Shown: positions 1 to 64,000 of the stretch, in pieces
How positions within the stretch are numbered: the stretch's first letter is position 1
Layout: each line of letters opens with the position of its first letter
DNA from: Candidatus Aminicenantes bacterium
Lineage (GTDB): Bacteria > Acidobacteriota > Aminicenantia > Aminicenantales > JAFGBC01
Assembly (NCBI GenBank): GCA_963702005.1
Contig: OY969696.1
Coordinates: 3,904,001-3,968,000 of the forward strand
Length of the DNA: 64,000 nt
Direction of reading: 5' to 3'
Program-made: the position numbers and the translations under genes
The notes under the pieces: generated by a model
Seen by the model: the letters and a program-made list of their open reading frames with translations, nothing else
Databases searched by the model: none
What the model was told of the DNA's origin: nothing

Positions 1-268
1 TCGCGCCCGCCAGCGCCGGGAAGACGCGGAGGCCGAGGAGCGAATCTCCGAAGAGCATCCTCGACACCCGGGCGACGAGCGGCGTAAAGGGCGGGTGGTC
101 GACAAAACCGAAGGCGAGACGCTCGCCGCAGATGATATTGTAGAGCTCGTCGCGGAAATAGCCGTAACGGCCGCTAAAAACCATGTGGACGATGAACTTG
201 GCCGACCCCAAATAGAGGAGGACGGCCGTCGAACCCAGGAGCCCCGCCCGGGAAAAGATCTTTCTCAC
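1..268 (-). CDS. GT39/ArnT-like (PMT_2) membrane glycosyltransferase, N-terminal part; runs off the window
   Basis: Own translation from GTG at 268 (SD GAGGAGG): MRKIFSRAG...YGYFRDELYNIICGERLAFGFVDHPPFTP...GDSLLGLR; the DE and DHPP motifs are typical of this family. Confidence 0.8.
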   Translation of the reverse strand, partial: MRKIFSRAGLLGSTAVLLYLGSAKFIVHMVFSGRYGYFRDELYNIICGERLAFGFVDHPPFTPLVARVSRMLFGDSLLGLRVFPALAGA

Positions 269-341
269 TCTGCCCTCCTCTCGCATCATATAATGCTAGG
301 GCGGCCCGAATCAAATCATCCATGCCTTCCCCTCAGCCGCG

Positions 342-370
342 TTGACATCCCGGCCGCGGGCCATTACGAT
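342..370 (+). promoter_or_regulatory. sigma70-type promoter for the GH31 gene
   Basis: TTGACA-17 bp-TACGAT, ending 8 nt before the ATG at 379. Confidence 0.55.
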
Positions 371-378
371 TGTTGCCG

Positions 379-2880
379 ATGAGTTTATTCGATCGGGTGA
401 TCGAGGTCGAGGGACGCGAGCTCGGTGACGGCCGCATCCTCATCCTCCGCGTCCGGACTCAATCCGGGAAGGGCGCGCGCCTCTCCTTTCGGGCGCTGAC
501 TCCGGAGATCTGGCGCTATGATTTCGAGCCGCCCTCCCCCGCGGAATCCGGAGCCGCGGATTCCGGTCTCCAGCCGTCGGCGATACCCTCGGTCCTCGAT
601 TGGGACGCGGCCCCGCTCCCTCTCGAAATCTCCGATGACGGAGCCACCCTGACGGCCGCAATCGCGAAACCCGGCCCGGCGGCGGGTTCGAGCCGGCCGG
701 TCCCCTTCTCCTTGTCGCTCGAAGTCCGGCGCCGGCCGTTCGCCATGCGCTTCCTGGACGGAAACGGCCGTCCTCTTCTCGCCGAAAACCCCGGCGACGT
801 GGACGGACTGGGCCGCCCCTTCGTCCTCCCGCTCGGCTTCGCCCCCGCCGAGGGCCGCATCGATTTTATATCCCAATCCTTCCGCCTCGCCCCCGACGAG
901 CATGTCTTCGGCCTGGGCGAAAAATTCACTCGGCTCGATAAAACCGGGCAGCGGCTCGTATTCTGGAACGTCGACGCCCTCGGCTCGACGAGCGAGCGGA
1001 GCCACAAGAACATCCCCTTTCTATGGACGACGCGCGGCTACGGATTCTTCATCGCGAGCGGCGGCCGGGCGACCTGGGAGATCGGCACCCAGTCGACCCA
1101 GTCCTGGACGCTTCGTCTCGAGGACGACGTCCTGCGCGCCTACGTCATCTACGGCCCCGAGCCTCGCCGTATCCTCGATCGCTACACGGCTCTGACCGGA
1201 CGCCCTCCGGTCCCCCCTAAATGGAGCTTCGGGCTGTGGCTCTCTTCGGGCGGGACTTACCGCGACCAGGACGCCATGGAAAAGCTTCTCGACGGGATCG
1301 AGTCCGAAGCCCTCCCGGCGTCGGTCGTCCATATCGATCCCTGGTGGCTTCGTTGGCGCAAGTATTGCGACTTCGAGATCGACGCTAAGGCCTTCCCCCG
1401 CTTCCGCGCGCTCATCGACCGGGTCCACGGGCTGGGGCTCAGGCTCTGCCTCTGGGAGCATCCCTATCTCTCGATCGAAAGCGAGATCTTCCCCATCGCC
1501 CGCGAAAAAGGCTACCTCATCAAACGCCGCGACGGAGAGGTCTATGTCGTCGATTATGGCCTATCCCTGGCGCCCCGCCCGGACGGCGTCGTGCGGGCGG
1601 CCGGACGCGGCGAATCCTGGAACGCGCCGGTCGCGATCATCGACCTCACCAACGCGGAGGCGGTCGCCTGGTTCAAGGACCTTCACCGGCCCCTCCTCCG
1701 CATGGGCGCGGATGTTTTTAAAACCGACTTCGGCGAGGACGTCCCCGAGGACGCCGTGTTCGCCGGCGGCGCGACGGGCCGGACCATGCACAACCTCTAC
1801 CCTCTTCTCTACAACCGGGCCGTGTTCGAGGTCACGGAGGAGGAGCGCGGCCGAGGGAGCGGTATCGTCTGGGGGCGGTCGGGCGCGGCCGGGAGCCAGC
1901 GCTATCCCGTCTGCTGGTCGGGCGATCCGGCCGCCGACTTCGAGAGTCTGGCCGCGACCATTCGGGGCGGCCTCTCGGCCGGGCTGTCCGGAATCCCGTT
2001 CTGGAGCTCCGACATCGGCGGATACCGGGGCCGGCCGGATCCGGAGCTCTATATCCGCTGGGCCCAGTTCGGCCTTTTTTCGTCCCACAGCCGGATGCAC
2101 GGCGACGGCCCGCGCGAGCCCTGGGCGTTCGGCCACGAAGCCGAGCGGATTGTCAAGGCCTGCGCCGAATTCCGCTTCCGGCTTTTTCCTTACATCTACA
2201 GCGCCGCGCATGAAGCGGCCCTGACGGGAGCGCCCGTCATCCGGGCCCTGCCGTTCGCCTTTCCCGACGATCCGCTATCGGCGGCGGCCGCGGCGCCGGC
2301 CGACCTCGAGTACATGTTCGGGCCGTCGCTCCTCGTCGCGCCCGTCTACGAGCGGGGCGGCAGCCGCACGGTCTATCTCCCGCCCGGGAATTGGATCGAC
2401 TACCGGACGCGGAAGAAATTCAAGGGCCCGGTCACCCTAAGGATGAGCGTTCCCATCGAGACGATCCCGCTCTTCGTTCGCGCGGGCGCGATTATCCCGA
2501 TGATCGGGGCGAAGAAGCCGGTCCTCCGCATCCCTGAGGGCCGGATCGATCCGCTCGGCCTCGAAATCCACCCGTACAAAACCTCCGAATCCGTCCTTTA
2601 CGAGGACGAAGGGCCGACCTTGTTTCGCTGCGAAGGCCGCGGCCCGAGAATCGTCCTGACCTGGAACGGCCCGATCCGCAGGCGTTGGGTCCTTCGCTTC
2701 CACGAAATCCAGAGGCCGGAACGGATCCGCCTCGAGACCGCGCCCCGCCTTCCCGTGAACCGCCATCGCTCGAAAAGTTATGAGAACCGCGATTTAACGC
2801 TCGGGCTCCCCTCTGTCCGCTCTGGCCGCGTCGAGCTCCTCTACCCCTTCAAGAAAGGACAGGGAGGCCGTAAAAGATGA
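379..2880 (+). CDS. Glycoside hydrolase family 31 (alpha-xylosidase YicI-like)
   Basis: FGLGEKF, KNIPF, FKTDFGE nucleophile motif, WSGD, WSSDIGG, HSRMHG. ATG 379 preferred over the TTG at 370. Confidence 0.9.
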   Translation: MSLFDRVIEVEGRELGDGRILILRVRTQSGKGARLSFRALTPEIWRYDFEPPSPAESGAADSGLQPSAIPSVLDWDAAPLPLEISDDGATLTAAIAKPGPAAGSSRPVPFSLSLEVRRRPFAMRFLDGNGRPLLAENPGDVDGLGRPFVLPLGFAPAEGRIDFISQSFRLAPDEHVFGLGEKFTRLDKTGQRLVFWNVDALGSTSERSHKNIPFLWTTRGYGFFIASGGRATWEIGTQSTQSWTLRLEDDVLRAYVIYGPEPRRILDRYTALTGRPPVPPKWSFGLWLSSGGTYRDQDAMEKLLDGIESEALPASVVHIDPWWLRWRKYCDFEIDAKAFPRFRALIDRVHGLGLRLCLWEHPYLSIESEIFPIAREKGYLIKRRDGEVYVVDYGLSLAPRPDGVVRAAGRGESWNAPVAIIDLTNAEAVAWFKDLHRPLLRMGADVFKTDFGEDVPEDAVFAGGATGRTMHNLYPLLYNRAVFEVTEEERGRGSGIVWGRSGAAGSQRYPVCWSGDPAADFESLAATIRGGLSAGLSGIPFWSSDIGGYRGRPDPELYIRWAQFGLFSSHSRMHGDGPREPWAFGHEAERIVKACAEFRFRLFPYIYSAAHEAALTGAPVIRALPFAFPDDPLSAAAAAPADLEYMFGPSLLVAPVYERGGSRTVYLPPGNWIDYRTRKKFKGPVTLRMSVPIETIPLFVRAGAIIPMIGAKKPVLRIPEGRIDPLGLEIHPYKTSESVLYEDEGPTLFRCEGRGPRIVLTWNGPIRRRWVLRFHEIQRPERIRLETAPRLPVNRHRSKSYENRDLTLGLPSVRSGRVELLYPFKKGQGGRKR

Positions 2881-4145
2881 TTTTCAGAATGGACACCGCC
2901 TTCCGCAATCCGATCCCGGCGATTCGAATGACACCACGCAGCTTTTTTGTTCTTGTCCTTATGACGGCCGTAATGTTTTCAGCCGCGTGCCGGGGCTCAT
3001 CGCCGGAACCAAAAGCCATCGTCTCCGCCGACGACATCGCCTGGCTCGAGACCGAGGCAAGACGCCAACTCGCCGGATGTCTGATCACGGCCCGCGACGG
3101 GACGCCCCTCTACACGCCGGACGGCCAGGGCCATTACGCCGCACTCTGGACGAGGGATTTCGCCTACATGGTCGAGAACACCTTCGACCTCATCCCGCGC
3201 GAGAATGTCCGCCGGGGCATCCTCTATCTCCTCGCCGGGCAGAGGGAGGACGGCTGCGTCCCCGACCGCGTCCAGGCCGACGGGCTGGCCGTTTACAGCG
3301 CGGGCTCGGTCGACCAGCCGTTGGGCGACCCGCCAACGGACAACTCGCAGTTCATGGTCAAGCTCGTGGCCGACTTCGTCCAAGGAACGGGCGACATGGA
3401 CCTCTTCCGGACGGTCGCGGACAAACTCGTCAAGGCCATGGGTTATACGCCGAGGAGCACCCGCGGACTCGTCTCGATCGACCCCGCCCGGCCTCATTCC
3501 CCTTACGGCTTTACGGACACGATCGCCAAGACCGGGGAGCTCCTTTTCTCATCCCTGCTCTACTGGGAGGCGAGCCGCCGCCTTGTTGAGCTGTTTGCGG
3601 AGAACGGAGACGCAGCGCGGTCCGCAGAATTCGATGTTCGGGCCGGCGGGATCGAGAGGGGCCTGGACGCATTATGGGACGAGAAGGCCGGAATGTTCCT
3701 GGCCGCCACGATCGACTGCCGGCAGGTCGATATCTGGGGCAATGCCTATGCCGTCTACGCGGGATTCCCGCTCGGCTCGAAAAAAGGGCGGATCCAGGAT
3801 TATCTCGCTCAAGCATACGGCCGCTTCATCTATCGCGGCCAGGTCCGACATCTTCCTGCGCCCGAGCACTGGGAGCGGACTCTCGTCCCGGTCATGCCCG
3901 GGACCTACCAGAACGGCGCTTACTGGGGCACGGCCTCGGGCTGGGTCGCTTTCGCTATGAGAGAGAAAAGGCCCGATCTGGCCGCGCGGCTCGTCCAGGC
4001 TCTCCTCTCGGACTACCGGCGCCGGGGCGTCCATGAATGCGTCAACGTCGGGTACGAAAAGCTCAGGGATTACGTCGTAAGCGTCGTCAACCCCCTGGGC
4101 GCGCTGCGGCGGATTAAATCCGAACTGACCCGGCAGGCTTCCTAA
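2877..4145 (+). CDS. Secreted/lipoprotein (alpha/alpha)6 glycoside hydrolase-like protein (rhamnosidase/glucoamylase clan)
   Basis: Signal-like N-terminus ending FSAAC (start may be 2928); YAALWTRDF, YGFTD and YQNGAYWG motifs. Confidence 0.65.
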   Translation: MIFRMDTAFRNPIPAIRMTPRSFFVLVLMTAVMFSAACRGSSPEPKAIVSADDIAWLETEARRQLAGCLITARDGTPLYTPDGQGHYAALWTRDFAYMVENTFDLIPRENVRRGILYLLAGQREDGCVPDRVQADGLAVYSAGSVDQPLGDPPTDNSQFMVKLVADFVQGTGDMDLFRTVADKLVKAMGYTPRSTRGLVSIDPARPHSPYGFTDTIAKTGELLFSSLLYWEASRRLVELFAENGDAARSAEFDVRAGGIERGLDALWDEKAGMFLAATIDCRQVDIWGNAYAVYAGFPLGSKKGRIQDYLAQAYGRFIYRGQVRHLPAPEHWERTLVPVMPGTYQNGAYWGTASGWVAFAMREKRPDLAARLVQALLSDYRRRGVHECVNVGYEKLRDYVVSVVNPLGALRRIKSELTRQAS

Positions 4146-4911
4146 GGACGGCGCCCGCGCGGAAATCCCCCTCGGGGAATTGAAGCTTCACGACCTCGAA
4201 CCCGCCCGCGGCGAATTCCGCCTCGAGCGCTTCCCGCGACGAAAAGAAGTGCTGGAATTCGACATTCTCCCAAAGCTCATCCCCATCCTCATAGCCGAGG
4301 CAGCCTAAGGTCGCGGCGGCCACAAGTTTCTTGATCAACTCCGCTTCGGGGCGCAGCCGGAGCGGGGATTTCCACGAGAGCTGGCAGGCGAAATAGCCCC
4401 CCGGCTTCAGGATCCCGCGGAAGCGATCAAGCATCGCCACCCGCCTTGATCGGGTCGGGACGCTCGAGTACATGGAAGCCGAGAGGAAGATGAGGTCGAA
4501 CGACTCGGCCGGAAAATCGAGCCGGCTGATCTCCTGGACGACGCCGGTCAGGGCCAATCCGCGTTGCCGGGCGTTCGCCGCGGCCTTGTCCGTCATGGAC
4601 TTGATGAAATCGACCCCGGTGACCCGGTGCCCCGCTTGGGCAAAGGGGATGGCATCGCGGCCTCCGCCCACGCCCAAGACGAGGACGTCCGCCGCGCGGA
4701 GCGGGATACCCCGGATCAGATCCTCTTCCTCGGGCGTCCACCCGCCGTCAATGAGAGCCGTCTTCGCCCAGCCCTCTATGGAGTCGGGCTGCGCATAGCT
4801 CAAACGGCCGAACTCGACGCAGTCGTCCGGCTTCATGACCATGAGAGCCAGGGACTGGAGGAGGCGCCCCAACCGGATCATCCCCTTCGCCAGAAAAACC
4901 CTTGGGGTCAT
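4114..4911 (-). CDS. Class I SAM-dependent methyltransferase
   Basis: VLVLGVGGGR motif I, VTGVD, FDLI, LKPGG. Confidence 0.85.
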   Translation of the reverse strand: MTPRVFLAKGMIRLGRLLQSLALMVMKPDDCVEFGRLSYAQPDSIEGWAKTALIDGGWTPEEEDLIRGIPLRAADVLVLGVGGGRDAIPFAQAGHRVTGVDFIKSMTDKAAANARQRGLALTGVVQEISRLDFPAESFDLIFLSASMYSSVPTRSRRVAMLDRFRGILKPGGYFACQLSWKSPLRLRPEAELIKKLVAAATLGCLGYEDGDELWENVEFQHFFSSREALEAEFAAGGFEVVKLQFPEGDFRAGAVLRKPAGSVRI

Positions 4912-5252
4912 CCGCGCTCAACCTCACGACCGGAAAGCGAAAGCGCATCACCGCCGGCACGGATGAGACTCGGATCAACCCTTTTTGGCCTCAACGAGAA
5001 CAAGTCCCTTTAAAGCCCGTCGGCCGTTGATCGACTCAGGCTTCGCCCCCCGTTGTCTTGGGCATCCTTTCCTTCTCGGCGCAATAAATATGGATGATAG
5101 CCCTTGACTTGTCAAGAATTGTCTTTTTATCATCCTTGTGCTACCTTGATCTCACATTGAAGGAGAATCCGGCGGGAAAACGTGCCATTCTCATCGGCTT
5201 CGTCATGGGGTTGATCGCCGAGTGAATTTTAAGAAGTTAAAAGGAGGGAGTC

Positions 5253-6248
5253 ATGAAAAAATCCGTTGGTATCGCGATTTTGATGGCGGGCGTTCTATGC
5301 GGCGGCCTGATCCTCGCCTTCGGAGGAGCGCGATCATCGTCCACGATCCCCCAGAAATCCGCAGCTGCGGCTGACCCCAACCTCACCATGCCAGTCAAGC
5401 TGGACTCGCTGGACATTACGCCCCTGACGCTCCAGAACAATCGGATTAACACCCTCAAGCTGACTTTCCAATTCGAGAATTTCTCCAATAACCTTCTGGG
5501 GGGCAAGCTCAACCTCAAGCTCCAATACGGAGGCAGCTCCATCGGCGGCGGCCCGAGCCGGGCCGGAGCCGCGATCGTTCCTCCGCTAATCATCTGGCCG
5601 ACGGCCTGGACTTATCCTTTGACCCAAGCCGTTTTTAAGAACGCGAAGGGGAGCTATTCGCTTAACTTCGATTTCCTGGGCGAAACCTGGACCTGGGCCA
5701 AGATCACGGCGACGCTGGTGGACCGGAACGGCTACCCAAGCAACACCCGCCAAATCACGCTCCACAGATCTACGGCCGTCATCGGCCCGAAGCAGGGGAA
5801 TCAGCTCAACGACCTAGCCTACACCTTCGCTCTCCTCAACCAGGCCCGGAAGCCGATCAAGCTCTCCTCCTACCTCGGCAAGGTCGTCCTCATCGAATTC
5901 TCGTACTGGAATTGCGGAGCCTGTCAGCAGGAGGCAAGCCACCTCGAAGCGCTCTATCAGAATTACAAGAGCCAAGGCTTTCGGGCTTTGACCGTCATGA
6001 TCAAGAACAGCATGGACCAGCCGATGCTGCCCGAAGATTGCCTGAAGTGGGCCCAGCTCTACCTCCTGACGACCGCCGTCCTGGCCGATCTATTCTGCGG
6101 AGTCTGGGACGCCTATCTCAGGGACGCCCACGGCTACAGCGCCCCCCAGAATATCCTCATCGACCGGACGGGAAAAATCCGCTGGTATCGCCTCGGCTAC
6201 GCGCCCGGCCCGATGGAGGCCAAAATCCAGCAGCTCCTGGCCGAGTAA
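5253..6248 (+). CDS. Exported TlpA/redoxin-family protein with an unknown N-terminal domain
   Basis: Signal peptide; C-terminal thioredoxin fold with CGAC, GKVVLI and PQNILIDRTGKIR; SD AGGAGG. Confidence 0.8.
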   Translation: MKKSVGIAILMAGVLCGGLILAFGGARSSSTIPQKSAAAADPNLTMPVKLDSLDITPLTLQNNRINTLKLTFQFENFSNNLLGGKLNLKLQYGGSSIGGGPSRAGAAIVPPLIIWPTAWTYPLTQAVFKNAKGSYSLNFDFLGETWTWAKITATLVDRNGYPSNTRQITLHRSTAVIGPKQGNQLNDLAYTFALLNQARKPIKLSSYLGKVVLIEFSYWNCGACQQEASHLEALYQNYKSQGFRALTVMIKNSMDQPMLPEDCLKWAQLYLLTTAVLADLFCGVWDAYLRDAHGYSAPQNILIDRTGKIRWYRLGYAPGPMEAKIQQLLAE

Positions 6249-6467
6249 AACCCTCGACACTCATGGAAGCCATAAGTGCTGCAAGGCTGCTCCCCGGCCT
6301 GAAGGCCGGGGTTTGGTCAGGGTTAACCCTGAGCCTACTCAGCCCCATCTCCTCTAAAGGGGCTGAGTACAAAAGTGTCGCTTCTCATCCCCGCCCCGAA
6401 GTGCACTCAAGAGCCGCTTCCGGCGAGTGAGTGTTGAAAGGCGGGCTTCGCGTCGGCGAACGGGTGA
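6246..6467. mobile_element. Palindromic MITE/PATE-like element, copy 1, with three nested hairpin modules
   Basis: Shares CCCCGGC-TGAA-GCCGGGG, GGTTAACCCTGAGCCT, CCCCGC..GGCGGG and GTCGGCGAACGGGT with the copies at 10061, 31157 and 45386. Confidence 0.8.
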
Positions 6468-6479
6468 GCGAAGCCGCTC

Positions 6480-7496
6480 TCAGGCCGCGCGGGCTGCCTC
6501 GGCCATGGCCGCGACGTTGCGGGGCGGCACGTTGGGCAAAAGCGCCTCGTGGCTGGGGCTGATGATGATGTGGGGCCCCAGCAGCTGTCTGACGCGCCGG
6601 ACTTCCGCCCGGACATCCTCCGGCGCCCCGTGAACGAGCAGCTCCTGGGTGTCGATCCCTCCCAGAAACGCGATCCGGCCTTTGAACTCGCGGGCTAACG
6701 TCTCTGCGCCCATGCCGCGGGCACGCGCCTGCAGAGGGTGGAGGCAGTCGACGCCGGCTTCGACGAGCCGGCCGATGACGCGATAAATCGAGCCGCAGGA
6801 ATGGAGGAGGACCTGGTAGCCCCTTGCCTTGGCCTGGCCGATGAGCCGTCTCATCCAAGGCAGGACGAACTCGTCGAAATGGGCGGGGCTGAGCATGAGG
6901 TCGAGCTGGCTCCCGAAATCGTTCCCGAAGAAGAAGCCGTCGACGAGCATCCCGGCCTCGTCGTAGAACCGGTCATTGGCCCTCAGATAAAAATCGCAGA
7001 CGCGTCCGGTCGCGGCCTTGACGACCCCGGGATGGGTCACCATCTTGACCATGTAATTTTCCATCCCGAACAGGTCACAGACGTCGTGGAAGAAGGGCGA
7101 CCAGAATCCGCTCGCCCGGTAGAAGTCCCCGGCTCCCCGGAGCGCCGCGAGAGCCTCGGCAAAATCCGTCTCATCCGGGTCCGGCCATTCGATCGCCGCG
7201 ACGTCCTCGGGGCGCTCGGTCTCCGCCAGCGGTCCGGCCTGGCCGTGGCTCTTTCTCGTTTTAGCGATGCCGAGGAATCCCGGCCGAGACACATTCCTGA
7301 AGGTCGACTCAAACAGCGAAGGCGAAAGCCAGCGGAAGTCGTCCCCGAGCTTGAGGCGGAGATCCTCCTCGTTTTTCGTCCCGAAATAGGCATGGAAGAG
7401 AGGCCATGTGTCGGGGTGCGGGTTCCCGAGCCAGAAGCCGCAGCGCGGCGTTTCGCGGCGGCCGACAATGGCCCTGACGATATCGCGGCTGGTCAT
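6480..7496 (-). CDS. Uroporphyrinogen decarboxylase / MtaA-CmuA methyltransferase family protein
   Basis: Likely start MTSRD at 7496; GNDFGSQ, HSCG, LHPLQ, GGIDTQ, VPPRN. Confidence 0.85.
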   Translation of the reverse strand: MTSRDIVRAIVGRRETPRCGFWLGNPHPDTWPLFHAYFGTKNEEDLRLKLGDDFRWLSPSLFESTFRNVSRPGFLGIAKTRKSHGQAGPLAETERPEDVAAIEWPDPDETDFAEALAALRGAGDFYRASGFWSPFFHDVCDLFGMENYMVKMVTHPGVVKAATGRVCDFYLRANDRFYDEAGMLVDGFFFGNDFGSQLDLMLSPAHFDEFVLPWMRRLIGQAKARGYQVLLHSCGSIYRVIGRLVEAGVDCLHPLQARARGMGAETLAREFKGRIAFLGGIDTQELLVHGAPEDVRAEVRRVRQLLGPHIIISPSHEALLPNVPPRNVAAMAEAARAA

Positions 7497-7627
7497 TCGT
7501 GTAGGAATCCTTTTTTTTATTTTATCATGCCGGCTAAATTCCCCAAAACGACTGTAGCGGCGATGGGTGGGATTGTTTAAGGTGAGACGCTGTGCTATCT
7601 TCATTTTGATCGAAATGGAGGGAAGCC

Positions 7628-8644
7628 ATGAAAGCTCATAGATTTGCCCTCTTTCCGCTTCTGTTCTTGACGGCGGGAGCGGTTCTATCCGGAGCCGTTC
7701 GACAAGGCGTGCCTTCCGGCATCGACAAAAGCTCGGACTACCCCGAAATCACGTCCTGCAGCATCACGCCCGCGACGCTCAAGAACAACCGGATCAACTT
7801 CATCCGGTTCCAGCTCAAGTTCAAGGACGACGGGAAAAATCTTTACGGCGGCATTATGTGCATCAACTTCCAATTCATTCCCGACCCCGGGCAAATGGTT
7901 TCACCTCCCGGCTTCGAGCATCCGCTGCCGGCAGTCCGTGGCGGCGGTCCTGTTCGCGCCCAACCGACTCCGGACGGAGGTTGGACCGCGTACTACAACT
8001 ATCCGCTGAGGGAGGCGGCCTTCAAAAACGCCACGGGGGAATTCATTCTCTATTTCAGCCTTCTCGCCGAGAAGTACAAGCAGGTCAAGATTTCCCCTTG
8101 GTTGAGCGACGCCAAGTACAACCATTCCAACCAGATCGAGATCGAGCTGGTCCGCTCCACGCAGTCGAGCGGGCCGAAACAGGGCTATAAGGTCGGCCAA
8201 CTCGCCTACGACTTCACCCTGCTTGACAAGTCCGGAAACCGAAAGACGCTTTCGAACTATCTCGGCAAGGTTGTCCTCCTGGACTTATGCACGATGTGGT
8301 GCGGTCCCTGCCGTGAGGAGACATCTCATCTCCAGTCCCTTTACATGAGATACAAAGCCGAGGGGCTTATCATCCTGAACGGCCTCTGTGAAAACTATGC
8401 CGCGGAGCCCATCCGGCTCTCGGACTTGGCCGTATGGGCAAAGACTTACCACACGTCCTTCCCCGTCCTGGCAGATCTATTCTACGGCGTTTACAATCCA
8501 TACACCGCCTTCCCGAGCAGCAAGAGCTATCCCCTCAACATCCTCGTCGACCGGACGGGAAAGATCCGCTGGAAGAAGTACGGGTTCTCAGCCGATATTC
8601 TTACCGAAATGGAGGCCAAGATCCAGCAGCTCCTGGCCGAATAG
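7628..8644 (+). CDS. Exported TlpA/redoxin-family protein (paralog of 5253..6248)
   Basis: Signal peptide, WCGPC; shares LxNNRIN, GPKQG and the identical end MEAKIQQLLAE. Confidence 0.8.
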   Translation: MKAHRFALFPLLFLTAGAVLSGAVRQGVPSGIDKSSDYPEITSCSITPATLKNNRINFIRFQLKFKDDGKNLYGGIMCINFQFIPDPGQMVSPPGFEHPLPAVRGGGPVRAQPTPDGGWTAYYNYPLREAAFKNATGEFILYFSLLAEKYKQVKISPWLSDAKYNHSNQIEIELVRSTQSSGPKQGYKVGQLAYDFTLLDKSGNRKTLSNYLGKVVLLDLCTMWCGPCREETSHLQSLYMRYKAEGLIILNGLCENYAAEPIRLSDLAVWAKTYHTSFPVLADLFYGVYNPYTAFPSSKSYPLNILVDRTGKIRWKKYGFSADILTEMEAKIQQLLAE

Positions 8645-8652
8645 CCGGCGCC

Positions 8653-8808
8653 GGGGTCAAACCCGCACCCTTACTTATTTCCACAGCCCGGAATCCGAAA
8701 GCCCGCGGCGTCGGAAAAGAACCATGTATATCATCGGGAGCGGGCCCTCCCCTTTTTCGACTGAATCAGGCGTGATGGTAAAAAGTGACAAAGTGTAGGT
8801 TTGACCCC
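8653..8808. repeat. Segment bounded by GGGGTCAAACC inverted repeats (REP-like family 2)
   Basis: GGGGTCAAACCCGCAC (8653) and GTGTAGGTTTGACCCC (ending 8808); 8780-8807 is the exact reverse complement of 59340-59367. Confidence 0.65.
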
Positions 8809-8817
8809 GCGCGACGG

Positions 8818-10170
8818 TTATCCTCCCGATTCCCTCACCGCCTCGTACATGGCGGCGATGTTTGCGGGCGGGACGTTGGGAAGGATATTGTGGACCTGGG
8901 TGAAGACGAACCCGCCGCCCGCGCCGAAAATCTCGATTCGTTTCCGGACGTGGCGGCGGACCTCGTCCGGGGTTCCGTCGGGAAGAACGTCGCGAGTGTC
9001 GCAGCCGCCGCCCCAGAAGACGAGGTCCTTCCCGAACTCCCGCTTGAGCCGTTCCGGTTCCATGCCCCGGGCGCTCGTCTGGACCGGGTTGAGGATCTCG
9101 ACGCCGATCTCGATCAAGTCGGGGATGATGTCGGCGATGGCGCCGCAGGAGTGGAGGAAGAGGTGGATGCCCTTCCGCCGCCGGACCCTCTCATAAATAA
9201 GCTTGTGGCGCGGCTTGAAGATCTCGCGGTACATCCGGGGCGAAATGACCGTCGCGAGCTGCGTCCCCAGGTCGTCTCCCATCTGGATGACCTGGACGTA
9301 GCCCTCGATGGCGTCGAGGACTTTTTCGAGGCTGGCAAGATGCATCTCGACGAGCTTGTCCAAGAGGGCCTCAACCTTGGGCCGGTCCTCGGCGAGATCC
9401 GTCAAGAAACGGTCCATCCCGCACAAGTACTCGCCCCACTCGAGAAGGTTTCCGCCGAATCCAACCATGACGGCGTAGTCGGTTGTCTCGAAGAGCGTTT
9501 TGGCCCGGCGCCGGACCTCGGCCAGGTGCCCGGGGGTCGAAGGCTCATGGAAGGGCGCGCTCGGGAGAGCCGACCAAGTCACTTTTTCCATGAGCTCGGG
9601 GAGCCGGTCGAGGACGGCGCGGTCCCTCCCGTCCCAATCCGCGAGCGGGAAATATTTCTGGCTTAGGTAGAAGGCGTCCTTAGGCATGGCGCCGATCACG
9701 GTCCCATCCTTGTGCTTGGCGAGCCAGCCGCCTTCGGAAGAGACGAGGTTCACGTAGCGCGGGACTTTGGCCGGAAGGCCGCCCTGGAGCGTGAAATCCT
9801 TCCAGTCTTCCGGCTCGGTCAGGAACGTTCGTCCCAGGTCGACGACATCAGCGCCCGCGAATTCGAGGATCTCCGGCTCGGGCTGGGCGAGCTGCTGGAC
9901 GACGTCGTAGACGTGGGTCGCCCCGGACGTCATCCCGAGGTGGGCTTTGAGCCGGTGGTAGGCGATGGCCGTGATCCCGGTCGAGCGCATCGCCCCGAGG
10001 TCGACGGGCGTCCGGTCCGGCTCCTTGTGCGAGATCGCCGCCAGAACGCGTTCCCGCCTTGTCAACCCCTCGACTCCCCGGCATGAATGCCGGGGCTTGT
10101 TCGGGGTTAACCCTGAGCCTCGCTTTTCGTCCCCGCTTTCATGGCGGGGTAGCGTCGGCGAACGGGTCAT
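8818..10170 (-). CDS. Uroporphyrinogen decarboxylase / MtaA-CmuA family protein with a 35-aa repeat-derived N-terminal insert
   Basis: RERVLAAI..EPDRTPVD, GDDLGTQ, HSCG, NPVQ, VHNI; ATG overlaps the fucosidase stop (ATGA). Confidence 0.85.
   Translation of the reverse strand: MTRSPTLPRHESGDEKRGSGLTPNKPRHSCRGVEGLTRRERVLAAISHKEPDRTPVDLGAMRSTGITAIAYHRLKAHLGMTSGATHVYDVVQQLAQPEPEILEFAGADVVDLGRTFLTEPEDWKDFTLQGGLPAKVPRYVNLVSSEGGWLAKHKDGTVIGAMPKDAFYLSQKYFPLADWDGRDRAVLDRLPELMEKVTWSALPSAPFHEPSTPGHLAEVRRRAKTLFETTDYAVMVGFGGNLLEWGEYLCGMDRFLTDLAEDRPKVEALLDKLVEMHLASLEKVLDAIEGYVQVIQMGDDLGTQLATVISPRMYREIFKPRHKLIYERVRRRKGIHLFLHSCGAIADIIPDLIEIGVEILNPVQTSARGMEPERLKREFGKDLVFWGGGCDTRDVLPDGTPDEVRRHVRKRIEIFGAGGGFVFTQVHNILPNVPPANIAAMYEAVRESGG
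10061..10169. mobile_element. Palindromic MITE/PATE-like element, copy 2 (minimal form, in frame within a CDS)
   Basis: GTCA at 10061-64 and 10166-69, 105 bp apart; two GC hairpins. Confidence 0.85.
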
Positions 10171-11714
10171 GCGCCCTCCTTCATCTTATACAGGCCGAAC
10201 GCGGAGAGGGTCGGACTCGTCCGCGAGCCCTCGATAACCAGACGAATGGACTTCACCGTCAGGGCGGGGAAACGAAGCAGCCGCTTGTATCCGATCGTCG
10301 TTCCGCGCGCGAATTCCAGCCAGCCTTGCTTGGTCCCGGCCTCGAGCCGGAAGGATTCAACTCGCTGGCCCGTCGCGATGTGCTCCTGGAGGAGCGCGAC
10401 GTCGAAGGTCACCGGACCGCCCCAAGTGAACTCGATCGTGGCCGATTCGATCCCGTCCTCAGTCGTCCAATAGGTCTCGGAGCGGCCGTCGAGGACCGCT
10501 CCGCCCGGATGACCGCTCTTTGACGCCGATGATTTCGCCGTCGCGCCCGCCGCCAGGTTCGTCCGGAACGTCCCGTCCAGGATCGCCCGCATCCCCCTCA
10601 GGCTAGCTACGTCGTTTTCATGGATAAGGCCGCTCCGGTCGGGGGGAACGTTGAGGAGGAGGACGCCGTTCCGTCCGACCGAGCTGAAGTAAATATCGAC
10701 GAGCGTTTCCGGAGTTTTGATCTTGGCGTCCTCGGCCGCATGATAGAACCAACCGGGGCGGATCGAGACGTCGATCTCGGCCGGATACCAGAGGAGGGCT
10801 TGGGCCCCCCTAAGCTTTTCGCGGCTTCCGAGGTCCGGGCTCATAAAGTCCTGGGGAAGATAAGCGGCGTCCACGGGGTAGGGTCCCGGCCGGATCTTGG
10901 TCAAATCGATGACGGGCGCGGACACAGGGATGACGCTCCACTCGGTCTCCCGGCCATATCCCGACTCGGTGCCGACCCAGCGGAGGTCCGGGGCCATCCC
11001 GAAAATGACGGCTTTCGGCTGAAGCTCCCTGATGACGGCGTAGTAGGACGGCCAGTCGTAGACCTGGCGCTTGCCGTTGGGGCCTTCGCCGCAGGCGCCG
11101 TCGAACCAGACTTCTGTCACTTCGCCGTAACCGGTCAGGAGCTCGCGGAGCTGACGGCGGAAGAACTCGTTGTAACGGGGAGAGTCGCCGTAACTCGGCT
11201 CATGCCGGTCCCAGGGCGAAAGATAAACGCCGAACTTGAGTCCCGCCTCGCGGCAGGCCCGCGCGATTTCGCCGACGACATCGCCCTTCCCGTCGCGCCA
11301 GGGGCTGGCCTTGACGCTGTGCTCGGTCTGCGCGGTCGGCCACAGGCAGAAGCCGTCGTGGTGCTTGGCCGTGATGATGAGCTGGCGCATCCCGGCCTCC
11401 TTGAGAACCTGCACCCACTGCCGGGCGTCGAAGGCCGTCGGGTTGAAAAGCGCCGGGCTCTCGGTCCCTTTGCCCCACTCCTGATTCATGAAGGTATTCA
11501 TGCCGAAATGGGCGAAGGCGATGAACTCGAGCTCCTGCCAGGCGAGCTGCCTCTCCGCCGGAACGACGTTGGCCGCCTTGCGGACGATCGCCTCGAGCGA
11601 TTCGCCGGGCTCGACGACGGCGATATTCCGGCCGTCCCGGTCCGGGACCGCCGAAGCTCCGAATACGGCGAAGAAGACGATGATCGATATCAGGGCGCCA
11701 TTGCATTTGGGCAC
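10167..11714 (-). CDS. Alpha-L-fucosidase GH29 with a C-terminal F5/8-type (CBM32-like) domain
   Basis: HFGMNTF, TAKHHDGFCLW, YLSPWD, WFDGA, SIRPGWFYH, TIGYKR; signal peptide. Confidence 0.92.
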   Translation of the reverse strand: MPKCNGALISIIVFFAVFGASAVPDRDGRNIAVVEPGESLEAIVRKAANVVPAERQLAWQELEFIAFAHFGMNTFMNQEWGKGTESPALFNPTAFDARQWVQVLKEAGMRQLIITAKHHDGFCLWPTAQTEHSVKASPWRDGKGDVVGEIARACREAGLKFGVYLSPWDRHEPSYGDSPRYNEFFRRQLRELLTGYGEVTEVWFDGACGEGPNGKRQVYDWPSYYAVIRELQPKAVIFGMAPDLRWVGTESGYGRETEWSVIPVSAPVIDLTKIRPGPYPVDAAYLPQDFMSPDLGSREKLRGAQALLWYPAEIDVSIRPGWFYHAAEDAKIKTPETLVDIYFSSVGRNGVLLLNVPPDRSGLIHENDVASLRGMRAILDGTFRTNLAAGATAKSSASKSGHPGGAVLDGRSETYWTTEDGIESATIEFTWGGPVTFDVALLQEHIATGQRVESFRLEAGTKQGWLEFARGTTIGYKRLLRFPALTVKSIRLVIEGSRTSPTLSAFGLYKMKEGA

Positions 11715-11807
11715 GTAATGATTTTATCAAATATCCGACGATCCGGCACTCTCAGATTATCTTGAGGCCCTCCTCGCGCCTCAACCAAGGGAGCGGGGGC
11801 GCTGCTA

Positions 11808-13169
11808 TCAGACCAAACCCTGCTCCAGCATGGCCCTGGCAACCTTGAGGAAACCGCCTATATTGGCGCCATTGACATAATTTCCCGGGGTTCCGTATTG
11901 GTTGGCTGCTTCTACACAGGTTTTATGGATGCTCTTCATGATCTGGTGCAGGCGCTTGTCCACTTCCTCCCTCGACCAGCTCATCCTCATGCTGTTCTGG
12001 GACATTTCAAGACCCGAGGTAGACACGCCGCCGGCATTCGCCGCCTTTCCTGGGCCGAACAGGATTTTGGCATCAACAAATACCTCAATGCCTTCGGCCG
12101 TGGTCGGCATGTTCGCGCCCTCGGCGACTACATAGACTCCATTCTTGACCAGGTTTTTGGCGTCTTTGGCGTTGATCTCGTTCTGGGTGGCGCTTGGGAA
12201 GGCGCAATCCGCTTTATGGTTCCAGAGAGGATTAGTGTCCATATCGGGCGTCAGCGGCGTATAGGTCACGCCTTTGAACTTATCGGCATAATCCTTGATC
12301 CGGCCCCGGCGAACGTTCTTCAGGTCCATAATAAAATCCAGCTTCTTCGAATCAATGCCCGCGGGGTCATAAATATAGCCGTTGGAATCGGATAGCGTCA
12401 CCGCCTTGCCCCCGAGCTGGTTGATCTTCTCCACCGTGTACTGAGCCACATTACCGCTTCCCGAGACGAGGCAGCTCTTCCCTTCGAGGGTTTGATTTCT
12501 GGTCCCGAGCATTTCCGCGGCAAAATACACGGCCCCATACCCCGTTGCTTCCGGCCGGATGAGCGAGCCGCCCCAATCGAGTCCTTTGCCCGTCAGAACC
12601 CCGGTGACTTCATTCCGCAATTTTCTATATTGGCCGTAAAGGAAGCCGATCTCACGTCCGCCCACGCCGATATCGCCGGCGGGCACATCGGTATCAGGAC
12701 CGATGTGCCGGAAGAGCTCACTCATGAAGCTCTGGCAAAGGCGCATGACTTCGTTATCGCTCTTTCCCTTTGCGTCAAAATCACAACCGCCCTTGCCGCC
12801 GCCCATGGGCAGCGTGGTCAAGGAATTCTTAAACACCTGTTCAAAAGCAAGGAACTTCAGGATGCCCAAGTTGACGGTGGGATGAAAGCGCAGGCCGCCT
12901 TTATAGGGTCCGATCGCGCTGTTCATCTGGATCCTGTAGCCGCGATTGACGTGAATCTCCCCCGCGTCATCCATCCAGGCAACGCGGAACATGAGGACCC
13001 GCTCCGGCTCCGCGATCCGCTCGAAAATCTTGGCTTTTAGGTACTCGGGATGGCGTTCCAGAACCAAGGAGACGGAGCTGGCAACTTCATAAACGGCTTG
13101 ATGGAACTCGGGTTGCGCGGGGTTCTTGGCCTTGATTTCATCCATGAAATCTTTGACATAATTATTCAT
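11808..13169 (-). CDS. gdhA: NADP-specific glutamate dehydrogenase
   Basis: GPYKGGLRFH, EQVFKNSLT, GGGKGG, DVPAGD, RPEATGYG, SGSGNVA, KAANAGGV all intact. Confidence 0.95.
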   Translation of the reverse strand: MNNYVKDFMDEIKAKNPAQPEFHQAVYEVASSVSLVLERHPEYLKAKIFERIAEPERVLMFRVAWMDDAGEIHVNRGYRIQMNSAIGPYKGGLRFHPTVNLGILKFLAFEQVFKNSLTTLPMGGGKGGCDFDAKGKSDNEVMRLCQSFMSELFRHIGPDTDVPAGDIGVGGREIGFLYGQYRKLRNEVTGVLTGKGLDWGGSLIRPEATGYGAVYFAAEMLGTRNQTLEGKSCLVSGSGNVAQYTVEKINQLGGKAVTLSDSNGYIYDPAGIDSKKLDFIMDLKNVRRGRIKDYADKFKGVTYTPLTPDMDTNPLWNHKADCAFPSATQNEINAKDAKNLVKNGVYVVAEGANMPTTAEGIEVFVDAKILFGPGKAANAGGVSTSGLEMSQNSMRMSWSREEVDKRLHQIMKSIHKTCVEAANQYGTPGNYVNGANIGGFLKVARAMLEQGLV

Positions 13170-13374
13170 ATATGCTCCTTCGCAAAAAAACTTTCGGAGA
13201 TTATACTGTATAAATCTCCTTCATTTTAATAAATCAGAAATTTTATGGATTTATTTGGATAATATTAGGATTTGAATAAAAATATCGGCTTCTTTCCGGA
13301 CACAAACACTCCTTGACTTTTAAGGAAGCAAGAATTATTTTTGATTTAAGAACATATGAAAAAGGGATAAAACA
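13170..13374. promoter_or_regulatory. AT-rich divergent control region between the two gdh genes, with palindrome TTATAC-T-GTATAA
   Basis: Perfect palindrome 13201-13213 flanked by GAGA/TCTC; a TTGACT -35-like hexamer near 13313. Confidence 0.45.
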
Positions 13375-14661
13375 GTGGGCGACAGATCTTATAACACCTT
13401 CCTGATAGCTCAGGCTCAATTCGATAAGACGGCGGAATGGCTCGATCTTGACCCGCCGACACGTGAACTCCTGCGTTTGCCGATGAAAGAATATCAATTC
13501 CTGATACCTCTCCAGATGGATGACGGGAGGGTCCAGATATTCAGAGGTTTCCGGGTTGTCCATAACGACGCCCGAGGACCCGGTAAGGGGGGAATCCGGT
13601 TTCATCCCTACGAGACCATCGATACCATCCGGGCCCTGGCGATGTGGATGACATGGAAATGTGCTCTGATGAATATCCCTCTGGGCGGCAGCAGCGGCGG
13701 CATCGTCTGCGATCCCCATTTCCTAAGCCTCCGAGAACAGGAGCGGCTCTGCCGAAGCTGGATCCGAAAGCTCGCCAGGGATTTGGGACCTCAAGTCGAT
13801 GTCCCGGCTCCTGACATCATGGCCTATACTCAGCACATGCTTTGGATGCTCGACGAATACGAAACGATCCGGGGTGAGAAACTCCCCGGTTTCATAACCG
13901 GAAAACCCGTGGGAATGGGCGGCTCTCTGGGCAGGATAGAGGCGACAGGCTTCGGCCTTGTCTTTGCTCTGCGCGAGGCCTTGAAGGAGCTGAACATCCA
14001 GCCTGACGACACCACCGCGAGTATCCAGGGCTTCGGCAACGTGGCCCAGCATGCCAGCCGTCTTTTTGAACAGATCGGCGGAAAAGTGATTTGTATCGCC
14101 AGCTGGAATAATAAGGACGGAACCTCCTATTCTTACAAAAAAGAATCGGGAATAAGCCTCGAGGCCCTGGCCGGCATCACGGACCGCTTCGGGGATATCG
14201 ATAAAGAGAAAGCGGCGAAAATGGGCTGTGAGGTTCTGCCCGGAGAGGCCTGGCTGGCTCAGGAGGCCGATATCCTGATTCCAGCCGCGGTTGAGAATCA
14301 AATTACGGCCGAAAATGTGACGGCGATTCGCCCGCGCGTCAAAATTATCGCCGAGGGAGCGAACGGCCCGACCACGACCGAGGCCGATGATATGATCGCC
14401 GATCGAGGAATATTCGTTATCCCCGACATTCTCGCCAACGCCGGAGGCGTCACCTGCAGCTACTTTGAGCAGGTCCAGAGCAATATGAATTATTATTGGG
14501 AAAAGGATGAAGTCCTCGGCAAGCTGGATGTCAAGATGACTTCGGCCTTCAATTCTGTTCTGGAGTTCGCCAAGAAAAAAAAGCTTTCGATGAGGGGGGC
14601 GGCTTTTGCTATCGCGGTCGCCCGGGTGGCTCAAGCTTGCAAGGACCGAGGCTGGATCTAG
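13375..14661 (+). CDS. Glu/Leu/Phe/Val dehydrogenase-family protein lacking the catalytic Lys (possible regulatory pseudo-GDH)
   Basis: GPGKGGIRFH, MTWKC, PAPD, QGFGNVA and EGANGP present, but GGGKGG reads GGSSGG. Confidence 0.85.
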   Translation: MGDRSYNTFLIAQAQFDKTAEWLDLDPPTRELLRLPMKEYQFLIPLQMDDGRVQIFRGFRVVHNDARGPGKGGIRFHPYETIDTIRALAMWMTWKCALMNIPLGGSSGGIVCDPHFLSLREQERLCRSWIRKLARDLGPQVDVPAPDIMAYTQHMLWMLDEYETIRGEKLPGFITGKPVGMGGSLGRIEATGFGLVFALREALKELNIQPDDTTASIQGFGNVAQHASRLFEQIGGKVICIASWNNKDGTSYSYKKESGISLEALAGITDRFGDIDKEKAAKMGCEVLPGEAWLAQEADILIPAAVENQITAENVTAIRPRVKIIAEGANGPTTTEADDMIADRGIFVIPDILANAGGVTCSYFEQVQSNMNYYWEKDEVLGKLDVKMTSAFNSVLEFAKKKKLSMRGAAFAIAVARVAQACKDRGWI

Positions 14662-14718
14662 TTTCCGCAGCTCCTCTCGGCTGGGACAGCGAGGCCGCTT
14701 CCGTTATGACTAAAATCG

Positions 14719-16476
14719 ATGCCTGAGTCTTGGACAAAATCGCTCTCCCTCCGCATCGCACCCTTCGACCGTCATTTTTTCACCGGCAAGGAAAGGTTCA
14801 CGGCCATCGGCCGCGGTGCCCTGGGAGGCAAAGCCCACGGATTGGCCCGGATAGCAAACATCCTCGAGGAAAAGCTGGCTCCCTCATTCCGACCCGACAT
14901 CGACATCACAATCCCGATCTTAACCGTGATCACAACGGAATTCTTCGATCTTTTCATGAAGCAGAACAACCTTCAAGACGTTGCTTTTTCCAGCCTCCGC
15001 GATGATCAAATTACCGCGACGTTCCAGCAGGCGGAGCTGCCGGCCCAGCTCGTCGGGGATCTGCGCGCTCTCATCGCCCGGGTCATCACGCCTTTGGCCA
15101 TTCGTTCTTCCAGCATTCTGGAAGACGCCATGTTCGAGCCCTTCGCCAGCGTCTATTCCACAAAAATGATCCCCAATAACCAACCGGATACCGACAGCCG
15201 GTTCAGGAGACTGGTCGAGGCGGTTAAATTTGTCTATGCCTCGACTTTCTTCAAAGATGCAAAAAATTACATTCAAGCGACAAGGCACACAACGGCCGAT
15301 GAGAAAATGGCGGTTATTATTCAGGAAGTCGTCGGCGTCCGGCACGGCCCGCGTTTCTATCCTCACATCTCGGGGGTTGCCCGTTCCTATAATTTTTATC
15401 CCATTGGACACGCCAAGCCCGCCGACGGCGTCGTCGACCTGGCGCTCGGCCTGGGGAAGACGATCGTCGATGACGGCATCGCCTGGTCTTATTCGCCGGC
15501 CTTCCCGCAGGCCAATCCGCCTTACATGACACTGGGCGACCTGTTGAACCAAGCCCAGCACGAATTCTGGGCCGTCAATATGGGCTCGCCTCCCGAGTAC
15601 AACCCCATCAAAGAGACGGAATACCTGATGAAATTCAGCCTGGAGGATGCCGAGGAAGATGGAAACCTTCGCTTTCTCGCCTCCACCTACAGGGCTCAAG
15701 ACGACAAGATTGTCTACGGCATCGCGGAGAAAGGTCCCCGGATTATCGACTTCGCACCGATCTTAAAATTCGATTTACTGCCCCTCAACAGAATGCTCAA
15801 ATGCCTTCTCAAGATCTGCCAGGAAGAGTTGGAAAGAATGGTAGAGGTCGAGTTCGCCCTGACCCTGGATGATCGCCAAGGCAGGCCGGCCCGATTTGGT
15901 TTCCTTCAAGTGAGGCCCATGGTCGTCTCGGAAGAAAAAGCGGAGCTTAGGCCGGCGGATTTGAGGGGAGAAAACGTGCTGGTGGCCACGGAGTCGGCGC
16001 TGGGGAATGGAATCGTCGGAAACATTCGCGACGTCATTTACATCAAGCCGGAGAAATTCAACGTTCAACATTCGGAAACCGTCGCGGCTGAGCTTGAATT
16101 GCTGAATCATCATTTGTTGCAACAAGGCCTTCCCTATCTTCTTATCGGCTTTGGCCGTTGGGGGACGTCCGACCCGCAGGCCGGCATCCCGGTTAAGTTC
16201 GGCCAAATCTGCGGCGCCAAAGTCATCGTCGAATCTGCCCTCCCCGAAGTGCCTTCCCTTCTCAGCCAGGGCTCTCATTTCTTCCACAACATCACCAGCT
16301 TCAAAGTCCTCTACCTGTCCGTCAGTCATTGGGACAAGGACAACATTGACTGGAGTTGGCTGAACAAACAGCAAGTCATCCAGGAAACAAAATTCGTGAG
16401 ACAGGTTAGACTTCCCTCCCCCCTGCATATTCAAGTCGACGGCCTGACCGGTCGTGGGGTGATCATCCATGAATGA
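14719..16476 (+). CDS. PPDK/PEP-synthase N-terminal ATP-grasp protein with a C-terminal His motif
   Basis: LGGKAHGL, IRSSSILED, MAVIIQ, SGVARS, GLGKTIV, EVEFA, LQVRP; GRWGT and SQGSHFF; no PEP/pyruvate barrel. Confidence 0.85.
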   Translation: MPESWTKSLSLRIAPFDRHFFTGKERFTAIGRGALGGKAHGLARIANILEEKLAPSFRPDIDITIPILTVITTEFFDLFMKQNNLQDVAFSSLRDDQITATFQQAELPAQLVGDLRALIARVITPLAIRSSSILEDAMFEPFASVYSTKMIPNNQPDTDSRFRRLVEAVKFVYASTFFKDAKNYIQATRHTTADEKMAVIIQEVVGVRHGPRFYPHISGVARSYNFYPIGHAKPADGVVDLALGLGKTIVDDGIAWSYSPAFPQANPPYMTLGDLLNQAQHEFWAVNMGSPPEYNPIKETEYLMKFSLEDAEEDGNLRFLASTYRAQDDKIVYGIAEKGPRIIDFAPILKFDLLPLNRMLKCLLKICQEELERMVEVEFALTLDDRQGRPARFGFLQVRPMVVSEEKAELRPADLRGENVLVATESALGNGIVGNIRDVIYIKPEKFNVQHSETVAAELELLNHHLLQQGLPYLLIGFGRWGTSDPQAGIPVKFGQICGAKVIVESALPEVPSLLSQGSHFFHNITSFKVLYLSVSHWDKDNIDWSWLNKQQVIQETKFVRQVRLPSPLHIQVDGLTGRGVIIHE

Positions 16477-19400
16477 GAACTCAAAGAATACCGATTCCGT
16501 GATCTGGTTTTTATCCGAGCGGGCCAAGGAATTGAATTGCCTCTACAAGATCGAAGAGCTTCTCAACAAGCCGGATGCCGATCTGGACGATATCTGCCGA
16601 GGCGTTATCGAAGCCATTCCGCCGGGCTGGCAGTATCCGGACATCTGTGTCGCCAAAATCAGCCTCGAGGGACACGCGGCTCAATCCCCGAATTTCAAAG
16701 AGACCGCTTGGGTTCAGAATGCCGATATCAAAGTCCAGGACAAACACATAGGGAGGTTGAGCATTTACTATATCGAAGAGATGCCTCACGCCGCTGACGG
16801 GCCTTTCTTGAAAGAGGAGACAAAGCTCCTCGGAACGATCGTGGACCGACTGGGCCACTACATCCTTTATACACGGATGAAACAGGCCTACCAGGAGTAC
16901 CAGACGGCCCGCCGGGGCGTTTCAGCGGATCGAGCGGACGAATGGCGTGTGGCCCTGAATTTTTTACGTCAGACCAACAAAAACCTCTTCCTGAATATAT
17001 CCCGCCGCATGCTCAATTTTCTCAGCTGGGGAGGCATCCAGGAAGCCGAAAAGCTTCTCCTCAAAACACTGGCAGGAAAGAAAGCCGGCGAGAGCTATTC
17101 GGAAGAAGAGAATTTCCCCGATCAAGTCAGGCCGCAGTCCTTCGATGAAAAAATCAGCGAAGAAACGTTCAACCTTGCCGCCCGGCATCTCAGCACCGGC
17201 CAAATCCTGGCCAACATCCACAAATGGATCCAAGAGGACCGGCTGAGCTTTTTAGTGGAGGTCACAAACAGAAATCTCTCCCTGGCTCAGGTCGTGGACG
17301 CCATCCGTCGCTACCACCATATCGCCGCCGAGGGCATCGCACTCCCTCCGGAAAGTCGAAGGGGCGTTCTTGTCTCCCTGATCCGACGTTTTCTCTCCGA
17401 ACAGCCGGAATTCATCACCACGGCCATCAAGAATATTGAAATCGACGACTTCTATGAGATCCTGGATCACATTATTTTTTCGCCGGAGAGCCAGGGAAGG
17501 TTGGGAGGAAAAAGCACCGGGCTTTTTTTGGCCAAGCATATCATCGAGAAATCGGCCGATTCCTTGAGCCATTTCAGCCCGATCAAGGTGCCGAAAACAT
17601 GGTATATCTCCTCGGAGGGCCTGCTGAGCTTTCTCTCCTATAATAATCTCAACGAGGTTGTTGAGCAAAAGTACAAAGATATCAACCAAGTTCGGCTGGA
17701 GTATCCTCATATCGTTCAGACATTTAAAAATTCTCAGTTCCCCACGCATATCGTCCAGGGACTCTCCATGGTTCTCGACGACTTCAAGGACCAGCCCATC
17801 ATCGTCCGCAGCTCCAGTCTGCTGGAAGATCGGATGGGATCTTCGTTTTCCGGAAAGTACAAGAGCCTGTTCTTGGCCAACCAAGGCAGCAAAGGGGAGC
17901 GTCTTGAAGCCCTCAAAGACGCCATCGCTGAAATCTATGCCTCCACCTATGGCCCCGATCCTATCAGCTACCGGTCGGAGCGGAATCTTCTTGATTTCGC
18001 GGAAGAGATGGGCATCATGATCCAAGAAGTCGTGGGTACGCGGGTCGGGGACTATTTTTTCCCCTCTTTTGCCGGAGTGGCTTTGAGCCGCAACGAGTTC
18101 CGCTGGTCGCCATGGATCAAACGCGAAGACGGCCTGCTGCGATTGGTCCCCGGGTTGGGGACAAGGGCGGTGGACAGAACCAGCGATGATTATTCTGTCA
18201 TGATCGCCCCGGGACAGGTCGGGCTCCGCGTTAATGTCAGCGCCGACGAGGTCATCCGCTACTCGCCCAAAAAAATGGACGTCATCAACTTGAAAACGAA
18301 CGGCTTCGAAACCATCGAAGCCAAAGACCTGCTCAGGCGATATGGCCATCAACTCCCCGCCGCCGATAAAATCGTCTCCCTCTATGACGGTCAGTGCTTG
18401 CGAAAACCGTTGGGCCGGACGATCGATTGGGAGAAGGACGATCTTGTCATCACCTTTGAAGGACTCATCGACAGCACCCCCTTCATTTCCCAACTCCGAG
18501 AGGTCATGCGGATCCTAAAAGAAAAACTCCAGTTTCCCGTGGACATCGAATTCGCTTCCGATGGAAAGAGTTTTTATCTTCTCCAATGCAGGATGCAAAG
18601 CTACCTGGAAGGCAGCGAGCCCGCTTATATCCCCAAGAACCTGCCCAAGGAAAAAATCGTGTTCCTGGCCAATCGTTTTATCTCCAACGGGCGCATTCCG
18701 GATATTACTCATATCGTCTATGTCGATCCGCAAAGCTACGATGAGCTTCCCAATCGCGAGATGCTTCTGGCCGTCGGCCGCGCCGTGGGAAAGCTGAACA
18801 AGCTCTTGCCGCGGCGCCGATTCATCCTGATGGGGCCCGGTCGTTGGGGAAGCCGGGGAGATATCAAGCTTGGAATCAAGGCGTCCTACTCCGATATCTC
18901 AAACACGGCGGTCCTGATCGAGATCGCCCGAAAGAAAGGGCATTATCTTCCCGACCTCTCTTTCGGCACCCACTTTTTCCAGGATCTTGTCGAAGGAGAA
19001 ATTCGCTATCTGCCGCTCTACCCCGATGAAAAGGGCTCTATCCTTAAGGAAGACTTTTTCAAAAAGTCAGCCAATATCCTTCCCCAAATCTTGCCCGAAT
19101 TTGCCGATCTTGCCGATACCATCAAGGTCATAGATATTCCCGGGAGCACGGATGGAATGGCCCTCCGCATTCTGATGAATGCCGACCTGGATGAAGCCGT
19201 GGGATTTCTTGTCAACCCGGAGGTCGAACCCCTCTCTCCGCTTCCCGGGAGAGAAAAAGAAAAGGGCAAGCCGGAGAACCATTGGGCCTGGCGGCTCGAG
19301 ATGGCTGAACATATCGCTTCGCAGCTTGACGCCGGGCGTTTCGGCGTTAAGGCCCTCTACATAATCGGCAGCGCCAAGAATGCCACGGCCGGCCCGCAAA

Positions 19401-19651
19401 GCGACATCGACCTCTTGATTCATTTTCAGGGAACGAAGTCCCAGCGCCGGGACCTGGTCTCCTGGCTGGAGGGGTGGAGCCTCTGCTTAGACGAGATGAA
19501 TTTCCAAAAAACGGGATATAAGAGCGGGGGACTTCTCGATATCCATTTCGTCACCGATGCGGATGTCGCTAAAAAGACGAGTCATGCGGCCAAGATCGGC
19601 GCGGTCACGGACGCGGCCCGACTCCTCCCGCTCAAAGAATTGGTCAAATAA
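16469..19651 (+). CDS. GAF-like sensor + PPDK-type ATP-grasp + His motif + minimal nucleotidyltransferase fusion protein
   Basis: N-terminal ERAKELNCLY..WQYP; LGGKSTGL, VRSSSLLED, FSGKYKS, GLGTRAV, DIEFA; SFGTHFF; C-terminal GSAKNATAGPQSDIDL (GS..DxD). Confidence 0.85.
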   Translation: MNENSKNTDSVIWFLSERAKELNCLYKIEELLNKPDADLDDICRGVIEAIPPGWQYPDICVAKISLEGHAAQSPNFKETAWVQNADIKVQDKHIGRLSIYYIEEMPHAADGPFLKEETKLLGTIVDRLGHYILYTRMKQAYQEYQTARRGVSADRADEWRVALNFLRQTNKNLFLNISRRMLNFLSWGGIQEAEKLLLKTLAGKKAGESYSEEENFPDQVRPQSFDEKISEETFNLAARHLSTGQILANIHKWIQEDRLSFLVEVTNRNLSLAQVVDAIRRYHHIAAEGIALPPESRRGVLVSLIRRFLSEQPEFITTAIKNIEIDDFYEILDHIIFSPESQGRLGGKSTGLFLAKHIIEKSADSLSHFSPIKVPKTWYISSEGLLSFLSYNNLNEVVEQKYKDINQVRLEYPHIVQTFKNSQFPTHIVQGLSMVLDDFKDQPIIVRSSSLLEDRMGSSFSGKYKSLFLANQGSKGERLEALKDAIAEIYASTYGPDPISYRSERNLLDFAEEMGIMIQEVVGTRVGDYFFPSFAGVALSRNEFRWSPWIKREDGLLRLVPGLGTRAVDRTSDDYSVMIAPGQVGLRVNVSADEVIRYSPKKMDVINLKTNGFETIEAKDLLRRYGHQLPAADKIVSLYDGQCLRKPLGRTIDWEKDDLVITFEGLIDSTPFISQLREVMRILKEKLQFPVDIEFASDGKSFYLLQCRMQSYLEGSEPAYIPKNLPKEKIVFLANRFISNGRIPDITHIVYVDPQSYDELPNREMLLAVGRAVGKLNKLLPRRRFILMGPGRWGSRGDIKLGIKASYSDISNTAVLIEIARKKGHYLPDLSFGTHFFQDLVEGEIRYLPLYPDEKGSILKEDFFKKSANILPQILPEFADLADTIKVIDIPGSTDGMALRILMNADLDEAVGFLVNPEVEPLSPLPGREKEKGKPENHWAWRLEMAEHIASQLDAGRFGVKALYIIGSAKNATAGPQSDIDLLIHFQGTKSQRRDLVSWLEGWSLCLDEMNFQKTGYKSGGLLDIHFVTDADVAKKTSHAAKIGAVTDAARLLPLKELVK

Positions 19652-20507
19652 GCTCTTTGCTGGCGGCGTCTAATTGCTCCAGCTGAAAACGAATCAGAGC
19701 AAGCTCCGGCCCGTCGTGCGCGGCCGAGAAGCAGTGTGTCCGGCCGATGCGATCCCTCCAGGAAGCGGAGAGTCTCGCCGCCTCATGGACATGCCCGTGA
19801 AGCGTCAGAAACGGCTGTCGAGCCTCGATGAAGCGGCGGATAGCGATGCTGCCCAGATGATGATCGAGGGGGACGTAATCGATCATCTGTCCTTTGAGGC
19901 AAGAAAGGTCGAGCTTCGTTTGATAGGGAGGCGAATGGAAAAGAAAGACGGCCTTGGTCAGGTCTTCATTCTTCGTCAACCGTTCAAGGTCCTCCTTGAT
20001 GGTTGAATATTTGCTCTCCCGCTCGGAAACCGGAACGGACCGCAGTCCCTCTTCGGGGGATATTGTTCCAGGATCGATGTAGCGAGAGACGTCATAGCGC
20101 TCCCAGTCTTTCAGTCGGAAAGGAGTCGGTGGAACATAAGCATAGCCGTAGAGGGGAAAACCGTCGAAAACCACCTTGCGGTTATGAATATACTCCCAGA
20201 CGCCCTGGACGGCCGCATCCAGGACCGCGGCTTCTTCAAATCGGCCGTCGTCATTGCCCATGACCAGAAAGATCCTGGGATAGTCCGTCAGGAGCTCCTG
20301 ACGCAAAGCAAGGAAATTCTTCACAAGAAAGCCGTTGAAAAAATCTTGCTGGCTAAGACTCAAAGAGTCGCGAGCGGGCCGAGCCAAGGGCAAAAAATCG
20401 CCGCCGATGAAGACGGCCTTCGGCTTCTCAAGGGAAATAGCCCTAAAAAGCTTCTGATAGCGGCGCAGATCGCCGTGGAGATCGGAGACGAAAAAGCAAT
20501 TCCCCAC
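19644..20507 (-). CDS. Calcineurin-like metallophosphoesterase (Icc-related)
   Basis: SDLHG, GGD, GNDD, FHSPP, HGHVHE; likely GTG start at 20507. Confidence 0.85.
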   Translation of the reverse strand: MGNCFFVSDLHGDLRRYQKLFRAISLEKPKAVFIGGDFLPLARPARDSLSLSQQDFFNGFLVKNFLALRQELLTDYPRIFLVMGNDDGRFEEAAVLDAAVQGVWEYIHNRKVVFDGFPLYGYAYVPPTPFRLKDWERYDVSRYIDPGTISPEEGLRSVPVSERESKYSTIKEDLERLTKNEDLTKAVFLFHSPPYQTKLDLSCLKGQMIDYVPLDHHLGSIAIRRFIEARQPFLTLHGHVHEAARLSASWRDRIGRTHCFSAAHDGPELALIRFQLEQLDAASKELI

Positions 20508-20575
20508 GAAAAAATTATAAGCCAAAATTACTAAAAGTGACAATCGGCACGGATGAACCCGGCACCCGACCTCTG

Positions 20576-21301
20576 TCAAGCGTCTTCTTCATCCCCGAAC
20601 TTATAGCCGACGCCTCGAACGGTTTGGATATATTTCTTGGCCCCGCTCAGCTTTTTTCGAAGACCGGTCATATGATAATCGACGACGCGCTCCGTGATGG
20701 GATAGCCGTCCTCGCGGACATGATCAAGGATGAATGATCGGGTGAAAACCTGATTGGGCTTCCCGGCCATCAGGGCGAGAATCTCGAATTCTGTCTTGGA
20801 GAGATGGACCTTTTTGCCGTTGACGCGGACCTCGTAGGCTCCTCGATCGATGATCATATTGCCTATTTCCAGCCTTGTTTTTTCTTTTTCCGTCGATTTC
20901 TTCATCCTTCGCAGCAGAGCCTGGATGCGGGCCAGCAGGATTTCCGGCTCAAAAGGCTTGGTGATGTAGTCGTCGGCGAACTCCCTTAAGCCGGCGACAA
21001 CGTCTTCGACCTGCTTCTTGGCTGTGACCATGATGATCAAGGCATTGGATGTCCTAGAGTCCTTTTTCAGGATGCCGCAAACTTTCAACCCATCAATCCC
21101 GGGAAGGATAAGGTCCAGGAGAATAAGATCCGGCCTCTCTCGTCTGGCCAGCTGTAGGGCTTCCTCGCCGCTCTGGGCGCCGAGAACTTGGTATCCTTCT
21201 TTCCAGAGGATAAAAGAGAGGCTATTTTGAAGGTTGACATCGTCCTCAACGCACAATATCTTGATCTTGGCGCCAGGCTGAACTTCGCTTGGAGACTTCA
21301 T
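20576..21301 (-). CDS. OmpR/PhoB-family response regulator (no canonical histidine kinase nearby)
   Basis: VEDD, LLDLILPGIDG, DDYITKPF, winged helix ending IQTVRGVGY; start MKSP at 21301. Confidence 0.92.
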   Translation of the reverse strand: MKSPSEVQPGAKIKILCVEDDVNLQNSLSFILWKEGYQVLGAQSGEEALQLARRERPDLILLDLILPGIDGLKVCGILKKDSRTSNALIIMVTAKKQVEDVVAGLREFADDYITKPFEPEILLARIQALLRRMKKSTEKEKTRLEIGNMIIDRGAYEVRVNGKKVHLSKTEFEILALMAGKPNQVFTRSFILDHVREDGYPITERVVDYHMTGLRKKLSGAKKYIQTVRGVGYKFGDEEDA

Positions 21302-21435
21302 TCTATTACTGCCGTTCTTCAAGAAACAAAGAATATTGTAATTAAATCCAAACAAAAAGCAAATAAATCCATAACAATTCGCGCCGTCTACGATAAAAAA
21401 CATCGGAGAAAAAAATAGAGCTAGGCGGGAACGGG

Positions 21436-22881
21436 TCAGCGGCTTCGGGCTCTTTCCTGATAGACTTTGATCCATTTTTCGACGATTTGAATCAGCGTCC
21501 CTCTCAACTCGGCAGCGCTTCCGTGGATGGGGCGGAGCTCCTCGGCAAGTTCCGGATATTCTTTTCGATCCAGCCAGGACGAAATGATATCGTTATCCGA
21601 ATAGGGCTGAATGACGCCCGCGTCCAGAGTTTTAAGACACATCCAGAGCTCGCGCAGGTTGAATATCTTGTGTCCGTCGATGATCAGCGGGATCCGCTTG
21701 ATCCGGGCCATCTCCCTCCGGAAATCTCTCTTCAACAGGGTGATGAGCTGCCGGCCCCGGCTTCTTCTCGGGCGCAGGCGGTCGCCGAGTTCCTGAAAAC
21801 TGTGCATATAAAGCCACGTGGAGAATTTATCTTTTTCCCCGTAGCTTTCCAAAATATCCCTGAGCCGTCGGCCCGGCGGGCAGTCTTTCTCGGCTTCCGA
21901 CAGGATCTGGCAAATTCCGTGAATGTCTTTAGCCCGATGCAATTCCCGCCCGTCTTCGTCATAGATGAGAAAATCTCCCAGCCCCGTGAAATTGAGAATA
22001 TAATCCTTAAGCTTCTCCAGGCTTCCCGGATCGCCCTTGGGAAGAATAAAGCCGAGGTCGCTTAATTCATGAGCCTCTTTCGCCTTAGAGGCGATAATCA
22101 CGGGAATCCGAGGATAGGCGCTTTTCACCAGGCGGATCAGGTCGCGGCCGGCATCCGTCTGGAGTTCGTTGTGTTTGGGAAAATAGATATCCGCGATCAG
22201 ACAAACGACGTCATCGCCGTGCCCGCTTGATAAAGACCCTTTGTCCTTGATCTGAGATTCATCCTCAACGCCAAAAATGAATCGAAGACTCTCCTCGTAG
22301 GTTCGAGTGATCATCACATCCGCACGTTGGCCGATAATACTATAAAGGACGGGGAGGAATTGAGAGAACCAGCGCGGCTCATCATCGACGATATGAAAAA
22401 TAAACCGCCGGGCGTTAGAATATTTCTTGATATTGAGCAAATCCTCCGCCGCCCGGACGACGGAGGCAAGAATTCTCTCGGGCGCGCATTCGTTCCGGTT
22501 GACGGCAAAGATGAGGTCGGCCTTGGTCACATAGGGATACCTCTGGGCGGCAGCTTGAGGGGGGGAACACTGGATGAAAACTTGGGAGGAGAGAAGAACA
22601 AGAACAGCGTCTGGGTTGTGAACGCGGATTGTATTCGTATCGAGAATCGCCAGGGCGGTATCATCAAACAGAAATACACAGGCCTTTTCATAAGCGCGGC
22701 TCATAACCGACGGCGGATCATGGAGAACTTCCGTCTCAAGCCAGGGCATATTTTTCCCCAAAATTTCCAGGCCCTCGCGGATCCGTGAATCAGCGGCAAA
22801 AATGACCGCCTTTTTCATCCTGACCGGGTTGATAATCCGAGGAATGAAGGGATGCTCTCTGTTCCCGCTTCGGCTATTCAT
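21436..22881 (-). CDS. Receiver-like domain protein with C-terminal helical S-x-WL repeats
   Basis: FHIVDDEP, LIADIYFP and IPVIIAS resemble a receiver fold; DKFSTWL and DIISSWL repeats. Confidence 0.6.
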   Translation of the reverse strand: MNSRSGNREHPFIPRIINPVRMKKAVIFAADSRIREGLEILGKNMPWLETEVLHDPPSVMSRAYEKACVFLFDDTALAILDTNTIRVHNPDAVLVLLSSQVFIQCSPPQAAAQRYPYVTKADLIFAVNRNECAPERILASVVRAAEDLLNIKKYSNARRFIFHIVDDEPRWFSQFLPVLYSIIGQRADVMITRTYEESLRFIFGVEDESQIKDKGSLSSGHGDDVVCLIADIYFPKHNELQTDAGRDLIRLVKSAYPRIPVIIASKAKEAHELSDLGFILPKGDPGSLEKLKDYILNFTGLGDFLIYDEDGRELHRAKDIHGICQILSEAEKDCPPGRRLRDILESYGEKDKFSTWLYMHSFQELGDRLRPRRSRGRQLITLLKRDFRREMARIKRIPLIIDGHKIFNLRELWMCLKTLDAGVIQPYSDNDIISSWLDRKEYPELAEELRPIHGSAAELRGTLIQIVEKWIKVYQERARSR

Positions 22882-24541
22882 TTTCTAAAACGACTTCGCA
22901 GCGTTGTTTGAGACAGTCCGCATAGACCGTCACCGGCCCCGGGAAAGACAAGACACCGAGGACGCTATCGGGCTGGGAACAGGAAAAAAGCCAGGGGTCG
23001 AAGGTATCCTGCATGGGCATGATATAGCCATAAATGATGTTGTTGCCCGCCAGGTTCGTCAGAAAATGCGTTCCCTGGGTTCCATACATCCTGGTCTGCA
23101 GTCTTTTTTGATCCTCATTAAAGCCGCCTTGAATCATATACAGAAAATGACTGCCGTAGACTCCTCCGGTTAAGCTCTCCTCTTCCGGCAAAGGTTCCGA
23201 CCGTCCCTCCACATCCACTCCGTATTCGAAAATAGCCGCCGCCTGATCCACGTCTTTATACTCAACGAAGATGCCCCAGTCTTTGTTTCGGCTTCCGAGA
23301 CGGCCCGGCACAATCAAGATATATTTCTCGTTCCGGCTCGCCATGTCTTGGTTGATCTGGGCGATTTTCTTGCGGACGACGGGCTGGAACTCTTTCTTAT
23401 AAATAAACGGAGATACGACGAGCGCATGTTTGATGTTCCTTTTAATCCCATGTCCCTGGGCATTATTGATGGCGAGATAGGTATGAAGGACGGACGGGGG
23501 GATCTGGATGGAGTCCAACTTCAATTCAGGCAGCTGAGTCAACTGGACAATGTGAAAAGTCCCGTCTCCTTTGTCCTTCCTGGAAAAATCGAGGTTGAAG
23601 ACAAATTCGATCAGAAACTGAGAAGAGATACGAGAGGCGATGATCTCCATGATTTCCACGAGGCCTGTCTTGAATCCGAAATGGTTATTCTGGATGAGAT
23701 CTTCTATGGTGATGAGGTTGTTCCGGATTCCCAACAGCTTGATCTTATGGTAATTGGCGAACCGGACATGAAGCTTCTTCATGGTTTCCAGTTCTTCGCC
23801 CTTGAGCTCCCTATTTTTGGTCATGTCCAGAGCATAAAAAAATTGCTGGCCGCTTCCAATTCGCAAGAGACGGAGGGGGATAGGATTGGAGATCGTGGCC
23901 ATGGAGATAACGGGAAAATCGTCCAAGACGGTGGCATAGCCGTGTCCGAAAGCGATCCGGGCAAAGCCTTCGCTGGGATTCTGGTTCTTGAGGGCGTGCG
24001 GGAAGAAGGAAACGGCGACCCCGGAAATATAAGGATAATAAACGGGGCCGGCGTAGGTGTCATCGAATATTCCCGGAATGGGATTGATGACGATGGCCAT
24101 TTTCTCTCGGCTCGAGGCGGGTTGTTTCCTGAGAAAATCATTGTAGATATGGGTCACGGCTTGGATGACCTGAGAAAGTCTCACTTCAGGATCAGGGTGA
24201 TTGTTGGGCAGCATGAAGGACGCGTTCTCCCCGGCATGAATGGAACCTCCGGCCTGCGCCGTCGGACCCGCCTCATTTGTCGCGGAAGAGCGAATTCCCA
24301 AAGGAACGTCCGTCAATTCTCCAAGAATCGAGAGCACGACATTTTGTTCCTCGTCCCCAAATCTTCCGTCATTGGCGAGGAAACTATCAAAGAAGGAAGT
24401 GGTCAGGATATAGGTTTTCAACTTGCTGACCTTGGGAAGGGAAAGTTGGTTGATCTTAACGAGTCCGGCTCCCTTCCCGCCCAGAGAACCCGTCCCGTAG
24501 ATTTTGACAGCCTCGGCTATTTGGGCCATGGGAATATTCAT
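22874..24541 (-). CDS. Divergent PPDK-type ATP-grasp protein
   Basis: GSLGGKGAGL, GIRSSA, SGVAVS, IEFVF, PGRLGS; two His motifs YGSHFL and QGTHFL; several ATP-grasp residues altered. Confidence 0.7.
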   Translation of the reverse strand: MNIPMAQIAEAVKIYGTGSLGGKGAGLVKINQLSLPKVSKLKTYILTTSFFDSFLANDGRFGDEEQNVVLSILGELTDVPLGIRSSATNEAGPTAQAGGSIHAGENASFMLPNNHPDPEVRLSQVIQAVTHIYNDFLRKQPASSREKMAIVINPIPGIFDDTYAGPVYYPYISGVAVSFFPHALKNQNPSEGFARIAFGHGYATVLDDFPVISMATISNPIPLRLLRIGSGQQFFYALDMTKNRELKGEELETMKKLHVRFANYHKIKLLGIRNNLITIEDLIQNNHFGFKTGLVEIMEIIASRISSQFLIEFVFNLDFSRKDKGDGTFHIVQLTQLPELKLDSIQIPPSVLHTYLAINNAQGHGIKRNIKHALVVSPFIYKKEFQPVVRKKIAQINQDMASRNEKYILIVPGRLGSRNKDWGIFVEYKDVDQAAAIFEYGVDVEGRSEPLPEEESLTGGVYGSHFLYMIQGGFNEDQKRLQTRMYGTQGTHFLTNLAGNNIIYGYIMPMQDTFDPWLFSCSQPDSVLGVLSFPGPVTVYADCLKQRCEVVLENE

Positions 24542-24609
24542 CTATCCGCATTCATTTTAAAGATAATTATTCTTCCAGTAAAGATATGTTCGATGACCGG
24601 AGGAAGACG

Positions 24610-24712
24610 CCTGCGGGGCCGCTCGCCGGCTTAATCCGGCCGGGCGTCAATGATGACCGATGCCGCTAGGAAGGGCGGCGGAATAGCGGTCGGGTGCAGC
24701 GCTTTGTTAGGT
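24610..24712 (-). other. Degenerate attC site
   Basis: R'' ACCTAAC overlaps the ADH stop and is followed by aaagcgctgcacccgac (L''-like) and a partial palindrome; no intact GTTRRRY R' box. Confidence 0.45.
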
Positions 24713-25684
24713 TTGGCTATTAGGTTCCAACGTTATTACAACATTTCCCGTTTTTTGACCTGTTTCGACATACCTAGTGGCCTGGATAATTTGTTCGAGT
24801 GGATAGCGTCTATCGATGACCGCTTTATACTTTCCCGCCTCGATAATCTCTTTGAAAAAGAGCACGTTTTCTTTGTTTTCCTTCGGAATCGCAATCATGA
24901 CTTTTTTACTGCCGATTTTTGCAGTCAACACTAGAAAGAAAAGGTTCTGCCATAAAAATCCCAGATCAGTTTCAAGATAGGCTCCGCCTTGCTTTAGAGA
25001 GTTTTTACAGCGTAAAAACGAATGCTTGCCGACTGCGTCAAAAATAACGTCATAGGTCAGACCATTCTTGGTAAAATCATCTTTTGTGTAATCAATGACT
25101 CGATCCGCTCCCAAAGATTTCACTGTTTCTACATTCTTGGTATTGCACACCGCCGTAACATCCGCTCCGAAGTACTTGGCAAGCTGTACCCCTGCAGTAC
25201 CTATAGACCCGGATGCTCCATAGATCAGGATTTTTTTTCCGCTCTGAATATTGACTTTTTTCAGGCAACTCAATGCAAGCGTTGCCCCATCGCAGACAGC
25301 AGCAGCTTCCTCGTAGGTCATATTGACCGGTTTTGTTGCGATAGCCCCTTCTTCCGGCAGGCATAAATACTCGGCATGAGCGCCAAAACTGTTGCCGGTC
25401 AACCCAAATACCTGATCGCCCTTTTTGAATGATTTGACATCCTTGCCGACCGCTTCGATTTCCCCGGCGAACTCGCTCCCCAGTATCGTTCTTCTCGGTC
25501 TGATGAGGCCGCTAAAAAATCTCACAATAAATGGCCTGGGCTTTCGAAATCCGCAGTCCGTTCGGTTGACCGTTGTCGCATGTATTTTTATCAGCAATTC
25601 ATTTTCATTGGGAGTCGGTTTTGCTATATCTTTGAGTTGAAGAACCTCCGGCGGTCCGTATCTTGTGTAGACAATCGCTTTCAT
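24707..25684 (-). CDS. NAD(P)-dependent MDR-family alcohol dehydrogenase/quinone oxidoreductase
   Basis: [39 protein letters not shown]. Confidence 0.9.
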
Positions 25685-25709
25685 GAGTATTTCTCCCAAG
25701 TTGCTTTAA

Positions 25710-26090
25710 TTATGATTGCTTTTTCTTTCCCTTCTCGATAACTTCCTTAACCCTAAATTTTGTAATCCTAGAAATGAGGCCATAAGGTATTGGTTTTTCA
25801 GGAGGAAACCTTATCGTTCCTTTCGATGTTTCATATGCTTCCAATTCCCTTTTAAATTTCTCTACGCCGCTAGACGTTGGAAAAAAGCTTATATGTTTGG
25901 AAAAAGCGGCAAAATGGACTAAATGGCCGCCGATCTTGAACGTTGGTATTTGGTAGCTTATCGCTTCTGTTGCGCCGGGTGCCGCTCTTTTTATCGTCGC
26001 TCTTATCTTTTGCAGGATCTCTTGAACATCATGCGGAAAGCCCGCGATGTATTCATCTATATTCTTGGGTGTTGATTGATCATTTTTCAT
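25710..26090 (-). CDS. DUF1801/YdhG-family protein
   Basis: IDEYI, ISYQIPTF, FAAFSKHI, SKGTIRFP. Confidence 0.85.
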   Translation of the reverse strand: MKNDQSTPKNIDEYIAGFPHDVQEILQKIRATIKRAAPGATEAISYQIPTFKIGGHLVHFAAFSKHISFFPTSSGVEKFKRELEAYETSKGTIRFPPEKPIPYGLISRITKFRVKEVIEKGKKKQS

Positions 26091-26141
26091 GCTTCCTCTC
26101 CGTTGTATCCTGAATAGCGGAGCTGTGATCGAGACCGTGTC

Positions 26142-27065
26142 TTATCTTCTCCGGTACACATCGGTGCTCAAGTACTTAAGGCCGGAGTCGGCTATCAGCG
26201 TGACCACCTTGGCATCGGGCCCGAGCCGCTCTGCGACTCGAATCGCGGCGACGACGTTCGCTCCGGAAGACGTCCCCGCGAAGAGGGCTTCCTCCCGCGC
26301 GATGCGCCTCGCCATGTCCTTCGCATCGTCCGTTCTGACCGCAAGGATGTCGTCCACGAGAGTCGGCTCCCAGAGTGGAGGAGTGTAGCCAATCCCAACT
26401 CCTTCGATCTGGTGAGGGCCCGCCTGCCCTCCCAGCAACACCGAGGATTCCGCGGGTTCGACGACGACGATCTTGATACTCGGTTTGTATCGTTTCAGCA
26501 CCGTGGCGACCCCACGCAAAGAAGCCGCCGTACCCGCGCAGTGAACGAAGGCGTCGATCTCCCCCTTCGTTTGACTCCAGATCTCCTCGCCCAGCGGGTA
26601 GTAACCCGCGATGCTGTCATGGTTGTTGAGTTGGTCGATCCAGTAGGTGTGAGGCTCTTGGCTCAACCCACGGGCGGCCTCGATCATGTCCAGGATCAGC
26701 TTCTTGGTGGTGAGGCCTCCCTCGCTCGGGACGAGCGTCAGCTCGGCGCCAAGCGCCGCCATCTGATCCAGCTTCTCCCGGCTGAACGCATCGGAGCTGA
26801 CGATCCGGAGACGGTAGCCTTTGGCGGCGCAGACTAATGCAAGCGATGCCCCTGTGCTGCCACCCGTGTACTCGACGACGGTGTCTCCGGGCTTTAGTCG
26901 GCCGTCCTCCTCCGCCCGCGAAATCACGGCCCGTGCCATCCGGTCCTTGAGGCTGCCGCTGGGATTCTCCCACTCGAGCTTCACGAAGATGTCCGCACAA
27001 TGGGGTGGAACAACCTTGCGAAGTCGAACTATCGATGTGTTTCCAATGGCATTGAGAATGTCCAT
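26142..27065 (-). CDS. Cysteine synthase family PLP enzyme
   Basis: IGNT, KLEWENPSGSLKDR, TGGSTG, HQIEGVG, GTSSGAN, DSGLKYLST. Confidence 0.9.
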   Translation of the reverse strand: MDILNAIGNTSIVRLRKVVPPHCADIFVKLEWENPSGSLKDRMARAVISRAEEDGRLKPGDTVVEYTGGSTGASLALVCAAKGYRLRIVSSDAFSREKLDQMAALGAELTLVPSEGGLTTKKLILDMIEAARGLSQEPHTYWIDQLNNHDSIAGYYPLGEEIWSQTKGEIDAFVHCAGTAASLRGVATVLKRYKPSIKIVVVEPAESSVLLGGQAGPHQIEGVGIGYTPPLWEPTLVDDILAVRTDDAKDMARRIAREEALFAGTSSGANVVAAIRVAERLGPDAKVVTLIADSGLKYLSTDVYRRR

Positions 27066-27112
27066 GGGTGGAACTCTCCCTCTACTGGTTGGTTTCCTCG
27101 ACGTGCGCAGTA

Positions 27113-27141
27113 TATATACTATGCAAGTAGCTCGGTGTCAA
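27113..27141 (-). promoter_or_regulatory. sigma70 promoter for the cysteine synthase-DUF1801-ADH block
   Basis: TTGACA-17 bp-TATATA on the minus strand. Confidence 0.65.
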
Positions 27142-27263
27142 AAAAGGCACCTCTCGATTCGTCAAACCGTACCGTGGAGAATTGGAAAGGGTCCTCTCAC
27201 CATGCTCGACGTATTCTCCTGATTCAACGTCAATTGAAGCAGGCAGACGACTTCTAAATCGTC

Positions 27264-27379
27264 CGCTAACACCGCGGATGAGCCGCGGGCACCAGCCAAG
27301 CGCGGCGGGTGCAGCGGCGAAGCCGCGATCTGCAGCCGCCGTGACAGGCAAGCCCGTCGGCTCCATACGCTTGTTAGAG
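27264..27379 (-). other. attC site (116 bp)
   Basis: Plus strand CGCTAAC ... gagccgcgggc ... gcccgtcggctc ... GTTAGAG, an imperfect palindrome just downstream of the 646-aa gene. Confidence 0.85.
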
Positions 27380-27396
27380 CGCGCCGTCGCGCAGGA

Positions 27397-29337
27397 TCAC
27401 TTGTCCTCACTCTCCTGAATCCCAAGCGAGCGCCGCATCTTGCGTTCAAAGGCCGATGCAAGTCTGACCTCGAGTGCTCTCTTGGCTGTCTTCAGGCTTG
27501 TTCCGAACACCAGATTCAACAGGCCGAACACTGCCGCAAAGCCCAGAGCGACAGGGAGAATCAGTCTCGCCCAACCAAAAGACAACTTGGGAAACGGCTC
27601 AGGCAGAGTCGCGTACGCTGCCGCAAGCAAGAGCGGGAAGACGATTCCCATCGCGGCCGTAGAGACGACGGCAGCCCTTCGTACTGAGATGGATCGGACT
27701 CGCTCGGCCAGTTGTCTCTGCTTCTCCTTTGCAGCGGCTACGTCCTGCTCCGCCTTGAGTCTCCTATCTCGCTCGGCTTGGGCCTTCCGCTCTGACTCGG
27801 CTCTGATCTCGGCTAGAGCCAAGGAAAGCACCTCGTCAGGCGTGCCCTCGACGAACGCCGCCGGATCGCCGGCAGTCACATCCATGAGCATGCGCCGAGC
27901 TTCAGTAGAGAACCGAAGCACCATGTAGTCATCGTCGCCGATAGTGCCTTCCTCCTGAAGCTGGCTGATCCGCGCGAGGTACTTGCGCCAGAGCGACTCA
28001 GACGGTTGGTAGGACGTATGGCATGACGCGATCAGACGCTTCCTCGGTAGCTCAGGCGCTCGCGTCGGCGACTTCAGCCAAGCAAGCGTTGCCAAGACAT
28101 GGTCGAGGACTGCCGGGGGCACGCTGGGCTGCTTCCTGGAGCCGCAGAAGAACTCTGCTCCGACCTGTGCCAATGCGGCATTGGAGGTGACGAAGATGGC
28201 CTTGCATGACTCCAGATCTCCTATGAGCCGTCCCCGTCTGATACGATGTATTGATGTAAGAGCGTCGATGTCGTGGTGGAGAGACTCGTCGTGCTTGTAC
28301 AGAATGCGCGCCCGAAGGGCCTTCTCCAGAGCGGCTTCATCAACGCCAAGGGGATTCTCGTGCTCAGGGCGCTGCTTGACCCTGATGCGACGACTGGAGA
28401 GAAGAGACGGTAGCTTGCCTATCTTCAGCTCCACACTGCTTGACGTAATCCCCTCTTTCAGTAGGAACTCGTCGAGTTCGAAGTGCGGGTCTCCCCTGGA
28501 CGGAGCCGACTTGAGAGCATGCGAGGTTGCGCTGAGTACTCTTCGAACCTCCTCGAGAGTCGAGTCGAAGCAGCAGAGCTGGGCATTCAGCTGGTAAAGG
28601 AGCTCGAGAAGCTCGATCGTTGGTGCCTGCAGAGCCGGTGTGGCCATGCCGATCGCCCTTAGAACTATGGGCGTGTCCAAGTACATCTGCACATCCTCGA
28701 ACCGCTGCTCGACCTCGCCGAGGTTCGGGTACAGAAGGACATTGGCCAGCATGCTACCTTTCACGATCATTTCGAGGTCCGAGAACAGCGTCGGCTCCTC
28801 TTCGCATATGTGCTGACTGAATGATGCTGCTAGGAAGGTGGCTCGACCCGACGCCGAATCTGGTAGTGCAAGTGGACTCCCCTCAACGACCGACATCAGG
28901 ATTGGAACAGACTGCCCTTCGACATATGAGAGAAGCGCCTCCTCTGCCGCTTCCCTAGATAGTTCGAGGCTGTGCTTCCTATGAACGTACGCGATGAAGG
29001 CATCAATCAGGGAGTTCACTCGGCGTAGGGCGGCTGCACGAGCATTGGATGTGTCGTACTTGGCGAGAGCATCCGGTAGTCTCAAGTAGACTCGGTTCTG
29101 AAGCTTGACCAGCCCTCGCTTGTAGGCCCGTCCCAGAATCGTCTTCAAGGCACCGAGCGGGATGTTGAATCCAAAGAGGACACGGACACCCTGCTGCAGC
29201 TGTCCCAAGGAAATCTGGTCCTGCGAGGCGTCCGACAGAGCCTCTGCGACGAAGGGCACGAAGCCCTCGATATAGTCGTGGCCGCGGTCCCAATTGACCT
29301 GCAGAATAGCGAGGCTCGCTAGTGCTCTGTCAGACAA
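27397..29337 (-). CDS. Integron cassette protein, 646 aa: PIN-like motifs, coiled coil and two C-terminal TM helices
   Basis: YLDTPIV, HDIDAL, FVTSN; hydrophobic C-terminal segments; bounded by an attI-like site and an attC. Confidence 0.65.
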   Translation of the reverse strand: MSDRALASLAILQVNWDRGHDYIEGFVPFVAEALSDASQDQISLGQLQQGVRVLFGFNIPLGALKTILGRAYKRGLVKLQNRVYLRLPDALAKYDTSNARAAALRRVNSLIDAFIAYVHRKHSLELSREAAEEALLSYVEGQSVPILMSVVEGSPLALPDSASGRATFLAASFSQHICEEEPTLFSDLEMIVKGSMLANVLLYPNLGEVEQRFEDVQMYLDTPIVLRAIGMATPALQAPTIELLELLYQLNAQLCCFDSTLEEVRRVLSATSHALKSAPSRGDPHFELDEFLLKEGITSSSVELKIGKLPSLLSSRRIRVKQRPEHENPLGVDEAALEKALRARILYKHDESLHHDIDALTSIHRIRRGRLIGDLESCKAIFVTSNAALAQVGAEFFCGSRKQPSVPPAVLDHVLATLAWLKSPTRAPELPRKRLIASCHTSYQPSESLWRKYLARISQLQEEGTIGDDDYMVLRFSTEARRMLMDVTAGDPAAFVEGTPDEVLSLALAEIRAESERKAQAERDRRLKAEQDVAAAKEKQRQLAERVRSISVRRAAVVSTAAMGIVFPLLLAAAYATLPEPFPKLSFGWARLILPVALGFAAVFGLLNLVFGTSLKTAKRALEVRLASAFERKMRRSLGIQESEDK

Positions 29338-29383
29338 CGTCTTGTCTCCTTCGAACGTGGAGCTCTTCGAATCTCAAGGCGCG

Positions 29384-29560
29384 CTCTAACAATAATTAGA
29401 TTGATCCGTATAAGATGCGGAGTTCCGGTTTTCTGTCCGTATAACATGCCATGGGATTTCTTGCCGAAGGCGCGGTAACCCGTTTGCATTCATTTGCTTG
29501 CCGCCTGTCCAGCGGTTCGGCGCGGCATCTTATATGGATCGACATAACACAACCTCCTTG
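29384..29560 (-). other. Second (orphan) attI-like region
   Basis: CTAA-6 bp-TTAG core with GTTAGAG crossover; block-wise homologous to 36585-36757. Confidence 0.7.
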
Positions 29561-29862
29561 AATGGTTTCGAAGCCCCCCATGAACATAGATATACTTTAT
29601 TACTCTGATTCGGAGGATGTCAAGAACCGGAAGCACAGACCAATAGTCACAGGAGCGCAGCTGAAGAGACCGCCCTGAGGAAATAATTATCAGAGCTTTA
29701 AACATGCCATGGACGACTTGTTGGACTGGTTAGGGACGGAGAAGGCAGGAATGACATCCTTATGAAAAATAAGGCAGGGCTTGAAGGCGAGCCGCATCTC
29801 GGCCTTAGTGACGCGGAGATCGATTTTTCTATTGACATTTCTATCGTCATTTGGCATGATAA

Positions 29863-31032
29863 TTGACGACTATGGCGACAGTACAACCTTCATCAGCAAC
29901 CTGGGTTCCCCGTCTGCTGGACCTGCCCGGCCTCATTGAGAAGCGATCTCACTTCCTATTCGGACCGCGGCAGACCGGCAAGACCTCTCTCGTCCGTCGT
30001 TCTCTCAAAGAGGCGAAGGTCTATGATCTCCTTGACACCTCGGTTTTCCTCGTCCTCAGCCGGAATCCCGGCCGAATCTCGGAAGAACTGGGACCCAGGG
30101 ATTCGATCGTGGTGATCGACGAGATCCAGCGTCTGCCGATCCTTTTAAACGAGGTGCATCGCTTGATCGAATCGAGGGGTGTGCGGTTCTTGCTGACGGG
30201 ATCGAGCGCCCGGAAGCTCCGGCGCGGCGGCATCAATCTGCTCGGCGGGCGAGCCCGGATAAAAAAACTTCACCCGCTAACTTGGAAAGAGCTGGGAGAC
30301 CGATTCGACCTGGGCCGGGCGATGGATAGAGGACTGCTCCCATCGATCTACTTTTCGGATGATCCCCGAGCCGATCTCCTGGCTTATGCCGGGACGTACC
30401 TGCAACAGGAGATCATTGCGGAAGGCACGGTCCGCAACGTGCCCGCGTTCAGCCGGTTCCTGAAAGTCGCCGCGCACTGCAACGCGACCGTCGTGAACTT
30501 CACCAACGTGGCCAACGACGCCCAAGTGGCCCGGACGACCGTCTATGAATATTTCGAAATTCTGAAAGATACGCTCGTTTTACATGAGCTTCCTGCCTGG
30601 AGGAAGACGAAAAAAAGGAAGCCGTTTGCCTCGTCGAAATATTATTTCTTTGACGTGGGCGTCGCGGGATCGCTCCAGGGAAGAGCGTTCAGGCCGGGGA
30701 CACCCGAATTCGGCGAGGCCTTCGAAACTTTTCTCATGCATGAGCTTTCCAGCCATGCGGATTATGTGTCCGGGGAAGCGCTCGGTTACTGGCGTTCGAA
30801 ATCCGGTTTCGAGGTGGATTTCATCCTGGGAGACCATACGGCCGTGGAAGCTAAAGCCAAGGAGAATGTGTCGCCCCAGGATTTGAGGTCTCTTCGGGCG
30901 TTGGCCGAAGAGAAGATGCTCAAGCGTTATCTCTGCGTCTCCCTGGAGCGCCGCCCCCGGACCGTGGAAGGCGTCACCGTCCTTCCGTTCAAGACATTTC
31001 TGGAAGCCCTCTGGGCTGGGGAATACCTATAG
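29863..31032 (+). CDS. AAA_14 ATPase with DUF4143 C-terminal domain
   Basis: GPRQTGKT, IDEIQ, LTGSS, KYYFFDVG, YWRS..EVDF..EAK. Confidence 0.9.
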   Translation: MTTMATVQPSSATWVPRLLDLPGLIEKRSHFLFGPRQTGKTSLVRRSLKEAKVYDLLDTSVFLVLSRNPGRISEELGPRDSIVVIDEIQRLPILLNEVHRLIESRGVRFLLTGSSARKLRRGGINLLGGRARIKKLHPLTWKELGDRFDLGRAMDRGLLPSIYFSDDPRADLLAYAGTYLQQEIIAEGTVRNVPAFSRFLKVAAHCNATVVNFTNVANDAQVARTTVYEYFEILKDTLVLHELPAWRKTKKRKPFASSKYYFFDVGVAGSLQGRAFRPGTPEFGEAFETFLMHELSSHADYVSGEALGYWRSKSGFEVDFILGDHTAVEAKAKENVSPQDLRSLRALAEEKMLKRYLCVSLERRPRTVEGVTVLPFKTFLEALWAGEYL

Positions 31033-31310
31033 GAAATTAGCGGAATGGGTTTTTGGCTCCTGCCAATAGTCTAGATCATAATCGGTCGTGTTAAACACTC
31101 GGACCCACATCTCTTGGCTGAGAAAGCCGCCAAAGTTCTTGGTGAAGCCTGCTCCGGTCAAATCATCGACTCCCCGGCCTGAAGGCCGGGGCTTGTTCAT
31201 GATTAACCCTGAGCCTCGCTCTCATCCCCGCCTTGAAAGGCGGGGCTTGGCGTCGGCGAAAGGGTCAACAGGTAACGGTTGGCCGCATTCAAGCTTGAAC
31301 TCAACTCCAA
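31027..31310 (-). pseudogene. Truncated SIR2-like cassette gene interrupted by the MITE
   Basis: Removing 31161-31267 restores ..NAANRYLLTGAGFTKNFGGFLSQEMWVRVFN.. directly after the attC R' box. Confidence 0.65.
31157..31267. mobile_element. Palindromic MITE/PATE-like element, copy 3
   Basis: GTCA at 31157-60 and 31264-67 (107 bp apart); hairpins CCCCGGCCTGAAGGCCGGGG and CCCCGCCTTGAAAGGCGGGG. Confidence 0.85.
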
Positions 31311-31366
31311 TCTAACGCCATGATGAGCCGCGACTGTAAGGAGTCGGCTCCACCAATTCGTTAGCC
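31310..31366 (-). other. attC site (57 bp)
   Basis: ATCTAAC..gagccg cgactgtaaggagt cggctc..GTTAGCC next to the DUF262 gene stop. Confidence 0.85.
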
Positions 31367-31367
31367 A

Positions 31368-32615
31368 TTATTCGTCTTCGTCTTGAGCCACTTCGTTTTC
31401 CGATAGAGGCTCAATCTTTCTTCTCCCATGAATTAGGTCATGGCAGTCGGGGCATAGAACCATTATGTTTTCCTGTTTCGTCTTGCCACCCTCGGAGTAT
31501 AGCTGTTTGTGATGGTACTCTGCTTCCCGGTGATTCTTGAATTTCCGAGAGCACATTTCGCACGTATGATGGATTGCAAAGAGAGCGATCTTTTCCTCAT
31601 CGGGTATTTGTCTCTTGTCATCCAGTTCCAGAACTTTGTGCTTGTTGAGAAATTCCTTGATCAGAATATCCCGGCGCAACGCGACTATCTTTTCCGTCCA
31701 GCCGCCCCGGACGTTGTCATAGAACCGCTGATAGTCGGTTTTTGATCTGCGAAAATCTTCGTTGTAAACCTTGCCATGGAAGTCTTGAACAAAGGCGAGC
31801 ACATTGCTTTCTTGGCCTACGAGGGAATAGCCCACCTGTAACTCCCTGATCATTGTGTAGACGGCGAGCACCCATGCGTGTTTCTCGAAACAGCTATACG
31901 GCCCGTTTTCGGCAGGAAAGCATTTTTCGAGATAGTTGAGCACGCGGGTGGCGGCCTTGTATTCCGGGGAGGCATCGCCAAGCGTTTTTTGATCATCAAA
32001 GAAGGTGTGCAGTTCGTTTGTGCCACATTGACGGGCTTTATACTTCTCGTAAAAGAGTATCCGGGCTGCATCTGGATATATACCGTACCGATTTTTTGCA
32101 ACAGCTGTTGATTTCGCCAAGAACGGATGGTGTGCTATTGAGCGCATGCTTTGGACGATTTCTCCAGGCTTGGCATTAAGACGCTCTCCTATCTGCAACG
32201 GTTTTCCACGCTGAAGTCTCGAAAATATAAGCCGAACGCGTTCATCGTCGTAATCTTCCATTATGTGGAAAGTAAGGGGGTAGTTCAAGAATTGCGTTTT
32301 CTGGTCATCATCCAGCGGGTTTTCGCCATTGAATGTTTTACCCCGATTGGCTAACCCTGAGAATCTCTCGCTCAGTTTTACTTTGTTGTCATAGAAGTTG
32401 GATATGCAATTGAGACGCTGTTGCCCATCCACGATATAAAAGACCCTCTTTGCCGAATCGAAGTTGAGAAAGAAAATGGGAATCGGCTCTCCGCGCAGAA
32501 TTGTATCTATGAAGCACTGATTGTCCTCATGCGACCAAGCGTCGCTCGGCCTTTGATACGTACGGTCGACTTTGTACTTGTTGCGATCATTGATGTATTG
32601 TTGGATGTTTGGCAT
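31368..32615 (-). CDS. DUF262 (GmrS/ParB-like) + HNH endonuclease cassette protein
   Basis: YQRP, VDGQQRL, FSRLQ; C-terminal CEMC..HH..GG...N..LCPDCH. Confidence 0.85.
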   Translation of the reverse strand: MPNIQQYINDRNKYKVDRTYQRPSDAWSHEDNQCFIDTILRGEPIPIFFLNFDSAKRVFYIVDGQQRLNCISNFYDNKVKLSERFSGLANRGKTFNGENPLDDDQKTQFLNYPLTFHIMEDYDDERVRLIFSRLQRGKPLQIGERLNAKPGEIVQSMRSIAHHPFLAKSTAVAKNRYGIYPDAARILFYEKYKARQCGTNELHTFFDDQKTLGDASPEYKAATRVLNYLEKCFPAENGPYSCFEKHAWVLAVYTMIRELQVGYSLVGQESNVLAFVQDFHGKVYNEDFRRSKTDYQRFYDNVRGGWTEKIVALRRDILIKEFLNKHKVLELDDKRQIPDEEKIALFAIHHTCEMCSRKFKNHREAEYHHKQLYSEGGKTKQENIMVLCPDCHDLIHGRRKIEPLSENEVAQDEDE

Positions 32616-32634
32616 TCCTCACCTCTTTTTCTAT

Positions 32635-32694
32635 GACTAACGTCACGGATTAGCGGCGCGGCTTGTCCGCGTCCGCTGCATGCGATTGTTAGCC
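32635..32694 (-). other. attC site (60 bp)
   Basis: GACTAAC..agcggcgcgg cttgt ccgcgtccgct..GTTAGCC; R'' overlaps the upstream gene's TAA. Confidence 0.85.
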
Positions 32695-33603
32695 CTCTTC
32701 TTCTGTTTCATCATTTCCGGGAGCGCTGGCTATGAAACTCAAACCGCTCGCTGATAACTTTGATGAAAACTCTTTTCGCGCCTTTGCAAGTGTCTGAAAG
32801 TAATTGCGGAATGCGTCGGACTGACTCTTTGCCCATGCTTGAGACTTGGGCAGTGGCACAACAATTTCTCGGTAGCGGGAGCCGCAGTCCTCGCGGTTGG
32901 TTTGCATAAGCGCGATGCGACGCCATTGATTTCTTACCGCACTGAGACACAAGGCCCAAAAGAGGTAGAAGGGGTCCCAAACAGAGGCGTCAACAACGCG
33001 AAACACAAACATCTCCTTGGTAAGAACAGCTTGTTCTTCGCCCGGCACAATGATTGCGAACTCGCCTATGTTACTGCTCGCCCGGTTGGGCGTCAGAACA
33101 TCCCATGCACGCAGTCCGCTACTCTTGCCGCGCCAGAACCTCTCGGCAACCTTGGTGGTAACGAGGTTCGTGGGATTGATGTTCATGCGCATGGCGCGGA
33201 TATCAGAAACCTTGATGTAGGGGATTGTTCCCGCTCTTTGGTCGTTTCCCGGACTTCCGTGTCCGCCTCGGACGGTGAGAATCTTTGCGTCAAGAAGTGC
33301 TCCAAGCGTGATCCCCTCCGTGCCGAGGTCGCGAAGCGTTTCCCGTATGGGATGATTATAACGGTCATCGTAGTATGTCGGGACAATAACGCCGGTTGTA
33401 AAGACAACCGACTCCTTCACATCGAACCGACAGGTTGATGCCGATCCGTCAACATACGCGTCAACGGCCGCAATCAGTTCATTGTCAACCTCTTCCGTCC
33501 GCTTGCCTGTCGCCGGGTCGGTCTTGTACCGGATGCCGCCACTCTTGTATATCCCGCAGGTCTTAGGGTTCAGGAACGTTACCTTGTGCTGTTTTGTGCT
33601 CAT
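32689..33603 (-). CDS. RM specificity (TRD/HsdS-like) subunit
   Basis: GHGSP, IPYIKVSDI, DVLT..R, DPFYLFWAL, EIVVPLP; ATGA-coupled to the methylase. Confidence 0.7.
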   Translation of the reverse strand: MSTKQHKVTFLNPKTCGIYKSGGIRYKTDPATGKRTEEVDNELIAAVDAYVDGSASTCRFDVKESVVFTTGVIVPTYYDDRYNHPIRETLRDLGTEGITLGALLDAKILTVRGGHGSPGNDQRAGTIPYIKVSDIRAMRMNINPTNLVTTKVAERFWRGKSSGLRAWDVLTPNRASSNIGEFAIIVPGEEQAVLTKEMFVFRVVDASVWDPFYLFWALCLSAVRNQWRRIALMQTNREDCGSRYREIVVPLPKSQAWAKSQSDAFRNYFQTLAKARKEFSSKLSASGLSFIASAPGNDETEEEG

Positions 33604-35231
33604 GGTCGCGTGGACACCTTCTCAAATACATAAAAGTTCGTCTTGGCTCGGCAAAAACCTTGGAATGCCTCCATCGGGATGTTTGCAACAACCACAGGGC
33701 GGAGCCTGGGTTTAATCCATTCAGTCACGAAACTATAGTTCGGGGAGAAGAAGTATGTTTCTGGCAGAACAATCCCAACCCGACCCCCCTTCCTCAATAA
33801 TTGGTAGGCCCGTTGCAAAAACAACAGCCCTATCTCCAAGTCTCGGAATCCGCCATCCTCCTGAGCAGCTATCGTGAGATTGGAGAGACGACTGTCTTTC
33901 GCAGAGACTTTCAGATTCTTTCCGAATGGAGGATTGGTCAAGACGACGGAAAATCGTCCATCTCTGAACGTGCCTGATGACAGATGCGGGAAATCAGTAG
34001 CCCACTTGTGCGTGCGCACAGAGTCGCCACGAGCGCAGTGAGCCGAGCCATCCCCGGCGATTTGCATAATGGCCTTTGTCAGTTTTAGGCCGATGGCGTC
34101 TTTCTCGATTCCAAAGATGTGAGTCTGAGACCATTTGGAAAGGCCGGAGTCAGTCATCTTGGGGAAACGTCGTTTCATTTCAATCATGCTCTGCACAAGA
34201 AAGCCGCCAGTTCCACATGCCGGATCGATTACGATATCTGATTGTTCAAGTCTCATGAGGCGGACTCCAGCCTCGATTACCGCTTGGGGAGTGAAATACT
34301 GGCCTTCTCCCTGTTTCAGTGCTTCGCTGCGAAGCACCTGAAAGGCCACGGCAACCGAGGCCATGCCCATATCCAGCAAACGGAGACCTGATAAAGCGTC
34401 AACACATGCTGTTATTGTGTCGTCGGATAGGCGAAGCCTCTTGTCGTTGTCCGTGGTGAAGGTCTCGGGATAGACGTCGGCCAGGTTCTCGAATGCCTCG
34501 CGCACAGCGGCGGCAGTCTTTTTCGCTGATTCCATTCGCCGGAAGATGACCGCACTTTCAGGGTCAGACTTGCCCTGTTTATCGCTCTCCAGTTTGATCA
34601 AGAGAAGATTGCAGAGCTGGTCGAGTTGTTCTTCCCGACGCGTTACCACGGTGTCGGATATCACAACCTTGTCCAAAAGATCAGAAATGACTTTGCGGAA
34701 TATCTGCTCGGTTGGTTCGACCAAGTCAGAATAAGTTGTTGTTTGGATATCTGGAGCAATCGGGTCGCCAGGCCGGGGCAGCTTGTCCAGTTCAAGTCGT
34801 TTAAGCAGCAGTCTGCCATCTGGACTGCGGTATAGGAATGCGCCTTTGGCTGATGCCTCGGGAGTGTTAACCCAGACACCAAGACTCGCGTGCGGCTCGC
34901 CAACGAAATAGCTCTCCAGTTGATTGACGCCCGCCTTCTCGTTCGGTTGTTTACATTCAACAATGAAGAGTAGGTGATTGGGGTCTCCGCGGTGGATTTC
35001 CCCATCGAACACGGCGATATCCACAGGAAAGCCAGCGAAGCTCTGGCCCTTCTCCCGCTTTGTGGCTTCAGATGGCGTCTTCGGAATTCGCCACTCTGTC
35101 TTTCCGAAGATCATCTGCCCAACTTTCCACCCTCGCGAGACGAGTAGGTTTACCAGTGGACCAACGACGCCGTACTGTTCCTTGGTCTCCTTAAGGACGG
35201 AGACAACGTGTTCTTTGTAGTCGTACTTCAT
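33600..35231 (-). CDS. Restriction endonuclease-N6-adenine methyltransferase fusion (Type IIB/IIG-like)
   Basis: N-terminal PVDIA..IVECK PD-(D/E)xK; GQYFTP, DPACGTGGFL, TNPPFG, GIVLP. Confidence 0.85.
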   Translation of the reverse strand: MKYDYKEHVVSVLKETKEQYGVVGPLVNLLVSRGWKVGQMIFGKTEWRIPKTPSEATKREKGQSFAGFPVDIAVFDGEIHRGDPNHLLFIVECKQPNEKAGVNQLESYFVGEPHASLGVWVNTPEASAKGAFLYRSPDGRLLLKRLELDKLPRPGDPIAPDIQTTTYSDLVEPTEQIFRKVISDLLDKVVISDTVVTRREEQLDQLCNLLLIKLESDKQGKSDPESAVIFRRMESAKKTAAAVREAFENLADVYPETFTTDNDKRLRLSDDTITACVDALSGLRLLDMGMASVAVAFQVLRSEALKQGEGQYFTPQAVIEAGVRLMRLEQSDIVIDPACGTGGFLVQSMIEMKRRFPKMTDSGLSKWSQTHIFGIEKDAIGLKLTKAIMQIAGDGSAHCARGDSVRTHKWATDFPHLSSGTFRDGRFSVVLTNPPFGKNLKVSAKDSRLSNLTIAAQEDGGFRDLEIGLLFLQRAYQLLRKGGRVGIVLPETYFFSPNYSFVTEWIKPRLRPVVVANIPMEAFQGFCRAKTNFYVFEKVSTRP

Positions 35232-35283
35232 GATCTCCTACACTCATCATCTTGGCACGCATGCATCGGTGTCATTCTCTCCG

Positions 35284-35355
35284 GGCTAACGTCAGGGTTG
35301 ACCGGCGGGGGAACCGCTCGGCGGTTCACCCGTACGGTCCGACCCTTGGTTCGCC
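35284..35355 (-). other. attC site (72 bp)
   Basis: GGCTAAC..gggttgaccg..gaaccgctcggcggttc..cggtccgaccc..GTTCGCC. Confidence 0.85.
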
Positions 35356-36572
35356 CCTACAGTCTGAATGACTTTATACGCAGCTATCCAGACCGCGAAT
35401 GACCGTGACGGCAACCGGAACATCCCCTTCTTCCCCGGCATGGGAAGAAGAATGTGCTTCTTCGTCAGAGTGTGAAGTGCATTGCTTATGGTCCCCGTCT
35501 TCAGGCCCGATCGCTTAGTAATCTCCCCCCGCGACATGTATTGTTCGGGATTTACAGCTATCACTTGGAGCACCTTTCGGTAGTCATCCGAGTAGATTTC
35601 GCCCGTGTACATGTTCTCGAAGTAGCGCATGCCGAGTTGATGGAGCGCGCCGTTCTCTTTGGTCAGCCCAACGGCGACGTCAGTGCGAGAGATGACATTA
35701 TCCGTGTCGGTCTCGAACGCTGAGTATCCGTACTGCTGGATGAAGTGTGGATAACCTTCCGAGACGTTGACGAGGAGTTCGAGGGCATCAGCTTCGATGG
35801 CGGTTGGGAATCCATTCTTCTCCGCAGCTTCGTCAAGTGCCGACGAGAAAACGCTCCTTCGCTCTTCCGGTGCGAGAGGCCCTAATTCGAATGGCTGAAA
35901 GATGCGGACCGAGGACTCATGACTCTTCCTTAGCTTGCCAAGAACCTCAGTAATGCCGACCAGACCAAATGCCGTGTTGCCGCAACCTCTCTTTGCCAAT
36001 CTCTCGGTAAGCACCTTCATGCACTCTCCGAGATTAGCATGCGCCGGGGCCTTGTCGGCTTCGTCAATGAACACGAAGATTCCGGAACCGCGTTCCTTAA
36101 GGCGTGCGGCCACCGCTATCATCTTCTCTGCAAGCTCCTCAACGAGAACCTCCGGGCGGAGTTCCTCTTTGTTGTACTTGACGCCAAAGACCTCCCACCG
36201 CGTCAGAAACTCCCATAGATCCGATAGAGACTTCCGGACAGCCTCGCTTCGGTCAAGCGTCCTAGTGAACTCTCGTGCAATCTTCGCCGTCAACTCGGTG
36301 TAGGTGTCAGATGGCTCAAGCTCCACGTTGACTGTGAGTATGTCCAGCTTGCTGCCGTCCAGAGTCGGGATCGTCCCTCGTGCCACATTGTCCAGGAGAA
36401 ACAACAGAGAGGACTTGCCTATCCCGCGTTCACCATGGATCAAAAAACTTGTCGGGTTTCCGTTAACCGTCTGGAAGAATGCGTTCTCAATTGCGCGTAT
36501 CTCCGGGATGCGGCCGTGAAACATTCCTGGGTGGATGATTGACCCTGGCTTGAACGGGTTGTATTTCGGCAT
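35292..36572 (-). CDS. First cassette: AAA/STAND-like P-loop ATPase with a C-terminal winged helix
   Basis: YNPF.PG, GERGIGKS, FIDEAD, GYPHFIQ; SD AGGAGG before the ATG at 36572; stop codon lies inside the attC. Confidence 0.8.
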   Translation of the reverse strand: MPKYNPFKPGSIIHPGMFHGRIPEIRAIENAFFQTVNGNPTSFLIHGERGIGKSSLLFLLDNVARGTIPTLDGSKLDILTVNVELEPSDTYTELTAKIAREFTRTLDRSEAVRKSLSDLWEFLTRWEVFGVKYNKEELRPEVLVEELAEKMIAVAARLKERGSGIFVFIDEADKAPAHANLGECMKVLTERLAKRGCGNTAFGLVGITEVLGKLRKSHESSVRIFQPFELGPLAPEERRSVFSSALDEAAEKNGFPTAIEADALELLVNVSEGYPHFIQQYGYSAFETDTDNVISRTDVAVGLTKENGALHQLGMRYFENMYTGEIYSDDYRKVLQVIAVNPEQYMSRGEITKRSGLKTGTISNALHTLTKKHILLPMPGKKGMFRLPSRSFAVWIAAYKVIQTVGANQGSDRTGEPPSGSPAGQP

Positions 36573-36584
36573 CTGTATCCTCCT

Positions 36585-36757
36585 GGCTAACATATATTAG
36601 ATGGATCCGCATAAGATGCAATAATCTTGTATGTTGTCCGTATAAGACACCTTCCGATTTCTTGCCGAAGAGCCGAAAATACTCTCCTTTCAACGACTTG
36701 CTGCCCATCCGGCCATTTATTTCGGCATGTTATGCGGATCGGCATAAAACCTCCCTT
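36585..36757 (-). other. attI region at the 3' end of intI (inverted integron)
   Basis: Minus strand ATCTAATATAT-GTTAGCC core directly before the first cassette; repeated TCCGYATAA motifs. Confidence 0.75.
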
Positions 36758-37270
36758 TTAAAGCTCGTCCACCGGGCTGCGAACGCCGGCCGGTCCGCGG
36801 TTGAGGACATGGGTATATATCATCGTTGTTTTGACGTCGCTATGGCCTAAGAGTTCCTGGACCGTCCGGATGTCGTAACCGCCTTCGAGCAAGTGGGTGG
36901 CGAAGGAATATCGGAAGGTGTGGCAAGTGGCCCGTTTCGTTAGACCTGCCTTCGTAACAGCATCTCTAACGGCTTTCTGAACGAGTGATTCGTCAACGTG
37001 ATGGCGACCTTGTTCCTTTGTCTCGGGATTGATCCTCCGGTTTTCCTGGGGAAAAACCCATTGCCAGCGCCATTCCGCGGGCGCGTTGGGATATTTCCGG
37101 TCCAAGGCGTTAGGCATCGCTACGCGTTCCCAACCCTCGGCCAAGTCGCGTTCATGAATGGTCTTCACACGCTTGAGGTGGTCTTGAAGCGGCGATTTGA
37201 GCGAGTCGGGAAGCATCGTGTTAACGAAGACGACTTCCTGTCTTGTCTGTAAATATCCCCCCGCCAACAT
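36758..37270 (-). pseudogene. intI: Integron integrase, N-terminally truncated
   Basis: Integron-specific insertion [19 protein letters not shown], then [34 protein letters not shown]. Homology starts only at TMLP (~37219), so box I Arg is missing. Confidence 0.9.
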
Positions 37271-37364
37271 AGATAAAGGTTATCACGCTGATTCAAAAAA
37301 TGTCAAGATTTTATAGCTTGCGAGCGGGCAAGGACGGCTAAGTACCGAGGCGACAAGAAGCTTC

Positions 37365-39797
37365 CTACGTTTCCTCGATCAGGCCGACTTCGCGCCAATG
37401 GCCCGACAGCTTCTCGACCCGGATCGTCTTGACCTCGAACGGCTTGAAGGCGAACCGCATCTCGGCTTTGGGCTCGCGGAGATCGATCTCGGCCGCCGTC
37501 TCGATCCCGCACGCTTCCTGGAGCCTGAGGATGAGGGCCTCTCCTTCCCAGGCTTTTTTGCAGGCCAGGAGGCGGATGTTCAACGGCCTGACCGATAGAA
37601 ATTCCTCAACCCCGGCCGAACCCTCGCCGAAAGGAAGATGAGCATAGGCCACCGGAGGAGCGGCCAAATGATCGGCCAACCCGGGCATCATCCGCCGGAG
37701 GTCCTCGGGATCTCCCGCCGTGACGAGGAGTCGGACGTCGTGGGCGCCGAGGTCGGCGTACTTGGGAGACGGAGAATCGCCGAGCTTGAACCCGCGCTCA
37801 TGGCAGTAGGCCGCGCTCCGCAGGACCGAAAGGCGAAGCTCACCCCCCGCGAAGTCGAGCCCGTGCTGGCCGCTCGAGGCGACGCCGAGCCCGGCGCGCC
37901 GTCCTCCGACGGTTCCTTGCAGCAGGCACCAGCGGCCGTGGACATGCTCCTCGCCGTCGGCCGGCCGGAGGATGGCGCCGGCCGGAACCTCGCAGAAGAG
38001 ATCCCCGGCCTTGAAGACCGTCGGGACGCGCAATTTGAGGCGCTTCTGCTCCTCGTTCCAAAGAATCCGGAGTCGGACCTCGAGGACGGGCCAGCCTTGC
38101 CAAGAGCAGATGTCCACGGTCAGCCGGCTCCGTTTGTGGACGAGGACGGATTGGACGATCGTCCGGACGGGGCCTTTGGCCGACGTCTTAGGAAGGCCCT
38201 TGAGCTTGAACCGGCCGGCGACTTCCCGGTAGCTGGTGCGCCCCGTCCCCCAGGAATCGGCCGGGTCGTTGATAACGAGGGGCTCGAAAAGAGGGCCGGC
38301 CAGACATTCATCGCCCGCCGCGGTCTTGAGCGATCCGACCAGCCCGCGCCGCCGGTCATACTTGAACTTGAGGCCGGGCTTGGCGCTCCGCTCCTGCCTG
38401 GGGCCCGAAACGGCCAGAAGGTGGTAGCGCGAAACGCCCGCCCCGGGAAGCTCGTCGAGGAAACTGACCTTGCGGCGCCAGCCGTTGAAGGGAAGGAGCG
38501 ATTCCGGCTGCTCTTCCTGACAGGGGACTTCGCCGCCGTCCATCCGCATAAGCTTGAGGTGCCATTCGCCCGACCAGAACGGGCGGTAGTCGACCATGCT
38601 CTCGACCTCGACCGGGACTCGGGTCAAAGCCGCGTTCGTGTTCAAGAGCGTGACCGGGAGGCTGGGGCTCTCCTTGTCGCCGCGGTTGAGGGCGGCCGCC
38701 GCGGCCAGCCGGACGCGGCGGGCGGCCTCGGCGGCCCGGCCGTAGATGTCCAGGGCGTCCTGTTCGGCCGGCTCCGTGCAGCTCCCGGTGATGACGTCGT
38801 GGAAGTCATTGAAGAGATGGTCGCGCCAGGCGGCCCTGAGTTCGGCTTCGGGGAAACTCTCGTTCTTGCGCAACCAGGCCCAGGCAGCGAGCGCCTCGGC
38901 TTGGACGAGCCGGCCCAGGCTTTTGACGGCTCGCCGTTTGACCCGGCTCAACAACGTATAGCATCCCGTGAACACCCGCTGGAGATCGCCGACGACCACG
39001 GGTGCCGCGGCCGCGAAGTCCTTGAGGGCCGCGTAGAGCTTGTCGGGCGTGCTGTGGATGACGCGGACTCTCTGCTCCCTGGCGATGAAATCGTCGATGA
39101 TCTTGAGGTCCTCGCGGGTCGCCCCGCCGCCGTGGTTCCCCAAGCCCCAAAAAATGGGTACGTCGCGGCCGAGCTTGAGCGCCAGCCCGGTCCCCTCCTC
39201 GAGCCGCCGGCGGATGTTGTCGCGCTCGGTATGGTAGAGGCCGACGCTGATCCGGTAGGTCAGGATCTCGCTCCCGTCCACCCCCTGCCAGCGGTAGAGA
39301 TCGGCGGGAAGCGCGAGCTCGTCCGGCTGGGGCCGCATGTGGATGTACATCTCGTAGCCGGCCTCGCGGAGGAGCTGGGGCAGGCCGCCGCTATGGCCGA
39401 AGGAGTCGAAGTTGTAAGCGACGCGAGGGTGGGCCCGGAACCGCTCCCGGAAATAGCGGCGGCCCTCGGCGATCTGGCGGACGAGGGATTCCGTGCCCGG
39501 GAGGTTGAGGTCGGGCTGCAAGAACCAGCCGCCGCTTACGACCCAGCGTCCCCTGGCCGTCAGGTCCTGGATTTTCCGGAAAAGAGACGGATCGAGCTTC
39601 TCGACCCATTGGTAGAGGACGGCTTCGTTGTGATTGAAGATGAGCCCCGGGTGCTCGCGGAGAAGCCGGACCGCGGTCCGGAAGGTGGCCAGGGCCTCGG
39701 ACGCCCCTTCCTCCCAGCGCCACTGCCAGACGGGGTCGAGGTGAGCGCTGCAGATGAGGTGGACCGTGGGCTTGTTCATTTGATCGGGCTCACCCAT
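37365..39797 (-). CDS. Glycoside hydrolase family 38 (alpha-mannosidase-like)
   Basis: AHLDPVWQW, DSFGH, GNHGGG, FHDVITG, LSVLRS. Confidence 0.9.
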   Translation of the reverse strand: MGEPDQMNKPTVHLICSAHLDPVWQWRWEEGASEALATFRTAVRLLREHPGLIFNHNEAVLYQWVEKLDPSLFRKIQDLTARGRWVVSGGWFLQPDLNLPGTESLVRQIAEGRRYFRERFRAHPRVAYNFDSFGHSGGLPQLLREAGYEMYIHMRPQPDELALPADLYRWQGVDGSEILTYRISVGLYHTERDNIRRRLEEGTGLALKLGRDVPIFWGLGNHGGGATREDLKIIDDFIAREQRVRVIHSTPDKLYAALKDFAAAAPVVVGDLQRVFTGCYTLLSRVKRRAVKSLGRLVQAEALAAWAWLRKNESFPEAELRAAWRDHLFNDFHDVITGSCTEPAEQDALDIYGRAAEAARRVRLAAAAALNRGDKESPSLPVTLLNTNAALTRVPVEVESMVDYRPFWSGEWHLKLMRMDGGEVPCQEEQPESLLPFNGWRRKVSFLDELPGAGVSRYHLLAVSGPRQERSAKPGLKFKYDRRRGLVGSLKTAAGDECLAGPLFEPLVINDPADSWGTGRTSYREVAGRFKLKGLPKTSAKGPVRTIVQSVLVHKRSRLTVDICSWQGWPVLEVRLRILWNEEQKRLKLRVPTVFKAGDLFCEVPAGAILRPADGEEHVHGRWCLLQGTVGGRRAGLGVASSGQHGLDFAGGELRLSVLRSAAYCHERGFKLGDSPSPKYADLGAHDVRLLVTAGDPEDLRRMMPGLADHLAAPPVAYAHLPFGEGSAGVEEFLSVRPLNIRLLACKKAWEGEALILRLQEACGIETAAEIDLREPKAEMRFAFKPFEVKTIRVEKLSGHWREVGLIEET

Positions 39798-40051
39798 TTT
39801 ACATGATTATTCGATCCGGAGCATAGAGCCTTTAGATCTTCCAGAATAAGAATTCCCCCCTTGGTCTCGGCACGGCTGATTTCGCGGCCGTCTTGTCAAC
39901 AAACCTAGCCTATTCTCCGTTTCTTACTACGGGGAGCAGAATATAGATTGCATAATCCTTGCTGCTCCCCGAGTACTAGCCGGGCGACAAAGAAATAGGG
40001 AGTCATCTATATTCCGCCCGGCTTAGTAAGAAAAGGCTCTATGAGGAGATC

Positions 40052-41290
40052 ATGATGAAGGCTCTGTCGATACGATTTCTTCAGCCGCCGCGGCTCTTTG
40101 CCGGCGCCATTCTCATCGCCGTCGTATCCGTTCCCATGGCGGCGCAGGACGCGAAGGTGGATATTTCCGCTTGCCGCGGCATGTACAACGTGCTGAAAGC
40201 CATGCGAGACGGTGAGCCGCGCGACAAGGTCTCTAGCATGCTGGACGCCTTGCTCGAAAAGCCGCCATATCGGATCATGTTCAAGCACTACAACCGCTCG
40301 TGGCGGCCCAACCATCTGCCCAAGGCCGTATTCAAGAGAATGATCCTCAGCCTCCAGTTTGAGGGCGAGTACTCTCCCGGCGAGAACGAACGCGCCGACG
40401 CGATGCGGGCGCGATGGACGAAGTATTACCCGGATCTCTCGCCCTACGACAGCCAGCTTGGCCAGCTCGAGTCCGCGAACCTGCCCAAGCTCATCAAGGA
40501 CGGAGTGAGATATGCGCAAGGCTGGCTCCCTCCGGGATGGAAGATTCCGGATTTTTGCTTTCCCGTCATCCCCAACGGAGGAAGCCCGGCCTTTACCATC
40601 GAAAATGCCCAAGGATATGATTTCCTCCAACTCTCGCAGGGGCGGCCGGGCGAACTGGACCTGAACTGGCTTGTGGGGACGGTCGCCCACGAATCCCATC
40701 ACATGGGCATGCGGTCCGTCGCGCCGGGCTCGCTGTCCCCCGCCGATGCCATGGCCTACCGTGTCGTCAGCCTCTGCGTCGCCGAGGGCGTGGCGACGGA
40801 GTTCATAAGCGGCCCGCCTGAGGGACGAGCGCCCGCCATCCCGGACGTACCGTTTCACGTTTTCACCGATGACCTCGCTAAAGCCTGGAAGGAGCATGTG
40901 GACGAGGAAGAGGACATCCTGAAGCACCAGATCGCCTTGCTCGACCAAGCCGCCGCCGGAGAGTTGACGGAGGAAGCACTCAACGCCGAGCTGCGCGATT
41001 ATTGGCTGAATGGCGTGGTCGGCCGCGCCTACGTTTTAGGAGCGGACATGTTCGGGGCTATCTACCTGGCGTTCGGAAAACAGGGCGTTTTCTTGGCCAT
41101 GAAAGACCCGCGGAGATTGTTCGAGATGTACAACGCCGCGCTCGACGCCAAACCCGAAGCCCTCAAGCGCTGTGTCCGCGTACCCGATGCCTCCGTCAAA
41201 CGGGCCCTCGCTATCGGAACGGCCAACATCCTTCCCGGCAAGCAGCCTGTCCCGTCCGTTGAGGCCGCCGATGCTCTCCGGCAAACCTGA
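40052..41290 (+). CDS. Secreted putative Zn-dependent protease (DUF5700-like)
   Basis: Signal peptide; VAHESHH..AEGVAT (HExxH...E). Confidence 0.7.
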   Translation: MMKALSIRFLQPPRLFAGAILIAVVSVPMAAQDAKVDISACRGMYNVLKAMRDGEPRDKVSSMLDALLEKPPYRIMFKHYNRSWRPNHLPKAVFKRMILSLQFEGEYSPGENERADAMRARWTKYYPDLSPYDSQLGQLESANLPKLIKDGVRYAQGWLPPGWKIPDFCFPVIPNGGSPAFTIENAQGYDFLQLSQGRPGELDLNWLVGTVAHESHHMGMRSVAPGSLSPADAMAYRVVSLCVAEGVATEFISGPPEGRAPAIPDVPFHVFTDDLAKAWKEHVDEEEDILKHQIALLDQAAAGELTEEALNAELRDYWLNGVVGRAYVLGADMFGAIYLAFGKQGVFLAMKDPRRLFEMYNAALDAKPEALKRCVRVPDASVKRALAIGTANILPGKQPVPSVEAADALRQT

Positions 41291-41310
41291 AATGGGTTGA
41301 TCGAACCTCT

Positions 41311-43071
41311 CTATCGTTCGTCTCGGGATGGCAGATTCTTATACCACGTGAAGAAAAGGACGGCCGCCAGCGAGAGGGCGACGGCGAGCCAGATCCCGAA
41401 TTGTCCCCAGCGCCTGAGGAAGGCGTAAAACGTGAGCAAAGCCAGCGAGAACTGAAACACCGCCGTTAATATTCCGTTCAGGGCGTCCATGGCCGGCATC
41501 TTGTCTCGGGCGGGGACGAGCCCGCGCCGGACGGCCTCGCGCCGGACCGGCCCCCAGAATCCAAAGGGCCGGATCCTGGCGTAGAACTTAACGAGGACGT
41601 CCATGTCGGTCGGCTTGTTGAGGAAGGTCATGATGATCGTAACGACGAGGCAGAGGCCGGTGTCGACGGCCAGAGAGCCCGCCGCGCCCAACGACCTGAA
41701 CAGCATGACGCGGCCCAGGACAAGGACGACCGAGATCCCCATGCTTCCGACAAAAGCCCGGGCGCTCATCCGCCAGTAGTGCCAACGCAGGGTGGCCGGG
41801 ACGAGGATGACCGTGACCCAGATGAAGATCATAGTCTCCCAGGCCGTCACGATGTGGGTGAAGGAAAGGCTGAAAACGAATCCGATAAATAGAGCGACGA
41901 CCGAGGCGACCTGGCCGATCCGGACGAGCTGCTTCTGGCTGAAGTCGCGCCGGACGTAGCGCTTGATGAAGTCGTTGGTCACGACCGAGCTGGTGACGTT
42001 GATCATGGCCGAGATGGTCGACATCAGGGCCGCCAGCAGGACGGCCATGAACAGACCCCGCACCCCGAGCGGAAGCTTGAGGAGGACGAGCGGCATGATC
42101 TTCTCGGCATCGAAGCCGGCCGCCGACCCCAAATAGACCATTCCAAGGCAGAGGAAGGCGCAGCCGATGATCCAGCGCAGCGTATAGCCGACCGTCCACA
42201 TGCCGCCGGCCAGGGAGGCGTCGCGCGGGGAGCGCGTCGTCAGGAAAAACTGGAAGTCCCAGACGTTGGGGCCGGCCAGGACGCGGAAGATGAGCCAGAG
42301 GAAGCCCGCCAACAGGATAGGCCCAAAGGCCTCGAAGTGCCCGTAAGCGGGCGGCGTCGTCGCCGCGTAGGACGGCCACAATCGCCAGGTGGGAGCGAGC
42401 GAGAACCAGGCCGGGTCCTTTCCGGCGAGGGCGGCCGGGACCGCGCTGTTTCCGAAGACCATGAAGGACAGGATGACCGCGCCGACGGCGATCAGGAACG
42501 TCTGGAAGACGTCGGTCAGGATGACCCCGAAAAAGCCGCCCAGCGTCACATAGATCCCGACCACGATCAGGACGATGAGCGAGGATTGCCAGCGAGGGAA
42601 GGGCAGGAACTCTTCGGCGAACTTCCCGGTCCCGACCGAGATGAACATGAGGTTGAAGATCATCAGGACGAGCAGGAAGACGGCCGCGCTGAACCGGGCG
42701 TATTCGGCATCCCGGGTCGCCCCGAACCGGGTCTCGTTCCACTCGGCGAAGGTCATGACGCCGGAGCGGCGGATCCACTTGGCCTGGAAGGCCATGTAGA
42801 AGCAGATGATGAACCAACCCCAGAAGATATGGGTCGCCCACATCGACTTGAGGCCGAGGTAGAACAGAACCCCGATCATGGACATCGTGCCGCCGATGTC
42901 GATGTAGCTCGAGCAGCCCGAGAGCCCCAGCATCCACCAGGGGACGTTCCGGTCGCCCAGGTAGTAGGAGTCGATTTTCTTGGTCGCCCGCTTGCGGACC
43001 GCGAGCCCGATCAGGGCGACCAAAAGAAGGTAGACGCCGATGATGGCCAGGTCGAGGGGTGGCAGTTTCAT
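41311..43071 (-). CDS. Sodium:solute symporter family protein
   Basis: Multiple TM helices; YYLGDR..PWW, GGFFGVILTD, LAALMST. Confidence 0.9.
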   Translation of the reverse strand: MKLPPLDLAIIGVYLLLVALIGLAVRKRATKKIDSYYLGDRNVPWWMLGLSGCSSYIDIGGTMSMIGVLFYLGLKSMWATHIFWGWFIICFYMAFQAKWIRRSGVMTFAEWNETRFGATRDAEYARFSAAVFLLVLMIFNLMFISVGTGKFAEEFLPFPRWQSSLIVLIVVGIYVTLGGFFGVILTDVFQTFLIAVGAVILSFMVFGNSAVPAALAGKDPAWFSLAPTWRLWPSYAATTPPAYGHFEAFGPILLAGFLWLIFRVLAGPNVWDFQFFLTTRSPRDASLAGGMWTVGYTLRWIIGCAFLCLGMVYLGSAAGFDAEKIMPLVLLKLPLGVRGLFMAVLLAALMSTISAMINVTSSVVTNDFIKRYVRRDFSQKQLVRIGQVASVVALFIGFVFSLSFTHIVTAWETMIFIWVTVILVPATLRWHYWRMSARAFVGSMGISVVLVLGRVMLFRSLGAAGSLAVDTGLCLVVTIIMTFLNKPTDMDVLVKFYARIRPFGFWGPVRREAVRRGLVPARDKMPAMDALNGILTAVFQFSLALLTFYAFLRRWGQFGIWLAVALSLAAVLFFTWYKNLPSRDER

Positions 43072-43136
43072 AAGGAAAGATTTATCTCAACAGCCGGCCT
43101 CTGTCAATCGTCGCCGGCGCGGCCCCGGATCGTCCG

Positions 43137-45329
43137 TCAATGGAGGAATTTGGCGAGGACGATATCGGTTTTGCCGTTGGCGGTCGTATCATAGGCCCGC
43201 GCCGTCACCGGGAAGTTCTGGGAGTCGGTGTCGCCGGCGACATAGATATCGCCGACGCCGTCGACAACGACGGCCCGCCCGTAGTCGTACCCGGACCCGC
43301 CGAGGAACGTGGAGACGAGCAGCCGGGTCAGGGAATTGCTGAACTTGGAAACGAACATATCCTCGATTCCCGCCTCGTTGAGCGTCGTGTCGTAGGCTCC
43401 GGGCGTGGCCGGGAAGCCGGTCGAGCGGGTCCAGCCCGCGACATAGACGTTCCCGGCTTTGTTGAGGGCGATCGCATGCGCCTCGTCCTCGATTTCGCCC
43501 CCGAGGAACGTGGAGGCGAGGAGCGTCTTTAAAGCGCCGCCGAGCTTGGCGACGAACGCGTCATGGGCGTTAGGGTCGGTATCGTTGAACGTCGTGTCGT
43601 AAGCGCCCGCCGTCACGGGAAAATCCCGGGACTCGGTCCATCCGGCAAGGTAGACATTCCCCTGGCCGTCCAGGACCATGGACTGGGCGCACTCGTTCTC
43701 CTCCCCTCCCAGAAACGTGGATGCGACCAAGGTCGAGAGCGCCGCGTCGAACTTCGCAACAAAGACGTCGCCGAAATCATCAAGAGTCCGGGCATAGGCG
43801 CCCGGCGTCGTCGGGAAGTCTCTCGAAAACGTCCAGCCGCTCACATAGACGTAGCCGGAGGAGGTGACGGCGCAGGACAGTCCTTCTTCGGGGTTTTTGC
43901 TCGTTCCGCCCAGGAAGGTCGAAGCCCGAAGTCTGGATAGGGCGCGGTCGAACGAGGAGATAAAAACATCGGGATAACCGTTGTAGGTTGTGTCATAGGC
44001 TCCCGTGGTGACCGGATATCGTTTGGACGCGGTCGTCCCGGTCAGATAGACGTTCTCCGCGGCGTCGAGGGCCAGGGCGTAAGCGCTCTCCCAATAATCC
44101 GCGCCGATCAAGGTTGAGGCTAGGATTCGATTGAGGCCGGCGTTGAGCCGGAGGACGAAGACATCCTGGTTTCCGTTCGGGGTTGTGTCATAGGCGCCGA
44201 CGGTCGTCGGAAAGTTGGGGCAGTTTGAAGCGCCCGCCACGAAAACGGCTCCGCTGGCTCCCACGGCCATGGCGTTCACAACGTTGACGGCGAATCCGGT
44301 CCCGGCTTTATCCCCGCCGATATAAGTCGAAGCCAGCAGGACGCTCAGGTCGCTCTTGAGCTTGAAAACGAAGGCAAGGTATTTTCGTTTTTTCGAGTCG
44401 AGCGTATAGCCCGCCCCTAGGATATTTCCTTTGCCGTCGACGGCCAAGGCCCTGACATGATCCTCGATAGACGTCCCCAGGTAGGTCGAAGCGAGCAAGG
44501 TCTCGAGGGTGGGGTCGATGATCAAGGGACGGGCGGCATCATAAGGTTCCAGGACCCGGAACCCGTAGACGTTTTCGCCTTTCTTATCGTAGGCGACCAA
44601 CACGGGCCGACGCGCTCCGTCTCTCTCCTGATAGGCGAGCGGAGCCGTCTGGGCGACCCGCCCCAGCTCCGTGGCGATGACGAGCCTTCCCTCGGGAGAA
44701 ATCTCCAAACCCAGCGCTCCCTCAATCCCGATCCTGATCCGTCCCGGGTCCGCTCCCGGCTCGCAGGTAAAAACCTTCTCAGCGTTCCCTCCCGACGCCT
44801 TGATCTCGATCCCGATACCGGGCCAAACCTCTCCCAACGAGACGCTCTGATAGGATGGGACATCCGCCCGCCAGGCGGCCGGATCATTCCCCACGAAAAA
44901 GGAGACCTTGGTCGGAGATTTCAATCCTCCTCTCGGCTCGAAAGAAAGAGACCGGCCTGCGGCATCTAGAAACATTTCCTTGAGGACGGCCGTTCGGATG
45001 CGCGGATCGATCTCGAGGCTTTCACCGCCCCGCATTGAACGCAAAGATACCGGCTCGGCGCCCCTCTCGACTTTGCCCAGGGAGAACACCAAGGCTTCGC
45101 TCGTGACATCGAGCCTCCCGCAGAAGAGATCGGCCGAGAACCGAACGGCCCGATCGGACTGTCCCTGATTGACGACAAACGGCACCGAAAGGCCGGCCAG
45201 CTCCGCCCGGGTCAAGCCCGTCGAAAGCGCCCGGGAAGAGGCCGCCCCCGAAGTAGATGGCCCCAGAGATATCGCCAGCAAAGCCAGGATCCCCCCCGCC
45301 AGGAAAAGCCGTCCGTAGGATCTAGGCAT
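43137..45329 (-). CDS. Secreted SBBP (beta-propeller) repeat protein
   Basis: FVVNQGQ, WRADVP, LIIDP, repeated STFLGG / YVAGWT.S.DFP.T.GAYDTT. Confidence 0.85.
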   Translation of the reverse strand: MPRSYGRLFLAGGILALLAISLGPSTSGAASSRALSTGLTRAELAGLSVPFVVNQGQSDRAVRFSADLFCGRLDVTSEALVFSLGKVERGAEPVSLRSMRGGESLEIDPRIRTAVLKEMFLDAAGRSLSFEPRGGLKSPTKVSFFVGNDPAAWRADVPSYQSVSLGEVWPGIGIEIKASGGNAEKVFTCEPGADPGRIRIGIEGALGLEISPEGRLVIATELGRVAQTAPLAYQERDGARRPVLVAYDKKGENVYGFRVLEPYDAARPLIIDPTLETLLASTYLGTSIEDHVRALAVDGKGNILGAGYTLDSKKRKYLAFVFKLKSDLSVLLASTYIGGDKAGTGFAVNVVNAMAVGASGAVFVAGASNCPNFPTTVGAYDTTPNGNQDVFVLRLNAGLNRILASTLIGADYWESAYALALDAAENVYLTGTTASKRYPVTTGAYDTTYNGYPDVFISSFDRALSRLRASTFLGGTSKNPEEGLSCAVTSSGYVYVSGWTFSRDFPTTPGAYARTLDDFGDVFVAKFDAALSTLVASTFLGGEENECAQSMVLDGQGNVYLAGWTESRDFPVTAGAYDTTFNDTDPNAHDAFVAKLGGALKTLLASTFLGGEIEDEAHAIALNKAGNVYVAGWTRSTGFPATPGAYDTTLNEAGIEDMFVSKFSNSLTRLLVSTFLGGSGYDYGRAVVVDGVGDIYVAGDTDSQNFPVTARAYDTTANGKTDIVLAKFLH

Positions 45330-45361
45330 TGACCCCTCCGCTCGCTTACCAGGATGCTTCC

Positions 45362-45390
45362 ATTATGCTTTCCGCCTCGGGGAGAGTCAA
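45362..45390 (-). promoter_or_regulatory. sigma70 promoter of the SBBP gene; its -35 box coincides with the MITE target site
   Basis: TTGACT-17 bp-CATAAT. Confidence 0.55.
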
Positions 45391-45645
45391 CCCCGCGACT
45401 CCCCGGCATGAATGCCGGCACCCATGAACCGTATCCGGTTCATGAGTACTGCAAGGCTGGGCTTGTTCGGGGTTAACCCTGAGCCTACTCAGCCCCATTC
45501 CTTCTAAAAGGGCTGAGTACAAAAGTGTCGCTTCTCGTCCCCGCCCCGAAGCTCCACGGACTCACGTCCGTTGGAGCGCCTGTACTCATGAACCGTTTCC
45601 GGTTCATGAGTGTTGAAAGGCGGGGTGGCGTTGGCGAACGGGTCA
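45386..45645. mobile_element. Palindromic MITE/PATE-like element, copy 4, with nested modules
   Basis: GTCAAC at both ends; backbone as in copy 2 plus three ACTCA..TGAGT hairpin inserts, one of them itself interrupted. Confidence 0.8.
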
Positions 45646-45709
45646 ACGGCCCGCCTTAACAACCCGTCGAAAACATGCTACAATAGCGTTCCCAAAGGAA
45701 CGTAAGATT

Positions 45710-47545
<1,836 letters not shown>

Positions 47546-47579
47546 AGGATGAAACACTAAGGATCGAGACGCAGGAACC

Positions 47580-48467
47580 GTGAGACAGGAGATTCGCTTC
47601 CGGACGAGGGACCGAGGGTTCCTTCTCGGGCGGCGAACCTGGCTGATGGGAATCCTCAACGTCACCCCCGACTCCTTTTCAGACGGCGGGCTGTTTCAGG
47701 ACCCGGAGGCGGCCGTCGAGAGGGGGCTGGCCTTGGCCGCCGACGGCGCCGACATCATCGACGTCGGCGGCGAGAGCACCCGTCCCGGCGCCGACGAGGT
47801 CCCGGTCGCTGAGGAGATTCGCCGAGTCATCCCGGTCGTGGCCGGCCTCCGGAAGCGCTCGCAAGCCCTGATCTCGGTCGACACGACCAAGTCCGAGGTC
47901 GCCCGGCGCGCTCTCGAGGCGGGCGCGGACATCATCAACGACGTCAGCGCCCTCCGCTTCGATCCGGACCTGGCCGGCGTCATCGCCGAGGCGCGGGTCG
48001 GCCTCATCCTCATGCATATGAAGGGCACGCCCCGGACGATGCAGGTCGCCCCCTTCTATGAGGACCTCCTGGCCGAGGTCCGCGGCTTCCTCGACAGCCG
48101 TCTCCAGGAGGCGGTGGCGGCCGGGATCTCGGCCGAAAGCGTCCTCCTCGACCCCGGGATCGGGTTCGGGAAACGGGTCGAACACAACCTGACACTCATC
48201 AACCGGCTCGAAGTCTTCGCGGACCTGGGACGTCCGCTCGTCCTGGGATCCTCCCGGAAATCGTTCATCGGCAAGATCCTCAACGCGCCGCCCCAAGAAC
48301 GGCTCGAGGGGACGATCGCCTCGGCCGTCTTCGGCGTCGTCCGCGGAGCCCACATCCTCCGCGTCCACGACGTCCGGGAAGTCGGCCGGGCCGTCCGGAT
48401 CGCAGAGGCCATCCGGGACGAGGCGCCCGAACCCGACGCCAAAGGACACGTCCGCTATGTCAGCTAA
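47580..48467 (+). CDS. folP: Dihydropteroate synthase
   Basis: MGILNVTPDSFSDGG, GGESTRPG, DPGIGFGK, SRKSF, LRVHDV. Confidence 0.96.
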   Translation: MRQEIRFRTRDRGFLLGRRTWLMGILNVTPDSFSDGGLFQDPEAAVERGLALAADGADIIDVGGESTRPGADEVPVAEEIRRVIPVVAGLRKRSQALISVDTTKSEVARRALEAGADIINDVSALRFDPDLAGVIAEARVGLILMHMKGTPRTMQVAPFYEDLLAEVRGFLDSRLQEAVAAGISAESVLLDPGIGFGKRVEHNLTLINRLEVFADLGRPLVLGSSRKSFIGKILNAPPQERLEGTIASAVFGVVRGAHILRVHDVREVGRAVRIAEAIRDEAPEPDAKGHVRYVS

Positions 48468-49230
48468 CGCCTGGCATGCCCTGACCCACATCAAGCTCAC
48501 GGATGTTTTCGACATCCTCCTCGTCGCCGTCATCCTTTATTCCTTCTTCCGGCTCATTCAGGAGACCAAAGCCTACCAGATGGTCATCGGCCTGGCCGTC
48601 ATCGGCGTCCTGTTCTTCGTCAGCCGTTGGGCCCGGCTGTCCGTCTCCCAGTGGCTCATCAAGAATTTCCTGTCCTACCTTATCATCGCCATCATCGTCC
48701 TCTTCCAGGGCGAAATCCGGCGCTTCCTGATCGGCCTCGGCTCACGGACCTTCCGGAATCCGCTCGCCCTGCGTTCTTTCCAGGAGAAGATCGAGGACCT
48801 GTTTCTGGCCGTCGATTTCATGTCCCAGCGGAAGATCGGGGCCCTGATCGCCATCACCAAGGAGATCTCCCTCAAGGCCTTCGCCGACCGGGGGACCAAG
48901 CTGGACGCCGTCTTGTCCAAGGACCTCCTGGTCAGCATCTTCAGCACGCAGTCGCCCCTCCACGACGGCGCCGTCATCGTCGAGGGGAACAAGATCCTGG
49001 CCGCGGGCTGCCTCCTCCCCCTGCCGGCTTCCCATAACCTTCGCGACGACCTTGTGGCCCGGACCCGCCACCTGTCGGCCCTCGGCCTTTCCCAGGAAAC
49101 GGACGCGGCCGTCATCGTCGTCTCCGAGCAGACCGGGGACCTGACCTTGGCCGCCCGGGGCCGGCTCGAGCGCGTCCCGGACATCGATGCCTTCAAGGCC
49201 CGGCTGATGGAGTACCTGAAGCTCCCATGA
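48457..49230 (+). CDS. cdaA: Diadenylate cyclase CdaA
   Basis: Three TM helices, FQGEIRR, SPLHDGA, TRH, VVSE; sits between folP and cdaR-glmM. Confidence 0.9.
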   Translation: MSANAWHALTHIKLTDVFDILLVAVILYSFFRLIQETKAYQMVIGLAVIGVLFFVSRWARLSVSQWLIKNFLSYLIIAIIVLFQGEIRRFLIGLGSRTFRNPLALRSFQEKIEDLFLAVDFMSQRKIGALIAITKEISLKAFADRGTKLDAVLSKDLLVSIFSTQSPLHDGAVIVEGNKILAAGCLLPLPASHNLRDDLVARTRHLSALGLSQETDAAVIVVSEQTGDLTLAARGRLERVPDIDAFKARLMEYLKLP

Positions 49231-49925
49231 GAAAAATCAGGCGCTGGCTGTCCCGGAACTGGGGGCTGAAGCTCCTGGCCTTCCTGCTCGCCCTCGTCCT
49301 CTGGCTGACCCTCATCCCCGAGGAGAGGACGTTCTCGGAGAAGAGCCTGACCATCCCCCTCGAGACCCACAACCTCCCGGCCGACATGGAGCTCGTCGAG
49401 CGTCCCCCCGCCGTGATCGACCTGACCGTACGCGCCCCGAACCGTCTCATCGATCAAATCACCCCCGCCAACGTCTTCGCCAAGCTCAACCTGGCCAACG
49501 CCAACCTCGCCCAGCAGGAGTATCCCCTCAACGAGTCCATGATCAGCGTCCCGGCCGGCGCTACGGTCACCAAGATCTACCCGAGCAAGGTCCGTCTCCG
49601 GCTCGAGCGAACCCAGCAGGCCGAGCTGGAGATCGTCCCCGAGCTCATCGGCGAACTCCGGGAAGGACTCCGGATCGAGCGGGTCGAGGTCGTCCCGGCC
49701 ACGGTCATCGTCAAGGGCCCCGAGAACCGGATCAAGAAGAAGGACCGGGTCCGGACGACGCCGATCGACATCTCGGCCTTCACCCAATCAAACGAGGTCG
49801 AGGCCGACCTCATCCTGCCCCACCCGGACCTTCGCCTGGCCTCATCCCAAACGCGGGTCAAGGTCCGCATCATCATCGGCGGCCTCGAGACCGCGCCCGC
49901 TAACGGAAAAACGAAAAAGGACTGA
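49227..49925 (+). CDS. cdaR: CdaR/YbbR-like regulator
   Basis: NWGLKLLAFLLALVLW anchor, YbbR-like repeats, conserved synteny. Confidence 0.8.
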   Translation: MRKIRRWLSRNWGLKLLAFLLALVLWLTLIPEERTFSEKSLTIPLETHNLPADMELVERPPAVIDLTVRAPNRLIDQITPANVFAKLNLANANLAQQEYPLNESMISVPAGATVTKIYPSKVRLRLERTQQAELEIVPELIGELREGLRIERVEVVPATVIVKGPENRIKKKDRVRTTPIDISAFTQSNEVEADLILPHPDLRLASSQTRVKVRIIIGGLETAPANGKTKKD

Positions 49926-49933
49926 TTTCGTCC

Positions 49934-51277
49934 ATGCCCAAGCTGTTCGGGACCGACGGGATCCGCGCCGTCGCCGGAGAATTTCCGCTCGATCCCGTAT
50001 CCTGCCGAATCCTAGGGTCGGCCCTGGTTCGCCTCCTCGCGGAACGCGGGCGTGGCGGCCGCATCCTGATCGGCCGTGACACGCGGGAATCCGGGGACTG
50101 GATCGAACTGGCCTTAATTGCCGGGATCAAGGCGGCGCGCGGGGAAGCGGCCCTGACCGGCGTCATCCCGACCTCGGCCGTCTCTTTCCTGGCCCGTAAG
50201 CACCGCTTCGCGGCCGGGATCGTCATCTCCGCGTCCCACAACCCGTTCCGCGACAACGGGATCAAGATCTTCTCGCCGGAAGGGCTTAAGATCCCCGACG
50301 ACTGGGAGAATACCCTCGAGGCCGCGATCCAGTCCAAAAAAGATCCGGCGTCTGAGGCTTCGGAAGAGGAGCCCCGCCCCCTGCCCGATCCGTCCTACGG
50401 CGAGGACTATATCGAATTCCTCAAGACCCGCCTCTCGCTCAAGTTTCCGTTTCCCTTCAAGATCGTCGTCGATTGCGCCAACGGCGCGAGCTCGGCCTAC
50501 GCGCCCCGGATCCTCAAGGAGCTCGGGTTCGAGGTCGTCGCCCTCCATTGTTCCCCCGACGGCCGGAACATCAACCAAGACTGCGGTTCCCTTCATCCCG
50601 AGCGCTTGGCTGAAAGAGTATTGGAAACGAAGGCCGCCATCGGGATCGCATTGGACGGGGACGCGGACCGGGCCGTCTGGGTGGACGAGACCGGCGCCAT
50701 CCTCAACGGCGACCACACCCTCTTTGTATTAGCGCAACGGATGAACGAGAAAGGGCGGCTGGCGGCGCATCAGGTCGTGGCGACGACCATGAGCAATATG
50801 GGTCTGGAGGCCGCTTTGGAAAGGCTGGGGATCCGCCTCCTCCGGACGCGGGTGGGCGACAAGTACATTTTCGAGGAGTTGGTCAGGTCCGGCTCCAACT
50901 TGGGCGGCGAGCGTTCGGGCCATACGATCCTCCTCGATGACGCGCCGACCGGGGACGGCATCCTGACCAGCCTCCGAATGCTCGAGGCCATGGTCGAAAC
51001 CGGCCTCCCCCTTTCGGCCCTTAAGGCCGGTTTCGAGGAGTATCCCCAGATCCTCCTCAACGTCCGCGTCAATAAAAAGACTCCCTTCGAAGAGATCGTC
51101 GAAATCCGGGCCGCGATCCAGAAGGTCGAGAGGGCTCTCGCCGATTCCGGCCGCCTCGACATCCGCTACTCGGGGACCGAATCCGTGGCCAGGATCATGG
51201 TCGAGGGCCGGGATAAAGCCGAGATCGAACGTCTGGCCCAGGATCTGGCCGCGATCGTCTCCGACCGCTTGGGCTGA
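49934..51277 (+). CDS. glmM: Phosphoglucosamine mutase
   Basis: FGTDGIR, ISASHNP, DGDADR, GGERSGH, RYSGTE. Confidence 0.95.
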   Translation: MPKLFGTDGIRAVAGEFPLDPVSCRILGSALVRLLAERGRGGRILIGRDTRESGDWIELALIAGIKAARGEAALTGVIPTSAVSFLARKHRFAAGIVISASHNPFRDNGIKIFSPEGLKIPDDWENTLEAAIQSKKDPASEASEEEPRPLPDPSYGEDYIEFLKTRLSLKFPFPFKIVVDCANGASSAYAPRILKELGFEVVALHCSPDGRNINQDCGSLHPERLAERVLETKAAIGIALDGDADRAVWVDETGAILNGDHTLFVLAQRMNEKGRLAAHQVVATTMSNMGLEAALERLGIRLLRTRVGDKYIFEELVRSGSNLGGERSGHTILLDDAPTGDGILTSLRMLEAMVETGLPLSALKAGFEEYPQILLNVRVNKKTPFEEIVEIRAAIQKVERALADSGRLDIRYSGTESVARIMVEGRDKAEIERLAQDLAAIVSDRLG

Positions 51278-51292
51278 GAGAAGGAGGTCCCG

Positions 51293-52009
51293 ATGCGTCT
51301 CGCCGTCAACATCGACCATTTCGCGACTCTCCGCCAGGCGCGACGGGCCGACGAGCCCGAACCGGTCCTGGCCGCCCTCCTGGCCGAGCAGGCCGGCGCC
51401 TGCGGAATCGTGACCCACCTCCGGGGCGACCGCCGCCATATCCAGGACCGGGACCTTCGGGTTCTGAGGGCCGTCCTCAAGACCAAGCTCAACCTTGAAA
51501 TGGCGGCGACGGCCGAGATGAAGGCGATCGCCCTCGAAGTCAAGCCGGACGTCGTCTCCCTCGTTCCCGAGCGGCCCGAAGAGCTGACGACCCAAGGCGG
51601 CCTCGATGTCACCGCCCGGCGCAGGGAACTCGGCCCTTTCATCAAGTCGCTGAGGGAGGCCGGCATCCGCGTCAGCATTTTCATCGACCCCGATCCGGTC
51701 CGGATCAAGGCCGCCCGGGAGCTCGGCGTCGACCTCGCCGAGATCAACACGGGCCTGTACGCGGAACTCAAGGCCGGCCCGCCCCGGGACAAAGCCCTGG
51801 ACGGCGTCCGGGCGGCGGCCGCCCTTGGCCGCAAGCTCGGCCTCGAGGTCCACGCCGGCCACGGCCTGGACTACCGGAACGTGGCGCCCATCGTCGCCGT
51901 CCCGGAGATCGAGGAACTCAGCATCGGGTTTTCGATCGTGGCCCGCTCCGCCATCGTCGGCATCCAGGCCGCGGTCCGCGAGATGAGAGCTCTGATCGAA
52001 GTCCGATGA
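51293..52009 (+). CDS. pdxJ: Pyridoxine 5'-phosphate synthase
   Basis: VNIDH.ATLRQAR, HLR.DRRHI, VPE..EELTT.GG, HAGHGL. Confidence 0.95.
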   Translation: MRLAVNIDHFATLRQARRADEPEPVLAALLAEQAGACGIVTHLRGDRRHIQDRDLRVLRAVLKTKLNLEMAATAEMKAIALEVKPDVVSLVPERPEELTTQGGLDVTARRRELGPFIKSLREAGIRVSIFIDPDPVRIKAARELGVDLAEINTGLYAELKAGPPRDKALDGVRAAAALGRKLGLEVHAGHGLDYRNVAPIVAVPEIEELSIGFSIVARSAIVGIQAAVREMRALIEVR

Positions 52010-53232
52010 GCCTCCGGATCGACCTCGACCGCCTCCGCAATGACCTCGAGGAGCTCGGCCGGTTCGGACGGGACCCGCGGGGCGGCGTCAGCCGGCCCTC
52101 CTTCAGCCGGGCCGATTTCGAGGCCCGCGACTGGCTCAAGGGAAGGATCCGGGAAGCGAGCCTCGAACTGCGCGAGGACGGGGCGGGGAACATCTTCGGC
52201 CGCCTGCCCGGATCGGGTCGGGTCGTCTGCGCCGGCTCCCACATCGACACCGTCGTCAACGGCGGAATGTTCGACGGAGCGGTGGGGGTACTGGCCGCCC
52301 TCGAGTGTCTGCGCCGAGTCCGGGAGGAAGGCCTGACGCCCGGGAAGACGATGGAGGTCGCCTCGTTCACGGACGAGGAAGGAAACCTCGTCGGCGACTT
52401 CCTGGGCAGCCGGGCCTTCGCCGGCCTGATCGATCCCGACGCCCTCCGCGCCGGACAGACTTCGTTCGGGATGCCTTTGAAAGACATCCTGGCCGGGACC
52501 GCTTTCACGCCCGAAACGATCCTCGGAGCGCGCAACGAGCGTCCCGATCTCGAAGCCTACCTCGAGCTCCACATTGAGCAGGGCCCCGTCCTCGATACGG
52601 AAGACGTCCCCATCGGAATCGTCGAGGCCATCGCCGGAAAAATCTGGCGCCTGTGCTCGTTCTCGGGACGGGCGGGCCATGCCGGAACGACGCCGCTCGA
52701 GCTCCGGCGGGACGCGTTCCTGGGCTTGGCAGATTTCGCCCAGAAGGCGACCCGGCTTGCGGCGGCCGAGCACGAGGGGAGCGTCGTGACGATCGGAAAG
52801 ATCACGGCCCATCCCGGCGCCTTCAGCATCATCCCCGGCCAGGTCGATTTCAGTCTCGACGCCCGGAGCGTTTCCGCGGACGGTCTGGCGGAGCTGGAGC
52901 GGGCGCTCCTCGCCCTGGCCGCCGACATCGCCTCGACCCGGGGCCTGACCTTCGCCTCCAAGCTTGTCGACAGGACGGAGCCCGTTCGGATTCCGGACCG
53001 GATCAAGGACCTCTTGAAAGAAGAAGCGGCAAGGCTCGGCTACAAAACGTTCTCCCTTCCAAGCGGCGCCGGCCACGACGCCCAGATCGTGGCCTCCCTG
53101 TGCGAGGCCGGGATGATCTTCATCCCCAGCCCGGACGGGATCAGCCACTCTCCCGAAGAGTCCATCCGCTGGGAGGACCTGGAGAAAGGCGCCAACCTTC
53201 TTCTGGCCGCCTGGCTCCGCCTGGCCGGCTGA
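52006..53232 (+). CDS. M20 Zn amidohydrolase (allantoate amidohydrolase/N-carbamoylase family)
   Basis: GSHIDTV..GG.FDG, DEEG, ELHIEQG, HAGTTP, SGAGHDA, GISHSPEE. Confidence 0.9.
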   Translation: MSLRIDLDRLRNDLEELGRFGRDPRGGVSRPSFSRADFEARDWLKGRIREASLELREDGAGNIFGRLPGSGRVVCAGSHIDTVVNGGMFDGAVGVLAALECLRRVREEGLTPGKTMEVASFTDEEGNLVGDFLGSRAFAGLIDPDALRAGQTSFGMPLKDILAGTAFTPETILGARNERPDLEAYLELHIEQGPVLDTEDVPIGIVEAIAGKIWRLCSFSGRAGHAGTTPLELRRDAFLGLADFAQKATRLAAAEHEGSVVTIGKITAHPGAFSIIPGQVDFSLDARSVSADGLAELERALLALAADIASTRGLTFASKLVDRTEPVRIPDRIKDLLKEEAARLGYKTFSLPSGAGHDAQIVASLCEAGMIFIPSPDGISHSPEESIRWEDLEKGANLLLAAWLRLAG

Positions 53233-53275
53233 CCGGCCGTCGCGCTCAATCTTTGTAAAACATCCATCTGCCCCA

Positions 53276-53363
53276 GACAGGCTCAGCTGATGGGGCTCGA
53301 AGAACGCAAGGGCTCGGGAAAGTCGACTCGAAAGCACACTTCACCCCATCAGCTTCGCCTGTC
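53276..53363. repeat. Long inverted repeat between convergent genes
   Basis: GACAGGC-tc-AGCTGATGGGG ... CCCCATCAGCT-tc-GCCTGTC. Confidence 0.5.
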
Positions 53364-53416
53364 CCCCCATAAGAGTCTCTCTGTGCTCCGGCGGCGGTCA
53401 ATTCATCCCCGAAACT

Positions 53417-54547
53417 CTAACGGGAGGCCGCCAAGATCTCCAGGAAGGAATCCGTCAAGCTGGAGGAAGAGAAGAAGACCACGCCGGCGGCGCCGGCCGT
53501 CCGGCTGAGCCCGATTTCTTCCATCATGATTTCCGGCGTCGCCTGGTTATGGCTCGTCCCGATTCCGATTCCGGGGCAGAGGAGGACGCCGCCTTGAGGG
53601 AGGGCGGCCGCCTTCCGGGCGAGCCTTTCGAACAACGCCGTATCGTTCGTGTAGAACATCGGGCAGAGCATATCGACCAGCCCTTCGGCCGCCCAGCGGC
53701 CCCAATCCTGTCCGATAAGGACGCGGGCGTTATCGGGGTCGGGAAAGACGGCGGCCGAGATCTTGACCTTCCGGCCGCCCGACCGGAGCGCATCCCTCAG
53801 CTCGGCGACGAACTTGGTGACCCGGTCGCGGTTCCATTCCAGCCAGACGTTCCAGAACGGGTTCCCGGAATCCTTGGCCTTGAGGGCGAGCGGATCAACG
53901 CCGGTCTCGCCCTTGCACAACTCTCGGGTCCGGGTGTCATAGCTGAAAAAAGGTTCCTCGGGGTCGCAGGGAAATCGGATGTAGTCGAGGTGGATCCACT
54001 CAACCGGATAGCGGGCGGCCAGCTCGGTCATGAGCCCGATCTCGTAGGCCCGGACCTCGGGCAGGGCCGGATTGACGGTCCGGACCATCTCGCCGCCGCG
54101 CCCGGTAATCAGCCATTCGGGGTGGGCGCGGACTTCGCCCAGGATCGCGCCTTCGGGAAAAACGCAGAACCAGGGGTGGACGGTCATCCGCCGCGTCCGC
54201 GCTTCCTCCAGGAAGGTCCCGAAAAAATCCCAGGAATAGGCCGGATCGGAGACCCCGGTCCGGTTCTGGAAATAGACGTAACCCGACGTGTCCTTGACCA
54301 GCATGAACAGGGTGTTGATGCCGGCCGCCGCGTAGCGGTCGAGCGTTGCCCGGATCTTGGCGATGGCCGGCTCGCGCTCCGTGCCGAAAAATCTGGGGTG
54401 CATCCAGACGCCGCGGACCTTAAGCGAAGACCAAGCTTTTTCCTCGCCGGAGGCCGGCCCGCCTCCCATCGCGCGGCCGATTCCCAAGATCAATCCCAAA
54501 GCCAGGATTCCGAGCCGAAGGCGGTCCCTTTTCCTGTTAATGCTCAT
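53417..54547 (-). CDS. Glycosyl hydrolase-like family 10 (GHL10/DUF187) secreted protein
   Basis: VRGVW, VHPWF, NPALPEVR, IHLDYIRF, QDWGRW, PMFY. Confidence 0.8.
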   Translation of the reverse strand: MSINRKRDRLRLGILALGLILGIGRAMGGGPASGEEKAWSSLKVRGVWMHPRFFGTEREPAIAKIRATLDRYAAAGINTLFMLVKDTSGYVYFQNRTGVSDPAYSWDFFGTFLEEARTRRMTVHPWFCVFPEGAILGEVRAHPEWLITGRGGEMVRTVNPALPEVRAYEIGLMTELAARYPVEWIHLDYIRFPCDPEEPFFSYDTRTRELCKGETGVDPLALKAKDSGNPFWNVWLEWNRDRVTKFVAELRDALRSGGRKVKISAAVFPDPDNARVLIGQDWGRWAAEGLVDMLCPMFYTNDTALFERLARKAAALPQGGVLLCPGIGIGTSHNQATPEIMMEEIGLSRTAGAAGVVFFSSSSLTDSFLEILAASR

Positions 54548-54555
54548 CGGCGCTC

Positions 54556-56028
54556 CTATCTCACTTTCTCCGTGTAGTTCTCATTCTGTTTGAAGCGGAT
54601 GATCCGGCCGTCCTTGTCCGCCTCGAAAACGACCTCCTCGCCCAGCTCGCCGTCGGCGCGGACTCTCCGGAAGCGAAGCCCCTCGACCGGCTTCAGCTTG
54701 TCCAGGGCGTCCAACGGATTCTCGGTCGGGAGGTCGAACATGGCCAGGCCGTCGTCCCAGACCAGGACCGCCGTCTCTCCCCAGGCCGAGCGGTAGAGCC
54801 CGACGAATTTCTGGAACGACGGGTCGGGGACCTTGGCGGCGTCCGGGGCTTCCTTTATTTTCTGGGCCGCGCCGCCCAAAATCTTGACGACCTGGGCGAC
54901 GAACTCGCCCGGATCGACCCCCATCGCATTGACCATGGCCACCCCGGCTAAGAGATCTTGAGGATAGAGCGACAGCGCGGTCCGGTATCCGGGACAGCTT
55001 CCCCCGTGGCCGACCACGGTCTTGTTGTCCTGGCGATGGACCTCGAAGCCCAGCCCCCAGCTCGTCTTCCAGTCCGGGTCCATCCACTGGACGCGCTGCA
55101 TCTCCCGAAGGGTCGAGGCTTTGAGGACCTCGAAGCCGCCCTTAGCGAGCAACCGGAACTGCCAGGAGGCAAACCGGCCCAAGTCCTCGACGGTCGAAGC
55201 GAAGCCGGCGGCCGGGGCGATCCCGCGGGCCTGGAAGAAAGGCATGGCCGAACGCTCGCAGTCCCGGGTCAAAACGCCGTAGCCCTGGGCGAGGAGGCCG
55301 CCGCGTTCCTCCGCTGGAACCTCGGGGGTCGTCCGGGCAAGACCGAGCGGGGCGAGAATATTCTCGCGGACATATTGGGCGTAGGGCTGGCCGGAGACCT
55401 GCTCGACGATCTGCCCGGCCAGCGTCATGCCCAGGTTCGAATATTGGAAGTAGCGGTCGGAGGGATAGAGCATGGACTGGTTGGCGAGGCCCTTGATGAC
55501 CTCCTCCCTGGTCGGAAAGGGAAAATCGGGACCGGTCCAGTAGGAATAGCCGGATTCCCGGGGCACGCCCGCGGAATGAGTCAGCAGTCCTCGCAGGGTC
55601 ACCTCGGGGCTGTCCGCCGAGGCCGGGGGCAGTTTGAACCAGGGGAGGTATGCGGAGATGGGGTCGTCCAGCCGGAGCCGCCCCTCGTCACGGAGCCGCA
55701 TGACCGCGATGCTCGTGAACAGCTTGGAGATTGAGCAGATGCTGTAGATCGTCCCGGGTGTCGCCGGCTCCCGGCGGCGGAGGTCGGCAAAGCCGTATCC
55801 CTTGCTCCAGATGAGGTTTTGATCGACGACGAAGCCCAAGGAGACGCCGGGGATTTTCTCGTAGGCCAGCTTGGCGTCGATCCAAGCTTCAAGCAGGCCG
55901 ACGGCCTGGATGAAGCGCGGGTCTTTGACAACGGGAACGGCTTCTGTTTTTTCCGCGCTCGGGCCCGATGCCGCGGCCGTTCCAACGAACAGGGACATGA
56001 TGACGAAAGCGCCGAGGATTCTTTTCAT
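54556..56028 (-). CDS. Serine hydrolase, beta-lactamase class C/AmpC-like
   Basis: SISK (SxxK), LLTHSAG, YSN, HGG; signal peptide. Confidence 0.88.
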   Translation of the reverse strand: MKRILGAFVIMSLFVGTAAASGPSAEKTEAVPVVKDPRFIQAVGLLEAWIDAKLAYEKIPGVSLGFVVDQNLIWSKGYGFADLRRREPATPGTIYSICSISKLFTSIAVMRLRDEGRLRLDDPISAYLPWFKLPPASADSPEVTLRGLLTHSAGVPRESGYSYWTGPDFPFPTREEVIKGLANQSMLYPSDRYFQYSNLGMTLAGQIVEQVSGQPYAQYVRENILAPLGLARTTPEVPAEERGGLLAQGYGVLTRDCERSAMPFFQARGIAPAAGFASTVEDLGRFASWQFRLLAKGGFEVLKASTLREMQRVQWMDPDWKTSWGLGFEVHRQDNKTVVGHGGSCPGYRTALSLYPQDLLAGVAMVNAMGVDPGEFVAQVVKILGGAAQKIKEAPDAAKVPDPSFQKFVGLYRSAWGETAVLVWDDGLAMFDLPTENPLDALDKLKPVEGLRFRRVRADGELGEEVVFEADKDGRIIRFKQNENYTEKVR

Positions 56029-56258
56029 GAGGCCTCCTGGCTCGATTTATTTAAACGCAAGAAGGAGCTCAGAGGACGAACCTTTCGACGAAGGCCGTTC
56101 CTCGGGTGAACCTTTGAGGACGATCTCTGCCGAGGAGGGAAGACTCATGATATCGGTCGCTCCCGGGTTTTAGGCTGAGAATGCATTATAAAGAATATGA
56201 GGGGCGGGCCGCAACGCGCCTTTCGCTCCGCAACCTTGCCGGAGGCCGGGGACGGTGT

Positions 56259-56675
56259 TTATCCCTCATCATGGGAAGGCCTGAACGCGCGGCCTTTTTT
56301 GACCTCGGCGTGTTTCCGTTTGTCGGCGAGGATCTTATCCTGAGCCCGCTTGGAGCGCTTCCGCTTCTGGCGCCGGATCTTGGCGATCCGCCGCTCCTCC
56401 TCGCTCTTTTTCCCCAATAGGGCGCGCTCGATCTTGTCGGCCAGAATGCGCCGGGCCAGGTAGCGATTGAGGGCCTGGGAGCGTTCCTGTTGGCACTTGA
56501 CCTCGAATCCGGTCGGGAGGTGCCTGAGCTGAACGCAGGTCGCGACTTTGTTGACGTTCTGGCCGCCGTGGCCGCCCGAACGGATGAATTTTTCCTCGAG
56601 GTCCCTCTCGAAAATGCCGAGCGCCTCCATCCGTTCGCGCAAAGCATGCTCTTTATTGGGGCCGACGCCGGACAT
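56259..56675 (-). CDS. Peptidyl-tRNA hydrolase, release-factor-like (ArfB/C12orf65 type)
   Basis: SGGHGGQNVNK, QERSQ..N, basic C-terminal tail. Confidence 0.88.
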   Translation of the reverse strand: MSGVGPNKEHALRERMEALGIFERDLEEKFIRSGGHGGQNVNKVATCVQLRHLPTGFEVKCQQERSQALNRYLARRILADKIERALLGKKSEEERRIAKIRRQKRKRSKRAQDKILADKRKHAEVKKGRAFRPSHDEG

Positions 56676-56786
56676 AACGACATTCTCCGGCCTTCATCAT
56701 AAACAAAGGCCCGCTGGGAGACAAGAGGCGATTGACGAGCGGCCGGTCATTCCACTACACTCGATTCCTTAGGAAAGGAAAACCCC

Positions 56787-58460
56787 ATGACTCATTCCAA
56801 CAGACAATCCGCCCGGCGGCTGACCGGCATCCTCGTCCTGGCCGGCCTCGTCGCCGCATCCATCCCGCTCGCCGCCGACCAGGTCCCGTTCCGGACCGTG
56901 GCCGAAGCGAGCCAATTCCAGTCAACCTCGCGCTACGCCGACGTCCTCGACTTCATCGCTAAGCTCAAGGCCAAAAGCCCCTACATCCGCGTCGAGACCC
57001 TATGCCGGAGCGCTGAGGGTAGGGACGTCCCGCTCATCGTCATCGGGAAGCCCCTCCCCGACCGCCCCGAGCGCCTGCGCGGAGACGGCCGCCTCGTCGT
57101 CTACATCCAGGCCAACATTCACGCCGGAGAGGTCGAGGGCAAGGAGGCCTCGCTCATGCTCGCCCGCAGCATCCTCCTCGCGCCCGCTCCCCTCTACTTG
57201 GATAAGCTCGTCGTCCTCATCGCTCCCATCTTCAACGCCGACGGGAACGAGCGGATCAGTCCCGACAACCGGCCCGACCAGGCCGGCCCGGCGAACGGCG
57301 TCGGGGTCCGTTCCAACGGCCAGAACCTCGACCTCAACCGCGACTCGATGAAGCTCGAAAGCCCCGAGCTGCGCGGCCTGGTCTCGAACGTCCTCAACCG
57401 CTGGGACCCGGCCCTGGTCATCGACTGCCACACGACGAACGGCTCCTACCACCAGGAGCCGGTGACCTACTCCTGGCCCCTCAACCCGAACGGCGACCTC
57501 GACATCCTCCGCTACCAGCGGGATCAGATGCTCCCGGCCGTCCAGAAGGCCCTCGGCGAAAAGTATGGCACGCTCGCCATTCCCTACGGCGATCCGGCCG
57601 ACTGGCGCGACCTGGAGAAGGGCTGGGCGACCTTCAGCCACCATCCCCGCTACGTGACGAACTACATCGGGCTCCGCAACCGGCTGTCTATCCTTGACGA
57701 AAACTATTCCTACGCCGACTTCAAGACCCGGGTCCTCGGCTGCACCAACCTCCTCCTGGCCATCCTCGACTACTGTCAGGCGCACAAGGATGAAATCCGC
57801 GCCCTGGTCAAGGCCGCCGACGAGCGGACCGTCCGGATCGGCAGCGCGCCGACCCCCGAGGACACCTTCGCCCTCGAATACGAGGTCAAGCCGCTCCCCG
57901 ACAAGGTCACCGTCCGCGGCTATGAGATGGAGATTATCCCCCGCGAAGGGGGCTGGCCCGAGATCAAGAAGACGGACAGGGAACGGACCTACGTCCTCCC
58001 CTATTTCGCCGACTTCGTCCCCAAGCGGTCGGTCCGGCGTCCCTACGCCTATCTCGTTACGGCCGCCGATCCCGACATTGTCGCCCATCTCCGCCGCCAC
58101 GGCATTGCCGTCGAACGGCTGGCCAAGCCCGTCCGCCTCGAGGTCGAAGCCTTTAAGATCACGGAGCTTAAGGCCCCGGCCCGGCCCTACCAGGGCCATT
58201 GGACGAGCGGAGTCAAAGGGGAGTACCTGACGGAGGAGCGGGAGTTCGCTCCCGGCGCGATCGTGGTCAGGACCGGCCAGCCGCTGGGAAGTCTCGCCTG
58301 TTACCTCCTCGAGCCGGAGAGCGACGACGGACTCATCACCTGGAATTTCCTCGACCGCTATCTCGTTCCGGAATGGGGACGAGGGTTCGATAACTGCCCG
58401 GTCTATCGGCTCCTCAAGCCCGCGCTTCTCGCAACGGAGGGCGTCGCCGCGGGGAACTGA
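56787..58460 (+). CDS. M14 zinc carboxypeptidase-family protein
   Basis: NIHAGEVEGKE, NADG, DLNRD, DCH; signal peptide. Confidence 0.88.
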   Translation: MTHSNRQSARRLTGILVLAGLVAASIPLAADQVPFRTVAEASQFQSTSRYADVLDFIAKLKAKSPYIRVETLCRSAEGRDVPLIVIGKPLPDRPERLRGDGRLVVYIQANIHAGEVEGKEASLMLARSILLAPAPLYLDKLVVLIAPIFNADGNERISPDNRPDQAGPANGVGVRSNGQNLDLNRDSMKLESPELRGLVSNVLNRWDPALVIDCHTTNGSYHQEPVTYSWPLNPNGDLDILRYQRDQMLPAVQKALGEKYGTLAIPYGDPADWRDLEKGWATFSHHPRYVTNYIGLRNRLSILDENYSYADFKTRVLGCTNLLLAILDYCQAHKDEIRALVKAADERTVRIGSAPTPEDTFALEYEVKPLPDKVTVRGYEMEIIPREGGWPEIKKTDRERTYVLPYFADFVPKRSVRRPYAYLVTAADPDIVAHLRRHGIAVERLAKPVRLEVEAFKITELKAPARPYQGHWTSGVKGEYLTEEREFAPGAIVVRTGQPLGSLACYLLEPESDDGLITWNFLDRYLVPEWGRGFDNCPVYRLLKPALLATEGVAAGN

Positions 58461-58470
58461 GACCCCCCCG

Positions 58471-59301
58471 CTACTTTTTCTTCTTGACGACTTTGACCGC
58501 GTGGGCGGCGACCAAGTATTTTCCGCAGTTCTCGCAGATGTAGATGTCGTTCGAACCCTCGATGGCCGAACTCATCCCGGTCGCGACGTTGATGTTGCAG
58601 CCCTGGCAGGCCCCGTCGGCGACCTCGGCCACGGCGAATCCATAGCGCTCCATGAGCCGGTCGAACCGGGTCAGCAAGGCCTGGTCGAGCTCCTCCCTGA
58701 GGTGGGAGGACTCCTTCTCGAGGACCTTCTTCTGCTCCTTGGTCGCCTTCTTCCGCTTGATCTCAATCTCCTGGAGCCGCTTGAGGAGGCTCGCCCGCGA
58801 AACGGTCACTTCGAGCGGCGGCAGCATGAGCTCGATCTCGGACAGGACCTTGTAGAGATCGGCCTTATCCTTGGCCTGGAAGGCGCGATGCCGGAAGTCC
58901 GAGCGCCGCAGGAATTTAGCCAGCCCGGCGAACAGGTGGTTGAACAGGCCGGGAATCGAGGGATTCCAGACGACCAGGATGACGAGGTGGACCTTCTTGT
59001 TGTCGACCGAGTCGAATTCGATCCCCTTCTCGGAGCGGCCCACGGCCACGGCAACTTCCCCGCCCGTGTCGACCCTTGCGTGGGGGAGGGCGACGTGGTC
59101 GCCGATGGCGGTCGTCTCCAGCCGTTCACGGTCGATGAGCCGGGTCAGGATGAGCTTTTTGTTGGCGATGAACTTTTGCTTGGCCAGGACATCGCAAAGC
59201 TCGTCCAGGGCCTGGACCTTGTCCTGGGCCTTGAGGTCGAAAACAACCGAGGACAGTTTGAGGTAATCGGAGAGGAATGAAAACCTGGGACCGCTATCCA
59301 T
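58471..59301 (-). CDS. PTS EIIA (PtsN/fructose-type) fused to a coiled coil and C4 zinc ribbon
   Basis: RERLETTAIGDHVALPHAR, FDSVD; CQGC...CENC; likely start 59301. Confidence 0.8.
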   Translation of the reverse strand: MDSGPRFSFLSDYLKLSSVVFDLKAQDKVQALDELCDVLAKQKFIANKKLILTRLIDRERLETTAIGDHVALPHARVDTGGEVAVAVGRSEKGIEFDSVDNKKVHLVILVVWNPSIPGLFNHLFAGLAKFLRRSDFRHRAFQAKDKADLYKVLSEIELMLPPLEVTVSRASLLKRLQEIEIKRKKATKEQKKVLEKESSHLREELDQALLTRFDRLMERYGFAVAEVADGACQGCNINVATGMSSAIEGSNDIYICENCGKYLVAAHAVKVVKKKK

Positions 59302-59339
59302 TGTCTTGGCGCAAGTTATTCTATCAAAATCGGGAATCA

Positions 59340-59372
59340 GGGTCAAACCTACACTTTGTCACTTTTTGACCC
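59340..59372. repeat. REP-like family 2, short copy
   Basis: GGGTCAAA..TTTGACCC self-inverted ends; 28-bp match to 8780-8807; supplies TTGACC in TTGACC-17-TAGAAT upstream of the EIIA gene. Confidence 0.65.
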
Positions 59373-60320
59373 TTACGTCTTGGGGAGATTAGCGGCCCCG
59401 AGTTCAGAGGTCAACCGGTAGGTTTCCATGATCCCCGAGACCGTGACGCCCAAGGAAGCCAGCGAAACCCCGAAGGCGGCGGCCTTGAACGGATCGGCCC
59501 CACGGGCGAGGAGGGCCATGGTCCCCGAGCAGAAGATGTCGCCGCAGCCCGTGCTGTCCAAGGGCGCCCCCAGGTCCCGGGAGCGGATCTTCCGGGACTT
59601 GGAGTGCGTCATGGCCCTGACGCCTTCTTTGCCCAAAGTCACGAAGACGGCCTTGACGCCCAGAGCGAAGGCGTAGCGCGCGAAAACCCCGAGTTCGCGG
59701 TCGTGGGGCAAACGCTCGGGATATCCCATCATGCAGGCGACCTCCTGACGGTTGGCCTGGAGGTAGGTCACGCCCTCGACCCACCGGGTCCATTCCGGAA
59801 GCGGCCGATACTCCCGGTGAATGCCGATCGCCGGGAACAAGGCCAGCGAGTGGATATCGAGCCAAATGGGCGATCGGGCGCCCGCGACGACGGCGCGCCA
59901 TTCGGCGAGCTCGATATCGAACCCGGAGTTGATGACAAGCATCAACATGTCCATCCGGCCCAGGTCGGGACGAATGTCAGCGGCCACCAGAGGAGGAACG
60001 ACCGATTCCAGGACCTCCCGGCGCTCCCCGCGGGCGGGATAATGAAGACGGACCTGGTTGCCGGGGCCCGCGACGTAAACCAGGCCTTTGCGCCGGAGCG
60101 TCGGCCAGCCCGAGACCGTCTCTTCAATATCGTCCTGAAGGTAGCGTCCGCAGTGGGCGAAGAGAGAAACCTCCTCGCCCAGCCCGCAGAGCGCGGCCGC
60201 CTGGTACAGAACGCCGCCCAGACCGACGAAGGCCTTCCCGGAATGATAGGAGATATGGTCGAGGGTGATGGTCCCGATGAGTCCGAATCGCTTGGAATCC
60301 CTTTCGTTCGGCATGACCAC
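59373..60320 (-). CDS. PfkB-family carbohydrate kinase
   Basis: GGV, QANRQE, VTLGKEG, DSTGCGDIF. Confidence 0.85.
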   Translation of the reverse strand: MVMPNERDSKRFGLIGTITLDHISYHSGKAFVGLGGVLYQAAALCGLGEEVSLFAHCGRYLQDDIEETVSGWPTLRRKGLVYVAGPGNQVRLHYPARGERREVLESVVPPLVAADIRPDLGRMDMLMLVINSGFDIELAEWRAVVAGARSPIWLDIHSLALFPAIGIHREYRPLPEWTRWVEGVTYLQANRQEVACMMGYPERLPHDRELGVFARYAFALGVKAVFVTLGKEGVRAMTHSKSRKIRSRDLGAPLDSTGCGDIFCSGTMALLARGADPFKAAAFGVSLASLGVTVSGIMETYRLTSELGAANLPKT

Positions 60321-60404
60321 CCGTGAGCCCTCATGGTAAGCGAGGCCCGCTAAAATTGCAAGGCGGCCGATAAGATGATATTCTCTTTTCCCTTAGGAGG
60401 CTCC

Positions 60405-61790
60405 ATGGGAATAATTCACAAGATCGCTTCATTCGCGCTGGCATTCATCATCACGGCCGGATCCGGCTCGCTGACCGCATCGGATAATTCACCCTATGAG
60501 CCGGGGGCCCGGGCCTCGGGCCTGGGCGGGGCGTTCACCGCCAGGGCGGACGACCCGTCCGCCCTTTTCTACAACCCGGCGGGCCTCGCCTTTCAGAAGG
60601 GTCTCCGCTTCAAGACCAACCTCTTTTTCGGCAAGCCCGGCCTCTCGGCCCGCTGGCCGTCGAGCGGCGCGACCACGACCGACAATTCCTTTCAGTTCCG
60701 GGGATCATTCGCCGCGAGCTGGCAGTTCCTGAAGGGGGTCAGCGCCGGCGTCGGGTTTTTCATACCCTATCATTTCTTCACGGAATGGCCCTTTAACTGG
60801 GTCGGCCATGAGCTCGCCATCACGTCTTCATTGAACTCCGTCTTTTTCCGGCCGGCCGTCTCGATCGAGCTTCTGCGAGGTCTGTCCCTGGGCGTCGGCC
60901 TGGACTTTGTCCGCGTCAAAACCTCGTGGAGCTACATCCGGCCGTTCAATCTCGAGACCTTTCCCTTGTCCAAAGATATCGACATCAACAGCAGCACGGC
61001 CATGAGCGGAACCGGAACGGGATTCGTGGCCGGACTTATGTGGAAAGCCCATCCCCTGATCCAATTCGGCCTTAGATACCAGCATCATGTCAAGATCAAC
61101 CTCAGCGGCAGGAATGATTTCTTCATTCCTTACTTGGATATCGGAGAAGCCACGGTTCCTGACCCTGTCCTGCCCAGCAGGCGGCTGAGAGTCCTGTTGA
61201 GCGAATTCTACAGCGTCCAAAGGGTCACCTCCCGGATCACTCTCCCCAAGGAGATCGTTTGGGGGATGGTCTTCGCTCCGGCCGCCAGTCTCTCGTTCCA
61301 GCTCGACCTCCAGTGGAACAGCTGGAGCGAATTGGGGAAATGGGAGTTCAGGTCGGTCAACGCCGATGCCAACCTGAGCCCGGCCTTCACTCCCCAGCTT
61401 CAAGAATTCTACGGAATCGCGCCCGATTACGGTCATCAGAGCGCCGGGCTGATCCTGAAGGACGCTTGGAGGATCAAGGGCGGCCTGGAATACCGGCCGG
61501 GACCGGGCTTGGCGCTGAGGGCCGGTTTCGCCCGCCAAAAAGGTTCGACGGCCGCGGCCGATTTGAATCCCGTCAACCCCGACCCGGACCGCAACCTGAT
61601 TTCCCTGGGTTTCGGGTATGACGGCCCTTTATTGTCGATCACGACCGACCAAAAACTCAGCGACCTCTCTTTTGACGTCTATGTCCGATATGGATTCTCG
61701 AAGAAGGAAGCCTCGGCGATTCCGGAAGCTCCGCTGATTTACCAGGCCAAGCCCTGGGATTTAGGAGTGGGAGTCGGCCTCTTTTTTTAA
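60405..61790 (+). CDS. FadL/OmpP1-family outer membrane transporter
   Basis: GARASGLGGA..A.ADDPSALFYNPAGL, C-terminal Phe; SD AGGAGG before 60405; upstream TTGCAA-17-TATTCT. Confidence 0.85.
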   Translation: MGIIHKIASFALAFIITAGSGSLTASDNSPYEPGARASGLGGAFTARADDPSALFYNPAGLAFQKGLRFKTNLFFGKPGLSARWPSSGATTTDNSFQFRGSFAASWQFLKGVSAGVGFFIPYHFFTEWPFNWVGHELAITSSLNSVFFRPAVSIELLRGLSLGVGLDFVRVKTSWSYIRPFNLETFPLSKDIDINSSTAMSGTGTGFVAGLMWKAHPLIQFGLRYQHHVKINLSGRNDFFIPYLDIGEATVPDPVLPSRRLRVLLSEFYSVQRVTSRITLPKEIVWGMVFAPAASLSFQLDLQWNSWSELGKWEFRSVNADANLSPAFTPQLQEFYGIAPDYGHQSAGLILKDAWRIKGGLEYRPGPGLALRAGFARQKGSTAAADLNPVNPDPDRNLISLGFGYDGPLLSITTDQKLSDLSFDVYVRYGFSKKEASAIPEAPLIYQAKPWDLGVGVGLFF

Positions 61791-61873
61791 AAACGGCTCT
61801 CGGTCAGCGATAGACGCCCGCCTGGTCCCACTTCTGGATCGTATCCAGGATGAGGACGGCGAACAGAGCGCTG

Positions 61874-62095
61874 CTACCGCTTCTCTTCCGGCTTGAAAGT
61901 GACCGAGACGCTGCCGCTCTTCTCCTCGCCGTTGAGGGTCGCGACCAGGTTGAGGCCGCCCTCGCGGCTGGCCGCGAACGTCCCCGAGCCCTCGCCCATG
62001 GTGAAGGTCGACAGGATCTTCCAGCCGGCCGATTTAAGTTCCTCGCTGTACTTGGCCAGGGCGTCCTTGTCGAGCTTCTCGACGAGGATGTTCAA
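61874..62095 (-). pseudogene. Probable C-terminal gene fragment
   Basis: Native-looking codon usage but a weak TTG start without SD; reads like a protein C-terminus. Confidence 0.35.
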
Positions 62096-62114
62096 TGGAT
62101 AGGCGCGTCGGCCC

Positions 62115-63167
62115 TCAGCCCAGGGCGATTCGCTCGACCTTGATCCGGCCCAGGTCGGCGACGCCGACGCCCTTCCGGGCGGCCAACTCGATATGATCGC
62201 AGGGCCGGCCCGAATCCTTGAGGAGGGACAGGCCTTCGGCCTTGCGCTTATCGTCGATGACCTTATAGCCGACTGCGTCCAGGGCGACCGGATCCGTCCC
62301 CAGCCAGAGGGTGTTGGCCGGCCAGATGACTCTCGGGTTGCGGGGGGCGGGCCCCTGGTCGTAGCAGGCCTCGAGGCCGTCGATCATGTGGAGGACGACC
62401 TTTTTGCGGACCTCGGGGTGGGCGCAGAAGTCGGCGAGGAACGGGCCGATCGTCGTGGGACCGTGGAAGCGGCGGTTGTTGTCGCAGAGGCCGTAGGCCA
62501 GGTTCTTGAGGCAGAGGGTCACTCCAGACATGCCGTGGTCCTTGAGGATGGCCATGTTGATGACTTTGTCGCATTCCCTGCTGAAGATCCGGGAGAACCG
62601 GGAGGCCGTCGACCCGCCGTCCCGCTGGCGGGGATTGTCGAGCTCCGAGACATAGGTCAGCTCGGAATCGAACCGGTTGTTGGCCTCGTCCAGGGCCTCG
62701 GTCCCGTAGCAGAGGTATATGGATTCGTCGGTCGTGTTGAAGGTAAACCGGCAGTCCTTCATCTGGTCCTCGAATCGGTCCCAGACGATGACTTTTTTGG
62801 GCGGGACGCCCAGGGCAACCAGGTCCGCGGCGACGGCTTGGATGAGCTCGTGATGAGTAAAGAGGAGAGGACGGCCCAGGGTATTGACCTTGAGGCCAAC
62901 CCGGTCCGTGGGCTTGATGAACTCGGCCCAGGGGTTCTTGGCGCCGGTCAACGCGGCCATGCCCCGGTGGAGCATGTCCTTAACCACCTCCCCGTCGACC
63001 TTCCGGCCGGCGGCGACGGCGCCCGGGTGGAAGACCTCGACGACGCGGCCCGAGGCCGGCTCCGATCCGAGACTGCGGCCTAATCCGGCCTTGACGGCCA
63101 GGCCGGCGCCCAGGGCGGCCGTGGCACCCTTCTTCATGAATTCGCGTCTGTTGATTTTGACGGTCAT
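62115..63167 (-). CDS. Tat-exported DUF362 (Fe-S related) protein
   Basis: NRREFMK Tat motif; VGLKVN, LKDH..SGVTLCLKN, DPVALD. Confidence 0.85.
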   Translation of the reverse strand: MTVKINRREFMKKGATAALGAGLAVKAGLGRSLGSEPASGRVVEVFHPGAVAAGRKVDGEVVKDMLHRGMAALTGAKNPWAEFIKPTDRVGLKVNTLGRPLLFTHHELIQAVAADLVALGVPPKKVIVWDRFEDQMKDCRFTFNTTDESIYLCYGTEALDEANNRFDSELTYVSELDNPRQRDGGSTASRFSRIFSRECDKVINMAILKDHGMSGVTLCLKNLAYGLCDNNRRFHGPTTIGPFLADFCAHPEVRKKVVLHMIDGLEACYDQGPAPRNPRVIWPANTLWLGTDPVALDAVGYKVIDDKRKAEGLSLLKDSGRPCDHIELAARKGVGVADLGRIKVERIALG

Positions 63168-63313
63168 CGGCGCACCTCCGGTCCAGCCAGCATATACGAT
63201 CCATCTTATAGAATCAATAAATACCCGGCCGCACCTCCGCCGATGGACTTAATCGGCGGGATGGTTTAGGATAGGAAACGCGCCTCTAGGATATCCGATG
63301 GGAGGATTACAAA

Positions 63314-63919
63314 ATGATTAAATCCTATAAAAGAATTCTGATTGTATTAATCGCGGGAATCCTGCTGGTTCCGGCCGCGGCCCGGGCCCAAGCTCCCGTC
63401 AAGGCCGAGGAGCCGGCCCTCCTGACTTCCTGCGGCCAGAGCCCGGGGCCGGTCATGCTCAAGGTCATCATGCAGAAGCTCAAGATGGGCTACGAGCTCA
63501 ACTCCCTGGCGACACCCGCCGACCTCATGGCGAAACGAGACTCCGGGACTCCCTATAAATCCCTGGTCATCGTCATGGGCGCCAGTCTCAAGGGCATGGG
63601 CGCGGCGGGGATTTCGATCGAGGACGAGCTGCGACGGACGGCGGCCCTGATCGGGGAAGCCCGGAAGGAAGGGATCCTGGTCATCGGCGCGCACATCGAG
63701 GGCATGAAGCGGCGGGCCCAAGGCGCCTCGGCCGGCGACACGACCGACGAGCAGAGCATCGACGCCGTGGCGCCGAACTCGGACTTGTTGCTGATCAACA
63801 AGGAAGGCGACAGCGACGGCCGCTTCACGGCCATCGCCAAGGCCAAGAAGATCCCGCTCATCGCGGTCGAGAAGAACCTCGACCTCGTGGCCGAGATCCA
63901 GAAACTTTACAGTAAATAG
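63314..63919 (+). CDS. Exported DUF6305-like protein
   Basis: Signal peptide; TSCGQSPG, GASLKGMGAAG, AHIEG..RR. Confidence 0.7.
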   Translation: MIKSYKRILIVLIAGILLVPAAARAQAPVKAEEPALLTSCGQSPGPVMLKVIMQKLKMGYELNSLATPADLMAKRDSGTPYKSLVIVMGASLKGMGAAGISIEDELRRTAALIGEARKEGILVIGAHIEGMKRRAQGASAGDTTDEQSIDAVAPNSDLLLINKEGDSDGRFTAIAKAKKIPLIAVEKNLDLVAEIQKLYSK

Positions 63920-63953
63920 AGGCGCCGGCCACCCAAGCGCCATCCAAGGCCTA

Positions 63954-63982
63954 TTGACAAAAACAAGGAATATTGCTATTTT
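63954..63982 (+). promoter_or_regulatory. sigma70 promoter for the next gene
   Basis: TTGACA-17 bp-TATTTT with TG at the extended -10 position. Confidence 0.5.
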
Positions 63983-64000
63983 CCTTGCATGATCGCTTCT

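Follow-up and report, generated by a model that had tools for sequence, protein, structure and literature searches.

To determine why, in a 64,000-nucleotide stretch of DNA from Candidatus Aminicenantes bacterium (GCA_963702005.1, contig OY969696.1, positions 3,904,001 to 3,968,000; termed here the window), two glutamate dehydrogenase (GDH) genes lie beside three proteins resembling pyruvate phosphate dikinase (PPDK), the region between positions 11,808 and 24,541 was examined. An initial annotation had described eight genes here, namely, an intact gdhA divergent from an operon encoding a GDH paralog (gdh2) and two ATP-grasp proteins (agA and agB), converging on genes encoding a third ATP-grasp protein (agC), a receiver-like protein (rec481), an OmpR-type regulator (ompR) and a metallophosphoesterase (mpp). 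This observation was confirmed, with all eight genes being present as described. The features of the region are listed in Table 1.

Table 1. Features of the GDH-linked region, with coordinates referring to the window.
Position	Strand	Feature	Description
11808-13169	-	gdhA	Canonical NADP-type glutamate dehydrogenase, 453 aa; GGGKGG motif intact (PMGGGKGG)
13240-13285	.	Direct-repeat element	Conserved, AT-rich; TGGAT-like units about 10-11 bp apart in the gdhA/gdh2 divergent promoter region; candidate operator for the cluster's OmpR-type regulator (inferred)
13313-13341	+	Promoter-like site	TTGACT-17-TATTTT, upstream of gdh2
13375-14661	+	gdh2	GDH-family protein, 428 aa; presumed catalytic lysine lacking (PLGGSSGG; position 107); probable pseudo-enzyme
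14719-16476	+	agA	Barrel-less dikinase-like protein; ATP-grasp at about residues 15-410; swivelling carrier domain at about 413-585, with His520 (bases 16276-16278)
16469-19651	+	agB	1060 aa; sensor domain at residues 1-150 (16469-16918); helical region; ATP-grasp at 344-721 (17498-18631); carrier domain at about 722-930 with His835 (18971-18973); Pol-beta-type nucleotidyltransferase at about 931-1060 (19259-19651); start overlaps the agA stop by 8 bases
19644-20507	-	mpp	Metallophosphoesterase, about 287 aa from GTG 20507; convergent on agB
20514-20543	-	Promoter-like site	TTGTCA-18-TATAAT (11 of 12), ending 7 bases before the mpp GTG
20576-21475	-	ompR	OmpR-family response regulator (receiver plus winged helix); true start probably later than the listed ORF
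21436-22881	-	rec481	Degenerate receiver-like domain, then a receiver, then a DUF5752-like C-terminal domain
22874-24541	-	agC	Divergent barrel-less dikinase-like protein, 555 aa; GRLGS and TQGTHFL motifs; stop overlaps the rec481 start

The identity of each product was first considered by searches against Pfam and NCBIfam profiles. GdhA matched the NADP-specific GDH equivalog NF006929 at 747.8 bits (cut-off 536), as well as ELFV_dehydrog and ELFV_dehydrog_N, whereas Gdh2 carries both ELFV_dehydrog domains yet scored below all NCBIfam GDH cut-offs. AgA and AgB matched PPDK_N (E 4e-36 and 9e-54, respectively), with AgB also matching NTP_transf_2 at residues 958-993. By contrast, AgC presented only a sub-threshold PPDK_N match (E 0.0017), although it aligns with the family at 24% identity and retains the GR.G and G[ST]HF motifs. 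The mpp product matched Metallophos, that of ompR matched Response_reg and Trans_reg_C and was PhoB/MtrA-like but below cut-offs, and Rec481 yielded no Pfam match at E<=0.01. In agreement with the initial annotation, the G(S/T)HF motif was found in AgA (GSHFF), AgB (GTHFF) and AgC (GSHFL and GTHFL), no PEP-utilizers_C or PEP-utilizers match was obtained at E<=0.01, and no HisKA or HATPase domain was detected among the 18 ORFs scanned between 8.8 and 36.6 kb. Two gene starts were revised. The mpp ORF, listed as 19644-20579, probably begins at GTG 20507, as inferred from the orthologue consensus MxxCFFVSDLHG and the sequence, while ompR orthologues are 232-284 aa in length. The promoter-like site preceding this GTG, which rests on a consensus match only, suggests that mpp has its own, possibly leaderless, transcript.

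To address what type of enzyme AgA, AgB and AgC might be, structural models and profile alignments were next considered. The AF2 model of AgA (pLDDT 91.6) matched rifampin phosphotransferase (5hv1) at Z 25.7, HpeI (9goj) at Z 18.5 and PPDK at Z 12.3. Residues 413-585 of AgA matched the PPDK phosphoryl carrier domain (2fm4) at Z 6.5 (117 aligned) and the pyruvate kinase extra domain (2e28), also at Z 6.5. Alignment with hhalign was colinear with 12 canonical PPDKs (E 6e-4) and placed S519-H520 on the PPDK TSH motif, H520 thus falling on the catalytic His. The carrier-domain match is, however, moderate, since Z 6.5 lies below the level at which a match is taken to be clearly specific by this method, and the hhalign probability is only 28.7%. 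Across the family, K38, R129 and S131 are invariant and the His is present in 92 of 95 rows. The AF2 model of AgB, in which the motif region 790-853 has a pLDDT below 50, gave a GAF-like N-terminus and an ATP-grasp domain like that of 5hv3 in Foldseek searches, while an alignment of 31 sequences revealed H835, G967, S968, D979 and D981 to be invariant. As such, the three proteins comprise a PPDK-type ATP-grasp domain and a divergent swivelling phospho-His-type carrier domain, with none having a PEP/pyruvate barrel. They are not the PPDK of the cell, as a complete 933-aa PPDK is encoded elsewhere in the genome.

Because conserved linkage to gdh had been set beforehand as a condition whose failure would refute the initial annotation, gene neighborhoods were compared in 80 related loci from several phyla. 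In 71 of 73 evaluable loci, gdh2 lies directly upstream of agA. In 75 of 76 loci, agB is directly downstream of agA, the one miss (locus L077) reflecting a split agA match that was mishandled in parsing. In 56 of 58 loci, mpp follows agB, being convergent in 54. No other neighbor was conserved. The linkage thus holds strongly, although the genomes and loci are related, such that the counts overstate independence. The core unit is gdh2-agA-agB-mpp, a point missed in the initial annotation, whereas gdhA, agC, rec481 and ompR form a second, lineage-specific unit. agC and rec481 co-occur in the same 22 of the 80 loci, with ompR present in 18 of these. The module is patchy among relatives, with the query having matched in 22 of 31 genomes of the same order (its own genome included) and full-length orthologues occurring in about half; it is not essential. 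The same genome contains a second locus, in which gdh3 is followed by an agB paralogue and then by a normal hybrid histidine kinase.

The linkage also holds in a separate branch of the family. Indeed, AgC plus Rec481 correspond to a split form of a widespread REC-REC-DUF5752-ATP-grasp-His fusion, with Rec481 being homologous to the N-terminal part of one such fusion protein, P0131 (E 6e-12). This fusion is encoded directly beside a GDH gene in 16 of 20 genome loci, with a GDH gene somewhere in the locus in 19 of 20. In metagenome loci with both flanks evaluable, it is beside a GDH gene in 31 of 54, while 21 of the 54 have no GDH within 6 kb and share no other conserved neighbor. That the components act together is further suggested by the existence of AgA-AgB fusions, such as P0121, and by the overlapping stop and start codons of agA/agB and agC/rec481.

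Possible inputs to and outputs of these proteins were also considered. The N-terminal sensor domain of AgB also occurs on HisKA_2 and HisKA_3 histidine kinases. In Rec481, D166, D167, D231, S265 and K282 of the second receiver are invariant, preserving the acidic pocket, Ser and Lys, while weak DUF5752 matches were obtained for 6 of 15 members. The residues of the predicted writer and eraser are likewise intact, with D33, H35, D61, N109, H215, H263 and H265 of the phosphoesterase being invariant in 25 orthologues. Comparison of the gdhA/gdh2 intergenic regions revealed that the direct-repeat block stays conserved while the rest of the sequence varies, as do the TTGAC(T/A) box and the downstream TATTT of the gdh2 promoter-like site. 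A pattern derived from the block occurs once per locus, always between gdhA and gdh2, in 19 of the 80 loci plus the window, and 0 times in 20 shuffles, although the pattern was derived from the same sequences on which it was counted.

Not appreciated in the initial annotation was that the GDH paralog is probably catalytically dead here, with GGSSGG replacing GG[GAS]KGG. The presumed catalytic Lys is replaced in 32 of 72 orthologues, and positions 62, 147 and 191 are also relaxed. At the same time, Gdh2 is under strong conservation and keeps its substrate-binding lysines K71 and K95 and its dinucleotide-binding motif even where Lys107 is lost. Loss of the Lys and the arrival of gdhA, agC and rec481 is essentially one evolutionary event (one clade of 32 plus one single row), such that this correlation counts once.

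Taken together, these findings are best, albeit tentatively, explained by two linked modules, each pairing a GDH gene with barrel-less PPDK-type enzymes that would act as signal-controlled, protein-modifying His-phosphotransfer enzymes dedicated to GDH. The first comprises gdh2-agA-agB with the convergent mpp, and the second comprises gdhA with agC, rec481 and ompR. In this view, ATP would be used to phosphorylate the carrier His, the phosphoryl group would pass to GDH, the nucleotidyltransferase of AgB would serve as a second writer and the phosphoesterase as the eraser, with input coming through the AgB sensor domain or the Rec481 receiver. Whereas the genes and their linkage to gdh were confirmed, phospho-His formation rests on homology only, input is inferred from domain architecture, and transfer, nucleotidyltransferase activity and the eraser role are inferred without biochemical or expression evidence of any kind. 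In this lineage, Gdh2 would probably serve as a non-catalytic partner (sensor, regulatory subunit or decoy) while GdhA does the chemistry, and OmpR, acting on the repeat element, would add transcriptional control. Against this reading, no acceptor residue on GDH was identified, a catalytically dead Gdh2 is an odd regulatory target, and the patchiness of the module and the metagenomic loci without GDH must also be weighed. The interpretation offered in the initial annotation, namely, that these proteins are non-canonical phospho-donors or modifiers for the receivers or for GDH, with the phosphoesterase as eraser, was thus supported in part. The comparative data favor GDH as the dedicated partner, with the receivers as inputs rather than as phospho-acceptors, since the commonest relatives are the REC-REC-DUF5752-ATP-grasp-His fusions, whose only conserved neighbor is a GDH gene.

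Of the alternatives, a non-canonical two-component relay, the main idea of the initial annotation, survives best yet is considered unlikely. Here, the ATP-grasp plus His modules would replace HisKA/HATPase as autokinases, passing phosphate to the receiver Asp of Rec481 and then to OmpR, which would control gdhA and gdh2 transcription, with GDH-family proteins and the AgB sensor domain providing metabolic input. In agreement with this, ompR lies in one operon-like run with agC and rec481 and no histidine kinase was found among the ORFs scanned, the same sensor domain heads either AgB or classical histidine kinases as if the two transmitters were interchangeable, the second receiver of Rec481 keeps D166, D167, D231, S265 and K282, a dead Gdh2 fits a sensor role better than a target role, and there is an operator-like element. 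By contrast, the core module in most phyla has no receiver and no DNA-binding regulator nearby, the commonest arrangement of the fused family is just GDH plus the fusion with no output regulator, the second locus carries a normal hybrid histidine kinase, and phosphotransfer from a PEP-utilizer-type His to a receiver Asp is not known to have been described.

Somewhat less likely still is that AgA and AgB (and AgC plus Rec481) form a multi-subunit small-molecule dikinase like phenylphosphate synthase or HpeHI, phosphorylating a metabolite of the GDH reaction, such as glutamate, 2-oxoglutarate or a derivative, with the GDH-family protein or DUF5752 serving as substrate-binding subunit in place of the PEP/pyruvate barrel. 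Indeed, all characterized relatives found by fold search (rifampin phosphotransferase, PEP synthase, PPDK and HpeI, a stand-alone ATP-grasp chain) act on small molecules, catalytic residues are strongly conserved, AgA orthologues are 52-82% identical across phyla, as for a metabolic enzyme, and Gdh2 keeps its substrate-binding lysines. However, frequent fusion to receivers and to a histidine-kinase-type sensor, plus the nucleotidyltransferase and phosphoesterase partners, fit regulation better than a pathway, no further pathway genes are conserved nearby, the GDH type paired with the family varies (gdhA-type or gdh2-type) and 21 of 54 loci have none, and the module is absent from many close relatives. 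Least likely is that the ATP-grasp proteins are non-covalent subunits reporting ATP/AMP or another ligand to GDH without phosphotransfer, as suggested by their tight linkage with GDH and by the inactive APRT homologue that makes Thermus GDH AMP-sensitive (PMC9570180), since the almost invariant ATP-grasp catalytic residues and carrier His argue for catalysis and an intact GS...DxD nucleotidyltransferase motif and a phosphoesterase with all metal ligands are conserved alongside.

Comparison with the closest known systems was next considered. With PPDK and PEP synthase, the proteins share the GGK, RSS..ED and Q.R motifs of PPDK_N, a C-terminal domain with the fold of the phosphoryl carrier domain and the aligned G[ST]H motif, yet they lack the PEP/pyruvate TIM barrel, carry a carrier domain too divergent for Pfam PF00391, score far below cut-off for all NCBIfam PEP synthase models and have added sensor, receiver and nucleotidyltransferase domains. 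Rifampin phosphotransferase and the split dikinases phenylphosphate synthase and HpeHI show that the ATP-grasp plus His unit can be combined with different acceptor-binding modules or subunits, although here there is no rifampin-binding domain (NF041857 scores of 18-29 bits against a cut-off of 999) and the partner gene is a GDH rather than part of an aromatic-compound pathway. In Enzyme I of the phosphotransferase system, a swivelling phospho-His domain phosphorylates a protein, and EI-Ntr (PtsP) carries an N-terminal GAF sensor tied to nitrogen status, comparable to the GAF-like N-terminus and carrier His of AgB; here, however, the donor module is an ATP-grasp (ATP) rather than the PEP-binding barrel, and no HPr/NPr-like gene lies in the cluster. 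The GlnE/GlnD covalent-modification cycles present a resemblance of logic only, namely, a nucleotidyltransferase writer plus a hydrolytic eraser coupled to sensor domains and encoded next to a central nitrogen enzyme, whereas here the nucleotidyltransferase is a minimal Pol-beta/MNT-like domain, the presumed eraser is a calcineurin-like metallophosphoesterase and the associated enzyme is GDH, rather than glutamine synthetase or PII. In Thermus thermophilus hetero-hexameric GDH, a catalytically inactive GdhA subunit is kept for regulation (PMC9570180), offering a precedent for Gdh2, yet the accessory proteins are unrelated and, in four of five related genomes checked, the only other GDH is the distant gdhA type at 36-37% identity, leaving no close active paralogue with which Gdh2 could form mixed hexamers. 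Finally, an OmpR-family regulator, receiver domains and a sensor domain shared with HisKA_2 and HisKA_3 kinases are held in common with classical two-component systems, although no HisKA/HATPase transmitter lies in the cluster and the ATP-using module has an ATP-grasp fold.

No description of such proteins was found in literature searches. GDH genes here, and in many uncultured bacteria, sit next to undescribed sensor-equipped enzymes that resemble PPDK without its substrate barrel, which points to an unknown way of controlling a central nitrogen enzyme.

To verify the gene map proposed in the initial annotation, the ORFs of the window were listed and scanned against Pfam and NCBIfam. All eight genes were found as described, and the observation thus held. 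gdhA is divergent from gdh2, while the plus-strand genes converge on a minus-strand run that ends with mpp, with agA/agB and agC/rec481 each overlapping by a few bases. The features considered here are listed in the table below.

Coordinates of the features considered in this study
Feature	Coordinates	Strand	Finding
gdhA	11808-13169	minus	NADP-type GDH, above the NF006929 cut-off
Low-G+C region	12001-38000		G+C 0.47-0.59, against 0.60-0.66 in the flanks
TGGAT-like repeat block	13240-13285		About 45 bp, units 10-11 bp apart, between gdhA and gdh2
Promoter-like TTGAC(T/A)...TATTT	13313-13341		Between gdhA and gdh2
gdh2	13375-14661	plus	Both GDH domains, below every NCBIfam GDH cut-off
agA	14719-16476	plus	PPDK_N
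agB	16469-19651	plus	PPDK_N plus a short Pol-beta-type NTase match at residues 958-993
agB sensor domain (residues 1-150)	16469-16918	plus	Predicted GAF-like fold, unnamed in Pfam
mpp	19644-20579	minus	Metallophosphoesterase
Promoter-like TTGTCA-18-TATAAT	20503-20543	minus	Ends 7 bases before the probable GTG start of mpp
ompR	20576-21475	minus	OmpR-type regulator
rec481	21436-22881	minus	No Pfam match
agC	22874-24541	minus	Sub-threshold PPDK_N
646-aa ORF	27397-29337	minus	No Pfam match at E<=1e-4
Low-GC stretch with defence or mobile-type genes	29863-36593		AAA_14/DUF4143 ATPase; GmrSD_N plus HNH endonuclease; N6_Mtase/Eco57I-type methylase; AAA_16 ATPase
Second GDH-linked locus of the same genome	G000:C1 about 1125903-1131830 (locus L081 7904-13831)		gdh3, agB paralogue, hybrid histidine kinase
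Stand-alone NTase-like ORF of a related genome	G049:C3:116078-116365		136 aa, 49% identical to agB residues 960-1055

The closest related locus comes from a Candidatus Aminicenantales MAG, with protein identities of 71-91%. The lower G+C content of the region, together with the patchy presence of the module among relatives of the same order, raises the possibility that the whole region was acquired horizontally, while the defence or mobile-type genes that lie nearby probably mark a restriction/defence island next to the module. Because of this patchy distribution, the module is considered accessory. Comparison with the PADLOC model set returned no system-level match, only weak single-domain matches (NTase to PDC-S09, MPP to PDC-S10 and the receiver to PD-T4-6), and a defence role for the module was not considered further. 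Likewise, no Rfam match was obtained at E<=0.1 between positions 11000 and 26000, while the number of terminators detected (17) was not above that seen in shuffled sequences (mean 18.2).

The nature of the three ATP-grasp proteins was next considered. PPDK_N was matched by agA (E 4e-36) and agB (E 9e-54), both above the 27-bit cut-off, whereas agC reached only 18.1 bits. No match to PEP-utilizers (PF00391, at E<=0.01), PEP-utilizers_C (PF02896), HisKA or HATPase was found in the eight genes or in ten flanking ORFs. When an alignment of 95 rows comprising diverse relatives was used, AlphaFold2 yielded a confident model of agA (pLDDT 91.6, pTM 0.91) that ends with the putative carrier domain and so lacks a PEP/pyruvate barrel. 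In this model, residues from about 15 to 410 are predicted to form an ATP-grasp domain, with the best matches being rifampin phosphotransferase (Z 25.7), HpeI (Z 18.5) and PPDK (Z 12.3). Residues 413-585 matched the phosphoryl carrier domain of PPDK (2fm4; Z 6.5, rmsd 3.9, 117 residues aligned) and, equally well, the homologous extra domain of B. stearothermophilus pyruvate kinase (2e28; Z 6.5). Profile-profile alignment against 12 canonical PPDKs was colinear over agA residues 9-584 and placed S519-H520 of the GSHFF motif on the catalytic TSH motif (E 6e-4), albeit with a probability of only 28.7%. In the family alignment, K38, R129, S131, G479, R480 and E505 are invariant, while the His is kept in 92 of 95 rows.

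agB has the same core, with H835 being invariant in 31 orthologues, although the agB model is poor exactly around this motif (pLDDT below 50 over residues 790-853). agC is a divergent member, about 24% identical, that keeps the GR.G and TQGTHFL motifs. Similarity to rifampin phosphotransferase does not extend to the equivalog level, as NF041857 scored 18.1 bits with agA and 28.7 bits with agB, against a cut-off of 999. Searches of PDB sequences with phmmer gave nothing useful for agA, only weak PEP synthase matches for agB and only matches of E>0.3 for the NTase part. The same genome contains a separate and complete 933-aa PPDK with all three Pfam domains, including PEP-utilizers_C at E 1e-81. 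As such, agA, agB and agC are taken to be putative PPDK-type His-phosphotransfer units that lack the acceptor barrel. They are not PEP synthases.

Additional domains were also identified. agB residues 1-150 are predicted to fold like a GAF domain, with Foldseek returning 3p01, 6oap and 8jrc with probability 1.0 and E 0.04-0.08. This sensor domain, which contains an invariant ER.KEL.C.Y motif (Cys24) and a WQYP motif, recurs at the N-terminus of or inside histidine kinases of related genomes, heading classical histidine kinases at loci L113 (PAS-HisKA_2-HATPase), L115 (HisKA_3-HATPase) and L114. At the agB C-terminus, PF01909 was matched at 23.8 bits (cut-off 21), with G967, S968, D979 and D981 of the GS...[DE]x[DE] nucleotidyltransferase motif being invariant in 31 sequences. 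The stand-alone ORF resembling this NTase domain occurs in a related genome (G049) for which no full-length agB match was listed. mpp matched PF00149 (E 5e-10) and retains the DxH, GD, GN(H/D)D/E, H and GHxH metal-binding motifs, with D33, H35, D61, N109, H215, H263 and H265 being invariant in 25 orthologues and the third motif reading GNDD. A search of PDB sequences with the mpp profile gave only 2yvt, at E 0.0085.

The ompR product contains both a receiver (PF00072, E 1e-26) and a winged-helix domain (PF00486, E 2e-22), yet falls below the cut-off of all named NCBIfam equivalogs. rec481 comprises a degenerate receiver, a second receiver-like domain and a DUF5752-like tail, the latter matched in 6 of 15 members (best E 0.006). 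In the second domain, D166, D167, D231, S265 and K282 are invariant in 15 sequences, although Pfam Response_reg matched only 1 of 15 members, at E 0.044, and the roles of these residues are assigned by position rather than by structure. Comparison of rec481 residues 288-481 with the named clusters of a protein atlas gave no usable hit.

To determine whether the gene neighborhood is conserved, relatives of agA were sought. A word-indexed search revealed more than 7400 homologues, listed in databases as hypothetical or named at most 'PEP/pyruvate-binding domain-containing protein'. Eighty genome loci holding agA relatives of 52-82% identity, from MAGs labelled Aminicenantes, Krumholzibacteriota, Zixibacteria, Eisenbacteria, Ignavibacteria, Coatesbacteria, Planctomycetota, UBP1 and GN15, were examined. 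gdh2 was directly upstream of agA in 71 of 73 evaluable loci, agB was directly downstream of agA in 75 of 76 and mpp followed agB in 56 of 58 (convergent in 54). By contrast, agC and rec481, always found together, were present in 22 of 80 loci, ompR in 18 of 80 and gdhA in 29 of 80, while no other gene cluster was conserved. Fusions of agA and agB also exist, such as protein P0121 (1639 aa), which has two PPDK_N stretches and is 46% identical to agB over its full length, although it has lost the GS of the NTase motif. At another locus (L153, in genome G088, contig C1), a variant of module 1 (gdh2-agA-agB-mpp) is seen, in which gdh2 is followed directly by agB without agA, and mpp lies next to the fused REC gene described next.

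A full HMMER scan of the wider family revealed 3148 representatives at 50% clustering. Many are about 1000 aa long, with the agA-like unit at the C-terminus. The idea that such proteins are fusions of GDH and agA was rejected, since their N-termini are receiver plus DUF5752; of eight long forms scanned, Response_reg matched in four and DUF5752 in two of those. As rec481 is homologous to this N-terminal part (E 6e-12), agC plus rec481 is a split version of the fused form with permuted gene order. The fused form occurs in 61 of 151 sampled genomes of the phylum, a denominator that includes one unpublished genome without a match.

The proximity of the fused form to GDH genes was then considered. 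In 20 genome loci of 20 kb, from at least 13 families, a GDH gene was present in 19 and within 700 bp in 16, mostly of the gdhA type, co-directional and upstream. Of 80 metagenome loci, 54 offered at least 1 kb on both flanks, and in these, GDH was directly adjacent in 31, elsewhere in the locus in 2 and absent in 21, with the latter sharing no alternative neighbor. Four genome loci (L154, L155, L157 and L163) carry both modules, like the window, but with the fused gene. Four metagenome contigs (loci L167, L170, L174 and L175) carry tandem repeats of the pair of gdhA-type GDH and REC-DUF5752-ATP-grasp-His genes (two pairs in a row), sometimes followed by a gdh2-type gene. A further pairing was seen in the window's own genome, where gdh3 (428 aa, 62% identical to gdh2, GGGKGG intact) is followed by an agB paralogue (44% identical over 920 aa, no NTase domain) and then by a REC-PAS-HisKA_2-HATPase hybrid kinase, with no agA or mpp seen there. 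GDH is therefore the one recurrent partner of this family, in at least three arrangements.

Examination of gdh2 revealed both the ELFV dehydrogenase fold (PF00208, E 3e-68) and the dimerization domain (PF02812, E 6e-50). In the window, however, the GG[GAS]KGG motif reads GGSSGG (within PLGGSSGG). Judged by spacing only, position 107 corresponds to Lys125 of the Clostridium symbiosum enzyme, with the supporting correspondences being K71=Lys89, K95=Lys113 and D147=Asp165; Lys113 and the catalytic Asp165 are named in bioRxiv 10.1101/2024.12.26.630402. Lys125 has a catalytic role in GDH. This Lys is replaced by S, T, N, H or Y in 32 of 72 orthologues, while gdhA and gdh3 keep it. In the group without the Lys, positions 62, 147 (D to E in 11 of 33) and 191 are also relaxed, yet overall identity stays at 73%. 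Of the 32 non-Lys loci, 28 have gdhA nearby, as compared to 1 of the 40 Lys-type loci. Still, on a quick tree the non-Lys rows form one clade of 32 (SH-aLRT 94) plus one separate row, such that this is essentially one event and must not be read as many independent correlations. gdh2 is thus probably a pseudo-enzyme here. A precedent for an inactive regulatory GDH subunit exists in Thermus (PMC9570180). However, the idea that the dead gdh2 forms mixed hexamers with a close active paralogue such as gdh3 is not general, since of five related genomes with the module, none has a gdh3-like copy, one has a 41% paralogue and four have only gdh2 and the distant gdhA. Complex prediction for agA (residues 14-585) and gdh2 gave a median score of 0.43, with one control scoring 0.25, a margin too small for the result to count for or against binding.

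Both the repeat block and the promoter-like sequence found between gdhA and gdh2 stay conserved while the rest of the spacer varies. A pattern derived from the block occurs once per locus, always at that place, in 19 of 80 loci plus the window and never in 20 shuffles, although it should be noted that the pattern was fitted to these same sequences. It is a plausible site for the OmpR-type protein of the cluster, although this is inferred. The strong promoter-like site preceding mpp suggests a leaderless transcript for the phosphoesterase, independent of the agC-rec481-ompR run.

Taken together, the data fit best with sensor- or receiver-controlled His-phosphotransfer enzymes that act on, or with, GDH, with the NTase and the phosphoesterase being a further writer and an eraser, respectively. 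Phospho-His formation is inferred from homology, and transfer to GDH, NTase activity and the eraser role are likewise only inferred. In this view, the receivers look like inputs, as the minimal widespread unit is GDH plus the REC-fused enzyme, with no output regulator. The interpretation offered in the initial annotation is supported in part. Its alternative, with phosphate passed to receivers and on to OmpR, remains possible for the window's lineage and would suit a dead gdh2 acting as a sensor. A small-molecule dikinase with GDH as the substrate-binding partner cannot be excluded.

A more far-reaching and, at present, doubtful possibility is that the barrel-less ATP-grasp plus swivel-His proteins are a new class of signal-controlled protein kinase ('protein dikinases'), with GDH as their dedicated substrate. 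Together with a fused nucleotidyltransferase and a metallophosphoesterase, they would form a covalent-modification cycle for GDH, comparable in logic to GlnE/GlnD for glutamine synthetase, that would be widespread in Acidobacteriota (including Aminicenantia), Krumholzibacteriota, Zixibacteria, Ignavibacteria and other uncultured phyla. In the window's lineage, the GDH of the cycle would have become a pseudo-enzyme that acts as a modifiable signal protein, with that signal feeding, through agC, rec481 and OmpR, into transcription of the working gdhA.

Although the components belong to known superfamilies, no system that combines them in this way or pairs them with GDH is known to us, and literature searches, which covered few subscription journals and no supplementary files, found no description of this family, of DUF5752 or of a GDH-dikinase linkage. 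GDH sits at the junction of carbon and nitrogen metabolism, with its known bacterial controls being allosteric effectors, FHA-protein binding, trigger-enzyme moonlighting and inactive regulatory subunits. Here, a large family is locked to GDH genes across many poorly studied phyla that dominate anoxic sediments, wetlands and soils. The work also corrects annotation, given that these proteins are not PEP synthases and that the window's gdh2 is probably not an active GDH. If members of this family modify GDH, this would add a new protein-kinase chemistry (ATP-grasp/His-swivel), a new regulatory cycle for nitrogen metabolism and an explanation for a widely misannotated family. Even if the acceptor proves to be a receiver or a metabolite, the result would still be a new use of the dikinase scaffold.

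Follow-up and report, generated by a model that had tools for sequence, protein, structure and literature searches.

Organization of the locus

The window, a stretch of 64,000 nt from contig OY969696.1 of a Candidatus Aminicenantes bacterium, carries two divergently transcribed glutamate dehydrogenase (GDH) genes and a series of conserved downstream genes (Table 1). One of the two, gdhA, codes for a canonical NADP-type enzyme, as shown by its family score and by its intact GGGKGG motif, which the sequence-only reading of this DNA had noted. The other codes for a 428-aa GDH homolog in which the catalytic Lys is replaced, designated here as the Lys-less GDH. It is the first gene of an operon and is followed, after 57 nt, by the gene for a 585-aa dikinase-like protein and then by that for a 1060-aa protein. 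Besides a sigma-70-like operon promoter, the region between the divergent genes contains an A/T-rich block, in which three GGAT(T) units are spaced at an 11-nt phase and which is a candidate regulator site and would presumably function as such. Of the two family-less proteins encoded at the far end of the cluster, the 555-aa protein shows a weak PPDK_N match (E 0.0017) and 23–25% tblastn similarity to the 585-aa protein and can be regarded as remotely PPDK_N-like.

Table 1. Genes, residues, and regulatory elements of the locus, in window coordinates
Feature	Position	Strand	Basis
Canonical NADP-type gdhA, 453 aa, PMGGGKGG; divergent neighbor	11808..13169	-	NF006929, 747.8 bits vs cut-off 536
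A/T-rich block between the divergent promoters; candidate regulator site	13246..13285	.	Conserved in alignment of 13 intergenic regions
Sigma-70-like operon promoter, TTGACT-17-TATTTT	13313..13341	+	Scan; both hexamers conserved in 13 aligned intergenic regions
Lys-less GDH homolog, 428 aa, operon gene 1	13375..14661	+	ORF, translation, Pfam, PDB 1euz match, dN/dS
V62, second-shell position	13558..13560	+	Column comparison of Lys-less and Lys-bearing relatives
Codons AGC AGC (S106 S107)	13690..13695	+	S107 at the catalytic Lys position of GGGKGG
D147, general-base Asp of PAPD, retained	13813..13815	+	Motif
585-aa dikinase-like protein: PPDK_N ATP-grasp and C-terminal module with invariant His (GSH520FF)	14719..16476	+	Pfam, alignment
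1060-aa protein; 8-nt overlap with the 585-aa gene	16469..19651	+	Pfam, alignment invariants, AF2/Foldseek
Calcineurin-like metallophosphoesterase	19644..20579	-	Pfam; conserved module neighbor in orthologous and other loci
OmpR/PhoB-type response regulator	20576..21475	-	Pfam and NCBIfam; conserved in most orthologous loci
Two conserved family-less genes, 481 aa and 555 aa	21436..24541	-	Synteny

A GDH homolog without the catalytic Lys

The Lys-less GDH gene has a GTG start and zero internal stops, and its product belongs to the Glu/Leu/Phe/Val dehydrogenase superfamily, with both Pfam domains present at full length: ELFV_dehydrog_N (PF02812) at residues 36–163 (6.2e-50, 168.7 bits vs a cut-off of 25.3) and ELFV_dehydrog (PF00208) at residues 182–426 (3.3e-68, 230.4 bits vs 23.4). 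The best NCBIfam match, GdhA_Arch, scores 429 bits, which is below the 750-bit cut-off of that equivalog. The closest solved structure is Thermococcus GDH (1euz, E 2.5e-112), and the GDHs of Thermococcus, Pyrococcus, Thermotoga, and Bacillus (1euz, 1gtm, 1bvu, 2tmg, and 3k8z) all fall into the same full-length two-domain fold family (E 1e-104 to 1e-112). The 428-aa protein has the same carboxylate- and dinucleotide-binding motifs as these hexameric short GDHs but differs from them in that the Lys of GGGKGG is Ser and that the residues corresponding to Q62 and T188 are hydrophobic.

The replacement of Lys claimed by the sequence-only reading was evident from the codons, the translation, and the alignment. 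Positions 13681–13701 read CTG GGC GGC AGC AGC GGC GGC, which gives L103 G104 G105 S106 S107 G108 G109, and PLGGSSGGI of the 428-aa protein aligns with PYGGGKGGI of 1euz. Likewise, the translation contains the intact motifs that had been listed in that reading: KGGIR (K71), TWKC (K95), PAPD (D147), and the Rossmann motif GFGNVA (G219 and G221). The carboxylate binders K71, K95, R187, and S362, the Rossmann glycines, and the general-base Asp are thus all in place in a protein that lacks the catalytic Lys of a GDH enzyme (EC 1.4.1.2-4). In clostridial GDH, we take the equivalent residues to be K89, K113, R205, and S380 for the carboxylate binders, K125 for the catalytic Lys, and D165 for the general-base Asp, these equivalences resting on motif alignments. 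The catalytic Lys of GDHs has long been labeled the "Schiff-base lysine", and the sequence-only reading used this name. In the review PMC12018205, Lys80, its counterpart in leucine dehydrogenase, is assigned the part of a general base.

Recurrence of the Lys loss in related genomes

Contigs from two other runs, X2 and X3, which belong to different studies, span positions 13681–13701 and have the identical AGC AGC codons, the nearest differences being synonymous-position changes at 13662 and 13680. Among the best 120 database matches (70–100% identity), Lys is absent in 97 and present in 23. The former have SS (51, a count that includes P0071, which was assigned by eye), SH (24), SN (11), SY (5), ST (4), or AS (2) in the motif, and the latter have SK (21) or GK (2).

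We also examined 151 genomes from the same order (NCBI lists one relative as Candidatus Aminicenantales) and found that 31 have a Lys-less copy. The 28 best matches in these genomes (≥72% identity, six families) are all Lys-less, and a further 64 matches consist of 56 sequences with Lys, 4 motif-free fragments, and 4 Lys-less sequences (L143, L145, L171, and L174), the last of which is a partial second copy in a genome, G102, already counted among the 28. The orthologs used below were obtained from this search across 151 genomes; a separate contig search yielded only relatives of at most 71% identity. The search detected no Lys-less copy in two other members of the genus: G012 (92% complete), with only a canonical match of 63% identity, and G003 (83% complete), with no match. 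The 14 orthologs that we compared each have exactly 428 codons without any indel, and the dN/dS values were 0.057–0.117 (Nei–Gojobori method, 15 closest of the 91 pairs).

The sequence-only reading had proposed aligning orthologs to see whether the Lys loss recurs, and had conceded that a substitution unique to this genome would mean decay or sequencing error. The loss does recur, so widely as to be far beyond chance or error, and this recurrence, together with the X2 and X3 contigs, disposes of a genome-specific substitution.

Phylogeny of the subfamily

We compiled a subfamily alignment of 228 sequences (125 Lys-less and 103 with Lys) from database matches and locus translations, with redundancy retained. 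In the FastTree phylogeny, all 123 Lys-less relatives of the window protein formed one clade without any Lys-bearing member (node support 0.62, parent node 0.95). The clade was obtained again with IQ-TREE in quick mode under LG+C20 (51 of 51 sequences), with SH-aLRT values of 90 (101 rows) and 86 (113 rows); all trees were built with the position-107 column and the co-varying columns included. These trees indicate that the window's clade lost Lys once and did not regain it. Within this main clade, position 107 underwent 8 further changes among S, N, H, T, and Y, all of which are polar hydrogen-bond donors, with zero reversions to K; such a pattern is expected of a site that has been freed from catalysis.

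Besides the window's clade, three lineages lost Lys independently. Two of these, both on long branches, are L045 from a MAG, with a K-to-E change, and L047 from an Ignavibacteria MAG, with a K-to-N change. The third is a second Lys-less clade of the same order (L143/L145/L171; SH-aLRT 99), and Lys-bearing sequences lie between it and the main clade. Parsimony on the 113-row tree gave 4 changes between the presence and absence of Lys. A literature search aimed at a Lys-less GDH clade returned no published account of one.

Residues retained and altered in the Lys-less sequences

The ligand-binding residues are retained almost throughout the 125 Lys-less sequences of the alignment: K71 in 125, K95 in 124, R187 and S362 in 123 each, and N355, G219, and G221 in all 125. 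P0071 of the main clade has lost K95 and R187, and in the second Lys-less clade K95 and N330 are also lost in 2 of the 3 members. Judging from these losses, ligand binding is not always maintained.

Several positions differ between the Lys-less clade and its Lys-bearing relatives. Position 62 is Q in 85 of 87 Lys-bearing relatives, whereas the Lys-less clade has L, V, or I there in 122 of its 123 sequences, and position 188, which is T in 75 of the 87, is mostly hydrophobic in the clade. Similarly, V V at positions 98 and 99 is replaced by L and M/L/I, F352 by I, and Y411 by F. The general-base Asp is changed to Glu (D147E) in 56 of the 125 Lys-less sequences as against 3 of the 103 Lys-bearing ones; in clostridial GDH, the D165S substitution is reported to cause a 1e5-fold loss of activity (PMC12018205). 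The independent loss L045 repeats the changes Q62V and T188L, while L047 and the basal member P0123 have retained Q62 and lost T188. This intermediate state suggests an order in which Lys was lost first and its surroundings changed afterwards. A sequence scan for a migrated Lys found that only positions 247 and 319, both within the ELFV_dehydrog span, gained a basic residue in the clade, and no replacement Lys seems to have moved in from nearby.

Conservation of the GDH-dikinase module

The link between the GDH homolog and the two downstream ATP-grasp proteins, which the sequence-only reading had drawn from proximity, proved to be a conserved operon: the order of gdhA, the Lys-less GDH gene, the 585-aa gene, and the 1060-aa gene is kept in all 20 orthologous loci fetched, and the four genes beyond the 1060-aa gene are also kept in most of them. 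We refer to a short-type GDH gene with one or more genes for PPDK_N/His-module proteins directly after it on the same strand, as found in the window, as a GDH-linked dikinase-like module. Three of the four PPDK_N proteins of this genome are encoded after a GDH gene of this type. One such GDH, a second copy at 1.126 Mb (G000:C1:1.126 Mb), is 62% identical to the 428-aa protein, has GGGKGG, and is linked to a module.

The arrangement is not confined to the order. We collected 80 GDH loci from other phyla, 78 of them with Lys, and 72 of the 80 have at least 1.5 kb of downstream sequence. Among these 72, a 585- or 1060-type gene directly follows the GDH gene in 49, and a 1060-type gene lies within 3.5 kb downstream in 51. 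In 10 further loci of the same order, 9 of which hold a canonical GDH (the other being L143, Lys-less), a 1060-type gene directly follows in 9; the second GDH copy of this genome is one of these loci. Taken together, the distribution indicates that the GDH-dikinase module is older than the Lys loss, is spread over many phyla, and usually contains a canonical GDH. The notion that the GDH homolog "feeds" the ATP-grasp proteins finds no support in these data. The module predates the Lys loss and normally occurs with a catalytic GDH.

Two neighbors were compared between Lys-less and Lys-bearing loci. The 585-aa protein is encoded directly downstream in all 4 independent Lys-less lineages, and directly downstream of a Lys-bearing GDH in 29 of 72 loci of other phyla and 0 of 9 of the same order. 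With just four events, the association of Lys loss with the 585-aa protein is suggestive. An NADP-type gdhA is present in all 20 main-clade loci and in those of L045 and L047, and near a Lys-bearing GDH in 6 of 78 loci of other phyla and 0 of 9 of the same order; it was found in none of the 3 loci of the second Lys-less clade, although for one of them the upstream flank extends over just 1.25 kb. We had considered a rule by which Lys is lost only beside an NADP-type gdhA. It was dropped because L143, L145/L199, and L171/L200 have no gdhA in the fetched flanks, and with a second clade of this kind the adjacency of gdhA is not treated as a rule. A canonical GDH is present in every Lys-less genome that we checked.

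Characteristics of the 585-aa and 1060-aa proteins

Pfam detected a PPDK_N ATP-grasp domain in both downstream proteins and no PEP-utilizer swivel or TIM-barrel domain in either. They have in common a C-terminal module in which the motifs GRWG and G-[ST]-H-F-F are invariant, the His of the latter being H520 in the 585-aa protein and H835 in the 1060-aa protein. When the 585-aa protein was modeled with AF2 (pLDDT 87.4), Foldseek ranked rifampin phosphotransferase (5hv3, E 6e-14) first, with HpeI, PEP synthase, and PPDK among the other matches. Thus, the pair has the PPDK_N ATP-grasp fold of these dikinase-type enzymes but differs from them in having the G-[ST]-H-F-F module in place of the swivel and TIM-barrel domains.

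The 1060-aa protein additionally contains a GAF-like sensor domain and a nucleotidyltransferase, its layout being the GAF-like domain (residues 1 to about 140), a linker, PPDK_N ATP-grasp (344–721), the His module (GTH835FF), and the nucleotidyltransferase (GS..DxD near 967–981). Residues 1–150 were modeled with a pLDDT of 91.2, and Foldseek matched them, with modest scores, to GAF domains, namely 4g3k (Nlh1; E 8e-4, TM 0.58) followed by NifA, PtsP, and CodY. The GAF-like domain has an invariant Cys, and the GS and DxD residues of the C-terminal nucleotidyltransferase are at least 90% conserved.

Neither downstream protein (P0003 and P0004) has a close relative of solved structure: a PDB sequence search gave nothing for P0003 and, for P0004, a single marginal match (E 0.0099). 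Their matches in the protein atlas were only to uncharacterized "PEP/pyruvate-binding" clusters. As a precedent for a PPDK derivative acting as a regulatory kinase, VadK (Rv1127c) is described as PPDK-derived in PMC13400623.

Possible functions of the Lys-less GDH

Given the loss of Lys, the retention of the ligand pockets, and the position of the gene as the first in an operon for ATP-using sensor proteins, the Lys-less GDH is most likely a non-catalytic, ligand-binding partner of the module, whether as its receptor, as a platform for docking, or as a target of modification; we give this reading about an even chance of being correct. Under it, the 428-aa protein would be a folded short hexameric GDH under strong selection in which the loss of the catalytic Lys and the rebuilding of the surrounding polar center have left the usual glutamate/2-oxoglutarate chemistry too slow to be of use. 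Published mutants point the same way, with 1.5% of the activity left in Lys80 variants of leucine dehydrogenase and a 1e5-fold drop in clostridial GDH D165S (PMC12018205). The 428-aa protein would still bind a C5 dicarboxylate and NAD(P)(H), and it would have been retained for a non-catalytic task of GDH within the old module of GDH and dikinase-like proteins, glutamate dehydrogenation being left to another GDH, here presumably the divergent gdhA. Toward the 585-aa and 1060-aa proteins it may act as a docking partner, a ligand-loaded receptor, or a target of modification, physical or functional coupling to them being what we infer from the conserved operon.

The sequence-only reading had proposed a ligand-binding regulatory subunit. 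The retained binding motifs speak for this, but the 1060-aa protein has a GAF-like sensor of its own, so that a sensor role for the GDH homolog is not required. The loss of a carboxylate-binding Lys in 2 of the 3 members of the second clade likewise speaks against extending ligand sensing to Lys-less GDHs in general.

The protein could still be a GDH, slow or conditional, in which free ammonia or another base takes the place of Lys in a kind of chemical rescue. Lys80 mutants of leucine dehydrogenase, which have 1.5% of their activity left and 20% in the presence of 1 M ammonia (PMC12018205), illustrate how this might work, and by analogy a residual activity of about 1% is possible in the Lys-less GDH; moreover, the substrate and cofactor binders and D147 are all present in it. 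However, position 107 drifts among S, H, N, T, and Y, with 8 changes, neither Q62 nor T188 is kept, and E takes the place of the general-base Asp in 56 of 125 sequences, a combination more in keeping with a catalytic center that was abandoned than with one that was tuned. The adjoining gene is, moreover, a canonical gdhA. We therefore consider a slow or conditional GDH unlikely.

It is similarly unlikely, in our estimation, that the protein has become a C5-dicarboxylate oxidoreductase without ammonia chemistry, for example one that converts 2-oxoglutarate to 2-hydroxyglutarate or reduces a preformed imine that the ATP-grasp proteins would provide. Such a neofunctionalized enzyme would account for the selection on the dicarboxylate and dinucleotide pockets, for the confinement of the changes to residues that handle water and ammonia, and for the fact that position 107 is always a polar hydrogen-bond donor in the main clade. 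A new catalytic residue would nonetheless be expected to be invariant, whereas position 107 varies, as does the D147/E147 position, and K95 and N330 are eroding in the second clade. Among the conserved neighbors, we found no genes of a pathway leading to such a product.

An inactive regulatory GDH subunit is already known from Thermus. The sequence-only reading had pointed to the regulatory GdhA subunit of Thermus thermophilus, which PMC9570180 describes as a catalytically inactive GDH paralog kept for regulation, as a subunit of the GdhA/GdhB hetero-hexamer; we liken the Lys-less GDH to it by this description. On this precedent, the Lys-less GDH might form a hetero-hexamer with a catalytic GDH, either the adjacent GdhA or the canonical 428-aa paralog, and tune its activity, and the adjacency of a canonical gdhA in 20 of 20 main-clade loci would suit such an arrangement. 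The partner of Thermus GdhA is a paralog of the same type, whereas the adjacent GdhA here comes from another GDH subfamily (30–36% tblastn identity) and is encoded on the opposite strand. In addition, a close canonical paralog of 428 aa is missing from the complete genomes G017 and G023, gdhA is not adjacent in the second Lys-less clade, and the conserved partners are dikinase-like genes. A regulatory subunit of the Thermus type thus appears quite improbable.

As for a decaying pseudogene or a sequencing error, the missing Lys alone speaks for it, and the same codons in the contigs of two other runs, the Lys loss common to 97 of the best 120 matches, and the 428 intact codons with a dN/dS of about 0.1 refute it with near certainty.

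Implications

A broader and more tentative proposal can be made, which we think has a real but minor chance of holding: the GDH hexamer, loaded with metabolite, would serve as the receptor, or else as the docking platform, in a widespread device for carbon/nitrogen signaling, composed of a GAF-like sensor, dikinase-like ATP-grasp, a His module, a nucleotidyltransferase, and a phosphoesterase, and the Lys-less clades would be natural "dead-receptor" versions of it that arose at least four times, each in modules with the 585-aa protein. GDH stands where carbon metabolism meets nitrogen metabolism, and, if this proposal is true, the dead-receptor clades show that its signaling role is separable from catalysis.

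The main Lys-less clade is large, is under selection, and occurs in a common uncultured lineage of sediments and wetlands. Its members would be annotated as "glutamate dehydrogenase", which would make metabolic reconstructions misleading. At the same time, the Lys-less GDH may be regarded as a natural separation-of-function allele for the part that GDH plays in an unstudied module shared across phyla.

A second Lys-less clade and a second module

Loss of the catalytic Lys also characterizes a clade of GDHs in the same order (Aminicenantales) that is independent of the main Lys-less clade and whose three listed members are 80–90% identical to one another (L143, L199, and L200; Table). Each of these GDHs comes first in a GDH-585-1060-phosphoesterase module, and in two of the three K95 has additionally been replaced by E, and N330 by S. 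At L199, a canonical GDH is located approximately 6 kb downstream of the Lys-less one.

The genome that contains the window encodes a further GDH/dikinase module, in which the GDH is canonical (GGGKGG) and 62% identical to the window protein. Immediately after this GDH comes a 1060-type protein (44% identity; open frame of approximately 1005 aa), and both the 585-aa gene and a nearby gdhA are absent at this module.

Table. Coordinates of the features and loci described
Feature	Location	Strand	Remark
Conserved A/T-rich block	window 13246-13285		between the divergent promoters of gdhA and the operon
OmpR/PhoB-type regulator gene	window 20576-21475		in the conserved neighbourhood that also holds the block
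481-aa protein gene	window 21436-22881	-	without family; weak DUF5752 match (E 0.099)
555-aa protein gene	window 22874-24541	-	remote PPDK_N-like paralogue (Pfam E 0.0017)
Second GDH/dikinase module	G000:C1:1125912-1129400		same genome as the window but not within it; loci L003 and L139
Second-clade Lys-less GDH	L143:8996-10276	-	
Second-clade Lys-less GDH	L199:1250-2530	+	
Second-clade Lys-less GDH	L200:9051-10325	+	
GAF-like domain outside 1060-type proteins	L073:11396-13054	+	
GAF-like domain outside 1060-type proteins	L046:7280-8311	-	
Split gdhA/585-aa gene	L118:10429-11785		
Split gdhA/585-aa gene	L124:300-1658		
Split gdhA/585-aa gene	L124:3170-4889		
Split gdhA/585-aa gene	L126:7026-8932		

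Organization of the module and its neighbourhood

The 585-aa and 1060-aa genes share 8 nt (window 16469-16476), and this overlap suggests that translation of the two paralogues is coupled. In the assemblies of some relatives, gdhA or the 585-aa gene is broken into two or three reading frames, which probably reflect assembly indels rather than genuine breaks. The 555-aa and 481-aa gene pair accompanies the module, and at L132 and L134 it sits on the opposite side of gdhA; the 555-aa protein is 23–25% identical to the 585-aa protein.

At its N-terminus, the 1060-aa protein has a GAF-like domain with a KELxCLY motif in which the Cys is invariant. This domain recurs in a histidine kinase encoded directly downstream of a canonical GDH (L073) and in a 343-aa protein (L046) whose C-terminal end, on visual inspection, resembles a LuxR-type HTH. 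At both loci, the GAF-like-domain protein has as its neighbour a protein similar, again on visual inspection, to a sigma-54-type activator.

The intergenic block contains three GGAT(T) units spaced by approximately 11 nt; that the OmpR/PhoB-type regulator is tied to it is only a guess.

Position 247 in the Lys-less clade

Position 247 (window 14113-14115) is Lys in 106 of the 123 members of the main Lys-less clade and is mixed (N/A/K) in the Lys-bearing relatives. Because this position is located shortly beyond the Rossmann GxGxxA strand, Lys247 could mean that the cofactor preference is altered in the Lys-less clade.

Follow-up and report, generated by a model that had tools for sequence, protein, structure and literature searches.

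Integrons whose intI reads in the direction of attI and its cassette array are known from the Treponema denticola type and from archaea, in which the attI downstream of intI is putative. As far as the available portions of the papers describe it, attI in this inverted-integrase group directly follows the intI stop and, across phyla, is semi-conserved (PMC3607928, PMC4889954, PMC9668308), and the group is paraphyletic (PMC4889954). Integrons are stated to have one attI each (PMC3607928), and attI sites outside classes 1-3 are described as unmodelled (PMC4889954, PMC9024848), in agreement with an earlier reading of the locus reported here (the sequence-only reading), which held that detection tools do not model such sites. 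More than one attI can occur within an element: according to the text available for Shewanella prophage M16-3, attI starts both the array of a complete integron and an intI-less array, with intact IntI and near-identical Shewanella-type attI sites (PMC9892861). In class 1 and 2 integrons, attI can stand inside an array, in delta-attI-type cassettes and attI1-ORF-attI1, and serve as a downstream recombination site. The parts of that study at hand describe mostly short attI fragments in place of attC, full attI1 repeats being rare because IntI1 removes them; IntI1 excises attI1-ORF-attI1 at 100% and attC-ORF-delta-attI at 20-80% (PMC12901181). Xanthomonas chromosomal integrons, as covered in the accessible text, have repeatedly lost intI function, including through large deletions, while retaining their arrays at what is mostly one ancestral locus (10.1101/2025.06.18.660453).

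The locus described here, found in a 64,000-nucleotide stretch of a Candidatus Aminicenantes genome (the window), shares features with each of these systems and differs from each. As in inverted-integrase integrons, intI lies upstream of the cassettes and co-oriented with them, and attI directly follows the intI stop, but here both integrases are deleted and two platforms, A and B, stand in tandem. In contrast to M16-3, the platforms are 67-69% identical, a putative intI promoter (PintI) is present at each and there is no active integrase. Unlike delta-attI-type cassettes, in which an attI fragment replaces attC, the locus has a complete internal platform, with a promoter of its own and an intact attC ahead of it, and the segment leading up to attI-B contains an opposite-strand gene and a whole promoter-attI platform. 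Whereas no tandem attI is noted in the available Xanthomonas text, the co-oriented layout here lets a deletion bring PintI to attI. The definition of a CALIN, at least two attC without nearby intI, does not describe array B, which alone has one full attC, with an intI fragment 7.4 kb away; tools that work by distance would probably report A and B as one. Every ingredient of the locus has precedent, but in the literature searched neither its attI family nor its recurrent arrangement in tandem was found described.

Two tandem attI platforms and their arrays

The sequence-only reading had proposed two attI platforms in a row, the second a diverged homolog of the first, and both points held. Platform attI-A (36587-36757) and platform attI-B (29386-29567), both on the minus strand, are co-oriented and each heads minus-strand cassettes; window self-BLAST aligned 29386-29557 with 36587-36754 (68.6% over 172 bp, E 6e-10), and identity between the sites is about 66.5-69%. 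A gapped motif derived from both matched only twice in 64 kb, and two or more matches arose in 0 of 100 shuffles. At A we find a palindromic box (36747-36730), repeat boxes (36645-36636 and 36615-36604), an L-like box (36602-36596) and a G|TT crossover (36591/36590); at B, boxes at 29547-29530, 29444-29435 and 29414-29403, an L-like box (29401-29395) and G|TT at 29390/29389. The box roles are putative, assigned by analogy with the attI1 layout (PMC12901181). With a G|TT crossover and an L-like box adjoining intI, A has the sequence features of a putative attI.

Homology between A and B extends beyond the region recognized earlier, with self-BLAST matches between 29574-29625 and 37257-37308 (77%, promoter and intI start) and between 29778-29824 and 37441-37487 (87% over 47 bp of a GH38 gene, E 7e-9). 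The order of GH38 piece, promoter and attI is identical at the two platforms. The left flank of A is a GH38 alpha-mannosidase gene (37365-39797, minus strand; Pfam PF01074/PF09261/PF07748), several homologs of which, at 54-62%, carry the name Ca. Aminicenantes, and the left flank of B is homologous to it through a 47-bp relic of the gene's 3' part (29778-29824, minus strand). Among 40 C-termini compared, the relic's peptide is close only to the window GH38 protein and its four closest homologs. We set aside the 47-bp repeat as an island attL/attR, finding no GH38 C-terminus that continues from B and no island integrase. Boxes and promoter are kept between A and B while the spacers have diverged, and the roughly 150 bp from the relic to PintI-B has no clear homology to A.

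As the sequence-only reading stated, the cassettes lie downstream of intI (37270-36758) and co-oriented with it, all their genes being on the minus strand. Array A comprises cassette A1 (35284-36590), an AAA ATPase gene (Pfam AAA_16) with attC 35355-35284; A2 (32635-35289), an N6 DNA methyltransferase gene (35231-33600) and a specificity-subunit-like gene (33603-32689) with attC 32694-32635; and A3 (31310-32640), a GmrSD_N/HNH nuclease gene (32615-31368) with attC 31366-31310. In array B, a full attC (27379-27264) closes a single cassette, B1 (27264-29389), which carries a gene for a 646-aa protein (29337-27397); three genes (24693-27269, minus strand) encoding cysteine-synthase-like, DUF1801 and zinc-binding oxidoreductase proteins follow. 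The four attC sites form bottom-strand hairpins with z-scores of -4.3, -3.6, -1.9 and -6.4 for A1, A2, A3 and B1; the A3 site (detector score 31) is weak, with 8 of 200 shuffles equally good. The tail of array B is closed at 24712 by the left half of an attC (z -0.6), and its assignment as a cassette is uncertain, its start fitting the R'' of this half site over 5 nt only. The B1 protein has no match in Pfam, NCBIfam or PADLOC and falls in unnamed Atlas clusters at 0.97; a 22% homolog lies immediately downstream of attI in locus L037, and a 24% homolog of the A1 ATPase lies downstream of an attI in L047. Overall, the cargo is largely restriction-modification or defence-like. Between the arrays are a dispersed hairpin repeat (31157-31267), with related copies near 6290-6465, 10061-10181 and 45386-45657 and, like the rest of the window, without a match in Rfam, and a non-cassette AAA_14/DUF4143 ATPase gene on the opposite strand (29863-31032, plus strand) with its own promoter-like site (29832-29860).

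Integrase remnants and their putative promoters

The gene beside attI-A (36758-37270, minus strand, 170 aa) is of integron-integrase type, with 90% identity over 153 aa to 344-aa integron integrases and a TIGR02249 match at E 1.7e-71. It consists of 17 N-terminal codons, which agree with full-length P0029 over 15 residues, joined in frame to residues 192-344 of a 344-aa IntI. The deleted codons, approximately 18-191, are missing from the window; the significant tblastn match covers residues 192-344 only, and the gene spans TIGR02249 profile positions 163-315 with a score under the cut-off. Three near-invariant positions are altered (G>E, W>R and H>Y, the last being H in 119 of 120 relatives). 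The GLR and GKGAK motifs, which we take to hold the catalytic Arg and Lys of IntI, fall within the deleted part. With this deletion and H>Y, intI-A is not a full-length, catalytically intact IntI; judged by its sequence, it is non-functional, and neither platform has a working integrase.

The sequence-only reading had found no intI beside B. No such gene is present, yet the two ends of a deleted intI appear to persist there. The putative fossil intI-B (29568-29587, minus strand) runs from about five first codons through a G run to the last two codons and stop region, a call made from short matches of about 20 bp. Its start is position-matched to that of A, and its 3' part is matched to the intI stop regions of L097 and L101, with a spacing to attI equal to that in relatives, among which the commonest IntI C-terminus ends in GL. 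Since B keeps the promoter, the first codons and the stop region, it would once have had its own intI.

Both remnants are preceded by the same sigma70-like block. PintI-A (37257-37308, minus strand) ends in the intI start codon at 37270 and probably gives a leaderless transcript; PintI-B (29574-29625, minus strand) has its -35 at 29623, a -10 ending at 29594 and an ATG at 29587, at the same offset as at A. PintI-A scores under the promoter-scan threshold. The block recurs upstream of L027 with 31 of 40 positions in common, the next best among 2092 TTGAC sites having 24. Of the 58 related sites without full intI, 7 (L003 being counted twice) have a strict promoter pattern in the 150 bp upstream of the remnant, against 0.3 expected from control windows; the other 51 did not show it.

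The changes at near-invariant IntI residues and the half attC closing array B could also be expected if both sites were inert fossils, their cassettes captured while each had its own intI, their platforms decaying neutrally and the tandem a rearrangement accident; Xanthomonas arrays are reported to stabilize once intI is inactivated, in the text available (10.1101/2025.06.18.660453). We consider this unlikely, because A and B have conserved boxes and promoter but diverged spacers, and evidence from related loci bears on it further.

Related loci across phyla

A genome scan with the attI motif recovered at least 112 loci in at least 17 phyla. Cassette ends join at the motif's GTT, every intI match beside the motif is co-oriented with it, and in all four near-full intI cases the motif lies 170-180 bp past the intI stop. 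Among the 62 sites listed with at least 1.5 kb upstream, 58 have no near-full intI, a share probably inflated by assembly bias. The intI deletions at related sites are of many kinds, internal or at the 5' end, and stop 170-180 bp short of G|TT. The GH38, DUF1801, cysK-like and PEP-utilising flank genes were present in none of the fetched loci. On plasmids, blastn with attI-A gave one weak match (E 0.5), and the plasmid loci L001 and L002 have neither the attI motif nor a profile match; tblastn on plasmids was swamped by class 1 IntI. We called attC with a PWM-plus-fold detector trained on 47 downstream matches from the same loci, so that downstream enrichment is partly circular. It found all four window attC and replaced an energy-only scan and a strict rule scan, each of which missed two; at a low threshold, 1.03 Mb yielded 144 matches in the real sequence, 39 in shuffled sequence and 89 on the opposite strand.

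Tandem platforms, in two to four copies, occur in at least 17 other loci, with 23 of 23 extra copies co-oriented, and one such locus (L009) comes from a record titled complete genome. Intact intI was found at 0 of these 17, the comparison set being the four near-full-intI sites, which have short flanks. An assembly chimera joining locus versions of two strains at the 31157-31267 repeat is very improbable. That multi-copy repeat does sit between the arrays, and A and B do resemble two versions of one locus, but the layout recurs in these other loci, A and B have diverged too far for mis-joining through each other, the GH38 protein of the window has a record on a contig of 4.31 Mb, and B's intI-less state would remain.

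Different first cassettes stand behind shared intI-free junctions (L037/L077, L081/L100, L098/L104, L053/L102, L039/L110, L016 and L079), which suggests capture after integrase loss and speaks against inert fossils, whereas the loss of GTT from several extra platform copies (seven listed) speaks for them. One left junction is common to 13 intI-free sites, most in one clade, that have no first-cassette gene in common, and near-identical tandem platforms head different cassettes in L047 (96.5%), L039 (91%) and L016 (88.5%). Five loci of the Nitrospira-type group (L009, L024, L030, L045 and L062) have a conserved spacer of 281-291 bp from the end of a predicted attC to the attI that follows, the attC of L024 scoring 25, under the cut-off of 30.

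The sequence-only reading had held that the second site has been used, noting a perfect 13-nt complement between the cassette start at 29390 and its R'' flank (27385-27373). The complement is present, and an intact cassette circle did enter at G|TT, but the complement does not date that entry. Such complementarity is ordinary: among 44 first cassettes at related sites, 9 have complements of at least 11 nt, and the cassettes next to near-full intI (L058 and L059) belong to these 9. We therefore did not accept the complement as proof that site B is used in trans. Other genomes lend such use indirect support; at site B itself it is a candidate reading.

Origin and possible traffic of the tandem platforms

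The origin that we favor, and consider fairly probable, is that A and B represent distinct co-oriented integrons, both from a single widespread family, set in tandem by the joining of locus copies, each with an internally deleted intI and PintI facing its cassettes. This upholds and extends the earlier proposal that two integrons fused and one lost its integrase, with fossil 5' and 3' intI ends behind B's promoter and A's integrase dead too. Cassettes would have entered both platforms through normal attC x attI recombination. The sequence shows that each integrase was lost by a deletion between the first codons and the intI 3' end, of approximately codons 18-191 at A and nearly all at B, which left PintI directed at attI and the array behind it. 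With intI reading toward attI, as it does in this family, such a deletion would make PintI a close cassette promoter, and defence-type cargo could remain expressed once shuffling has ceased. A second locus copy (GH38 3' end, PintI, attI and array), whether duplicated long ago or derived from a relative, would have been joined to the first, and the tandem may persist because no local IntI excises DNA between same-orientation att sites. Any later cassette traffic would need IntI in trans. The 150-bp spacer at B that lacks clear homology to A requires an additional event. B as a recent copy of A is disfavored: the best of B's 113 matches is L097 (85%), attI-A (66.5%) ranks 31 among them and the tree places A and B apart, although the AU test does not reject their grouping (p-AU 0.278).

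A further reading, which we hold only tentatively, is that the promoter-attI module is mobile as an attI-ended cassette, a non-autonomous mini-integron whose tandems grow and stay used in trans; it extends the two-integron origin and does not exclude it. A foreign IntI is predicted to excise the segment from the attC at 31316 to attI-B at 29390 as a circle with a whole attI and to insert it into other arrays. The geometry would permit excision, by analogy with IntI1 substrates for which the available text demonstrates it, and attI-ended cassettes are described there as mobile in class 1 and 2 integrons (PMC12901181). The conserved Nitrospira-type spacing, the 13 sites sharing a junction and the near-identical platforms with different cassettes are all consistent with such movement, as is a perfect 8-bp inverted repeat between the bases after attC-A3 and the attI-B L box, a post hoc observation matched by 1 of 76 other attC ends. 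This complementarity is, however, not general in other loci by eye. The 1.9-kb window segment contains chromosomal-looking relics (the GH38 piece and the opposite-strand DUF4143 gene), no similar unit was found among the loci searched, no source of IntI was found, and conserved platforms could also exchange cassettes by homologous recombination.

A sequence-definable attI family in at least 17 phyla provides a detector for the capture site itself and brings a test within reach of whether arrays that lack an integrase are dead or serviced in trans. It may also help to explain how co-oriented integrons withstand the loss of integrase, their intI promoter being able to take over as a cassette promoter. 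Docks of this kind, lacking an integrase and often repeated, occur in many environmental bacteria, which suggests that an enzyme made elsewhere may still load them. It is conceivable, if less probable than the two-integron origin, that such docks form a cross-phylum class of non-autonomous mini-integrons, in which intI deletion in co-oriented integrons yields a compact promoter-attI module that drives expression of its cassettes, is loaded in trans and is copied as an attI-ended circle. If so, arrays would arise in which single cassettes each gain their own attI and promoter, and what look like broken integrons among the CALINs of Nitrospirota, Desulfobacterota, Planctomycetota and Aminicenantes would in many cases be live capture sites.

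A pair of attI platforms and the remains of their integrases

In minus-strand order, the locus comprises a GH38 alpha-mannosidase gene (39797–37365; its protein is on record within a 4.31-Mb contig), a short integrase gene (intI-A, 37270–36758), a 170-bp platform (attI-A, 36587–36757) and three cassettes (A1–A3); a repeat and a DUF4143 ATPase gene on the opposite strand separate array A from a second minus-strand platform (attI-B, 29386–29567), followed by one cassette (B1) and three further genes. An assembly chimera is a very improbable source of this arrangement. The sequence-only reading had described two platforms with cassettes, and self-BLAST, motif scan and attC folds confirmed them: A and B share 68.6% identity across 172 bp (E 6e-10), a gapped motif from both matched two places in the window, namely both platforms (2 matches in 0 of 100 shuffles), and the bottom strand forms hairpins at four attC sites (z −4.3, −3.6, −1.9, −6.4); a further, terminal site, at 24712, is a left half only (z −0.6). 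Homology reaches past the region first noted, with blocks in identical order and at similar spacing: 37257–37308 matches 29574–29625 (77% identity), and GH38 coding sequence at 37441–37487 matches 29778–29824 (87%, E 7e-9). Of the 40 C-termini listed, close resemblance to this GH38 relic is confined to the window protein and the four homologs nearest to it; several GH38 homologs carry the name Ca. Aminicenantes, so the host probably belongs to that group.

Compared with its best 120 longer relatives (301–461 aa, commonest length 344), intI-A in the window retains only residues 192–344 at significant E-value and is substituted at three positions conserved in 119–120 of the 120. Its first 15 residues, start residue excepted, are shared with the full-length relative P0029; because of this shared N-terminus, which rules out a 5′ truncation, intI-A evidently lost about codons 18–191 by in-frame internal deletion. 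That deletion takes out the N-terminal domain and motifs carrying the catalytic Arg and Lys of tyrosine recombinases, and the integrase at A is evidently dead. Since the deletion is internal, the conserved block before the ORF is the predicted native intI promoter region (PintI). A palindromic GTTAAC (37225–37219), with the crossover triplet on both strands, directly precedes the deletion joint; this may be chance.

Site B, too, evidently once had its own intI. A −35/−10 pair is present, with an ATG whose offset equals that in A, and about 5 codons further on a G run leads into sequence aligning with the intI end in L097 and L101, two loci from other genomes, across the last codons, stop and spacer. 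The earlier suggestion that one integron had lost its integrase thus holds for B, where promoter, ATG and stop remnants are left, and A's intI is deleted too. Platform B is 85% identical to L097 versus 66.5% to A, which ranks 31st of 113 among B's matches, and A and B separate in a tree of 114 platforms, joint placement not being rejected (p-AU 0.278). A locus titled Ca. Aminicenantes (L027) carries a B-type promoter block ahead of an intI-less site, with 31 of 40 positions shared versus 24 for the next best of 2092 candidates. B may be an old duplicate or a copy from a relative.

By eye, an open frame of ~64 codons (29587–29393) begins at the fossil ATG, crosses attI-B and ends at a stop in the L-like box; it may be fortuitous, or may serve to couple translation with the first cassette. 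The relative layout of site B is repeated in L075 (10972–11750), where a DUF4143 ATPase homolog lies upstream of, and opposite to, an attI that has an intI fragment. A dispersed hairpin repeat without an Rfam match, which we presume resembles IS200/IS605-type ends, occurs in at least four places in the window (6290–6465, 10061–10181, 31157–31267, 45386–45657). At 5253–10170, a redoxin gene (+) paired with a URO-D-family gene (−) occurs twice in tandem, the paralogous pairs being ~70% identical in parts. A lower-GC block (11808–24541) directly downstream of array B carries two divergent glutamate-dehydrogenase-family genes along with genes for a response regulator, a metallophosphoesterase and two PPDK_N-domain proteins, one of which has a nucleotidyltransferase domain at its C-terminus.

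The attI motif and its cassettes in other genomes

A motif scan of species-representative genomes returned at least 118 stretches; leaving out L031, L074 and L106 (no attI-profile match) and L088 (a duplicate of L009), the matches listed comprise at least 116 sites in at least 112 loci from at least 17 named phyla, at least 52 of them from Nitrospirota. Because adjoining intI genes among these matches are co-oriented in every case and typically end 170–180 bp before the crossover point G|TT, the motif can be identified as the attI region of the integron family seen at A and B. Among the 62 listed sites whose upstream sequence extends for 1.5 kb or more, a near-full intI is present at 4, a fragment at 18 (including the second site of L003, for which the fragment beside its first site was counted), the last codons only at 7 and nothing at 33, proportions biased by the derivation of the motif from A and B, by the restriction to listed matches and by the position of most intact relatives on few-kb contigs, which tend to drop out of genome bins. 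The four near-full genes read through (L059), have two internal stops (L013), are split over three frames (L058) or carry an in-frame insertion of 9 residues near the C-terminal catalytic region (L033). By record titles, L019/L100, L013/L046, L012/L050 and L021/L070 are same-genome pairs on different contigs; several platforms can therefore occur per genome at separate loci.

The intI-free copies heading arrays that a profile search had been proposed to find do exist, with predicted attC sites downstream. Among the matches listed, attC predictions (score ≥30) lie within 3 kb downstream at 16/27 intI-less sites versus 5/27 upstream, an enrichment that is partly circular because downstream hits served as training data for the detector. 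More independent is the match of at least 7 nt between the first-cassette start and its own R″, found at 10 of 20 intI-less sites, where shuffles predict 1.8, and at 9 of 14 intI-linked sites, where they predict 1.1; intI-less sites evidently head cassettes. The 13-nt complement claimed for B1 is present in the sequence, and is ordinary and undated, since matches of at least 11 nt occur in 9 of 44 listed pairs.

B1 (27397–29337) is a member of a widespread, unnamed family (Atlas clusters at 0.97 with 74–284 members) without a Pfam match, has a homolog directly downstream of attI in L037, and is by context a candidate defence gene. The bases after attC-A3 (31315–31308) form a perfect 8-bp inverted repeat with the attI-B L box (29403–29396), so in a circle of 31315–29390 the simple site would be palindromic; the same beginning is seen at 1 of 76 other attC ends.

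Recurrent tandem platforms and their proposed formation

In the profile search, two to four platforms occur in at least 17 listed loci besides the window, and in 12 of 53 loci of at least 8 kb. All 23 extra copies in the 17 tandem loci are co-oriented, and an intact intI is absent from every one of these loci, three of which retain short 3′ fragments. One of them, L009, comes from a record titled Ca. Nitrospira defluvii complete genome. Different first cassettes follow a common intI-free upstream junction in a 13-site Nitrospira-type group, in L037/L077, L081/L100, L098/L104, L053/L102 and L039 (twice) with L110, and within L016 and L079; in L047, two platforms 96.5% identical precede different cassettes. 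These shared junctions suggest, and are the best evidence for, cassette capture after integrase loss, but such a pattern could also arise by homologous recombination between platforms. GTT is lost in seven extra copies; that the platforms are inert fossils we consider unlikely.

A conserved ~110-bp spacer leads directly from the last attC to the next attI in L009 (11495–11835), L024, L030, L045 and L062, making a repeated unit of ~284 bp, and also follows the terminal attC in L029, L054, L061 and L070. Short related motifs close both of its halves; these motifs may be part of a different repeat or recombination system.

Earlier work deals with inverted integrons, the decay of intI, a single CALIN headed by an attI, and attI pieces in clinical arrays (PMC9668308, PMC3607928, PMC4889954, PMC9024848, PMC12614218, PMC9892861, PMC12901181, bioRxiv 10.1101/2025.06.18.660453). 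In the full-text integron literature outside subscription journals, as far as its accessible text goes, we found no description of the A/B-type attI family, with which Fig. S2 of PMC9668308 may overlap, nor of promoter-to-attI fusion or recurrent tandem platforms.

Two promoter–attI platforms can be read directly from the sequence, as can an intI deletion at each and the joining of cassettes at G|TT. In the account we favor with reasonable confidence, integrase-deleted integrons stand in tandem: given the co-oriented layout, intI deletion would place the predicted PintI next to attI, joining of a second copy of the locus would form the tandem, and the tandem would stay stable, as nothing excises it. 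For class 1 integrons, excision of attI1-ORF-attI1 is reported at 100% (PMC12901181). A mobile mini-integron would extend this account, with which it overlaps rather than competes, and we hold it only tentatively. Judged from sequence, two integrase-deleted integrons make up the locus, and they exemplify a layout that recurs in other genomes.
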